Part shown: one piece after another, positions 1-55,934 of the stretch
Layout: every line of letters starts with the position of its first letter
Numbering within the stretch: the stretch's first letter is position 1
From: Dirinaria sp. TL-2023a
Taxonomy: Eukaryota
Direction of reading: 5' to 3'
NCBI GenBank assembly: GCA_051941275.1
Contig: JAVEBF010000015.1
Location: forward strand, 1-55,934
Length of the DNA: 55,934 nt
Notes under the pieces: generated by a model
The model's input: the letters and a program-made list of their open reading frames with translations, nothing else
What the model was told of the DNA's origin: nothing
Database searches by the model: none
Program-made: the position numbers and the translations under genes

Positions 1-359
1 GGCTCGGCGCATTGAGTGGTTCAGCTCCTACCTAAGGTATGTCTACTACACCCATCATCAGGCACGCACTTAGTCCATAGCTGGAGTTTAAGCAAATGCC
101 AGTGCTCGACGAGCGTCTCGAGCAGCAGAACAGACATATCGTTTCCGTGGAGGGAGCCCCCACGGGCCCACGATCTTCTTCATGGATCGCTAAAAGAGGG
201 ATGGCAGTGGCCACTAGGGGGAACCCATGTGAATAGCAGTTCTATTCAATCTTCTCACTGAGGGGGTCCGAATATACAAAAGTATCTAAGCGAATTGACT
301 ACGGAGTACATGAACTCCATACCTAGGCGAATGTATCATACCTAAGCGTTCGACTACCT

Positions 360-1267
360 CTAGGCAGGGTCATCCTCATACCGTTGCCGATCACCGTGAA
401 CATGGTTCGGTACATCTTCTCGCATTTGTCGTGCTTTCTCAAGGCGCGCCACCCACAATCCAGAACCGGCTGCTGTCGTCAGTAGAAAGAGCATGCTAAG
501 CACCGGGATTAACTGCAAAATCAGTGCCACTGTCCCAAACCATGTATAACGTAACCTTCTTGCCTTGACGAACCGACGTTTCTCTGTCTTCGTCAACCCA
601 AGGAGTTTGAAGTATCTATGATGATGGAGCGGCCCGGCTCGATACCCCGTCAAAAGTAGAAATATTGGCGTTCCCGCCACTGGTATGAGGTTCAATGGTA
701 GGAAGATGATGAATTCTAATATTTGCCTGAAAGAGAAGGGCGAATACACCGCCGAAGCCACCGGCTTCCCGAGCGTCTTCACGGGATCACTTGCGTCCAT
801 GTTGAGAACTCTCGATCTTTTGACGAGGTCCGCCAGCCCTTCGTTGATCAACACAGCGTCGAACGTGTCGACCAGTGTTTCATCGACAAGGAAAGCCTCG
901 AACAGCAATGCGACTATGGCAGCCCCCTCGCCCAGAACAAGGAAGGCGCCGTTGATCCACGCTAAGGTCTGCCCATGGAAAATGGCCAGGAGCATGACCT
1001 GCGGAAGGTAGGTCCATAGGAACAGGTTGGTGAGAACGAAGAGGGAGAGAAGAAGGCAGGGGATGAGGCGCGCACGGAGGACAGGATATAGGAATGGGTG
1101 TGCGAAGAAATAGTAAATTCCCTGGAGACGCATCGTTAGGCTTATCGACCCGTTACTGCTTTGGGTCGCTTGCACACCTTGAATGGATAGAGCCAAGAAG
1201 CCTGAGTCACCGCACGTGCCTCTGTCCTGATGTACGCAAGACGGCCCGAGTCCCACGCCGATGCCAT
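360..1267 (-). CDS. EI24/Lds2-Rrt8-like multi-pass membrane protein (2 exons; intron 1122-1177)
   Basis: Exon 1 from ATG 1267 reads MASAWDSGRLAYIRTEARAVTQASWLYPFK. A GT..CTAAC..AG intron then joins it in frame to GIYYFFAHPF. Family-typical segments: LPLNLIPVAGTP, HHRYFKLLG, FGTVALILQLIP. Confidence 0.8.
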
Positions 1268-2499
1268 GAGGTTTTTGGCTGAAGAGGGTTGGTTGCTCTT
1301 AGGTTGCTCTTAGGTTGGGACTATCGGGACTATTGGGACTACTGGGACTACTGGGACTGGTAGAGAGGATCATCAACCTGGCATGGGTCGGCAATCGCGG
1401 TACTTTCCCATCCTTGTAAAAGTATGTACGAGTCAGGTAAGGTCAGGTAGGTACTTGAAGGTACCGAGCTGGTACTGGTGATGCCATGCACTCGTACCGA
1501 GGACGGGGAACCCTTGGCCTTGGCTCATCTGACATCTGAGCACCTTCTGCTCGTTCCGACTTGGCACGACCCCCATCAGGACCATTACTGTGATTTACTA
1601 TGATAACACTCCCACGTCCAGTACACGGACTAGCCTGTAAGTAGGTGTAGCAGCTGTTCAAGGGGAAGGGAAGTGGCGATTGCCATCTCGTCGGATCTAC
1701 CCCTACATTACAGTACTTGACATCAGGAGCTTAAGGTACCTAGGTACCTTACGGTACTTTTGATCTACACACAGAGCACCTACAGTGAAGTACCTGATGT
1801 AGCTAAGGTAGGAGCTTAGGTAGAAGCTTGGCACTGTTAGCTGGTAGCTTCCAATAGGTCCATCCCGCTATCCGGCAACAATGACGGAACGAGAAGCCGC
1901 CGAACCGCCTTCTCTGAGTCTCTCTCCTCTGTCTCTATCAGTCTATCTCTATCTCTCGGTGAGCTCTCCGTTTCATCCACTCACGTTCCTCACTTGATGA
2001 AAGTTAGGCAACATGAAGTACTTGTCCTCTACTGGACTCGTATCTGCAAAAATCAACTTATTCATTCACATCATGCTTACCAACAATGATGCACTCCTCT
2101 TTATTCCCCCGCACAGGAAGCGCCTCTTCCTTTTCGCAATGCCCTCCCAAACAGCTTTGCGGGCTAGAATTTTGGTACCCACCACCATTATTGATTACGA
2201 TTTCCATTACAACCTTAGGTTGGCCTTGTCACAACCCTCCAGAAAAGCTATCAGGCAGCAACGTTGAAGCCTGAGAGGAAGTTCTACGAAGCAGATGTAC
2301 TGCCCTGCGTAAAGCTCATACAACCGGCACGACAGTACAAGGCCAAATGAACGCCGACGCTGAAAGATGAATAGAGGGCAACAATGAGAATTCAGCCCCA
2401 TCCTATCCCTCCTCGCCTGACGTTCGTGTCCCGAGCAACGTAAAGCAGGAAGACGAGGATCAGTGCGGACCCGTCAATGGCACTGAAGCTGTACTGGCG

Positions 2500-3912
2500 A
2501 CGACCTTGAGCACAACTAGGTCTCGTGTATCCTACGTTAATCCAGCGGCCTCGCCTGACGGCGGCCGTGAGAGCATGGAGCCAAGTGTTGGGCTCCCACC
2601 TCCTCGTTTGCAATACCTGGGGGCTTATAAACAGCTTCGGCGTTTCCAGACATACTACGTTGGCGCCCTCGGACACCCTCAGTCTGATAACAGCTGGGTT
2701 GGCTCTACGCAAATTTGGTTGCTCTTCTTCATTGGTACTTTCTCAGGTTGTGCAACTGATTATGGGTTGTATAAGTCAACCATTTCTGTGGGATTGTTTG
2801 TCATGATTTTTGAATCTTCATGACTTCCTTGTCTACCACGTATGGTCAATTTACATTCAATGTCTAGGAGGGTACAATTGACTTCGACAGTTACTGGCAG
2901 CTTTTTCTCACTCAAGGTCTATGCACGGGCATAAGTGATGGGCTCCCCTTCTGCCCTGCTCTGGCTACCCTCTTGACACACTTTACTGAGAGAAGATCTT
3001 TGGCTATTGGTATTGCGGTTTCAGGTACTGCCATCGGCGGCTTGATATTTCCCTCGATTGTACAGCAATTACTATATGAAAGAAAGATCGAGTTTTGTTT
3101 AGACCGTCAGAGTTCTAGGCTTCGTCATGCTTGGTACTCAAACTGTTGCCATTGCTCTCACCAGGCAGCGGCTGCCGCTAAGTCCGGCCCTTGGGTAAAG
3201 TGGCCCGCTTTCAAAGAGCTTCCTTACACAATGGTCGGCGCTGGTTGGTTATTTTTATTCTTCTATTGGAAGAGATGAGCCCACCGTATGCTGATAGGAC
3301 CATGCATGTTTATAAGCTTCTGGGGTCTTTATTTCGCCTTTTACTACGTGCGTTCCCAGACAACGACACATTTCTCGTGCTTACCTTTGATAATGATAGG
3401 CTGGTTCTTTCGCCCGCAATATCTTGGGCCTCACAGACATTGCATCATTTGATGATCTCCTTATTGCTAATGGCGTTGGAGTGATTGGACGGTTAGTCCC
3501 TGCTTACATTGCTGGCACGTACTTTAGGCCGCTCAACACCATCATTCCATTTGCACGCATAACGGGTTTCCTGCTCTGTTCCTGGGCTGCCATTTCCTCT
3601 AGTGATGGCCTGGTCGCGTTTGACGTTTTATACGGTCTCTCTGCTGCTGGAATTCAGAGTCTCTTCCTAGCAACTTTATCGTTTTTGACAATAGATCTAA
3701 AGAAAGCGGGTGTAAGGATGTGTATGGTCTTCGGTCTTGTTAGCTTTGCTTCTCTGACTGGGTCACCTCTTGGAGGAGCACTCATTGGGAAGGATAACGG
3801 CCGTTTCCTGTACGCGCAAATGTTCGTCGCCAATACGTTGATTTGTGGTTGCTTGATCCTACAGGCAGCACGTATAAGAAAATCAGGACTGCGTGTGCAA
3901 GCAAAAGTGTGA
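2500..3912 (+). pseudogene. Degenerate monocarboxylate-transporter-type (MCT/MCH) MFS permease
   Basis: Motifs PDGG-xRAW, NTWGLINSFGV-FQTYY, SWVGSTQIWLLFFIG, RRSLAIGIAVSGTAIGG and LTGSPLGGALI are spread over several frames. Frameshifts at ~2567, ~2644 and ~3090; TAG at ~3100 where Trp is expected (W-TVRVLGF). Start approximate. Confidence 0.75.
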
Positions 3913-6900
3913 CACTCTCGACAATTCCGATACGGTTTCAAGAGGCCTCACTTGACACGTTCGGAATCAAACCGCGGCTTTGGCCGAGCTACGGTTTCAC
4001 TAAACACCCGACGGAGATCCCACCGACTTTCGATGCCGAATCAGATACCAGTATGAAGATCCGCTTATGTCATAATACATCTAAGCCGTAAGGTAAGGTA
4101 GCGTGCCTCGAGGTGTTCGATGCGGATGACGTGCCGTTCCGAAATCTTTCAATGGGAGACATCCACTGCAATTTCCACTTTAGTATGTTGTCTTATGCAC
4201 TTGATGAGCTCAGATTCGGTTCAGCAACATTGAATGGTGATAATGAAGGCCAGCAGTGCAAGACTTACGGATTTCTTTGTATGTAATGAAAGACCGACGG
4301 AAACGTATGCATCCACGGAAGCCGACCTTTTCTAGCTACAGCATACAAAACGCTACACAAGCACACGGACATAGACTCGAATATGTTCTCTCTACCGGGC
4401 CTCGGTCTAAATATTCAATAGTCCTGCACATTGGGGTTCATTCCCGGGACTATTCGAGCAGATCTTCGAAATTTGGCCTTTTTTGGGCTCACGTGCCGAT
4501 GTTGAAATAAAATCCTTTTGAGACTCTCGTTTTTCGTTGGCTGAGAGGACTTCAGTCTACTTATGATTTTGTTGAAATATCTCCTAGAACAGATGCAGGA
4601 ACAGAATCTGCCTCGGCGGACTGCAAAATAGGCTTCGCAGCCTGCTTTTGCCCTGAAATTGTGTCGCGATGCCAGTGTTTTTGTCGCAACCTCTAACGTT
4701 AGCCAGTAGCACAAGATAAGGCGATCATCCAGACCGCCTCTAAGACACTACATCCCTAAATCAGGTATCGAAGGAAGACGGCAGTCGGACCCCTCTTCCC
4801 CGTGCATGCTGTCACAGTTGGACGTGTCTTAAACAGCTTGTCGATGACCGCACGACATATCTACGGGCAAATGGCTCGCGTGATGTGCCATATCAGGTTC
4901 CTCTATCCGTCTGCTAGCAGATCTCGTCATGAGCATGCAGAACTAAGACTTTCGACAATTGTGACCGGTAATTTGACAGGTCTCTTCAGAGCTTTAAGGA
5001 GAAGAATTGACGCACGATCCCGTCGCTTATTGAGAACTCTCCGGTCGTTGCATACTATTGCCACGAATAGTAACATCCCCATATGACATGCTTCTCTAGA
5101 CCACTGACAGTGATGTCTTTTCATTGGGGCTATGTCATTGCACCGGCTCACAAGTCGACGTTTCATAGCATGTTTACTACGTATGCTAGCGCGAGGCCAA
5201 GACTCAATAGGGGAGTATACGAACCAAAGATTTCAACTCTGCTGATATTTCGGAAGAGTTTTCTCTGTCTAGGCACAAGTAGGTGCTACTGCTGCTTATT
5301 CGAGCTTCGAGCCGATCTACTCCACCACAATTCCTTTCATGCTGAGATGAAGCATTCAGTAAATTATTTTCTCGCGCGGACGGTCTTCGGCGATGTGTAA
5401 AAAGGGCTTAGGGATTCCTATTCGGTCCGACTACAAAAGCAATAATTCCTCACAGGGATCGGCGTCGAAAGACACAGGTGGTGACCAGTCAATTCCGCAA
5501 GGTTGTACCAACCTGCATTCAAAGGTGCCTATGAACAATTAATGGCGCGCTTCCGTTCTTGTGGGTCATGTCGCCATGGAACAGGAACACCTAATCAACG
5601 GTGCCACGTGTTGGTGTGGGGTCCTTCAACATCACTTTCCAGACTTCTTTGGTTCACACAAAGCCTACGACCTCCGATGGCAGGGACATCTCGGCACGTA
5701 TAGCGAGCTTGCACGACCCAAGCCTCGATCGCCGTGATATTAGAAGACCCACGGCTGAAAGCAGACACATCCAGACGGTACAAGAGGGAAGCCAGTTGCC
5801 GGAATGGCACCAAGATTACGAGTCACACGATCATCGAACTATCACTAAAAGTCCGGTTCGTTGGCAATGCGGCATCTACAGCTTGTCACTGCCTGCACCA
5901 ACTATCAATTTGTCAATACAATGTCAATATAAAGCGTCAAAAGAAGTGCCCTTCCTTGGCTGTTCGTCATCCTTCTCACTTGACCTTTGGGCAATGCAAC
6001 AACAGAGTTCTGCCGAATCCCAAATACATCGTTCATACATTCACGAGGCATTCTATCAACACCGAAAATTACCAATTGACCAAGCTCCAATAAATATCGG
6101 ACCAATATGTCTTTGCCAAACCCGCCTCAAGCAGCCGAGGGACATAATACAGCAGCGATCGATCCCCGCCATGAACGCTGCATTGGTGGGCGCACAGTCA
6201 TGACTTGTCCGTCATGCGCTGGCAATCCAACTCGGTAGACTCCTTCCAAAGCTTCCTTCTGGCCTCGAGGGCCTTTGACGCTACAATGACAGATTTAACG
6301 ATATGCTATCTAGGCACACCTGCGGCGACTGCGGCGGAAGGGGTAGTATCCTGTTCTGGTGCCGTCACTGCAATTCTCAGAGCTCGACTGCGGGACAAAG
6401 AATTCCAAGCGGAGCAAATCCCGAGGCACCGGGGCAGGGCAGTAGGGGAAACGGAGGAGGAAACGGCCACGGTGCTTTCGGACTGGGAGGCCGCTAGCTT
6501 TGGCCGTTAGACCGCGAACAAGAAGCACAAAGGTGCTCACATGAACAAAAAGTGGTGACAAGCCTGCATCACGGCAGGTGCGTGTGTCGACGTGACATGC
6601 TGTACGAGTCGCAGGACATTCTAGATTCGGTCTGTAACGCTCGTTCAAACTATACACTCTACTAAACGGACCCGAATGCGTGGTGCTGGGATTTCCAATC
6701 CTGTTCTGCGGTATGCGCTTTTTGTTTTCGTAAGCAGGACGCGGACAAATCCGTGTGTGTGCAGTGCGCCCCATTCTGCAGTTGGCCCTCGATCTCAAGG
6801 CTCGACTGCATCCATCGACGCAAACCCAATCATTCCCCTCGTACTATTGCAGTTTAGGGATAGCAGCCGCTGGAAGTGAAGGCTATTCCACGAAACAATA

Positions 6901-8974
6901 GGATCGCGACGATGGCACCCATCTCCATTACTCTACCCAGCAGCTGCTACTTGACGTAAGCGTAAGGGAATCATCGGCACCCGATAGATGCAACCACGAT
7001 GTTTTTGCATAAGTCGAGATCCACGGCCATGGCTCGCTCTTCGAGTAAGCCTGAATGCAGCGCACTACCGACTTAGCACGTCTTAGCCGCAATGATTAAG
7101 GAAGGTAAGTGAAGTAGTAAGAGGGCAAGATATCAAGAGTATATGCGGCATCTAAGGGAGGTGTGGGAGTTACGTATCCCCATCCCCTTCCCTCTCCTAC
7201 CACCTGTTTCCGAACGAGAGTCTTCGGGACACCTCTTTGACCATAGAGTCTGGCGTGTCGTGTCGCGCTCCAGTAATCAAGGGTTTGGATAATCTGTAGA
7301 AGCACCGCAAAGGATTCTCTCTCTACAAGCGGGCAGAGACATGACAAATCGTGGAAGTCCAGTTGCACCGCTGGAAGCTCTGCGTGGATCAGCTGATCAA
7401 TCTTCCGCTCTGATACGACTTCCGCCGGACTTGCCCCTGATATGCTTCTCACTCATTCTCACAGGGAATCCTTCCGTCACTTCCAAAAACCCCATTCTTG
7501 AGTTTTCCCGGATCCCGCTTATCCTATCATGCTATTGCACGATTACGTCTTCCTATTATCTTAGGACAGGTCCAAAGTTCCTCGATAATGGTATCTTTAG
7601 ATATCTGCTTTGCTTTGCTCCGTTAGAGCTGGGGAGAGAAATGCATGGAGAGCTCTTTCAATGGCGTGAACGAGCCTCGAGGATTTCCATGACCCATTGA
7701 GTCTTTCTTCAACATGTCCCTGATCCATGCCACTAGTATGTCTGCAGTCGGATTTCTCAAGCGCTGAAATTCGGCAGGTACAAGTACTTCTCTACTCGGG
7801 TATCCGAAATCGTTGTCGGTTGCTTTAACTGATCGGCATTCTTAGACACGCAGGCCTGGAAAGGCTGATAATGTCATACCGCCGCCATTAGCACCGTTTT
7901 TACCATCTACACCTGAGACATGATTATAGCAGCAACATGCCTAGTCCTCGACATGACAGATCTAATCCTCTTCGCTCGGGAAGCTTTGCTGCCATTCATA
8001 AACCTCTGTGCTGCAGGTCTAGACGACCGATACAGTACACAATCTTTCTTATCCACGATGTTTTTAACTGTTACCGTACTGCTTGACATGTAGGGCGGCG
8101 TTTACTATCCTTGATGGCATGAGCTGCATGGAGCCATTCAGGCTCCTGGCATTCTGGTATGTACATCCTTGTTTTTTTTTTGGGTTGGCCTGCTAGGGCT
8201 GATGCAGCGTTAATAGTAAGTCCTTGCCTAGACAGGTATTCGAAGCGACACTGGTCTACGCACTCGTCATTGGCTTTTAATGAGCCCTAAGCATAACCCA
8301 TATCAGCGTAGAAGGATGCTTGGCCTACAACCAAATGCAGCATTTGTGTATCTGCCTATTGATACCGAGAACGGCCCTATGACAGGGAAAGAGGTTTTCG
8401 GAGACGTATGCGGAGCCGCCAATGATAATTCAGGAGCTCAGAGGACACTGTACGTGGAATGAACAGACCGCAGTGGCAGCTATGAAATGCTCGAGGAGAT
8501 GGAACTCAACTGCATATCTATGCTGCCGTGCATCAAATCCTCTTATCCAGCTCGAGGCTACCGTCTTCCACTCCGTAATACCACCCTAAACGGACGCATG
8601 CATTATTTCCCACATACTATCCTGGGTGTTTTCCTGCTAAATTGTGGGAATAGTTCGAAAACGAAGCTTAAGCGGCTTCGCCCCATATTGGCGTCATTCC
8701 GTACCTATGACTGAAACTCAGCCAAAGGATCACTACGACTGGACGTAGCGAAGGATAGTCGTGTGAACACTAGCCGACCTTTAAGAATTGCTTGGTCAAT
8801 TAGCTGGAGGTTAGCTTGAATTGCGGTCCCTCATTCGCTCATGCCCATCTCCAAATCATAATGGGCAATTAGGAGATGAATTGGTTTCCCATTACTTCAC
8901 CTCCACGAAGTAATATTATCGTCACACTTCTTGTTCTGCCATTCCCTCATCGGCCCCTCAACAATGTTGCTCTA

Positions 8975-9601
8975 TCACCCCCCGCTTCCGCCTCCACTCC
9001 CTGATATCTCCTTCCCCAACTCCTCCACAGCAACCTGGCACTCCACGACCGCCCTCACCCCCTCTCTCCACCTCTGCCCCAAACCCTCCACATCCACCCT
9101 CCGCGCCTCCTGCATCCCCTTCCTCTCCCGATTCACGCCTTCCACCTGCTCCCTGGCCTCCACTACTTCTTTCTCCACGGCCCTCAAAATATCCTCCAGC
9201 TGCGAATTATGCACCAACCACGCATTCTTCCCAAACTCTTGCGCTTGCAGCGACAAGTTCTGGTTTCTGTGCGAGAGGTACGTGGACGCCGTGTATGCCG
9301 CGCGCAGCGCTGACGGATCTGGAGAGGACGAGGAGGATGAAGAAGAAGAAGAAGCAGGCGCTTCGTAGCGCTCAGTGGAGATCCCAGTCAGAGGGGTGGA
9401 GGCGGCGATGCGATCTTGTTCCGAGGTGAGGAGCGGGGTCAGCGACGAGGGAGGGAGAGCGGGGAGCGACGGGTGCAGGGTCTGTGTCTGAGTGGACGAG
9501 AGCGAGGAGATTATGAGTGCGCGGGCGGCGTTGAGGGCGCGGGGCGATGGAGGCGCATCGATGTAGGGCAAGGAGTCGTGGGTGCTGCTCGTGAGCGGCA
9601 T
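8975..9601 (-). CDS. SPF27: Pre-mRNA splicing factor SPF27/BCAS2 (Cwf7/Snt309) family
   Basis: MPL..HDSLPYID N-terminus, NLSL..EFGKNAWLVHNSQLE motif, C-terminal coiled coil VNRERKGMQ...LGQRW. ATG at 9601, single exon. Confidence 0.9.
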   Translation of the reverse strand: MPLTSSTHDSLPYIDAPPSPRALNAARALIISSLSSTQTQTLHPSLPALPPSSLTPLLTSEQDRIAASTPLTGISTERYEAPASSSSSSSSSSPDPSALRAAYTASTYLSHRNQNLSLQAQEFGKNAWLVHNSQLEDILRAVEKEVVEAREQVEGVNRERKGMQEARRVDVEGLGQRWREGVRAVVECQVAVEELGKEISGSGGGSGG

Positions 9602-11320
9602 TGTCGTAGCTGAGTCGGGAGACTTCAAGGGATCTCAGTGTGTGGGAGATGCTGGCCTTGGGGTGTGGGTGCAAGAAGGTAGCGCATCGGGGAGGCTGAG
9701 GAGCGGTCTCTGCTGCGGCTGAAGAGTTGATTTACAAAAGGCTCGATACTTCGGGCAATAATATGTATGTATCTTCGAGACCGTGAATTGGGTTCAACTA
9801 AGTTACAGTATCGCTAAAGATCGCATGCTACTGGTGCCGCCGCTGTCCTGCCACACTATCCTTAACGCTAGGCCTTATTAGGCAGGAGGATCTATGCCTG
9901 ATTCGATAGTAGCCTTCACATATGTATTTCCTGCGCTGTAAGAAATAATAACAGATGTTCATTATCAAAAGATGGGCTTGCCCCCTCTCAGACCTTCTCA
10001 CATCCAAGACATATCTATTAAAAGCTTCAGATAACACGGATCTGGGAAGTCGAGTATAGGAGCGCGTGTAGAGATATTAACCTGCACGTTGAAGTAGCGC
10101 GGAACGAAATATCTTATTAGACATAGATTTTTCTTGATTGAATCTACTTATTATCTTATCTGTCGAAATGCCTTTTAGGATTCGGAGGAACAGCAAAGTC
10201 ATCTTTTCATACCACGTCTTGAACATTGAACAATTCATCCATTTGAATGTGACACTTTCGTGATGGATCGACTCGATCCATTGTCACTTTGTTAGAACAA
10301 TTTGACTCGAAAGTCGCACTGCCCTGCCTGAAAGCAGAGAAATGGAATATATTCCAACTCTGAGGTATCAAGAGGGTCTGAGCTATTGGTGGATGAGAAT
10401 GAATCAAGTTGAGGACTTGCGATAGCGGGGATGGGATTACTGTATGATAATGCCGGCAGATGCTTGGCGATCCTTACCTTGGTTGTAGCCAGTGACGCAA
10501 TTGGGGCTTCGTTCCATGTTTCGTTTCATCCCCGCCTCCGCTTTCTCCAATCCTAGTAAAAAATAATGAGACAGATAATTCTCATTGGTTTCCACAGGAC
10601 TGCGCCAACAGACCTGATTTCAAATGCTTGATTTGTCGTTGACCCGTACCTCTGGCGAGCGAGCAGGACACATGACCATGTTTCATTAAACTCACGTCTC
10701 CGATCAACTCAAACGAGCCATACAGCTTTTGCTACCGAGTGGACTGTATGCGAGCAGCAGATTCGACTACGATGTGTGAGATGTCGAGGCCGCTTTCTAC
10801 AAGGGAGATCCTTCGTTCAGGCGTTGTGGGTTCCGAGTACAGTTCGAAGACGCTGTTCACGGATACTGCCAGAATCCTTTGAAACCCTCTAGATTATGAC
10901 GTGGTCACATGAAGATAACGCTCTTCATGATGCTTGTGGCTGAAAAGCATCGTCGCGCTAAAAATGCATGCATTATTTTCAAATATTATTTACTTTTGTT
11001 GTCCAAGCAAGGATTATGCACGGCACGGCACTTTAGTACATGGCTGTGATTCGGCGATCCATGCCACCTACTATCTATAGTATCTTCAATGTATATTGGA
11101 TGGACATCTTAACAATTATTATAAGTATGCTCGCAGCCATGGTTTCTTACAACAATAACCGCTCCCCTTTGCTGCATTTTGAACAATCGCAAGGACAAGC
11201 TGCACCAACTCGTGCCCCTGCATGGAATACTACCTGGCCGGACGTTGCGCTGCAGTCTCTCTTTCCTTCTGTTGAGACATTTTCCTTCAGCAATTTCGTT
11301 GCTGGTAATACGGTTTATTC

Positions 11321-13561
11321 ATGGACCCATTATCGTTTAGTGCTAGCCTGATCGCTGTGATCGGCGCAGCTCGAGCTGGCTCTCGGGTTGGCGCAGAAGC
11401 CCTTCAAAAATTAGCTGCGTATCGACACGCTCCTCAAGAAATTCATACCCTGAGAGCAGAGCTAGAACGATTCGAGCAATTGTTGGAGCAAGCTACTAAT
11501 GTAGTAAAGGATGTGGACAAGTCAACATTGCAATCTCGGGGCCAGATCCTGGCACAGGAAGTGGATAAAGTGGGCAAGAAAATTGAAGAGATCAATCGCT
11601 TGCTCTTCGCTTCTAAAGGGTTCATCGCCAAACTCAGTGATGAGAAGCAGGCAAAGGTTGTCTGGATGCAGAATAAAAAGAATATAAAAAATGTTCAAGC
11701 GGATTTGAAGGAGGTCTGGAATACTCTCAACTGTGCCTTGGGGATTTTAACTGCGTAAGCAGCCGCTAGCCTCAGAATGAGTAAGGCACTATTCGTCTGA
11801 CTCGCATGTCAATTTAGGTCAACCACACAGGGCATGCGCCAGTCCGTTGAAACCTGCGTCATGTTAGGGGTAGCAAACTCAGAGAGACTTGCAGCGTTAG
11901 CCGAGAACATGGCGAATATTGAGGAATTAGCCCGTTACACAGCAGCGGACAGAAAGGTTGTCCACACGAGTACAAATTCTGATTCATTGCTAGCACCAAG
12001 ATCGAGGCTTGAAAACTCCCGACCGCAATCGGAAGGCGCGAAGTCAGAATTTGAATGGCAAGTCACGCCGAGGAACACTCAAAAATGCGGTTCCTGGTGT
12101 AGTTGCCGTTGTCATTCCCGCACGACCTTCAAAATGCCAGTTTTACTCACCAATGTGCTGGGCCACGTTACTCTCGAATATACCAGCAATAGGACGAAAT
12201 GCGATGAACACAGCTGCCGCAGATCAGCCAGTTCGTTCAACCTGAGCTATAACCTTCCCTGGTACGTGGCAACAAAGTATCTATCTTTCAGTATGATGTA
12301 CACCCCTTTATACGGGACAAGGGCCAATCTACGAATGCCCAGAGTCATGGATTGGAGGCATCTATTATGGATGTATGCTAACGACGGCAACATTATCGCC
12401 ATCCAAGGGCTTTTTTCTACATCCAAAGCCACCCCACATGACGTTAACCAGATGGGTCAGACAGCTCTTTATTACGCCACATCACATCCTAAGCTCTATC
12501 GATTCTTGATAGAAAATCGAGGAGACCCAAATGTGGCAGATATCTATGGAAATAAGCCTAATGAGCTCATCGGCGAACGTCTTCTGTGTGGAGAACTAGA
12601 AGAAGACGATGCCTACGCAATCAGTGAATCACTCGAGGAGACGGACTTTATGGAGACACGACAGTTTACAATTATCCATAAGATAGTCCTGGGCATTGTC
12701 AAAAGAAATCTGAAGGATGAGTTAGAGGTTTCCACAGCGCTAGTCAATTCCACCGACAACAAAGGCCGTACACCACTGGCTTGGGCTACTCTTCGAAAGG
12801 ATCTTCCCACAATTAGTACGCTGCTTGCTTTCGGCGCCGACCCAGACATAGCTGATGACAATGGCGACACTCCCCTACACTTCGTCCGCAGCTGTGAAAT
12901 ATGCTCCGCGCTTCTCGCCGCCAAGCCTGATGTACATGTCGTCAACAAGACACTTCGTCAAGTATGCCTCCATACCATCTGCAAGGGCGTAGAGGACAAG
13001 CCTGAATTGATTGAACTCCTTCACGACGCAGGGGCAAATATCGATGCTCGAGATGCCGATAGAGAGACGCCTCTGCTGAATGCTATATTCAAGAAGCATA
13101 CCGGCACCGTTCGTAAGCTCATTGAGTTGGGCGCCGATGTCAATGCTGCTAATTACTCGTCGCGAGAATCACCTATCCTCTTCGCTGCCTCTTTTGATCA
13201 TTATGAGATAATACCGATGCTCCTGGAGCACGGTGCCGACTACCACGCAACGACCCGTTATGGCCGAAGCATAGCCCACAATGCAGTCATCAATGGAGGG
13301 TCACAAATATTGATGACGCTGGCAGCTATGGATCTGACTGGCCTTGATCTTTCTCTGAAAGATGACACCGGAAGGACGGCGGCACAGTACATGGCCGAAC
13401 GAGAGTTCTTTCCAGAATCGGAGGCCGAAACCCGTGAAGCTTTTGAGATGTTGCAGCAATCGATCTTGGGTCGCGAAATGATTGCCGATGAAATGCCTAC
13501 TACTGCTGCCGGCGCCAAATCTGAGAGCGAGGTCCAACTTCCGGGTACATATCCTACATGA
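11321..13561 (+). CDS. Ankyrin-repeat protein with HeLo-like/SesA-type fungal N-terminal domain (intron 11755-11817)
   Basis: MDPLSFSASLIAV helical N-terminal domain. A GTAAGC..CTGAC..TAG intron joins the 145-aa and 575-aa ORFs in frame. Multiple ankyrin repeats (GQTALYYA, GRTPLAWA, GDTPLHF, ETPLLNA, ESPILFAA). Confidence 0.85.
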
Positions 13562-15090
13562 ACAATTTTTTGGACGGAGAACCATGGACTATTACCATCA
13601 CGGCCTTCCCATCTAATCAAAAACAAGGAAGCCACTAGCGCTACACCACGCTACTCTGCTGCCATACCGCCTTGATCAGTGCTCACAATCCTTTTCCCCC
13701 ATCAATACCCTCCGACCACTTGCTCTACCTCAGGATCGACTCTGACAGAATGACGAGAACTGAAGCAAGTAACGTTTTCATAAAATGACGATGGACCGAT
13801 ACATCATAAATGTATCACTGTCAGATCGGCAAATTACTGAATGGTAAAAGCGTTATGAGGAAAGGCGCTCACCAGACGCACACCACTCTACTCACTGGAT
13901 CTAACTAGGCAGTATCTATGTCTGATGGATCAATCAAGTTTGCGTTGCTTACCCATGCGTTTTTCATCTTCATAAAACGATTACTTCTACATCTACATCC
14001 ACCAACACTATGACCGCGTCTCTGAAATCGAAATCTTTTCTTAAGCGAGTTCACGAGTCCATCTAGCTGAATTCCGCTAGTGCAGAGTCAGCGAGATGAG
14101 GAAGAGCAGTGACCGAAGAAGTGGAAGCCGAAGGCAGAGATCAAGCATCAAGTGGCTTTTTTTTTTCTAACGTCTGAGTGACTACATCCCAGAGAAATGC
14201 TAGAATGTGTCTTGAAATTTCATGTCAATTCGAGCTTTTGGGGGGTAAAAATCGATGATTATCTAAATGATGATAAAACATATATACCACCTCTATAAAT
14301 CGTTACAGAGAGGAATATTGATCCGATAGGTATCATTCCTGCCTAAACAGGGGTCTTTTGAAGGAAGCACGATGGACATGCAAAGTGAAAACGATATCCC
14401 TGTTCTAGCAAGGTGCTTTATAAAAAAATGGATTCTGTAATCCTAGCTTTGTAAATACAGAGATACAAGCGAGGCATTCATAGATTGACATTCGTGAGAG
14501 GGAGTATTTGAGCTGGAAATCGTGGTTTTCATAATTTTATTCGTTGACGTCGTTTCGATAGCTCATGTTTTAATTTTCGTTGTTACAACACGATACTTCT
14601 CGTGGAGAAAACACACTCTCGGAATTGTCGTCGAGTAGTTATTGTCTTTAATATGAAACCAAAAAAAAAAAAAAAAAAAAAAAGTTGATTGCTGCTGAGC
14701 ATTATGGGGGATGCGAGAGATTTTCAGTACAGATTGATTATTTCTTCCTTCTATACAAGTGCTTAGTAGGAATTAAGATAATTGCATCCTGAAGCTCTTG
14801 GAATTCACGAAAAATGCAATCCTTGTGTATGAAGAAGCATTGTCTCTTGGAATCTTATTAACGCTGATAATTGAAATTTTTAAACCTTTTCTTTTGAGGC
14901 AAGATATATGCTGTAACAAATATATTGAACAAAAGATGCAGTATGCATCTTCTTCTGCTCCAAGACTTAAGTAGTTCTCGAAAAACTTTTTCTCGAAAAT
15001 ATGGAATTTTACTTCGTGATGTTATAGGGAGTGGGAAATGATGTATATAGTCTTGTGGATAAATCATCTTTAAAATACCTTGCTCAAGCA

Positions 15091-15124
<34 letters not shown>

Positions 15125-17642
15125 CGATTTGAATCCAAGATCCAAGATTCTATTGTATACAGTCTTCTTTTATCTTTTCTTCTTTCGCCCCTTAGAGAAT
15201 GTCTTTTCGTTTGGATTTATTTCTCTCACACATATTATGTATTGTCCGAGCTCGTTACTTTTTTGAAAGGATGATGCTGAAAGCTTGCAAACTTTGTTGA
15301 TAGTATATATTTTTTTTTTCTGACGGTTTTGTGGAAAGGTGAGTGGAGGATATATAGATAGCTAACTAGCTAGCTTTACTCTGTTCACTATGACATAGAT
15401 TTATAATGTTGTGCGGGGTATAAAATGGTTAAGGAATTTTGATGGTTTCGTGATAAATATGGAGGGATGTTGAAAGATAAGTGATTAATCTTGAAAAGCG
15501 GGATCAGGGGAAGGACAGGAGAGATGAGGAGAGCAAAAGAGAGGTGGATATGTGTGAGGATAAGGGAATGTAAAAAATCCCTTAGTTCTTTTTATTTTCT
15601 TTTGTTCGATAGCTTGCGGTTTTTCAGCTAATTTGGAATAGAGCTCTATTGCCCTCATTTCATACTACCCTCCTCTGTTTTCAAACCCCTCGTTTTATGA
15701 TTTTCTTGACATCTAGAAATCTCTTCTCTCCTTTTTTTCTGTCTCGATTAGCAGGAAATACGTTTATTGACCCCACTTTAACAGAACACGGGTTCCAAGA
15801 CAGATACGTCTTAAACAAGAGATGATGGACTGATTTATAATGAAAGCGTCATCAAAAAAACCGACGCTTGTTTGCAGATTAAAGATATTAGGGGATGGGA
15901 AACATATGAACTAGTCAATTGATAGATGAGGAGAAGTAGCAAAGAAAACGATATGTCACATGCGGTTCCCGAATAGAAACCTAATTGACTCGATCATTAA
16001 CGGTTTCTTTCTTTTATCTCTACATCTGGGTCATAAAATAAGCATGCGCTCTACTCATCCTTTTAGAATTTCGAAAAATGTTGTGCTAGATGGTTTTTTT
16101 TGTTGAAAAATCTGTGTCTGTACGCTACGGGAAAAAGAAGGGATGGAGATACAGAAGACATGGAATGTTTGAAGTTTGAGATTAGTTGCGATCTTATATT
16201 ATGATTTTAAAAAAAGGGAGAAGAGGAAGAAGAAGCACGGAGCAAGGGCAAAGGGTGGCTGAAGGGAAGTCCAAAGTTGTTTGCGCAGGGGAGGAACGCG
16301 TTTGTTACCGTCTCTAAATTCTCATTCCTTCCTCTCTTCAAGAAAGGTGGGCTTATTGCACATCTTTTTTTTTTTTTTTCTTTTTTTTTTTTTTTTTAGG
16401 TGCAGAAGTTATGGTGGGTGGCGAGAATATATATCCGTCCCCTCCCTTCCCCGCCTCCTTAGGGAGTACATGTGAGTGTGAGTCTTTTCTCCAATATTTG
16501 AAGGGGAAAGGGAGAAGTTGGTGACGTTTTCAATTGGAATGGAGGTGCTCTTAATGTTGGGAAGAAAGGTCATATCTATTCCTCTTCATCATAAGATCAA
16601 TTAAGAAGCTCGTGTGAATTTGTCATGTGCTCTGCCGCGTTGATTTTCTTTCTTTCCCGTTTTGTCTTTTTGATGAGAAAAAAATTGTCGAGAGAGGAGA
16701 CATGAGCGTTGACATTTTTTGTTGGAGAGATTGCAGTGATTTCAGCAGCACGGCGATGGAGGCTGGAAATGGAGCTCTGAAATGTGAGGAGGGAAAGGAG
16801 ATATACACCTTTGTCTTGGTGATTCTGAAAAATCATAAAGTCTGCATTCTTTTTGGAATACTTTTCGTCCTTCTTCTAGGAAGAGTGAAGAGTTTGAGCA
16901 GAGCATAGATAATCATTAAGTCTAATTGAGCCCAGCTGACGGCATACGGCTATGAACGCGCGAGAGATTGAGGGAAAGCAGGGGGCAGAGCATGCACACG
17001 AAAGGCAGGTATTCAAGGGATTGAAAAGAGGGATTTTGGATGAAGGAGGTGTGGGGAGATGATTTATTTTGGATCGATTTTTTTGAAAAGGTTATTCGAA
17101 ATTCAAAACAAATGAATAATGTTCGTTCTAGAAATGGTTCGAATAAGATATAGACTTGAAAATCGAATGGTCGTGTTGCAAGGTTTGGTCGGTGATGTGC
17201 GTTTCTGGATGAGGAGGGATATAGTCCTGATGGACTGATGCTAAGCGAATTTGAGACGGAAGAGAGAATATGAAGCTGGAACGGAGTTAGTGAACGAGGT
17301 GATCTACGCAACAGGGTTTTGGCGAAATCATTTGTGTTTGATCGTTTCACCATTGTAGAGATTTTATTCATCAATCGATAGTAGTTGCTCTTGTGGTGGC
17401 CACAATATTGACAAGTCACCGGTGTTTGAGCAGCTTGTGGATCTTGTATTGAATGACCAGAGATTGTCTCGAAGCCAAATTGCAGCGATAATAATCACTC
17501 GCATCCTCTTGATCCATTACTGCTGTCTCACGACTGAGTTCGAAAGACGACGATAGATGAGATAAAGAGACCTCCTATCCGAGCCCAAACGTCTATCCGA
17601 TATGCACCCATTGTCAAAGCGCTTTGCAGCGTCACGGTGCTC

Positions 17643-19919
17643 TTATAGGATTATGAACCACTTCCCTGGCTGGGCAGCTGCCTGGTCAATCGCGCATTGG
17701 AAGCAGCAATCATTCACTCGAAGGAAGATTTGGCGATGCAGGTCAGGGTCATCCTCTATGACAGCCGTGAATGGAACCTGAGAGAGAGCTAGCCATCGTG
17801 CACCAATACTGTGAGCAGTAAGACAAATAAGGATGCGCTCTGCTGTCTCGGCAAGGTAGTTCCCAAAGCCTGCAATCGTCACACAACCCGAACGAAGTGT
17901 GATCTTCTGATGTTCCCGACTCCCGTGAGAGCAAGGCCTCGAGATTTGCGCCGACCAGAGACATTTTTGTAGACTTTTATAGCCAATCCGGTATATGGCT
18001 GCGGACCTATGTAACCGGATTCGAGCAGAAATGAGAAATACATCATCCCCCTCTCCACAATAAGGACTGTCGAAGGTAACTTTCTCGGAACAGCGAAGAG
18101 AGGCTTGCTGTCCACTTGATTCAGCTCTTTCAGGATCTGTGGAGAGGATAGTGGCGCTAGAAGTGACATCCCAGATGCCACTTTTCCAGATACCATCACG
18201 ACAAGGGGTCCCATTACCGATACGTAGCGAGCTCGCTTGCGTATAAGCAGGGTCAACGTCTCCGAAGGTTGAGATCCAGGCACTCCAGCCTCCATCGGAG
18301 ATCAAACAAACTCTGTCCCAGGGAAGGCTCCAAATGTAAGCTCGATGACTTATGATGGGCAGGGTCAAAGCTTGCAGCCAAGCTTCATCTTTGACGGAAA
18401 TGGCCTCCTTCCCATCCCACTCCTCGAGCTGTTGAACCAGTGGGTGGTGATACATACCGTTTAAGTCAAGTCCGGCGAACATGAGGCCTTCGCAGTCTTC
18501 TAGATTGGTAACGTGGGCCAGAGCAATCAGAAATATAGCAACTTTCCTCGCATACACACAAAGCTGGTTCCATTTATCTTCAATGACCCTCTTGCGTCCA
18601 GCTACTGGCAGATCATCTCGGACTGTGGCTGTCAGTGAGGGCGGCTGGAGCAGTTGCTCATCAAGTGCTTGAGACGAATATTGCGCAGCTTGATCCTCAA
18701 TTTCCCTTTGTTTGAGGCGATGGTCGTCAAAGAGGAATTTGGAAGCTTTGAGTAAGTGCTGCTCGTCCACGTTGTATGCTATTGCTGTTGATCTACTGTC
18801 ATTTCCATCATCCACCCTATCATCTTCGTCACTTATGTGTTTGACCAAGTGCTTGACGATGACTAAAGCAAAAGCAGAGGTGACGATCTTCATGTCTTCG
18901 ATAAGAGCCCGGCGATTCGGCTTAAGCAAGCAAGGGTCCCAGAGAAAGTCTGCGAAGAGAGCGTTACCCCAGCCTTTCGCAGGAGTTCTCGTGATTGACC
19001 CAATCAAAGCACAGCCTTCATCCGGCGCTGGCTTGATCGTTAAGAGGTTTTCCTTATCCGAATCAAGTATGGTGATAGATGCCTCGTCGTCAGCGGCAAC
19101 TTCTTCTATGATAACCTGGTCCATGTTTGAACCGCCAAATCGAACATTTTTGGTTGATGGCTTATTGTGGCCTCGAGACTTCACTAACACAGTCAGATTG
19201 AGGACGTGATGGGCCCATACAATTAGCGCAGCTGTTCCAGATTGAAGACTTTTGCCGACAGGAACTTGAATATGGATGAAACGATCGTTGGGTAAAGTCT
19301 GAACCATGGGAAACATGTCTAGAAGACCCTGTAATACGAAAGTTGGGAAGTCGACTGGAGCCGTATCAGCGCTGTGCCCTAAGGTATTCGAGACTGCGTT
19401 GAGCATCATGTTCCAATTGAAAGCTGATGTCTGCGATTCGCAAGCCCGCAGGACTCCTAAGATGCCCGTTCTGCCGGAGCTCGTGTGCAATCCTGATACC
19501 GAAGGGGCATCTGCTATTCGCTCGCGCAAAGCGTCCGCGATAGCGGTGGCGAGATAGTTAGTCTGAAATGTCCAAACCAACAATGAGAGTTGAACGACCA
19601 TAGAGAAATAATGTGACTCCTTGAAGGCACGGGCAACTGTAGGGCCTGGTCCACCTTGGAGCAGGATGCCATCTAGTAATGGGACACTGGAAGAGCTTTT
19701 CATAATGATAGTCTTAAAGGACGAAGTAAGAGCATCAGATATCCTGCATCGTCCAAAGATGTTGGCGAGATCTTCCTCAACTACTATATCTGAGCCAGAA
19801 TGGCTTAGATGCCTTGCTGTGTTCATTATTACATCACCCGCCTTATCTGCTGCCCACTTTACAGGCGGTATTAGTCGCGTTAGTTCCACAGTTAAGGCAA
19901 ACTGATTCGTAAACGCCAT
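17643..19919 (-). CDS. Uncharacterised fungal protein, ~758 aa, single exon
   Basis: Long uninterrupted ORF; first ATG at 19919 (MAFTNQFALTVELTRL). Ends CCFQCAIDQAAAQPGKWFIIL. No domain recognised. Confidence 0.75.
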   Translation of the reverse strand: MAFTNQFALTVELTRLIPPVKWAADKAGDVIMNTARHLSHSGSDIVVEEDLANIFGRCRISDALTSSFKTIIMKSSSSVPLLDGILLQGGPGPTVARAFKESHYFSMVVQLSLLVWTFQTNYLATAIADALRERIADAPSVSGLHTSSGRTGILGVLRACESQTSAFNWNMMLNAVSNTLGHSADTAPVDFPTFVLQGLLDMFPMVQTLPNDRFIHIQVPVGKSLQSGTAALIVWAHHVLNLTVLVKSRGHNKPSTKNVRFGGSNMDQVIIEEVAADDEASITILDSDKENLLTIKPAPDEGCALIGSITRTPAKGWGNALFADFLWDPCLLKPNRRALIEDMKIVTSAFALVIVKHLVKHISDEDDRVDDGNDSRSTAIAYNVDEQHLLKASKFLFDDHRLKQREIEDQAAQYSSQALDEQLLQPPSLTATVRDDLPVAGRKRVIEDKWNQLCVYARKVAIFLIALAHVTNLEDCEGLMFAGLDLNGMYHHPLVQQLEEWDGKEAISVKDEAWLQALTLPIISHRAYIWSLPWDRVCLISDGGWSAWISTFGDVDPAYTQASSLRIGNGTPCRDGIWKSGIWDVTSSATILSTDPERAESSGQQASLRCSEKVTFDSPYCGEGDDVFLISARIRLHRSAAIYRIGYKSLQKCLWSAQISRPCSHGSREHQKITLRSGCVTIAGFGNYLAETAERILICLTAHSIGARWLALSQVPFTAVIEDDPDLHRQIFLRVNDCCFQCAIDQAAAQPGKWFIIL

Positions 19920-21558
19920 TATGGGTCGTGGTCTCCGAAGCTCTTCATCAACGCGAAGAGGATTCCTAACAGCTGTGACGATTCGCAATATAAGAGCTCA
20001 AATTTGTAGCAGCATCGCCGATTTCAGCCTCAGCCTCGTCCGCGCAAAGAAGGCAACAACTTGGCATTGTTGATAAGAGACTTTTGCATAGTTAGCGGGA
20101 CGCTAACAAGCACACCATAGTGGCATCAGGCAACGCCCTAGGGAGCCTTATCTCTGACGTGACAGCGACAGTGGCCGCTTTAACATGGAAAGAACCGAGA
20201 CGCCGATAGCACAATCATTTCTTAGGTAGCTGCTACTATACTTATGAGCAGGAGCACACAAGTATGCAGATGACTAATGATAATGTATAATGTCGATTGC
20301 CATGCGTCAAATAAGATTCTCAGCTGCCGAAAGCCGATAAGCCTAATCTCAAGGAAAAATTCCAATTCATTGGCTACTTTCGACCAGTAGCCGTATGCCT
20401 TTAGATTAGCCAGCTTCCAGAATTTAGCGTCGAAGAAAGTGAAGGGTGTCTCTTACGCGTAATGTTCATTGAGACTGGGTTGCTCTCAAACCGCGTTCTT
20501 TGATCGTGACTAGTGTCAGCGTGTACGTATTCCTGCGCTGCCTTTAAATGTATGCATGTCTACACCGGCCATACAAGCTGCATCCTATTTGCTCGGAGTT
20601 TCGTAACATATTTGATCTTATACGACTTCTGGAGCCATCTGATATTGATGTTACAGACAGAGGAATCCATTATCGAGTTCGTACCCACTCCCTTCTTGAG
20701 GCTGCCAATTGGCTCCAATAACCTACCCTTCTCATCGGAGGTAATTCTCCAACGGGAGCTCCTTGATACCCTCTCGTACTGGCTGGGAGCGTTTGTGCTT
20801 CCCAGTATACCCAACGCAAAAACCAGACTTGAGGCGGTTGAACTAAATATTGCATGGGTAATCCTCTCGCTAAAAGATTGAGGTGAGCCTCTGGTAGGCC
20901 TGTCGCCCATGATGCGTACAGAAAAGCTAGTTTCGATCAATGACCGGCTATACAACTCTTGAAGGTGCCCGATCTCCACTGCTCAGGGAAGCTCCGCTCA
21001 CCTACATCTCATTGCGTCTTTCGTACCGACCTCGCAGTGCCTTGACGATTCGAGCTGGTCGCGCTAGAAAGGCTCCCGACTGCCACAGATAGCTACGTGA
21101 GTAGTAATTACGATATTATTGATAGATGTCAGAACCATCGGCACTGTCTGAAAAAGCGCATGTGGATTGTACTCGATCCCATGAAGTAGGGTTCCAGCTT
21201 CGGATTATCATCAAGTCAGAAATTATAGAAGTACACACAAAATTATACACTCTGAGTCTAGCTCTCGGGATTTAAACTGATAGTGCACAGTAACTACATG
21301 TAAATGGAGATGGTGTGGGCTGTGGGCGACCACCCACCTGGACGAGACCACTGGTACCTTACCTTAGTCACCTGACCATCAAGGTCTTGGCATGTATAGC
21401 GCTAGCTAGGGGCCTTTGGTGTACCTACCTAAGTAGCAAGTCCAAACAATCGTCGTAAATACTCCGACTTTTGATCATGATTATTGAAGTTCAATGAATT
21501 CTCGCATAGAAGAGCGATCGATCGCTCGGGTAAAGGAAAAAAAAACGCAAAAAAGCAC

Positions 21559-21641
21559 TGGACGATCGGGGAATCGAACCCCGGACCTCATCCATATTTT
21601 GAAATTGCTAAGGATGCATTATACCACTAAACCAATCGCCC
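21559..21641 (-). tRNA. tRNA-Ala (AGC) with 11-nt intron
   Basis: Reverse complement folds as GGGCGAT..CATCC-TTAGCA-[ATTTCAAAATA]-T-GGATG..GGTTCGATTCCCCG-ATCGTCC-A. It has the G3:U70 alanine identity pair, A and B boxes, and a downstream oligo-T terminator. Confidence 0.95.
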
Positions 21642-22189
21642 GCAACAAATATTATAGCTTTTATTTTATTATATAATCTTTACAAAAAAACCTCGATCGA
21701 ACTTTGAATTGTTATGGAACTGACGCTTGGAAGTGTTGCATGTTTTGCCACCTCAGTCCAGCACACTGTTTAACTCATAGAGAGCACCCACTTTCTTACT
21801 TATAAATACATGCAAAATCAGTATCCAATACCGACTGTTTAATACATGGCCCTTTACTACATCAATTAGCGAAGATCTAGCCTTTGACTAAGGGTTTCTT
21901 CCTGTCAAGACTTCACACTCTCCTCCTCAATCCTCTCCGCCACCGCGAGCCTCGCTACTTATAAGATCAAGTCTCAAACCCGAAGTCGAGTCGATATGTA
22001 ACTTCCGCCATAAATTCGGCGCGACCACTGCTAGCCTTGCTCTTTCCCCCCATTTTCTTCGGAATGCATAAGTTTTCCACATGCTATTGTAGATTATTCC
22101 GGCAATTGCTCATATAACTTAGATTGTAGGGGGAGGATATCCATCAAGACTTTCCAATGCATGATCTTTTTCATGCATAGCCTAGCCTC

Positions 22190-22774
22190 CTAGCCATCCA
22201 CTGCCATGACATAATCTCTGATCCGGCCGTAAAATCTTTGTCGACCAACGAACTGTCCTGTTGTAACCTCAAACCACAAACACCAATGGTACTCGTTGTC
22301 AAGCAGATATCGTGACAGAGCATTCACAACATCTAATATTATGCCTAGCGTGAAAAGGTCTTCACTGTCATATACAGGCCGTATCCAGAATACTGCATTT
22401 CCAGGCGAACTCTCTCTATAATAGGGCCGTGTGGTAGGCATGTGAGCGGGGATCACTGTCTCACTTCCAAACTCCCTAATTAGATGAACCAAGCTGTCTT
22501 TCGCAAGAGCAAGGACGCCGCCAATATCGTATCTGGACAGTTCTGTGCGGGAAAAGCCAAAGCCTAGATGGAGCCAGAGATTGGAACTCGGAATGCGGAA
22601 TCTGTGAGGAAGAGGTGGCCACACCGGTGAGCTGGCATCATTGAATGAGCTGGTGTTCACCTGTTGCGACAAAGGGTATGCTAATAATGGCGAAGATCCT
22701 AAAGATGCATGTGGGAATGCTGCACACAAGCAGAGAAGAGCGAGCAGCTGAAATGCATGACAATAAAACCACAT
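22190..22774 (-). CDS. Small secreted protein, 194 aa
   Basis: ATG start, hydrophobic signal peptide (FQLLALLCLCAA|FP), globular remainder, no motif recognised. Confidence 0.7.
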   Translation of the reverse strand: MWFYCHAFQLLALLCLCAAFPHASLGSSPLLAYPLSQQVNTSSFNDASSPVWPPLPHRFRIPSSNLWLHLGFGFSRTELSRYDIGGVLALAKDSLVHLIREFGSETVIPAHMPTTRPYYRESSPGNAVFWIRPVYDSEDLFTLGIILDVVNALSRYLLDNEYHWCLWFEVTTGQFVGRQRFYGRIRDYVMAVDG

Positions 22775-24401
22775 AGCGTTGGATCTCCCTGACCCTTTTT
22801 TCTTTTTTTCTCGCGTGATTTCGAGCTTTTCTCTGCATACTTATACCCAAGATCTGCCGTCCATTTACATCGAGGGTCCAGGCGCCTCTCCGTATTGCCG
22901 ACGTTGGATCTGAACAAAAACTGCGCCGGCGCTATCTCCGCACGACCCGATTACCGATCAGAATTATCCGATCTCTCGACCACATGGCTCATGACCTTAC
23001 TGAAAGCTATTGCTCGACAATCGATATCATGCTATTGTGTCGAAACATCAATCTTCCAAAAATTGGTATTGCTTCATTGGTGGCTCAAGTCGCTTTACGA
23101 CCTTCGCGAATACCCTGCACTAGATAGCTATCAGCTAGGAGGGCACATTTGCTGAAGGGGAAAACATTTAGTGAACTAATATCCGCAAAGTCCTCGTTAA
23201 TCTGGCAGCTACTCAATCCCAATATTGGTCGCATCCCTCAACAGGTCCGAGTTAGGATTGTAAGGAAAATGAATCACTTTGTCGTCCGTCCTAACATCTT
23301 TCACAGTCATTCAGCGATCTGTCTATTTGAAAAGGGCACTTTCCTGATGAGCCAGCTTCGCATTATAGTAAGAGACTTGATGTTAAGAAGTTTTCCTGAT
23401 AGCCGTAGCCCTGACCCGTTGAGAGGTCCGACCGGTACTCCGTATTACCTTAGATATTGGCTTATATTGTGTGTAGGACAGTGTCCTTCGATCATTGAAC
23501 AAACGGTAGCCAAAGGACTGCTCGAGGGCTACTCGGGCTACTCTGCTATTTATTTCCTTCTCTCGTTCCTTCATCTACAAGTAGAGCCTTTACAGATCAT
23601 GAAGATGTTTCAACAAACCCTCAATGCAGCTACGCTCGTATTAAAATTCTTTAACTCAATGAGTGATTGCCTTCCCTCCCTTCTCGGACGGCATACGGCT
23701 TGATCGTCCATATGACTCGTGCCATCATGCATTCAGACACGTTGTTTCCCCTACTTCTAGAAATATTACTGAAGTATTGCAGTGCACTATATATCTCAGC
23801 TTCTACTTTCTTCGCTTAGTATAGCTATGAGGAAGCTGAGGAGCTGAAGTTAGAGGCGGTGGGAATTGGATGACGCTCATCACAGCAGCACCGCAATACG
23901 TGATATTTGGCACTCTCTTGATGCAACGGTCGTCGGCTTTTGGAAATCATAGATGAGCGAGTAGCACTTTCCTCCATCGTCTTTCCATAATTCCTTCCCC
24001 ATTCCCAGTTATTTGCATGTCTCAGATCAAAGGGCGAAATGCTGGACATATCCACAAGAGCGATCTCGAGAGCATAGCGCTGAGAAAATCTTTAAGAGTG
24101 GAACTGATCAGACTGCATGTATTGCTGCTGTTGGAACTCGCTCGCCTCGAAGCTATGCCGGCATAGCCTCTAAGGTAGCGCGCCCAAAGCTTTAACATAC
24201 AGACTCATGTGAGTCCGCCTCCATGTCTTCCAAAGTCTGAAACACCAGGTAATGCACAAGTGCAGTAGTCGGCTTTACAGCCACCCAACTACTGCCTCTC
24301 AGGATTTCCACGCAACCCTTCCCGTTCAATAAAACCAGATCCGTAGGTAGTACTAGAAGGGTAATCCTCGTAGGGCTTCTTTGGCTTCCGACCAGAAGAA
24401 T

Positions 24402-24794
24402 TCAAGTTGACCATCTAATGAGACTGTCAGCTATGGATGAAGTGTTTGGAATCGAATCTCCTACCGCATGCTCTCCTAGCGTAAGCCCACTAATCATGGT
24501 TACACGAATCATGCTAACCACGCTCAGCTTCTCGAGCCGGTCTTCGATACACTTTTTCAGAGCCTTGTCGGAGTACTGGCAAAGAATGTTCTGTTGAAGC
24601 TTCGTCAAACGGTCGAGCTCATGAAGCTACTGTTCGCGGGTACCGCTTGGCTGGAACACCTGGAGTGCAGAGATCTTTTGCTCGAGACATGGTTGCATCT
24701 TTACAATCTGGTCGTGGGTTAGGCGCCCAAGAATAGGGACCCAAAGCTCCATCTCGTCCAGAATCTCGTTGAAATCAGGTTTGTGTGTCGCCAT
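24402..24794 (-). pseudogene. Possible gene relic with in-frame TAG
   Basis: MATHKPDFNEILDEMELW... continues in the same frame past a TAG at 24627-24629 into LHELDRLTKLQQNIL.... Downstream sequence is protein-like but full of stops. Family not recognised. Confidence 0.3.
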
Positions 24795-25552
24795 AATGGG
24801 TTTCGAGTTGCAGGTATTTGTTGTGGAAAGCCGGTGTAGGTTGAAAGATCCCTCCAGGAGAATGGCAGAGCTCACCTTTTCTAGGAGCGCCAAGTGCATG
24901 TGAACGTGTTAGACGCGCTCCAGCAATTGAATGCCGAGGCGAGGTATTCACAGAGAGCAGAGTGACATCTTCTTGACCAAGTCTATGAAGCTTTTTGAAT
25001 CACACATGAGAGGCCTCAGCTGATACCACTACACGAAACGGCTCCAGCACTCATGATACTTCCTTGCTCGTGCTTCGTGTTCTCGTACAGAGCATAGTAT
25101 TCTAATACTGTCTTGTTTTTGTTGGAATTGCGTTGAGAAGGTGCAATATTGCTTGGAATGTGTGGACTTATACACCGAAACCCGAGAACGACGGACTTCC
25201 GATCCGGGCCAACTTGGGAGATGCTTGACGCAATCACTCGACCTGGTTACGTATTGGGAAGAAGTAGGTAATAGCCTTTGGATGTCGTCTTAGAATTAAG
25301 CTATCTAATGCAGTAATTATCTAGCCACTTGATTATGCCCCTATCCCGTTTCCGATAGAGCTTTGGCTTGACGTATGGCGATGTCTGAAATTGCGCACAT
25401 ATCCCCCGGAAAGAGCTCTGGTATTTGGATCAGCGCCACAAGATCCGAGCAATGCTAAATAAAGTATTTGGTCCATAGTTGATGGGATTTCAAGCGATTG
25501 ATGACGGTGGAAGCCTGTAGCGAGGAAGCAAAGCCACGTTTTCTAGGACTGC

Positions 25553-26940
25553 CTAGGGCCATGTACGCTGAATCCAGTAGCCAGGGTCGGATGGAGATAG
25601 ATTCCTACCCCAAAGTTCTGTCAAGGGGAGCAGTGTCGGTCGATTATCCTTGATGACGATGCAAGGAGAACCGGAGATAAGACATTCATGACATGCCATG
25701 TCTGGTTCGATCCAGTTACACGTGTTGTGCTTGAATTGTTGTACCAGGCAAGTGCCAGAGTCTTCGTGGTTTGGTTTGAGCCAAGTGAATTGGCCTTTCT
25801 TAGAACCAAGCCCGTCCAACTTCGTGACCCATTCCTTGATCTCACTTACAACCTCCTTGGGTAATTGAGACTGAGGGACGGGCGTGGTGCTACCCGGGAT
25901 TAAGGCTTGGACTTCCACGTTGCTGGAGCTCGAGAATCTCGCTAGCTTGTCAATCTCCTGTACTTCGGTAATATCGGCGGGTCTGGGTCGCTTCCGATCA
26001 GATTTGCTCAATGGAGTGGCCTTATCCAGTAAAAATTGGTTCATCTCCTCCAGAAGCTTGATACGATTCGTGTAAGACTGCTTTTCCAGCTGATGAGCAT
26101 TATATGCGTCGGCGAGCTGTTGCTCCAGCTTTGCAACTTCAACTGTTGGTCTTCCTTCTTCTTTCCCGACAGTTTGGGGCTCGTTCAGAGCATCATGAAG
26201 CTTTGAGAGCTCGCTGGCCATGACCTCTAACTCTTGGATGTCACCCTCGTGCTGCTTTTCGAGCGTGCGTATCTGGATGTCTTTGGTATTGACGGCTTGA
26301 CGACAATCCTCTTTTACTTGGGCCACGTATTTCTCAAAGTCTTCCTTCTGGTATCCCAACAGCCTGATGAAGCTGTCGGCGGCTTGGCGATACTCTTCTC
26401 TAGCTTGGGCCAGCTCTTTTTGGAGGCTGTTCTTTTCGTCTTGAAAGGTATTTGACCGCGTGGTGTGAGCGTTGATAGTCCTGACCGCTTCTTGATGCTT
26501 TTTTTGCACATGGTCCAGCTTTTTGTGAAGGTTGTTCTTCTCATCTTGAAGAGTGCCTATGTGCGTGGCGTGAGTCTCTTTTGCTTGGGCCAGCTCTTCG
26601 GTCAGCTCATCTTTTCGCTGTTGGAGTGCCGCTCGAGATATGGGCGAGGTATCGATTCGATAATGCAAGGCCTTGTTTTCTGCTGGCAAATCCTGAGACA
26701 GTAAATTGGCTTTTTTGTATAGTTGTACTGCTGAGTTGGACATACCTCGCTTTCTGCATCCTGTATGAGCACGATTTCCAGCAGGTTGTTGCGTCGCCGT
26801 TCCGTATTCTGGAGATCCTTGTCCATCCAATTCCCCGGGTTGTTGTTTCGAACAGCGGTGCCGTCTGTTGTATCCGAAACGACGGCGTTTCTATGGTCAA
26901 AACCCTGTCGGTCTGATGCTGAGGAAAATCTGCGCTCCAT
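25553..26940 (-). CDS. Coiled-coil protein with C-terminal Cys-rich domain (intron 26693-26745), ~444 aa
   Basis: ATG 26940 (MERRFSSAS). A GTATGT..CAG intron joins in frame to DLPAENKAL. Long heptad region, then C-x9-C-x-W...ACHEC...PC. Confidence 0.7.
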
Positions 26941-27799
26941 TGTGGGGGTATCAGAAGGGAGTAGAAATGGAACAATGTCAATGAATGTATGATTGGGCCC
27001 CCATGAACCGCAGGGTTTGGAGTAAAGACTGGTCCTGCGAACCCAAGCAAAAGAAGGAAAGAAGAGAAGAGGAAGGAAGGGCTGGCTCCAAGTAGTCAAT
27101 TTAAGCTTCGTCCACATGCGCTCTTGGGTACTCACTAGGTACTTCTCGACCAACGGTCATATCGATTAGAAGATTTGGTGCAATGTCATCAAATCTAAAC
27201 TCTTTCTTTACCGATAGCTGTCATGATGCTGAGATGGTGCGTGACCACACGGCACCACGGGATAGCGGTACTTAAGAAATGGATGAGAAACTTAATAAGG
27301 AGAGAGAGAAGGGAAGACACAAGATACAAATGAATGGACGGTCGTGACCACACGACACCACAATATTTGTACTGATCTGACTGGGTTTCTAACCTCAGCA
27401 AGGAGAGAAAGAAGAGGAAAGGAAGGAAAGTTGACTTGAAACGACCTTTCTAAGCTTCGACATCACGTGCCAATCGGATATTCACTACTCTACGACCGAG
27501 GTACATGTACATTTACTGCCGCTACAACACCTTCACTTTGCTACTTTCACTGTGTTATTGAACGATTTATTTATCTAAAAGTGGCGCATTCATGGTAAAC
27601 TCATCTATCCTCGCTCCGTTGAGATCATTTTGCTTTTTTTTTCTTGATTTCATTCCGTTAAAGCACAGAGTATGCCACGATTAATTATATCTATTTAGGT
27701 GATAAACCACCATCAAAATTATCCCTGCTCGTATTGAGTTGGTGAGAGCAGACTTGAAAGATGCATTGAAATCTTATCATTTCACATGACCTCGCTTCA

Positions 27800-30540
27800 C
27801 TTGGGCCTACATGTTGTCTCCTGCTCTGGATTCACATCTTAGAAAACTCTCTCATTTCTTCCAAATGTCTCTGCTTCTTTCCTCTTCTACTTTATATTAT
27901 CTATTGCTTTACTTGCTTTTTCTCTCTGCTACCCTTTGCGTGCATCTACACAACATCATAATAACTAAAAATAACTTCCAACATACCTGTTTTTCGTTTT
28001 CATATTCACATTACATGCCAGGGTCGGTATCAGTCAGGATCACTGGAAGCCGAAGTGGTATATTTTCATGAAGTCTCATCTTCGCTTAATGACTAACTTT
28101 ACCTGGAATGGAGAAGCAGAATCTTCAAAGACTCAGTCCAGACGTCAAGGCAAGATGCCTGAGGTGAGCTCTCTCGAACATGATCGCCGCTACGGTGCTC
28201 ACATTCAACAGTACGCCTACCCACCACCATGATTTCAGGATGCTACTGCTCCGGAGAAGGGGTTTCCTCGGTCGACAACATTGGCACCATGGGACGATGC
28301 GCCGCATCCTGAGAATCCATCCACCGAATGGCCAACAGTCAACTGGGACGATGCCCTCCTTCAACGACAGAGCAGCTTGCGCATTTTTCTGAACATGCCG
28401 AGCAGTTCGAAGAATGATAAAGCTTAATGATCAGATCAAGCGCCACAGGCAGCTCGCTGTCTTCAATCGTAGAGATACAGAATTCCATGAAATCGTATGT
28501 GACAAGCGTTGCTACATCGAAAGCTCTATGGGCCAATCAATCTTAGGCTGATCTCAGTCACATTTCCGAAATTCCAGACATGGAAATGTACATCATTTTC
28601 GAAGACCAACAAAGCTACCTCGAGGTTCTTATTAGATTGCCTCGGGAAGTGCATTCCGTAACGACGGCTCCGGAAAAAGAGACGCAGAAAAAGAGTGTTA
28701 GGTTTCATAGTTAATCTCTTCCACATCACAACGAACTTCAGTGGAGCAAGATTGACTCAAGAAATTTAAAAGTATTTCGCCAACTCTAGAGTCGTTTCCA
28801 TCGTGAGCGAAAATCGTCAACGTGATAACCTCTGAATCGTGTATATATATATTTCTTTCTCTCTCTCATATATATTTCAGCCATACTCTCGAAACTGCTT
28901 CTGTTAAAATCTTGTAAAATATCTTCAAAATCGAGAAATTTAACTGTTTTTTCACTAAACAACCATTGAATCTCCGATATTTTGCACAGATTCAAGGAGA
29001 TTATATACAATATACCTGGACGAAATTACCTTCTTTTCTACATGTATCTTTCCAGGGATCGTGGCCCAATTTTCAGTTCAAAAATGTATTCTTCATTCTC
29101 ATTGAAGACCAATTACAGCTGCTACCAATCTTCAAGAGCTCGAATTTCAAGGGACTTCAGAACCTTTTCATCGAACAATTGCCCACTTCACTTATGAAAC
29201 GTCTTTGGAGACGCGGCTCTCCAACCTACATGTTAACAGAACAGCAAAGGACTTTGTGCAGGGTTAGAGGAACTTTTCAATGAACTCTTCTATAACGGAA
29301 AAATAACCAATGACCAAAATATCGCGGTCGTTGATCGTTCACAAGCATAAAATGCTATTGCATGGAATCATGACAAGTACGAGGTTCACGATGGAACTCC
29401 TCATGTTTGTCTCAATACTCAAGACGGTGTTAAGATCACCTCAACTGATCCAAGTCGATACAATCTGCGCAAAGTTGCGGCTGTCGTTTTCGCGATTATG
29501 TTCAAAATCAATGATGGACTCTGAAAGCCATTCAAAATTTTCATCATCTCCCCTTACAGAGCTCAAAACAACGTCTATCGAAAATTTCTACGAAAGCTTA
29601 AATCTATACGAAGTATGCGTTGATACGATCGACAGCATGCAGAATCATGAAAATCATATATTATTTTTAACATCATTCTTGTCAAAACTCGACGAGCAAT
29701 TACAAATTCATGAAGAATCGACTCTGATGCAGATAATTCTACATCTAGATTCAGAGACAAGTTCCTCTTCACTTGTGACATGATGACACTGCAATCAAGC
29801 GAATCAAGCAGTAAACAGCTGCTCAAAATGATTTATAAGAAACGATGAATCGTCGAGACAACGAGACGAGAGAAAAACTATCAAGCATCTTAACGCTCTA
29901 TTCAAATCTTTCTTTAAAAATCGCGTGGCTGTCAATATCAATGACAAAAACTCCGAGAAAAGAATTCTCGATCTGACTTTGAAAAGGTTCGTAAATTTGT
30001 TAAAAAGCGAGAAACCATAAAAAAGCATTTTACTTGTCATAACTGCGACAAAAAGAATCACCGTACAAACACACGCAAGTATTTAAAGACTAAAAAAAAA
30101 ACCCGTTTTCGATGCGGATCATTTCAGCATCTTCAGAGCGAATACGATGCAAATCTATACAGTATCTCCTCAAACATTGAACCACCCATCTAAAAATTGC
30201 ACTGACTCAGACAAGCGGATTCTGCAGAGGATACGAACGGTATCAGGCTCATTCCAAGAATCGCCGCTTTGTGAAAAGACAGATTTAACGAAATGGCGAG
30301 TATTTCGTGCTTAAAACCAAGCTTAAAGCCAGAGCTAAGCCTTCGAATCCGAAACCCCATATGATCCCGCAACGACAAATACCCAGATACCGCAAGGATG
30401 GGAGAAAATGGAGATCCAAAGAGACGGGCTTCGCAGCTCCAACAACACTCGCTCGGGATATGATGGATGACGAGCGAAGGCTGGAAATGAACTCTGATTT
30501 GTCCCTTTGGCGTCGAAGGTCTTATATAAGACGGTGGTAA
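27800..30540 (+). pseudogene. Decayed SF1 UPF1/DNA2/NAM7-like (AAA_11/AAA_12) helicase with C-terminal CCHC zinc knuckles
   Basis: Ordered motif relics across frames: LPGMEK (~28099, cf. PPGTGK), ALSN (28168, cf. APSN), IYLDEI (29010), LIEDQLQLLP (29098, cf. LIGDxxQLPP), SLMKRL, MLTEQQR, IISPYRAQ (29543), TIDSMQNHE (29625, cf. TVDSFQGRE), SRFRD, CHNCDKKNH (30035), FRCGSFQH (~30106). Boundaries approximate. Confidence 0.75.
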
Positions 30541-32085
30541 GGGATATTAGTAGAGCTAGTGTGGAAGCCGATGGACAAGTTATTATTGGGGAAGGCAGTG
30601 CCGCATACCATTTCGGGCAATACGAAAACCATAGCGAGATCTTACAGCGGAGAAAATTCGAGAAATTGGGATGAGTACAGTGACGAAGACCATGAACGGT
30701 TTACGACCGCAAATGGTGGAAGCTGTTAAAAATCAAATCATTACCTCTTTTTCTACAAGTAACTTTTGCTTTGGCGTTTTTTTTAAATTAGGTATTTTGA
30801 ATCTCTGTGTCTATCGTGCTTTTTCGGAAGGAGTTTCAGATAGGATTTTTAGATAGTTGTATAGATAAGTATATCCCACTCCCATCAATGAGTATATCCC
30901 ATTCTCAATTTTATTCAGGGAGAGCTGTGGTCTCTTCTGATATCTCTGTCGTCTCGACGAATACCTGATATTTTTCCCAGCTAGATCTACGTCTGTCTAT
31001 TATTAGTGACTAGTGGTACAGCGGTGCCAGTAACACTTCTCTTTCTCTCCTTTTAACTCATTCGTTTGATCGTCCGTAGCAGCATAGAAGCAGTTCTCGC
31101 TCTTATAAGGTTTATCAACTTTAATGTGGAAGGAATTCATGATTCATCATCTTCTTCTTTAGATGACGTATGACACTTTCTTTAAAGTTCGGGGGGAAGT
31201 ATTGAGGAATGGATCATTTGAAGTTAGGGCGGAGAAGGGATTCTTCGCTGACACTATCCAAAGCAAAAAAAAAGACCACCGTGAATATAACATAGTGGAA
31301 TTTGAAATAGATCCACTGTCATTAGAATATCCCTTCTCATATTTTTTTCCATCTGGGAAGTTTTTGTTATATGACGCCGCAGATTTCATGACGTTGCTTT
31401 CTATACTCTATTAGGGTGGATTTTTTAAGCAAAAAGGTTTTCATGAACGGGATGATGGAGTTGATTTCTCGTGGTTGTGTCGTTGTGGGATGGATATATC
31501 GTTAACGATTAGAGGTTTTAGAGCGCTAGAGAAAACATGAGAGGGGAATATATAAATGAGGCGAGTAGCGAGAGGAAGAAGCATGGGATGTTTGTGTGGT
31601 GGCACTGAGAATCAGATCGTTAGCTAAGTGTTAAGTATTTAGATTCTATGTGTCAAATTGAAGCTAGGATTCTTTTCCCGCTTTTTGAGCGCAGATGCTT
31701 GAAAGCTTTTTTCGATAAGTTTTTGCAAAGAAATTGATCTTTGTCTTCTTTCCATGATATACGCCACTTCTAAGATGTTGATGAATACAGCAGTCGTGAT
31801 GGAATCGTTCGTTTGCACGATCAAAGAAAGAAGGAATTACTCAACGAATGGGTAAATCAAAGAGCAAGGATGTGTTCAAAGAGCGGGGGTCAGACATCTT
31901 GTATGAACGCTATCGATATGCATTTCACATTATCTGAGAGGTGGGAAAATTGGAAATATGGTTCTAGACTAAAGCAGTAAAGCTATCTATGTGCGACGTC
32001 ATCCGAAGACAAAGATCAGTGAATGAATCCGCGATTTCTATCGCGGGCTAAGTAGTAAGTACTTCCCTACTCCCCCTGAACGAAA

Positions 32086-35000
32086 TTACTCGTCATTTTC
32101 GGCTGCAGACGACTCCTCTGGACTTCCTTCTGAAGAAGAAGAGTCAAAGGACACATCACTGCCTGAAGTATCTTCTAACGTACAACTCCTTGGGTGCCTA
32201 AAAAGGCCCTTTTCGAACCAGTTGCTCTCGTCCACATCTTCGGCGGGATCTAACACATATATCGATTGCCGATTGTGATCTACGCGCCAGCCTGCTTTGA
32301 CTTCCCCATCCATCAGTGAGCACAGCGGGGTACGTTGCCATACCTCTTCTAACCGTTTTTCTAGCTGTAGCTTTAAATTGTTGAAGCTTCTCGCTGAGCC
32401 GTCTTCCCAAGACAATAAGCATTCCACGGCTTGCCCCAGATATACAGAGTCTTCATCATTCGGAACTGATACCTCAGCATAGAGGCCTGGTTTTCTGCTA
32501 CCCAGTTGCAGAAAAAGCACTTTTGTCGTAGTATCCTCTATAGACAATGTGGGTGGCCTAACGTCAGACTTAAATTAGCGATATGGCGTAAGTCAGTTAC
32601 GGGGAAGTGAAAATAGCAGACGGTGCACGAAAATTTGTGCAGAAAGGCGACAACGCAAATGCGAAGGACCATTCGAAAATCGAGAACTATAGCTGAACAG
32701 ACGAGGATTTTTGAAATTTGCTAGTGCGAGGCCAGAATGTTCACAGTATGTCTTCTAAAGAAGAGCAGTGGATAGGAAAAGTCACTATATCTTGTTGAAC
32801 CGCCAAAAAATGCAATATCTTGGGGGTCGGCATGCTTGCACTGGAACCTTTTGAGTTTAACTCGGAACATACATACCTCCACTGAGGTTTAGATACCGTA
32901 AGCTTATCAATTTGCTGCATGACGAAACAGCATAGCCTAACGGGACTCATTTCAACCAAGATGTAGTTTCCTCCTAGGAAGAAGTACTTCTGTGAAGAGT
33001 CGTAGCTTATCAACCAATCATCGGACGGAAACAATCTTAAGAGACATCGACCTTTTGAAGTAGTCAGGAGAGGAAGAAGCAGTTCAACAGTTTCAGCAGC
33101 GTGTCGTGCTAGCTGCTTGTCTCGCAGTAAACTCGATTGCAGTATCGAGAACAAAACCTCTGAGGCTGGATAATACAACTTAGTATTTATGCAGTGTCTG
33201 GTCTGAATATCTGCATTGTGTAGAACAAGCCAGGAGATCAATGACAGGTTTCTGGATGCATCGTCACGACCTAAACCGAGTGCTGCGCAGAGTACAAGAA
33301 AACCACGATAGTAAGGGCTAACATAATGCTTCTCATCCTCGATATAATGGCGAATGTATTCTTCACACCCAAAAAGAGCTACAGCACTCTCAAAATCTGC
33401 TACAGGACTGAATATATTTTGTGCCCAAAATTCGATGTACCCAATGTCAAGTTTGGGGCGCGCCGGTACGCTCAAGCATTGTCCAAGTCGCTTAAGGGTA
33501 ATGAGTAGTCCCTTATCTTGTTCAGGAGGGAGCTGTGCAATGCTGTCAATCATATAAATCATCCAATTACTCGTTAAAGTTGTCAGTCCTTGAATCGAGG
33601 CTGCTATTCTTGCTTTTATGACATTCTGGAGGCGCAATTCTGACGTGGTGTCAGGGTGACCAAGTAGCCTCTTTCCGTCTATAGTGTTCGTTAAGAAGTC
33701 TCGGGCTGTTCGATGCAACAACCTGATTTTGGTTTTATGGTAGATGAGGAGCGAATTATCGCCCTCCGGAGATTCTGCAGAATATCCTTCTTCAATCATC
33801 CCGACCTCTATTAGGCCCGCACATCTACTAGAAATCCAAGTTTTCAACCTCTCGCAGCCTATGGCAATATCGTCTGGGTCTTGCGGTACGAAATTTTGGA
33901 CGTATTTCTCTTGAAGAGGCTTATTGACTGCTACCAGCATCTCAAAAAGTGACATTGGGAAAAACTCCATCTAAGAGAAGTACGTAGCTGCCTCATGACG
34001 GTAACGTTGCTCGTGCCCGTTGAGACGGTTCCACATCTGGAGATAAAGTTGCTGCATCCCATCGGGCAAATCCTCTATCCGATCTAAGAGGTCCTTGAAG
34101 TCGTCCTCGTTTCTTATTCCTCTCATCAAGCTGCTAAGCGCATAATGCACCCAAAGGAACACACCATCAGCCTTCTGTGTCATAAAATATACAATTCTAT
34201 CAGACTGATATTCGCTGAGAGATTGCTGGTGGTCCTTTTCGCATACACGATGAAGCTCATCACGGATGCATATTTCCATATCATACGCCGTTAAGTCCTG
34301 TAACCGAATCTGGCTGTATTGCGATAAGCGGTTCACTATATAATTCTCAGGGCGGCTCGATACGCAGATTTTGATCTTGTCAGCTGTAGAGAACTCCTCG
34401 ATGAAGCCCAGTAGGTAATCTATATCATCGCGTTGATCAAACTCATCGAGGCCGTCGACGAAAATACAAATCGGACAGACCATCAAATCCGTCAACAGCG
34501 AAAGGACTTTTCGTAAATCGTCATCAGACCAATCGTGAGTGCTGCGCTTCATGAGCAGAGTCTCATCGCTATAGATGGACTTCTCAACGAGTTGCTCGTC
34601 GCCAATAACGATTTGCCGGACTAGAGAGCAGAGAAGCCCTTTTAGACTCCTCTGCATTCTGCCACCTGATAGCCAGAAAAAATAGTTTGCGACGAGAATA
34701 TCGGAGTCTGGATACCACTGCGCAAGTAGACGTTCTGTCCGCGAATCGTTGGCAAGGAACTTCATGAGCGTGCTTTTGCCCGATCCAGCTTTACCGTTAA
34801 TCCAGTAAATACGCTCGTCTCCTTGAAGCCATTTCACGAAACTATTCCAAGGGCGTTTGATGTCATCCTCGAACATCCACTCGAAAGTCTGGGGATGAGA
34901 TGATTTCACTTCATTCATACGGAGGTTGATTTCGTCGAACGTCAATGACGTGAGAAACTACTCGTACTGCTGCCGAGAAACGCGCTCTTTTCTGTCTTCG

Positions 35001-35732
35001 CTTCGGTACTGATCCTGCGATATTTTGAGATCTTTCATGGCTCTCTCAATCTGCTTTTCCGCATGCTGTCTTGTGTGAATATGTTGCTCCTCGTTAGCTT
35101 TTATGGCCTTCGCTAACTCAGCGGTGAGCTCATTTGAGACAGATATATGGCAAGACGCCAAGTTTGCGGACAGCTGAGAGAGCTGTTCTTGATGTTTTAG
35201 GTAGTGCTCCTCGGACTGGGATTCCAGGGTACCAAGCTCCTGCCTTGATATAAGGCGTCAGTGACCAGTTGCAAAGGCAGCATCTACAGACATGCCTAAT
35301 ATTAATCAAAACTTTTGAATCCAAGATTTTCTGATACTCGTCAAGTCTGTTCTTGAGTTTCTCGATCGTTCTTTTCTTTCTCTTCTTCAAGAAAAACTTA
35401 GACGTAGTTTCTCCAACCCCACCGGCAGCGCTTCTACGTAGCGACTGAAGCTCTGCTTGGAGCTCATTGGCAGTGTCACGACATTGGGAGCAAAGCTCTT
35501 CCAAGTCGATACCGCCTCTCAGAACTTTGGGGCCAGTGACAGGACTGCTCATAAGTGAGTCACTCAGAGCTGAATAACTTTTCTGGAGATGTTCGCTAGT
35601 GTATAGCAGTCGAGAATCTTCGATTGCGGCTCCCTGTGTGTATATTTGATGACATATAGTGACGGCTTTGACAGCGGCGTCAACAAGCTGCACAACGTTA
35701 GCGACCAGCCCGACAGCTGATAGCGGATCCAT
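32086..35732 (-). pseudogene. NACHT-domain NLR-like (STAND) gene with SesA/HeLo-like N-terminus, interrupted by two in-frame TAG codons
   Basis: MDPLSAVGLVANVVQLVD N-terminus; Walker A IYWINGKAGSGKSTLMK; Walker B CIFVDGLDE; KICVSSRP; ADGVFLWV; LLHRTARDFL. Inferred introns 35244-35295 (GC-AG) and 32558-32876. Stops at 34958-34960 and 33971-33973, with the frame otherwise preserved. Confidence 0.85.
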
Positions 35733-36297
35733 GATGAGCAAATCGGGGTGAATGCAATCATTACCTTTCGTCGATAAGCACTTTGCACAACCCGAAAGAG
35801 CCTGCTGTGCGATCAGGCTAGATGCCTACACAGAGGGAGTCGGAGTAAGTTTCTCTCATGGGGTTAGAGCCTTGGCACGCATATTCTTATCCCGTTATCC
35901 TCATGATATCTCATGTACATACTGTACAGCGCATCAGATCACTCTCAGCACACCACCCCTCCCTCTAATCTATCCAAGCAAAATCTCTTCTCAATCACGT
36001 ACTAGCCACCATATATGCCGAGCGGTTTAAGATAAACGACATATTCTCTCCCTCTAAAAATCGCTAAATTATTCAAGGCTATTTTTTTTTTCTCCCTGCC
36101 ACGCAAAACTCGGCGCCCAGGAGTTAAAGAACTGTCAAATCAGCCGTTTGAAATGTTACTTAACAATCAGCAATTCGGCATTGACAGTGGTGCTTCCATA
36201 GCGAATCAGTTCACCATCAGATCATTAAAACGGCTGTCCGTGATATTTGACACTACTCTGTCAAAGTAGAGAGTTGGTGGGCTTAATCTTGAAGTAT

Positions 36298-36466
36298 TTT
36301 TGAAGTGGGTGACCCTATGGAGGTCGCATTGGGTTCTATACTCCATACTTCTATGTGTATGTAGGTTGGTTATTTACATGGCAACCTTTATGTGCGGAGG
36401 TCTGTACCCCGATTGGGCCTAGCGCCCTCTCTGCCGGGTATGCCCTATGCCGCTCACTTTCCAACA
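36298..36466 (-). repeat. 3' LTR (169 bp)
   Basis: Reads TGTTGGAAAG...TTCAAAA on the minus strand; matches 38483-38648 with 4 substitutions and 2 small indels. Confidence 0.93.
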
Positions 36467-36475
36467 CTCCCACTC
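36467..36475 (-). promoter_or_regulatory. Polypurine tract of the LTR element
   Basis: GAGTGGGAG directly before the TG of the 3' LTR. Confidence 0.8.
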
Positions 36476-36740
36476 GGCATGCGCATATCTATTGACATGG
36501 CCTAACTCCCACTGCTTCTAGGCCCAATTGAACAACATTGCCGTGATCTAACTCTCACTGCTTCTAAGGTCCAATTGATCAGCAAGTCGTTTGAGGGTAT
36601 CCTTAGGCAACGGTAGAAATGAAAACGGTCGTTTGAAGCTTGCGATGCAGAGCAATTGCATTTGCTCCCCCGAGGCTGTATTCTCTGTTGTCGATAGAGT
36701 CTCTTGTATGCAGTGTTCGCGGCCTCTGCGGCTTCTTTTT

Positions 36741-36850
36741 CTTCTGCTCTCTATAGAGCTAGAAGAGGTGTACCTCGTCTGCGGCTCCTTCTTCTTCTTC
36801 TGCTCTCTATAGAGCTAGGAGAGGTGTACGTCGTCTGCGGCTTCTCCTCT
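36741..36850. repeat. ~56-bp tandem duplication inside the LTR element
   Basis: cttctgctctctatagagctag(a/g)agaggtgtac(c/g)tcgtctgcggct starts at 36741 and again at 36797. Confidence 0.8.
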
Positions 36851-37206
36851 TCTCTCACTCTCTCACTCTCCCCCTCGTATCTGTCGTGCGGGAATCGATC
36901 AAGTAGGGTAATAGGGATGACGATGAGATTGCCGTGTTAGACATAGACGAAACTCAATAAGAAAATAAAGAAGAAATATTCCTATAAACGGGAGCCGACG
37001 GTGAGGTTTGATTTGATCGTGTAAAGTATTAAAACCCCTGAGTTAAGAAGTCAAATAACAAGCATTAAAATAAACTCTCTCAGAAAAAGCTCCCCCACAA
37101 TGATATTCCCTCAAAAATTAGGGCGATGGGTGAGTAAAGAATAAAAGCCAAATGGCTCAGTCAAATGACTGTTTGACGACTTATAAGTATGTCGGGCAGG
37201 GCAGTT

Positions 37207-38310
37207 TCATAAGGCATGTGAGGGACTTGTCGACAATTGGCGTGAGATTTTCACCCTTTTTGCATGGTCATTGTACACACTGTTCCAAGCTCTTATTTGA
37301 CTGAATTGATAAGGTGCCGAAATATGTGATGTATGTCGTTTGCATGATGGGTTGGATTTGAAATGCATGCTGGCAGGTGCATGCGTAAACATTTTGGTTT
37401 GCCATTTTGCAGATGCAGGTGTAGGCAAGAAATATGAGGTAATACGCGTCTGTTGCGATGGTTTCTTGGTGCTTTTGAACATGCGAAACAGGTCGTCTAT
37501 AGTCATGTAGGTGATCGGCTTTTTGATAGGATTCTGATATGGTATGGCAGGTGAAGTTGGAGGTGTAGGTGGCGGTGTAGGAAGTGCAGGAGGTGCTTTG
37601 TGCGCTTCTAAGCTTTGTTGTAGTTGTTGCACTTGCTTGATAAGTTCTTTGTTATGTTCTTGCAACTGACTATTTGCCTGACGAAGTTCTTGAAGCTCTT
37701 TCTCATGCGATTTAGAGGTGGTTGATGTAGGAGAGGTATCGATGCTGGCGATGATGGAGAAGAATAATGTAGGCGTTAAAGCAATAGATGAGATGACTGC
37801 GAAAGATGTTTCTGATGCTGCATCTGACTTCTTTGCATGATGTTCTCGTACATGATCATGCAATTTGGTGTAGCTAGAAAGTTTAGCAGGGCAACGTCTG
37901 CATTTAAAGCCTTCTGCTGCTTTGATCAAACGAGTTTCTTTTTCTTGCTTTGCTTTCTGCTCTGCTTTCTTTTCGCGGGCTTTTTTCTGCTTTTCGCGAG
38001 CTTCTTTCTGCAAACTCTGCTCGTGTTGCTTTACCCATTGATCTGCGTATAGCTTTTGTGCTCTTAAGAACCAAACACATTTGCTTCCTCTTTTAAGATG
38101 ACTTTCGTACAGAGCTTTAGGATCTTTTCTCAGTCTTGCATAGTCCTCGACATGATGTTCTGAGGCTTCTGAAACGCATTTGCAAAGAAGAGGTGTGTAG
38201 GGCAGAAAGATACTAGATTCTTCTGAGAGTGACGTCGACGAGGTAATTGACATGGACGAAGAAGAGAATAACGAGGCGGCTTCGGACAAGAAAATTGAGG
38301 ATGAAGTCAT
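37207..38310 (-). CDS. LTR-element-borne C2H2 zinc-finger / coiled-coil protein, 367 aa from first ATG
   Basis: FKCRRCPAKLSSYTKLHDHVREHH (C-x2-C-x12-H-x4-H), K/E-rich and Q-rich coiled coils, Pro-rich linker, YMTIDDLFRMF segment. Same strand as the PBS and PPT. Confidence 0.75.
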   Translation of the reverse strand: MTSSSIFLSEAASLFSSSSMSITSSTSLSEESSIFLPYTPLLCKCVSEASEHHVEDYARLRKDPKALYESHLKRGSKCVWFLRAQKLYADQWVKQHEQSLQKEAREKQKKAREKKAEQKAKQEKETRLIKAAEGFKCRRCPAKLSSYTKLHDHVREHHAKKSDAASETSFAVISSIALTPTLFFSIIASIDTSPTSTTSKSHEKELQELRQANSQLQEHNKELIKQVQQLQQSLEAHKAPPALPTPPPTPPTSPAIPYQNPIKKPITYMTIDDLFRMFKSTKKPSQQTRITSYFLPTPASAKWQTKMFTHAPASMHFKSNPSCKRHTSHISAPYQFSQIRAWNSVYNDHAKRVKISRQLSTSPSHAL

Positions 38311-38470
38311 GTTGTAGATAGTATTTGAAGAAAGAATTTGCTGGTGCAATTGCTAGGTGCCTATGCTGGCGAGCTAGATGCTTTTCGAAGCTGGCGTCGT
38401 TGTCGCTGACAAGCTGAGTGTTACACAGTAACTAGGTGCCTTAGGAAGACAGCGATATAGCTGCTAACCC

Positions 38471-38482
38471 GGGCTCATAACC
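38471..38482 (-). promoter_or_regulatory. Primer-binding site, half-tRNA-iMet type
   Basis: GGTTATGAGCCC immediately after the 5' LTR; this is the PBS type of yeast Ty5 and Drosophila copia. Confidence 0.85.
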
Positions 38483-38648
38483 TTTTGAACTGGGTGACCC
38501 TATGGAGGTCGCATTGGTTCTATTCTGCATTCTTCTATGTGTATAGGTTGGTTATTTACATGGCAACCTTTATGTGCGGAGGTCTGTACCCCGATTGGGC
38601 CTAGCGCCCTCTCTGCCGGGTATGCCCTATGCCGCTCACTTTCCAACA
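38483..38648 (-). repeat. 5' LTR (166 bp)
   Basis: Partner of 36298-36466; followed by the PBS on the minus strand. Confidence 0.93.
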
Positions 38649-38990
38649 AGTATTAAGAATTTGGAGGCAGTAATAGGCGAAAGCGGGTCGGGGAGAGGCC
38701 GGTGTGCCACTGGAACAGGGTGGTGTGCCGGCTGCGATTTCCTGAATAAAGATCGCCTAAAGTACCCAAGATACGGAGTAGGTTGCGGAACAACTAACAG
38801 GTATTTAAGTACTTTCTCTAGGCAACGATAGTACTGATACTAGAAATCAATCATATTTATTAGGTTACGCCTAGATAACGCCTAACGCCAATGCCTACCC
38901 ACGGTTCACCTAATGGAAAAAGCCAGTAGAATCTTATCCCTACCAAGAGACCAGACACAGCTAGCAGCTGAGAGCCGTCGTATGCACCAG

Positions 38991-40240
38991 TCATCCAGCT
39001 AGTGATCGAGTGATCTTAAAGGAAAATTGCTCCTCCAGTGATGACTGAACGTCATCACCCCACCATGCGTACTGGGTAGCGCGGACTGTCGTGATAGTTA
39101 CTTGACCTGTACTTTCATCTCTGGTTTCGCTATCAACAAATAGGACGTTGTCTTCAGTGATCTCACTCCAATGCTCCAGTTTCGAGATGCGTTTGTTGTG
39201 GTTATGGCACGTGTCACCAATAACCAATTGCCGCCTCTCAAGGTGGCGTATATCTTTCGGTAGACTTTTTGTGCCACGTCTTGAGTGCCACACAAGCTGC
39301 TTCCACTCGTTGCCAAACGGGACAACTGCCAGATTCGCTTGTTTTATCAGTGAGTTTGGTACAGACATCTCAACGATACAGGTCGAGTGGATGCTCTCTC
39401 TTCTTTTGGCGTACTTGCAATAACGTTCTGCAACACTCCTTTCAGTAGTAAAGTAAAAGACGGCGCCGGGGCGCCCGACAAAATCCGTGGGGGGAGTAGA
39501 AGCAAGGCGGGATATATCAATGTCATTCGCTGCTGGGTTCATTGGCTGAGTACGCCAAACATCCACGCCTTTGTATAAAGTTGTCGCTCCAGGAGTTCGA
39601 TCCATATACGGTGTGGGCTCTGGCAGTCTCCCTCCCCTAAGATGAGTGGGAGAGGGGGGTTGCAACGGGTATTGGGCGCCTAAGCGTCGCTTCGCTTCCA
39701 TTCCTTGCCTAATTTCATGTGATTGCTGTTTGGCTAGACGTTTGATTGACAACAAAGTATGCCATGCGGTTTCTATTGTGTCCATGATCCAGAACTTGGC
39801 TGTAGCCGTGGTACGTATATCTGCGAACTCTTCTGCAAGTATGGCTTGGCGTAAGTCATCTTTTACTCCCCAGCTCTCATGACACCGTCCCAATCATCTT
39901 CCAGACCTTCAGCATCGTTGTCGAACCGGGCCAATTGTTCTATGGTCGTATCGACGAATTCCAGCGGCCAATCCCTTGGACGGGTGACCCAATCTTCCCA
40001 CTGCATCTTGGCTGCTTCTTCTGTAAATCCGATCCATTGCAATGCCTGCACGCTGACGATAAACTCGGGAATAGCGATTTTCTGGTGGACGTCCACAGCA
40101 GAGTCACCCGAATCGCCGCCGGAAGACGACGTGTAGATGGTCGTAGATGCAATTTTTCGGATGCCGTTTGTGGCCGGCGATAGCAAACCCCACTCCTCAA
40201 GGATAGGAATATCTTCAGTATCAACAGTATTGGAGTCCAT
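38991..40240 (-). pseudogene. Frameshifted gene with C-terminal putative ADP-ribosyltransferase-fold (DUF3990-like) domain
   Basis: ATG 40240 (MDSNTVDTED). The two ORFs join as DDWDGVMRA/xGVKDDLRQAIL with a 1-nt slip at ~39870. C-terminal motifs: LYKG, TDF..AVFYFTTERSVAERY, EWKQLVWHSR, LVIGD, QYAW. Confidence 0.6.
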
Positions 40241-41602
40241 CTTGACCGAAAAATTGCTGGCCAAAATAAAGCTGGTGGATTGGCTGAAGTTGAGTAGAGA
40301 AACCGGCATACTTTTTTTGGAACGCAAGCAAACAGCCTGCTTTATGATGTGATGCAGACTTTTTAACGAATTGGAAGTCCGACAAGGATGCAAGAAGGTG
40401 ACTGACGGGATATTTTGCTCGGCTGTTGAGATGGAAAATTGTCGCAGACTTAGTTTCTAGTAGAATCGAATGACCCAGAGAATATTCAACGAATACCTCG
40501 GCCTTGGCCCGCTGTCGTGGATGCTGAATATTGTCAAAGAAAAGATAATCAGAAAAGTAGTAGAGAAGGCCAATATGCGGTGCTCCGTTACTTGATATAT
40601 GTCTCGGTATGAGCAAAAAGGAGTATGATGAGTCTTAAAATTCCACTGGTGCAGCCTTATGATAAGGCTAACTGCGTTTTCAACGCCTGATCCCAACAAT
40701 GCCAAAGATTGTTGAGATATGGAAATCTTCCTACATATCTCAACTCCTTTAATTTCAATCCATGCCCTCTCGACTTTCGGAGGCTTGAACCACGGCTACA
40801 GAACTTTGGGAGATTTTTTTTTTTTTTTTGTGAGTAAGCTATAAGATATAGACAGTATATATGGATGGCCTAATATATATGAACTGGGTAAGAATAGGCA
40901 AATAGAGAGTATAAGAACAGGAATCTTGCTTGATAGAAGAGGAATAGGGTGGAACGAATTGCGGCGATGCTATCCAGCATGACTTTATAAGTACCCGAGA
41001 AAGTCTCGGATTCATTCACTAAGCCTCTCATTGCCTCACTACTCACTCCCATCTAATAATCACTTCACACCCCTTCCATGTCTCGAATTCAAGTATCTTC
41101 GCGTTGAGAGATTATTTATATTTCAATTTCTTGATTGTGAATTAAGGGAAGGTTGTATCGAGATCTTATTCTACTACCTACCTTACGGAATAAGTCCAGT
41201 TGTTGAGATAGACCCTGTGGTTGGAACGAGATGTGTGGTAAGGGTTTTTTTTTACTGTCTTGGTATCTCCTCGAGCCCGCAGCTTGTAGTGTCGAGATGA
41301 GATATGTCGAGACAAGAAGAATAGATGACGAATCGTGTTACACTAGTCGATGATACTACATTGATTCTTTAAGATACTACAATGGGTCATAGTAACACTA
41401 TAGTAAAGACATCTAAATATACAGGGTGCCACCCATTTCGTTACTCGTGAGAATTACTCTTACTCCTATAGCCCGCCGTGGATCTGTATGTGTGTATCTT
41501 CTCTCCTTCCTTCTCTCGACACGCCACGTCTGCTACTAATAAAACAACAGAATATACACACCACATCACGCCATTTCTCGGCCACGTATTAGTGCTTCGC
41601 CC

Positions 41603-44600
41603 TCAACGAAGAGCGAACATCCTTTTAAAACCGGAGCCTACCTTGCCCAAGGCCCCGCCACTTCGCGCCGGACTTCTCTCTTCTCTCCACCTCCTCTCGC
41701 TTCCGCGGCTGCTGCCGCTTGCTTTCTCCTTCCGCCGCCTCTCCCTGCCATCTTTTTCGCTAGGCCCATCGCGCACCCTACTGCGCTCGGAATCCTCTTT
41801 CAGCCGCCTCCTTTCTTCTCTTCTTCTTTTCCTTGCTTCTTCTTCTTCTGCCTCCTCTTTCGCGTGCTGTTCCCGGACCCGACGGCGTTCTTCGCGTCTG
41901 GCTTGATGATCCGCTTCTGCCTTGTCAGTTCGAGTTTCATCTCTATGTCGGCGTTTATGGCCACTGTCTGTAGCGTGGCGAGTCCCGCGCGGCCGTTCTA
42001 TTTCGCGTCCGCCTTTGTCATTGATACGAAGGCCAATCTTGGTATCGCTCTCAGCTTTAAGCCCATCGAATAACTTCGGCCTTAAATTTTTATTGCTTGT
42101 ATCCTTAGAGCTCTTGCTTCGGCTGGCACTAGGTCTGCTCTCGGAGTGTTTGGACGAGCGTGCTTTTTTTTCTTTCATCATCTCTTCGAGGGTTTTGGCG
42201 GTCGAGCTGCTGACATTGCTATCCCGACGTTTCCGCTCGGGTCGCGGGCCTGCTTCCGAGGACTTGCTAGGGGACGCCTTCGTTGAATGCCTCCGTTCGC
42301 GCTCCCAGCCGGAGTGACGTCGGCGCTGCTTGGAGGACGTGGGCGATGGAGGTATTTCAGCACTAGGCTCCTCGGAGATTGGCGCAGTTTCGGGCTCTGG
42401 TAAAGACTCTTCAATTGGTGCGGCGGCTTCTTCTGGTACTTGGTCTGTGACAGGGGGTAAATTTTCAATGGGATCAGTCTTCTCTTCCATCGGGGTTTCA
42501 GGCGCTTTGTCTTCCACTACAGGAGGCTGCTCACTATTGGCCGCTTCTTCGACTGTATCTGCCTTGTCTGCGGCAGACGAGTCTTCGAAATTTTCAGGTA
42601 GCACAGCACCTTCGTTCTTCTCCAGCTTCTCGTCTGTATCGACAGGGATCGGGACTTCGACATTTTCTGATGGCCCGGCGTCTTCAACCTTCTCCAGCTT
42701 GTCGTCTGCATCGACAGCAGCAACATCACCGATACCCCCATCTTTATCCTCAGCCTTATCCTCAGCGAAAGCTTTATCCTCATCCTTAGATACTTCCCCA
42801 ACAGTCTCCTCAGCCAGATTCCCACCCGAATTTTCATCAGGTTGATCTGCCTGAGTTGTCTGCCCAGTAGGAGCGCTTTCATCTTTGGAATTTGTTTCTT
42901 CGCCTTGGGCTTTTTCGATCTCTCCATCTACTGCAGTCTGCTCTACGTTGTCTGACCCAGCCACTGCATCGTCGGTCACAGGGGGGCTGTCCTGCTTCTC
43001 TTCGGCCTTGTCCGTCTCTGCTGAGTCTACCGGTGCTGAGTCTGCAGGATTATTTTCAATACTTTCCTCCTGCGGCTGCTGTTTCTCTTCAGAAGTCTCA
43101 ACTTGCTCCGATACTTGTTCAGAACCCGTCTGCTCTAATACCGGTGCCGAGCTTGCAGGATTGTTGTCAGTCTTTTCCTCTTGCGGATCCTCTTTGTCTT
43201 GAGAAGCCTCGGCTTGCTCCGGTGCTGAATCTGCAGGCTTGTCTTCAAGAATACTTTCCTCTTGAGGATTCTCTTTCTCTTGAGAAGTCTCGACTTGCTC
43301 CGATACCGGCGCTGGACTTGCAGGATTGCCCTCAGTACTTTCCTCTTGCGGGTCCTCTTTCTCTTGAGACGCCTCTACTTGCTCCGGTGCCGAATCTGCA
43401 GGCTTGTCTTCAGTGCTTTCCTCTTGAGGGTTGTTTTCCTCTTGAGAAGTCTCGACTTGCTCCGGTGCTGAATCTGCAGTCTTGTCTTCAGTGCTTTCCT
43501 CTTGAGGGTTGTTCTCCTCTTGAGAAGTCTCGACTTGCTCCGGTGCTGAATCTGCAGTCTTGTCTTCAGTACTTTCCTCTTGAGGGTCCTGTTTCTCTTG
43601 AGAAGTCTCGACTTGCTCCGGTGCTTGTTCAGAAGCCGTCTGCTCTGATGTTGGAGCTGACTCTGCAGGATTGTCTTCAATACTTTCCTCGTGTGGTTGT
43701 TCCTTCTCTTGAGAAGTTTCGACCTGCTCCGATGCTTGTTCAGAAGTCGTCTGCTCTGATACGGGAACTAACTCTGCAGGATTGCCTTCAACACTTCCCT
43801 CTTGCGGTTGCTCTTTCTCTTGAGAAGCCTCGGACTGCTCGGCCGGCGGCGCCGTACCTGGTTCTTCTGGCTTTTCTGCTTTATCAAGATCGGGTTTGGG
43901 CTCCTCCTCAGAGCCAGCGGGAAGGCTTTCATTAACATCTGGCGGTGGCGCCTCTGGTGACTCTGGCTCTGTAGGGGCTGCGTCCGGTGGCGCTGCATCC
44001 GTTGAAGGAGCCTCTGATTGTTGTGTTGCAGTAGAGCTCTCGGCAGGAGGGTCAAGAATTGGCGGTGCTTCACTTGGTGGGTCAGGCGCCGCAGGCGGGA
44101 CTGGTGTTGAATCAACCACGGAGGGCTTTGATTCTTTGGTCTGCCCTGGTCCCGTTGCTTTTGTGTTCGTTCTGGCTTTTGATTTTTTATTTTTTTCCGC
44201 TTTCTTCTTGGGCGAATTTCCCTTTCCCCCTTTCGATTTCTTTGATTTACCTGATTTGGATTGAGCCGCTGGTAATGTCTGTGCTTCAGTGGTAGATACT
44301 GGCGCATCGGCATTTGCTTCTTCACACGGTTGCTCAGCTAGGGCTGAGTCAATGACTGGCGGCTCGCCCGGGTCAGCGGGAGCTATATCATCTTTCGGCT
44401 CAGCAGCTGGCTCGGCGATCTCAGTAGATGGCTGGTTTTCCGCCTAAAGATGATTTAGTATAATATTAAATCCAGATTTGATAACCAAGAATGAAAAAGC
44501 GTTAGAGAGCGAAAAATTGCAGAGATCAATTGCGGTCTTTGCATATTGTGAAAATACAAGCATGGGGAACCACTGGCGCTGCACCGTCTTCACTTTGCTG

Positions 44601-45630
44601 CCACACCGCCCTGCTCACTTCTCGTTTTTACCTATCAATGCCTCCGGCCTATCATGCCTCAGTATTAAGCTTATCCGTTGCTTTTCTCTGGCAGGACGCG
44701 AGTGCCAAGCAAAGACGTTCTAAAGAAATAACGCTGGCCTGATTCGCCTCGAAAATGCTACTGGCAAATAGATAAATCGTGAAAGGTTGAAGAAGTTGGA
44801 AGAAAAACTAAAGGAGTTGATAGATGAAAACGAAGAGTGCAGAGCGTGGTGTGCAGCAAAGTGAAGGTGGCATGGCGCTAGTGGTTCCCTAAGTATATTC
44901 CCACGACTTAAAGAAGAGCACAGCTTGACGTGGCCAACGAATGTATGCCCATCGCCAGGTTGGTGAATTGGTGGTGATATCTTCAAGTGTGGAGTAAATG
45001 AGGTAGAAAGAGCGGACAGTGGAAAACATGCATGAAGGAGAATCAGAAAAAGGCAAGATTTACCGGTGGGCTTACTGGCGCTTCTGGGGTATCTGCGGAA
45101 CCTTCGTCGTTCTCTACGCCGTCGCTCCCCACGCCTGGTTCAATGGGTGGAAAGTCAGGCTCCTTAGCCTCCGCTGATTCTGTGTGACCGGCAGGATCAC
45201 CGTCCGCATTGTCTGCTGGCTCTACATCCTCCGCATTTGCATCCGAGGTTTCTTGTGACTGGGAAGGAGGCTCAGGTGGAGGATCTGGCGTGTCCTCGCC
45301 AGCTCCGCCCTCTTCTGGCGTCTCGGTCGTCTCAGCGTTTTCACCGCCCTTCTCTTCGGCTAGGTCTGCACCTGTCTATTCGTTACCGACTGGTGAGTAC
45401 AGCAGTGAGAGTTGCTAACCATCTTCATTGCTGGAGGCAGCCTCTCCCCCTGCTTCTGGCTCATCCGCTTTCTCAGCAGCGGGATCTGATTTCTCGTTCT
45501 CAGGAGGGTCTTTGGGTGCCGGTCGAGGGTTATAAACGTCGATGACTGGGTGCTTGGTAAACTTCAGACTCTTTGTATCGAACGTCGCATAGCAGTATGG
45601 TGGCGGGTCAGCATAAGCAAATCCAGCCAT
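41603..45630 (-). CDS. Large acidic low-complexity repeat protein with basic C-terminus (probable exons 45420-45630, 45064-45371, 41603-44443)
   Basis: ATG 45630 (MAGFAYADPPPY). Plausible GT-AG introns keep the frame. E/P/S-rich body with an R/E/K-rich tail. The 5' exon model is tentative. Confidence 0.7.
43050..43840 (-). repeat. Coding minisatellite, 78-bp core unit (EQVETSQEENNPQEESTEDKTADSAP), about 9 variable copies
   Basis: cttgagaagtctcgacttgctccgg recurs at 78-bp spacing (43441, 43519), with longer variants on either side. Confidence 0.85.
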
Positions 45631-46668
45631 TCTCGGTCAACGTCTGCGGGTCGTCGTCCACAGTATGAAATCCGAATGGCAGCAGACGTCTCTTTGTAGG
45701 TGTTTTACCCATGTAAGCGCGCTAATTTTCAATTGGACCGATGCTGAGAGAGAGGGGATAAGACGGATGGTCGGTGGAAATGATCATCCCCAAAATACCG
45801 ACTGCCAAAAAAAAGCAAATCATCTTCCAAAATCCCAAGCAATTTCTGGATGTAAAAGAAAAAAGCTGTCTAACGCATGTGAGAAAGAGGATCGAGGGCA
45901 GCATATCCCGTTCCAAGACCAAGCCGGGGAACCAACAAAATGAGATGCATCCCACAGTCCATCACCATCTTTTCAACGATAGAAAGCACGGGCGTGGACT
46001 CGTTAATGGGCATGGGCCAATCATTGGAAGTGCCTTGGCGGGTGGAGCCACGTCAATTGGCAAGCGTCAGAAGACGTAGGTAGCCGGCTACTAAGCTGGT
46101 CACGGTGCAGAAGTACGAGGGTCATCTTGACGATATGTCGAGAGTCAGACTGGTTCCGAGTGGAGCCTTACTCTTGCATGGTACGTCAGTCTTATGCAGC
46201 ATGCTGCGATTGCTGCCCAAGACCAGAAGGTGTCCCACGTTGACGGTTCTCAACGCGATTCTTCTTATTCTTGCTTAGCGAGCCAAAGACCGTTCAGAGC
46301 CCATTTGCACGAGGTGCTTAAAGTGAATTTTGGATTGAGGCAACCAATGCCTTAATTTGATGGAAATAGCACATATACCATGGTTGGTGGAATTGGGATT
46401 GAAGCGACGTGAGTCTGTACTCTGGCTCTCTGGTACGGAATAATGGCAACACGAGCGGACGGGCGGATCCGCCTCGGCAAACCATCGGGCCGTACAAGTA
46501 CGCTTGGCGCTTTTCCCCTTTTCAACCCAACCCGAAGGCCATACATTGATTGTTGAGGCTTGAGCATACGGTACAGGTTGCTTCACAGTCCCACAAGATG
46601 CACGAGGGAGTGTTTGGACTGGCTGCTGATGGTTTCAAAACGACAAACCCCTATCTAAGCAGTTGCAG

Positions 46669-48432
46669 TCATTTGAACTGATCTTCCGTAACACCAGTCC
46701 CCATCGCTGCCGTCGAGCTAATCCCACCCGTCAACATTTTCAGCATATTGTCAATGTAATTAGCACCTGACCATTTCTGGTGCTTGACGACATCAATTTT
46801 CGCCTCGATCTCTGGCTCCTGCACCAGCTCCCCGTAAGCTCGCATCCCATCTTTGGCGAAAGCTCTCGAGAATTGATCGGAGATGAGCGCGGAGGTATGC
46901 AGCCCAGCCAGAGTGATGAACTGCCAGCAATAGCCGAGCTTGGCAAGCCGTTTGATGTACGTTAATTGCTCTTCTTGTGGCATCGCGGACTTCCAATTGA
47001 AGGAAGGCGAAAGATTATACACAAGTCTGCACGTTCGTCAGCAAAAGGGGTATAGGAGTGCAGCGTGGACCTACTTCTGTTCTGGCCAGATTGCATGCAC
47101 TCCATTTGCAAACTCCTCCGCCTGTTTGAAGTCGGGTAATCTACTCTCCATCCAAATGAGGTCGGTATAAGGTGCGTACGCAATGGCTCGATTGATTGCG
47201 CACCCGCACCCCCCTCTATAGCGGTAGTAGCCTTCTCGAGTCCGTGGCGAGTCCCAGTCCCAGTGAATGTCAATGCCAGTCAAGCCTTTAGCGATGGCTC
47301 TCGCCTCCGAATTGCTCTTGCACTGGACCGCAGCCTGGTACTGCCTGGTCAAGCCCGGCTTATCAACATGTACACCAGCATTGATCGTTTCCTCGACAGC
47401 TTCGTCAAAGAGCTTTAGGCCCGATTGAGCCATCCATTGATCTTCGATAGCTTGCAATGCTTCTCCACTTTTACCGCTTTGCTCAGCCGTTACCATAAGA
47501 TCATTGAGGGGCTGAAGAGCGGGATTCGTGACTCCCAAGATGAATCCATGGTCACGATGGTCGATTGTTGATGTAATTAGAGTGGCGGCCTCCGAGTCTG
47601 TACGTGCTATTGCGAGAAGGTCCGTACCCATGATATCGGCTTGGGCTCGGATAGCGACCAAGCGATTGATATGCTCACTAATCGGTACCAAGACTTTACC
47701 GGCCATGTGCCCACACTTCTTTGTCCCAGGCGCCTGATCCTCGATATGGACCCCAGCAGCTCCATTCTCAATGAAAAGCTTGGTAAGCTTCATGATTGCC
47801 GTGAGTCCGCCATGGCCGGTGTCAGCGTCTGCAATTATTGGTCGAAGGAAGTCCGTGTTTGGGATCTTGCTGCGGTTGGCTTTGGGGGTGCTCATGCGCT
47901 CTTCACGCTGCTTACGGTCGTGGAAGAGTTGAGCCAGGAAGAGTTGGTGAACTTTATTTGGAACAGTGTTCTTAAAGACTTAGTAGGCTTGATCAAGGGC
48001 GGATGATGATGGGGAGCGTACGTAAGGGTAGTCTGCAAGATCGGGCGAAGGCTCGTCCGTCGACGAAGCAGTCGATGAGCATTGCCAGCCTGACACGTAT
48101 ACTGTGTCCAGGTATTTGGCCATCTGTGTAAGCATCGTAGGTTCCAAGCAGCCGTATGTGATGCTAGCGTCGCCGTTCTACAATCAAGCGGCTCAGTCAA
48201 AGCTATAGCTCTTGGCTAGGAGCCTTACCTTGAATCTTCCCTCAAAGATCTGCCACAATTTCTGGCTCAGATTATTGCTCGGATACTGAATATTCAAGTT
48301 CCCTCTCTTCGCAACAATCTGTTCAGCTGTGAACGGCCGCTTAGTGTACCTCCATCTCGAGTCGCTCCACCACCGCTTCACCGCTTTGACATCCTCTTCG
48401 AAAAGCTGGTCCTCTTGATCTTCGACAGCCAT
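46669..48432 (-). CDS. ICL1: Isocitrate lyase (multi-exon)
   Basis: Catalytic [44 protein letters not shown] (ICL rather than methylisocitrate lyase type) and C-terminal GVTEDQFK. Probable ATG 48432. Confidence 0.95.
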
Positions 48433-49180
48433 TGGAAGAGCGTAGTGGAAAGGTTCTTTGCCTGCCAGATTTGCTGCTATGAGTTCCACGGTCCACACTA
48501 GTTTCAATAGGCTCAAGAAGCTGTAATATCATGTCCTCGATTATACTCGCACGACCGGAGGAGGTCGCAGGCTTTTGACGGCATTGGCTTGGAAAGAGCC
48601 GACCATGTGCGTCGTCCAGACCGAGGTATGATGTGTGAATGAGCATGTTGTAAGGCTGTTAGCTTTGGCACGACACTCTGAACCGCCGGGTTAATGGGAG
48701 AATGTGTTTGAAGGATAGAGCCTGGCTGGTGGGGGGTCAAATGGAGCTCGATAGTGTGACGGATCTAAGGAGCTACTGAAGCCTTGGCGTTCATTCGAGC
48801 TCTACCTTGCAGGAAATACCTTATACCACCAACGCTTAGTCACACTACCAACTTCGACAACATACAGCAATGCGGTCATTACCCTTAACTACCTTTATAA
48901 TTACATATGCACCAGTACTATAGAGAAGACTCGAACTTTCACAACGAGATCTCTAAGGTACCCCTCGACCTTTTATCTTTAGGGTTCAGTTTGACCCTAG
49001 ATACCTTGACCTCGGCACGCTTAGCGCCTCTCCTCGGTCTCTTCCTTCACATGCTTTTGCGATCTGCCGGAAAATCATCCATCCGATCTGTACAGTCGAA
49101 GTACAGTATTGCTCCAATGCTTCAGCAAAGTAGCGTTCGGGACATTGAGACAGCCCACCGTGAGCTTCGGCATAAGAAGT

Positions 49181-50095
49181 ATGGAGGAGCTACGCACAAG
49201 GCACGTCCGGGAGCGAAGAGATCTTCAATCCCGAATCACCCAGAAAAAGAAGTCCGCTACAAAGAAAACGCGCAAAGGCATTAACGACGAATGTGCCGAG
49301 CTTGAAAGGCAGCTAAAAGAAAGACAGGACGCAGAAATAGCTGTAATCAGTGGTGAACGTCAATCTGAGAATGGCGATGAGTATGACCATTTGGGAAGCG
49401 GTGTAGAATTTGTGCAAGAGGAACCAGCGAACAATCTCAATGGCTCCGGGAAATCCGTTCCAGTCTCACATAGCAAGGCACCAAATGGCCAGATCAAGAA
49501 ACCCAACCGACAGAAGGCCAGACTTGCTCGTCGAGCCGCTGAGCAGGAAGCAGTAACCGAACAGGCCGCCAAGGAAGCAGAAGATCTCCCCAATCTGCGC
49601 GCCAAAGAAACTGAGGACATGCGTCAAGAGTTTCTAAAGTATGGGCTTAAGGAGCAAGAGATCCGTTCAGATGGCCATTGCCTGTACGCTGCGGTCGCGG
49701 ACCAATTGGCTGATAATGAAATCGACGTGAAACCGAACAACCATATCGAAGGACTCAATTACGACTCTCTAGCTTCGCAAGCCACCTATAAAGGTACTCG
49801 GGAGGTTGCAGCGTCATACATTGCAGCTAATGCGGAAGATTTCGCGCCTTTTCTCGAGGAACCCCTGGACCAGTATGTGCAGACTATCAGAGATACGGGT
49901 GAGTGGGGAGGGCATGTTGAGCTACTTGCATTGGCGAGAGCATATGGTAGGAATATCAATGTCCTGCATAGCTCCGGTAACATCGATACAATCGATTGTG
50001 GATCCGAGACACAAACCCATCCATTTTGGCTCTCATACTACAAGCATAATTTTGGGCTTGGGGAGCATTATAACTCATTGCATAGAAGCCCTTAA
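49181..50095 (+). CDS. OTU2: OTU-domain deubiquitinase (Otu2/OTUD6B-like)
   Basis: N-terminal RHxxExRDLQSRIT coiled coil; catalytic SDGHCLY, WGGHVEL and YYKHxFGLGEHYNSL. ATG 49181. Confidence 0.92.
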   Translation: MEELRTRHVRERRDLQSRITQKKKSATKKTRKGINDECAELERQLKERQDAEIAVISGERQSENGDEYDHLGSGVEFVQEEPANNLNGSGKSVPVSHSKAPNGQIKKPNRQKARLARRAAEQEAVTEQAAKEAEDLPNLRAKETEDMRQEFLKYGLKEQEIRSDGHCLYAAVADQLADNEIDVKPNNHIEGLNYDSLASQATYKGTREVAASYIAANAEDFAPFLEEPLDQYVQTIRDTGEWGGHVELLALARAYGRNINVLHSSGNIDTIDCGSETQTHPFWLSYYKHNFGLGEHYNSLHRSP

Positions 50096-50179
50096 GAAAC
50101 CGCTTTTCGGAAGAGTTCATTGCTACACGTGCTTGCCAAGCTGGAACCTCCGACGCCTGTGAAGACCACTTGCAGTGTC

Positions 50180-51139
50180 TCATCCCTTTCGTTTGGGATG
50201 CTTCTGTCGCCAGACAGATATCCAATCTGTGCCTTTTCCAACCTCATGTGTTCTTTCGGGCTGCCAATGCGCTACTCTCTCAAAAGCTGCAGATTCCTTT
50301 TCTTCGATGGCTACCTCTAATAGATGGCCCGTATCGTCATAAGGAACCACCTCTCCTGGTTGAGTCAAATGTGCGAGATATACTTCAGGTGGTAGGGCAA
50401 ACGGTGGACCGCCCGTTGAAGGGTCCTTGTATGTTGGGAATTCTACACAGACCAGATTGCTGTCCGGCGCGGGACGCAGTAACTCATACATCCGTAATGA
50501 CCAAGCCGGTCGTAGAGACGGAGGAAGAGCTGAAAGAAACTACAGCCAAAGTCAGTAAAGCAAGTGATCATACTCATGTTACTGGGTAGATCTATCAGGC
50601 AGCAACCCGAACAAGCTTGCGTGTACCGTGTAATCATAGATGAGGTCGAATGTAGCTTCCTCTTCTACTGCTTGCACCCAGTCGTCTCCGAAAAAGTCGC
50701 CTTGCAGGAAAACCACTTTGCCTGCACCTACAGAAGTATCGCTGGCTCGATACTTGTGCGCATTGATTTCCTGCTCCTTTTTGGCCATCGTTATCGCACT
50801 CTCGCTGACTTCAAGACCATATGCATCGTATCCAAAGCTTGCTAGAAGTAGTACATCATACCCTCTTCCACAGCCAGGCACCAGAGCTCTCTTTCGACGC
50901 CTGCCACCTCGTTCATTGATCCCATCATCGATTGTGCTGGGTCCTATTAAATCCTGTCGACCCGAGAGCAAGTCCACCAGCGCAGGGTTAGGGATCCCGC
51001 GGTCCCATGGCAAGAAATCGCCTTTGTCCCACAAATTGGACCACCGGTTCTGGTGCTGTGCAGTGTGACCTGCAAAGTGCTCCAGCAACCGCGCTCGCGC
51101 ATCGTTTTCCTGATCTCTCGTCATATCCGCCATTACCAT
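50180..51139 (-). CDS. SAM-dependent thiol/halide methyltransferase (TPMT-like), with intron near 50545-50625
   Basis: LPWDRGIPNPAL, ALVPGCGRGYDV, GDFF, DLIYDYT/FLSALPP, CVEFP..GGPPF, PERTHEVG. Confidence 0.88.
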
Positions 51140-51918
51140 GTTGCTCGGATCTTTTCTATGGAGCAGATGCAGAGAAGGTGTTCTCGCGCAAGTAGTGGAA
51201 CATGCAGCATTGACAATAGTATCTCCATAGCAATAGCAACGGCAGCTCTACCGTGAGATACATACCTTCCTTTACACGCGTCCACAGCACCATAGCAAGC
51301 CGACATCGGGGACTAAGGAATGATGAGGGATGAGGGGCGAGTGTAGGGGACTACCTTAGGGGTGCGGGCAGCCCACTATCTAATCTCCCAATCTAACTGA
51401 AGACAGGTAGGCTGGCGATTGGCGGATGGAAAGGCTCGGACGCTAAACAGTGTCTGCAGAATAATGACGAGCTCGGGGACTCGGCTCTTGACGTCTGAAT
51501 CTACAATCGTCCAATCAAGTCGCCACTATCAACTCCGAATCACCGAACGTCGACCTTTATTTCCGTGCGCCAGTGGCAGATTCATTTGGATACTGGCAGT
51601 ACGCATGACCAATGGTGTAGGAGCGGTCATCAACATTACCCTACATACTGTACTTTTATCTACAAGCTCGGCCCGTCCAAAATGCTGGTCTTTCTCGCCC
51701 CCCAATATGTCCTGGTGGATGCTAATCGACTGCCATTGCTAATTGTGGGACTGTTCCAAAAGCTTCACAGCTTCACATCCGGCATCTGCCGCTTTGACCT
51801 GCTCAACAATCTTTGGTCGAATTCGCCGACACGCGCAACTGTTTTGCATGCTTGCCCAGTATTCGAGATGGATGTTCCATGACACGTCAGGAAGACTCTC
51901 TTCGACCGTGCTTGCGAC

Positions 51919-53880
51919 ATGGAGCCTGATGTCGAGAGAGCGATTGCTCCCTCCCCTCCCCCGCCCATAGACTTGCCAAATGGGAAACGCGCCAGCGGCG
52001 GCACTACTTCATCGCTATCTTCCCAGACCGCAGGGGGGAATGAGCATGAAGAACTTTGCGTGCACTCTACTGCCCCTTCAGCCGTCAACGAAGGAATAGA
52101 CAAGAACGATGAGAAGGACACTCGGCTGACCCTCGCAGCATCAGCCGCTTCTGAAAATCCTCCACCAGTTAAGGTTCCACGGTCAAAGAGAAGGGGCCTC
52201 TTTGCCCGCTTTGCTCTCCTTGCGGAGGTTGAGGAACCAAAGCACTACTCCCAAGGCACCAAGTGGTACATCACCTTCATCGTTGCTCTAGCGGCAGTCG
52301 CAGCTCCTTTGGGTAGCACAATCATTTTACGTACGATCCTTGGACGTCGATTACTTTTGGGTAAACGCTGATTTCTTACGTGTAGCATCACTGAATCAGA
52401 TCTCGGACGAGCTGAACTCCACACCAACAACGACCAATCTGTCAGTCGCATTCTACATGCTTGCCATGGCGATTTTCCCTCTTTGGTGGTCATCTTTCTC
52501 CGAGACTCTTGGAAGGCGGACTATATACATTATATCATTTACCCTTTTCCTCCTCTGGAACATTGTTGCTGCGGTCTCAAAAAATGTTGCCATGTTCGTC
52601 ATCATGCGATTACTTGGTGGTGGAGCTGCTGCGAGCGTTCAATCAGTGGGAGCGGGGACAATAGCTGATGTTTGGGAAGTGCGGGAGCGCGGACGAGCGA
52701 TGGGAATCTACTACCTAGGACCGTTGATGGGGCCTCTCTTTGCGCCAATCATTGGAGGAGTCCTAGGTGAGAAGTTGGGCTGGCGAAGTACACTTTGGGC
52801 GCTCGTGATATATGGCGGAGTGCTGCTGGTATTCCTAGTCTTCGCTCTGCCAGAAACTCTCAACGCTCGCCAACCAGGATCCCAAGAACTTGCAGGGGAT
52901 TTGGAAGCCCCGCGACCAACATTGAGCAGGACCAGTTCTCGACAGGTTGCAAAGCAGAGAACCAAAAAAGGCATCAAATGGCTTAAGCGAGCGTTCATCG
53001 ACCCTCTCAAAATTATACTATATCTTCGCTTTCCGGCTGTGGCGGTCACCGTCTACTACGCGTCCATAACCTTTGGTTCCTTATATCTCCTGAACATCAG
53101 TCTGCAGACCACTTTTTCGAAAGCCCCCTACAGTTTCAGTACTATTATCCTCGGCCTTACCTATATCCCGAATTCCATCGGTTATGTCATTTCGAGTTTG
53201 CTCGGAGGCAAATGGATTGACACGATCATGAGACGCAAAGCAGAGCGCGCCGCTGATCGACGTAAGGAGAAAGGCAAGCTAGTCTACCTACCTGAAGATC
53301 GCATGCGTGGTGGCACATGGATTGCTGGTTTGCTGTACCCTAGCGCACTGATCTGGTATGGTTGGACGGCCGAGAAGGGGGTGGTTTGGCCTGTTCCCGT
53401 TGGTCTCACTCCCTCGCATTCGAGTGAATTAACTTTCCCACCCCCATCAACCACCCTTCTCACTCAGGGTAGCGCCTTCGCTCTTTCTCTGATTCAAGGG
53501 CTCTGCTAACTCTCATTTTCCAGCTGATTGCCAATTTCTTCTTCGGTCTCGGCTCGATGCTCATTTTCGCCACATGCACCACGATGCTCACCGAATTCAT
53601 GCCCCGTAAGGCCTCTTCAGGCGTGGCAGCCAACAATTTTGTTCGGAACATATTTTCCTGCATCGGCGCCATCGTGGCCGAACCCCTCATCAACGCTATC
53701 GGAAATGGCTGGCTGTTCACGGGAGTAGGCGTTATTGCGTTGGCCAGTGGAAGTGTATTCTGGATTCTCAGGAGGTATGGACCGAGGTACGTAAATACCG
53801 ATGAGCTCTTGACCCAAGGAAATGCACTGATAGCGGTTGGGTCCAGGTGGAGAAAAAGCATGGATGCGAACATGGAATAG
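51919..53880 (+). CDS. MFS drug:H+ antiporter, DHA1 family (Qdr/Dtr1-like), probably 3 introns
   Basis: PLWWSSFSETLGRRTIY, GAGTIADVWEVRERGRAMG, GPLMGPLFAPIIGG, LPET, PEDRM, ANNFVRN. Introns 52331-52385, ~53399-53523, ~53788-53847. Confidence 0.92.
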
Positions 53881-54535
53881 ATGGCATCTAGATTCTACCT
53901 GCAGATTTGGCCTGCAAACCAGACACGTAATAAAGCTCATAGCAGACGAGTCTTCCATTAAGCGCTGATTTGGATGTTTGGGAGTCTGCGATTGACGAAT
54001 GACGCATTGTTATATAAATCTTGGTCAGGTAAATACAGTCAGTATCTTCTATAAAACGTACCTTACAGTATACGGGACACTGTAGTTGGAGAATTGGTAG
54101 ACCAAATAACATAAGCATTTAATTGCGCCATCTTGAATATTGTTGATCAGATTTCCGATGCCGGAATCGCGTGGGTGATGCACAAAATAAAGTCAAATTT
54201 CCTCGTGACGGAGGCGCACAATCAAGCTTCCGGGTTTTATGTATCATAATAATAATAGAGAGCTGGAGGATTCCACGTTAAATTTCCAGCGCTCTTCCCA
54301 ATTACCAGTCCGTGGCATTCGACAAATATTGAACATTCAGCCATACAAATAACTTACGTACAGTAGTCATGGCCCTTGCTGCTGCTATTCTGCGACTCCC
54401 CACTTGTACATTGTTGACCCCGCCTTGATAGCGGCGGAGTTAGTTCGTCAAGGGATACTCTACTCCGTACTCCTACACACACCGAGAGCTTCAGAGTTTT
54501 GAACAAAGCACCTCATCCACTCCAAGAAACGAACA

Positions 54536-55366
54536 ATGGCCTTTCGCCGACCGATAGCCGCTTGCTTCATCCGCTCCTCCTTACTGTTCTTGCTCCTATC
54601 AACAGTGTTCCCCCACAGCTCTCTCGCACAATCAACAACAGCCGGGTCAAATCCGGTTACTCGGGCCTCTCCGGCTACACCCACTCCACTTGCAGCATCA
54701 ACGCTCAGCACCGGCGCGTCTGCAACAAGTACACGCGCCTCGCACGGCGGCCTCAGTTCTCCAGTGCCTAGCGACAGATATGCCTCCGAATTCTCCCTCC
54801 CCACCAACATCCGCTCCTCCAGCGGCGGCTTTCTGCTCCCGACTGATCTGGATTCGAGCCCTACCCCTTCTTCCCGTCCTTCCAACGACGACGACGACGA
54901 CGGCGACGGTGACGACGACGATTCCCCCTCCGGCGTGCTGAACTACTACTTCCTCCTCATCGCCATCTTCATCATCATCGTCATCACCGCGTACTGCTGC
55001 ATCTCACGTCGAAGGAGGAGGAAAATCACCCAACTACGCAACAACCGCCAGGATGCACTGGCGCAGGATTTGGAAAGCTGGTCGGGGACTCGACGGTGGA
55101 TCATCGCTGGGCGGTGGAGAACCGCAGCGCCGGAACCGAGGGTCGAGGAGGGGTTGAATGAGAGGGGGGAGGCGCCTCCACCATATATGCCGCAGATGCC
55201 GGAGCCCAGCCATACTACTGGTGCCGGTAGGACGAGCGACGGGATCGAATTGAGGGATGTGAGAAAGCCGCCGGAGTACGAAGCCGGGACATTTTCGTCC
55301 AAGCCTGAGGAACGGGGGACGAGCGGGGAGAGGATGACTGAAGACGATCTGAATGGGCGCCGGTAG
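54536..55366 (+). CDS. Single-pass membrane protein with S/T-rich ectodomain and cytosolic PPxY motifs
   Basis: Signal peptide, S/T-rich stalk, Asp run, TM segment YYFLLIAIFIIIVITAYCC followed by RRRRRK, then EGLNERGEAPPPY and PPEY. Confidence 0.8.
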   Translation: MAFRRPIAACFIRSSLLFLLLSTVFPHSSLAQSTTAGSNPVTRASPATPTPLAASTLSTGASATSTRASHGGLSSPVPSDRYASEFSLPTNIRSSSGGFLLPTDLDSSPTPSSRPSNDDDDDGDGDDDDSPSGVLNYYFLLIAIFIIIVITAYCCISRRRRRKITQLRNNRQDALAQDLESWSGTRRWIIAGRWRTAAPEPRVEEGLNERGEAPPPYMPQMPEPSHTTGAGRTSDGIELRDVRKPPEYEAGTFSSKPEERGTSGERMTEDDLNGRR

Positions 55367-55934
55367 CGTGCATGTTGATCGAGGGATGACGGTGGAATCA
55401 ACGTCGAAATCACACGCTCACTAACAGGCAGCAATGTGTTCGTCTGCCGCAGCGCACTCTATTGAATAACCGATCCCCCAACCCTCTTGTCAGGAACGAC
55501 AGAAAGTAAATCATTCCCTTCTTACCAGCGATAGGGCCAGCATTGAGTGCACTGTTATTCAGCAAAAATTTTATGGAGGTCTTGATCCGAAGCGTGGAAC
55601 GAATCTCCGATCCTATCCTCCTCTAATCAAAGCCAGCATGTTTTATTCTTCTTACAATGCATGCGAGAGCCGCTCAGCCATTATTAAGTCATAGATAGGT
55701 AGTAGTTTAGAAGCCTCTTCTGATGATGTGCTACCTTACCAAGCAGTTAATAGGCTTCAACAAAATTCTAGATCGTAATTAACGATCGCAGATAGATTTT
55801 ATTCGGCGTGTTTAATGCACTGATCATCGAATATCATCCTGTTCCCTACCTCGTGGCATACGTATCAAGTAGCCTGAATCATAAAATTTATCTTCCCCCC
55901 CCCACTTCCCCAAAAGGAAAATACCAAATTAAAG

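Follow-up and report, generated by a model that had tools for sequence, protein, structure and literature searches.

The window, that is to say the whole 55.9-kb stretch of DNA that was analyzed, contains a minus-strand long terminal repeat (LTR) element of 2,351 bp, with boundaries read from its LTRs and target-site duplication (TSD). Its features are as follows.

36293-36297, unstranded: TSD AGTAT on the 3' side of the element, identical to the 5-mer at 38649-38653
36298-36466, minus strand: 3' LTR, 169 bp, TGTTGG...CTTCAAAA, 95.9% identical to 38483-38648
36467-36475, minus strand: polypurine-tract-like (PPT) GAGTGGGAG, directly adjoining the 3' LTR, 8/9 purines with one pyrimidine
36491-36566, unstranded: 46-nt direct repeat, 83%, in the 3' untranslated part (repeat search, family D4)
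36566-36613, minus strand: 16-codon peptide PLPKDTLKRLADQLDL, followed by RSSES-stop
36732-36843, unstranded: 56-nt tandem duplication, 93%, in the 3' untranslated part (repeat search, family D2)
37114-37206, minus strand: in-frame continuation past the TGA that aligns with the C-terminus of the closest relative, P0001 (NCPARHTYKSSNSHLTEPFGFYS versus NYPARHISKSSNSHLTEPFDFYA; global alignment, X at the stop)
37207-38310, minus strand: single sense open reading frame (ORF), 367 aa, ATG to TGA (ORF list, Pfam, AlphaFold2, alignments)
37429-37452, minus strand: PIP-box-like QTRITSYF, aa 287-294, pattern Q-x-x-[ILMV]-x-x-[FY]-[FY]
37477-37509, minus strand: YMTIDDLFRMF, aa 268-278, short helix and family hallmark, with T270, D273, L274 and F278 conserved
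37603-37713, minus strand: second long helix, aa 200-236 (AlphaFold2), common to P0001 only
37837-37902, minus strand: C2H2 zinc finger CRRCPAKLSSYTKLHDHVREHH, aa 137-158, best-conserved region among the family members (alignments A1, A2)
37918-38076, minus strand: long K/E/Q-rich helix, aa 79-131, coiled-coil candidate (AlphaFold2, pLDDT 88-95)
38071-38184, minus strand: N-terminal C-x-C...H-x6-C motif, about aa 43-80 (hhalign, BIR-type relatives)
38471-38482, minus strand: primer-binding site (PBS) GGTTATGAGCCC, 12 nt, directly adjoining the 5' LTR, its single occurrence on both strands of the window
38483-38648, minus strand: 5' LTR, 166 bp (repeat search and blastn)
38649-38653, unstranded: TSD AGTAT on the 5' side, an exact match to 36293-36297

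Inspection of the element termini confirms the paired LTRs, the AGTAT duplication on both flanks and the PBS that an earlier note on this DNA had claimed. The two LTRs differ by 4 substitutions and 2 indels (blastn, E 2.5e-73), and both start with TGTTG and end with TTCAAAA, such that the tips read TGTTGG...TTCAAAA with CAAAA rather than CAACA at the end. Given fixed boundaries, the AGTAT pair has a chance probability of ~1/1024. We take the oligonucleotide oPA1732 to be antisense to tRNAiMet, in which case the PBS would complement the anticodon arm of that tRNA. The PBS sequence is the 3' end of this oligonucleotide as given in the oligonucleotide table of a yeast Met-tRNAiMet paper (PMC11230868), where the match rests on the yeast oligonucleotide and not on a host tRNA-Met gene, the tRNA in the window being tRNA-Arg only. 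The PPT is weak evidence by itself because it spans only 9 nt. Blastn detected no LTR beyond these two, and no further copy of the interior, anywhere in the 55.9-kb window, and tblastn of the family at relaxed E found no second copy of the ORF family there. The element copy lies ~0.5 kb upstream of an NLR-like gene, a position that could bear on the regulation of that gene.

Outside the ORF, the interior is devoid of recognizable enzymes. None of the 39 other stop-free segments (at least 30 aa, six frames of the interior) matches gag, PR, IN, RT or RNase H at E<=0.1 and the ORF itself matches no such family, in agreement with the earlier description of an interior lacking gag, protease, integrase and RT. 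The 16-codon peptide, which the earlier note likened to the end of copia RNase H and which would then be a putative pol C-terminal remnant, is present as described and its translation was confirmed; the 88-aa stop-free segment containing it has no Pfam match. No autonomous partner was seen in the window, where 49 lower-GC segments and 5 unassigned ORFs carry no transposon domain by Pfam.

The ORF was likewise confirmed as open in the sense direction, and its product is ordered as a degenerate BIR-like zinc motif, a long helix, the C2H2 finger, the second long helix, a Pro-rich linker, the YMTIDDLFRMF helix and QTRITSYF. Pfam matches to the ORF are limited to zinc-finger and coiled-coil families, all sub-threshold, and a copia-type Gag (UBN2 / Retrotran_gag_2,3) with a CCHC knuckle has no match at E<=1. 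The finger fits the pattern C-x2-C-x12-H-x3-5-H, its residues C137, L150, H153 and H158 are invariant in alignments A1 and A2, and the AlphaFold2 model folds it as a beta-beta-alpha unit (strand-strand-helix at 134-158). Foldseek places it on CTCF fingers with an rmsd of 0.5-0.8 A over 26-29 columns, with no match at E<=0.001, and Pfam zf-C2H2_4 scores 16.2 bits against a cut-off of 27 (E 0.017). The classical C2H2 finger proposed earlier thus stands on pattern and model, with a Pfam score under the cut-off. As to the proposed pair of coiled coils, the model contains the two long helices, and the coiled-coil matches in Pfam are sub-threshold only. YMTIDDLFRMF is present as claimed, with a modeled helix at 271-279. 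PCNA-interacting peptides (PIP boxes) have the consensus Q-x-x-[ILM]-x-x-[FY]-[FY], and QTRITSYF falls in a low-pLDDT stretch, which fits the PIP-box pattern for a disordered region.

The N-terminal zinc motif is probably a degenerate BIR remnant, as judged from an hhalign comparison of 21 window-type with 9 BIR-type N-termini that aligns no more than 22 columns (window aa 65-86) at a probability of 95%. Pfam BIR (PF00653) has no match in the window ORF, which carries C-x-C...H-x6-C at aa 43-78 where BIR has C-x2-C-x16-H-x6-C within a ~70-aa fold. A PDB sequence search with the ORF returned zinc-finger matches only, and an Atlas search with the whole ORF returned generic C2H2 clusters only, with recognition below the mark. 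GC3 of the ORF is 0.38, versus 0.51-0.56 in four host ORFs.

To place the ORF, we turn to its relatives, which number 101 fungal representatives at E<=1e-3 and 15 at E<=1e-10. On these sequence comparisons the window ORF is a member of a fungal family and not an orphan cargo gene. The closest relative, P0001, is identical at 244/365 aligned residues over its full length (33% diverged). Global alignment of the two puts the window TGA where P0001 has Cys, ending the window ORF ~30 codons early, and opens a 33-aa gap over the SWAxIAS segment of the family. By this alignment the window copy is slightly eroded relative to P0001, and the missing segment and early stop suggest that it may be in decay.

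Alignments A1 and A2 define a family core that consists of the long helix, the C2H2 finger, a YLTIDDLFRMF-type helix and the PIP-box-like QTRITSYF motif. A DLF-type motif occurs in 62/103 sequences scanned, and 45 of these 62 carry a PIP-like pattern 10-52 aa after it, compared with 0.8% of shuffled tails. Several members (e.g. P0023, P0035, P0037, P0043, P0094, P0095 and P0101) show the RIP-like composition, rich in I/F/K/N/S, that is expected of repeated DNA. For 7 of 10 homologs looked up, the longest contigs measure 1.9-3.6 kb, which fits short repeats and is suggestive only; all 10 are unnamed singleton clusters. In a lichen-fungus MAG, a 63-kb contig encodes one relative, P0102, which is annotated there as a hypothetical C2H2 protein. 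Pfam found a pol domain in 0/64 family proteins scanned, and no pol-fused homolog of at least 1,053 aa emerged from a weak search among candidates preselected by shared words. Only 4 matches were scored in a near-relative profile search. The genome-contig and viral-contig collections yielded no related loci and 0 matches to degenerate motif patterns.

Members of the family vary in their N-terminal part, where some have a capsid-like lobe and others a BIR domain (above the Pfam cut-off in P0028, P0033, P0069 and P0076). Relatives such as P0002 show the lobe, which immediately precedes the helix and C2H2 module that they share with the window ORF. Residues 117-222 of P0002 have a predicted fold at pLDDT 80-94, and Pfam reports Retrotrans_gag at E 0.006 and Ty3_capsid at E 0.11. 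Comparison of the lobe with 48,161 PDB representatives returned retroelement capsid-type domains in all of the top 15 rows, led by dArc1 (Z 6.3), Arc, the Ty1-Gag-derived Drt2, PNMA2 and foamy virus, with PEG10, copia capsid (Z 4.8), RSV, MOAP1 and MLV further among them. Among named Atlas clusters, Retrotrans_gag, DUF4939 and Ty3_capsid lie nearest, at 0.90. These are three weak lines in agreement, significant in no single test. Of 8 type-3 proteins scanned, Pfam detects Gag in P0002 and in none of the other 7 at E<=5. The PDB sequence search with the type-3 profile A3 gives zinc-finger matches only, and Foldseek finds no match at E<=0.001 for the model of the window ORF or that of P0002. The window ORF shows no capsid domain by Pfam or in its AlphaFold2 model, so that the term Gag-related, as applied to it, rests on the homology of its C-terminal two-thirds to capsid-bearing proteins. 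With this basis, the ORF probably belongs to a retroelement Gag-related family and is not a foreign nucleic-acid-binding gene. The cargo reading in the earlier note thus probably needs correction, given relatives such as P0002 with a capsid-like lobe before the same module.

An element of the same layout was found in another fungus (L001/L002). It has ~195-bp LTRs (TGTTA...TAACA), an exact 5-bp TSD of ATATT, a unit length of 1.8-2.2 kb and a GC content of 25-29%. Its interior holds, in the sense direction, an ORF that is interrupted by many stops and contains the C2H2 finger, YLTIDDLF and Q-x-x-I-x-x-Y-F. By its sequence this element is RIP-degraded, and its PBS has no tRNA match because of RIP. 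Pfam detects no transposon domain among 82 segments of L001, and tblastn of the family at relaxed E finds nothing upstream of the finger in L002. The two are one orthologous locus in two assemblies, and thus a single independent second example. The idea of a satellite retroelement family accordingly gains the same compact layout with its own TSD in a second fungus and numerous ORF relatives, and this with one independent locus only. The expectation that homologs lie between LTRs holds at this locus, but P0102 is annotated as an ordinary gene.

Taken together, we favor a non-autonomous LTR retroelement with copia/Ty5-type cis parts, which lost its enzymes or never had them and whose single gene belongs to a Gag-related, transposon-associated fungal family, with a probability of about 0.6. 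Three other accounts were weighed against it. The unit could be the remains of a full-length autonomous element with a C2H2 gag, which lost pol after insertion and was never mobile in its present form, such that no satellite lineage exists. The LTRs, being ~4% apart, leave time for the insertion of a full-length element and a subsequent loss of its interior; the possible pol C-terminal scrap PLPKDTLKRLADQLDL just ahead of the PPT, the tandem duplications in the 3' part, the slight erosion of the ORF and the single copy in the window point the same way. However, the arrangement of LTR, ORF type and LTR with a 5-bp TSD recurs without pol at the second locus, which argues against a one-off deletion, and neither the 39 interior segments nor the 64 family proteins contain a pol remnant or domain. 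The missing long homolog adds a weak argument to these, and we regard such a later deletion as unlikely.

It is quite improbable that the ORF of this genuine LTR element no longer functions and has stayed open solely owing to the rather recent origin of the copy. The premature TGA and the 33-aa gap relative to P0001 would be in keeping with such a relic, but no damage is seen in the start codon, the finger, the DLF helix or the PIP-like motif. P0001, despite its 33% divergence, likewise has a frame that is open from end to end and contains these motifs, which is hard to obtain without constraint on the lineage. Highly unlikely, finally, is a cellular C2H2 family of which this copy was transduced into LTRs or is flanked by them by chance. 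LTRs enclose this ORF type in two fungi, capsid-like lobes occur in part of the family, RIP-like composition in several members marks repeated DNA, and GC3 of the ORF is far under that of neighboring genes. In favor of a cellular family are the annotation of P0102 as a hypothetical C2H2 protein on a long contig and the modules themselves, in that BIR, C2H2 and PIP-like motifs (the last by the general consensus) typically belong to cellular proteins of chromatin and replication.

Under the favored reading of a non-autonomous element, the proteins of an autonomous Ty5/copia-type helper would package the LTR-to-LTR transcript, reverse-transcribe it from priming at the tRNAiMet-half PBS and integrate it, leading to the 5-bp duplication. 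The C2H2 finger would sit where a nucleocapsid knuckle is expected, behind the capsid lobe. The protein of the element would bind nucleic acid through this finger, would probably self-associate through the long helices of the model, and would probably dock on PCNA or chromatin through its PIP-like and BIR-derived motifs, serving as a cis-acting chaperone or tether that favors its own RNA or cDNA. The analysis shows the anatomy, the family membership, one further element built alike and the capsid-like lobe in relatives, while we infer trans-mobilization, which helper serves the element and all activities ascribed to the protein; an anti-silencing or helper-hijacking role, as raised earlier, is speculation. 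A broader proposal, which we put forward tentatively as possible though not probable, is that filamentous ascomycetes, lichen-formers included, host an undescribed miniature LTR lineage that encodes only a Gag-derived adaptor. This adaptor would have C2H2 in place of the knuckle and an acquired canonical PIP box and BIR (of the histone-tail-reader type). The lineage would parasitize Ty5/copia-type helpers for enzymes and capsid, and the adaptor would link the RNA or cDNA of the element with PCNA and with chromatin under replication.

The evolution of parasites of parasites is illustrated by non-autonomous LTR elements that have retained their own gene, and within the literature searched such elements are described for plants only. 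If a fungal family of this kind exists, its protein, with a C2H2 finger and a strongly conserved PCNA-type docking motif in place of a classical Gag, would make the link of LTR-element cDNA or particles with replication or chromatin accessible to testing. Such a family would also account for a set of hypothetical proteins from fungi and lichens that otherwise lack annotation beyond "C2H2-type domain-containing", and repeat annotation would improve because these units are easily miscalled as genes. The same literature held nothing relevant on fungal gag-only or C2H2 LTR elements, or on BIR with retrotransposons. A DUF3505/C2H2 fragment in a ToxB preprint is unrelated.

Among known kinds, the plant TR-GAG class comes closest, the window element being a fungal form with a C2H2/PIP protein. 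TR-GAGs, plant terminal-repeat retrotransposons with a GAG domain, are an already described gag-only non-autonomous LTR class, characterized as under 4 kb in length, with PBS, PPT and TSD, one ~400-aa Gag-related ORF, no pol and presumed trans-mobilization (PMC4350172). The window element fits this layout in being short, with a PBS and TSD, one ORF and no pol. In contrast, TR-GAG ORFs are described with a C2HC knuckle and the UBN2 Gag domain of copia, whereas in the window ORF a C2H2 finger is combined with a BIR-like remnant and a PIP-box-like motif; TR-GAG hosts are plants, with 0 mentions of fungi in the paper (PMC4350172), and the host of the window element is a fungus. The recognizable GAG domain of TR-GAG is absent from the window ORF by Pfam and model, a capsid-like lobe being seen only in relatives such as P0002.

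The Ty5 family has a PBS complementary to the tRNAiMet half, or anticodon stem-loop, and LTR tips TGTTG...CAACA, as described in a preprint (bioRxiv 10.1101/2025.04.25.647736). Likeness to Ty5/copia thus comprises an anticodon-arm-half tRNAiMet PBS, a TGTTG tip, a 5-bp TSD and ~170-bp LTRs, while the window element differs in its lack of UBN2 Gag, PR, IN, RT and RH and in a 3' LTR tip of CAAAA, not CAACA. A PR-IN-RT-RH pol with RVT_2-type RT, by which Ty1/copia is defined, occurs in no frame of the interior, so that assignment to Ty1/copia is by cis features only. The copia-type non-autonomous element of the earlier note holds for the cis parts and the missing enzymes. TRIM and LARD elements share the paired LTRs, PBS, absence of enzymes and presumed helper dependence, and have a PPT where the window element has its short PPT-like tract, but they are described as non-coding, whereas the window element keeps a conserved 367-aa ORF.

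Other parallels are functional. MLV p12, the chromatin-binding site of foamy-virus Gag, Ty1 p22 and Drt2 are Gag parts that work apart from capsid formation. These Gag-derived tethers and restriction factors tether chromatin or disturb the helper capsid and are functional analogies only, where Drt2 is also among the fold matches of the P0002 lobe. LINE-1 belongs to the non-LTR class and has no sequence relation to the window protein, but its coiled-coil RNA chaperone ORF1p resembles the combination of long helices and a nucleic-acid-binding module. LINE-1 ORF2p binds PCNA through a PIP box (PMC10830420), so that both retroelement proteins carry a motif of the PCNA-interaction type, that of the window protein being predicted from sequence. 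If the adaptor lineage proposed above is real, it would, by analogy, represent among LTR elements a counterpart to both the ORF2p-PCNA link of LINE-1 and the chromatin tethers derived from Gag.

Inspection of positions 36293..38653 reveals a compact LTR element oriented on the minus strand, and the coordinates proposed in the earlier note prove exact. The LTR begins with TGTTGG and finishes with TTCAAAA, and the interior of 2,016 bp holds one long sense ORF.

Features of the element
36293-36297 and 38649-38653: target-site duplication AGTAT, the same pentamer on both sides
36298-36466, minus strand: direct repeat (3' LTR), 169 bp
immediately before the 3' LTR, minus strand: short purine tract GAGTGGGAG, read from the sequence
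37207-38310, minus strand: ORF of 367 aa, the only long ORF of the interior
38471-38482, minus strand: primer-binding site (PBS) GGTTATGAGCCC, immediately after the 5' LTR
38483-38648, minus strand: direct repeat (5' LTR), 166 bp

Alignment of the two LTRs indicates 95.9% identity; they differ by two small indels and four substitutions. The latter are all transversions, three of them within 10 nt, and RIP-type transitions are absent; the clustered changes may have arisen in one step, for example by gene conversion or by template switching between two RNAs. The element as a whole is not RIP-mutated (TA/AT 0.83, (CA+TG)/(AC+GT) 1.38). No further copy of the LTR or interior is present in the 55.9-kb window, where the PBS 12-mer GGTTATGAGCCC occurs once across both strands. 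This 12-mer presumably pairs with the anticodon arm of initiator tRNA-Met, assuming that the oligonucleotide in which we found it is antisense to the tRNA. It forms the 3' end of an entry in the oligo table of a paper on yeast Met-tRNAiMet (PMC11230868). The hallmarks of the Ty5 family named in a preprint on yeast Ty5 elements include a PBS for a tRNAiMet half molecule or anticodon stem-loop and LTR tips of TGTTG...CAACA (10.1101/2025.04.25.647736).

Pfam analysis of the ORF returned only sub-threshold zinc-finger and coiled-coil matches, and the 39 other stop-free interior segments of >=30 aa, taken from all six frames, gave no match to gag, protease, integrase, RT or RNase H at E<=0.1. These results agree with the earlier description of an interior devoid of gag, protease, integrase and RT, and the short peptide it had singled out (...FLPLPKDTLKRLADQLDLRSSES-stop), perhaps a leftover of a copia pol C-terminus, does appear on translation. 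GC3 of the ORF is 0.38, well below the 0.51-0.56 of four neighbouring host ORFs. The 3' untranslated region contains a 46-nt repeat (36491-36566), which duplicates the end of the frame with the candidate pol-like scrap, and a 56-nt tandem duplication (36732-36843).

The window protein was modelled with AlphaFold2 from a 26-sequence alignment (mean pLDDT 67.6).

Predicted parts of the window protein
aa 30-78: small helical N-terminal part, pLDDT 75-89
aa 79-131: 53-residue helix, pLDDT about 90
aa 134-158: beta-beta-alpha finger
between the finger and the second long helix: disordered linker
aa 200-236: second long helix
aa 271-279: short helix over TIDDLFRMF
after the TIDDLFRMF helix: disordered tail

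Foldseek recognised only the finger in this model (rmsd 0.5-0.8 A to CTCF fingers), with no match at E<=0.001 and no capsid fold found.

Exhaustive HMMER searching of 1.84 billion representatives yielded a family of 101 proteins at E<=1e-3, 15 of them at E<=1e-10. The closest relative, P0001 (419 aa), can be aligned from end to end, and 244 of the 365 aligned residues are identical. The conserved core consists of a K/E/Q-rich helix followed by AFACRRCPAKFPSNTKLHxHxxxHHAKK, a Pro/Ser/Thr-rich linker, KPYLTIDDLFRMFAGK and RQTRITSYFKP, and a second, C-terminal C2H2 is often present. One member, P0102, comes from a Heterodermia speciosa MAG, where its annotation reads hypothetical, 'C2H2-type domain-containing' protein. 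RIP acts on repeated DNA in filamentous ascomycetes, and several members very rich in I/F/K/N/S (e.g. P0023, P0035, P0037, P0043, P0094, P0095, P0101) look like translated RIP-mutated DNA. None of the 64 family proteins scanned carries a pol domain. The longest contigs holding seven of ten homologs looked up measure only 1.9-3.6 kb, a length expected of assembled short repeats and thus a hint that these homologs too lie in compact units.

The family shows three kinds of N-terminal module: a BIR domain, above the Pfam cut-off in P0028, P0033, P0069 and P0076; the window-type motif 'FLPWSPLLC-x-C/H ... LYxxH ... C-x-WF'; or a Gag-like lobe (type-3 proteins). A profile of 21 window-type N-termini aligns to one of nine BIR-type N-termini over 22 columns of the His...Cys part (probability 95%), and the window-type motif is probably a degenerate BIR. 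In P0028 a Gag-like segment comes first and the BIR domain (residues 254-321) stands behind the C2H2 finger; the family has thus shuffled its modules.

The relation to Gag is drawn from the type-3 protein P0002, which matches Retrotrans_gag (E 0.006) and Ty3_capsid (E 0.11) in Pfam and has a confident predicted fold at residues 117-222 (pLDDT 80-94). In a Foldseek-independent scan of 48,161 PDB representatives, each of the 15 best rows was a retroelement capsid-type domain, all with Z below 8: dArc1 (Z 6.3), human and rat Arc, Drt2 (a protein derived from Ty1 Gag), PNMA2, foamy virus, PEG10, copia capsid (Z 4.8), RSV, MOAP1 and MLV. Among named Atlas clusters, those nearest to P0002 are Retrotrans_gag, DUF4939 and Ty3_capsid, at 0.90, and its best Foldseek match is dArc1 (E 1.5). 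Seven other type-3 proteins scanned gave no Gag match in Pfam at E<=5. Each of the lines for P0002 is weak, but they agree with one another. With the capsid-like lobe ahead, the helix and C2H2 module occupies the nucleocapsid position, and we regard a Gag-related family with exchangeable N-terminal modules as the best interpretation. That a host gene was instead trapped between LTRs seems to us very improbable.

A metagenome scan returned two further loci, L001 (20.5 kb of a 275-kb contig) and L002 (a 4.06-kb contig), whose flanks align at 97% and which therefore represent one orthologous locus from two assemblies. With a GC of 25-29% and frames riddled with stops, the sequence appears RIP-like. 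The family ORF (CKCCSIKFASNTKLHAYIQEYYAKK ... YLTIDDLF(R/C)IF ... QKR(I/V)IIYF) lies in sense between two direct repeats of roughly 195 bp, 83-84% identical (TGTTACGA...TTTCTAACA), spaced start to start by 2,194 bp in L002 and by 1,801 bp in L001, where 388 bp are deleted. An exact 5-bp ATATT stands on either side of the repeat pair, and a purine run precedes the 3' repeat. Their tips, TGTTA...TAACA, would be RIP transition products of TGTTG...CAACA; the LTR sequences of this element and the window element are unrelated. Around the small element, L001 also carries outer 225-nt direct repeats (2284-2508 and 13886-14110; 87% identical, 11.6 kb apart), which may mark the ends of a larger, RIP-degraded LTR element or may be a different repeat present twice.

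A compact LTR-ORF-LTR unit, too short for pol, is thus present in at least two fungi. This recurrence speaks most strongly against a one-off element whose pol was deleted, an explanation we regard as unlikely. Relative to P0001, the window copy is slightly eroded because it is missing a 33-aa segment that carries the family SWAxIAS motif and has an early TGA, beyond which P0001 extends about 30 residues and an in-frame alignment continues over the next 24 window codons. Neither sequence has lost its start codon, finger or C-terminal motifs, and we give a dead relic less weight still than a one-off deletion. We favour, with a probability of about 0.6, a non-autonomous Ty5/copia-primed LTR element of the type of TR-GAG, the plant gag-only elements (PMC4350172), in which the single gene is a Gag-derived adaptor, not a captured host gene, and which is one of a broader family of such units in ascomycetes. 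Such an element would be mobilised in trans by a helper.

The surrounding window is fungal DNA, encoding an NLR-like gene (NPHP3_N/NACHT and DUF7791), ankyrin repeats, an isocitrate lyase, an OTU protease and an MFS transporter. Two minus-strand genes flank the element.

Neighbouring features
32741-35825, minus strand: NLR-like gene (N-terminal ORF 35130-35825; NPHP3_N/NACHT 33971-34957; DUF7791 32741-33970)
21559-21641, minus strand: tRNA-Arg (CCT) gene, the sole tRNA in the window

The NLR-like gene, in the same orientation as the element, has its N-terminal ORF about 0.5 kb downstream of the 3' LTR, and the LTR could act on its promoter. The window shows no detectable autonomous retroelement, and in its lower-GC stretches (14001-17000 and 27001-32000, 35-44%) 49 six-frame segments of >=60 aa gave no transposon domain. 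Long stop-free minus-strand frames at 17643-19997 (784 aa), 41603-44443 (946 aa) and 25553-26890 (445 aa) match no Pfam family at E<=0.001.

The window protein may bind nucleic acid, self-associate and dock to PCNA or chromatin. A strict scan of 103 sequences located Q-x-x-[ILMV]-x-x-[FY]-[FY], which we take to match the PIP-box consensus, 10-52 residues past the DLF motif in 45 of the 62 DLF-bearing sequences (those lacking DLF are mostly fragments), and in only 0.8% of shuffled tails. The family consensus is (S/P)(R/H)-Q-T-R-I-T-S-Y-F-K-P. In the model, the putative PIP-like motif falls in a low-confidence stretch, presumably disordered, as is usual for such motifs. We know of no PIP box in LTR-element proteins, and none was found in the literature searched. 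Outside LTR elements, a LINE-1 report describes a PIP box in ORF2p that binds PCNA (PMC10830420). With regard to priming, the counterpart is the yeast Ty5 family, which is described with the same kind of PBS as the window element.
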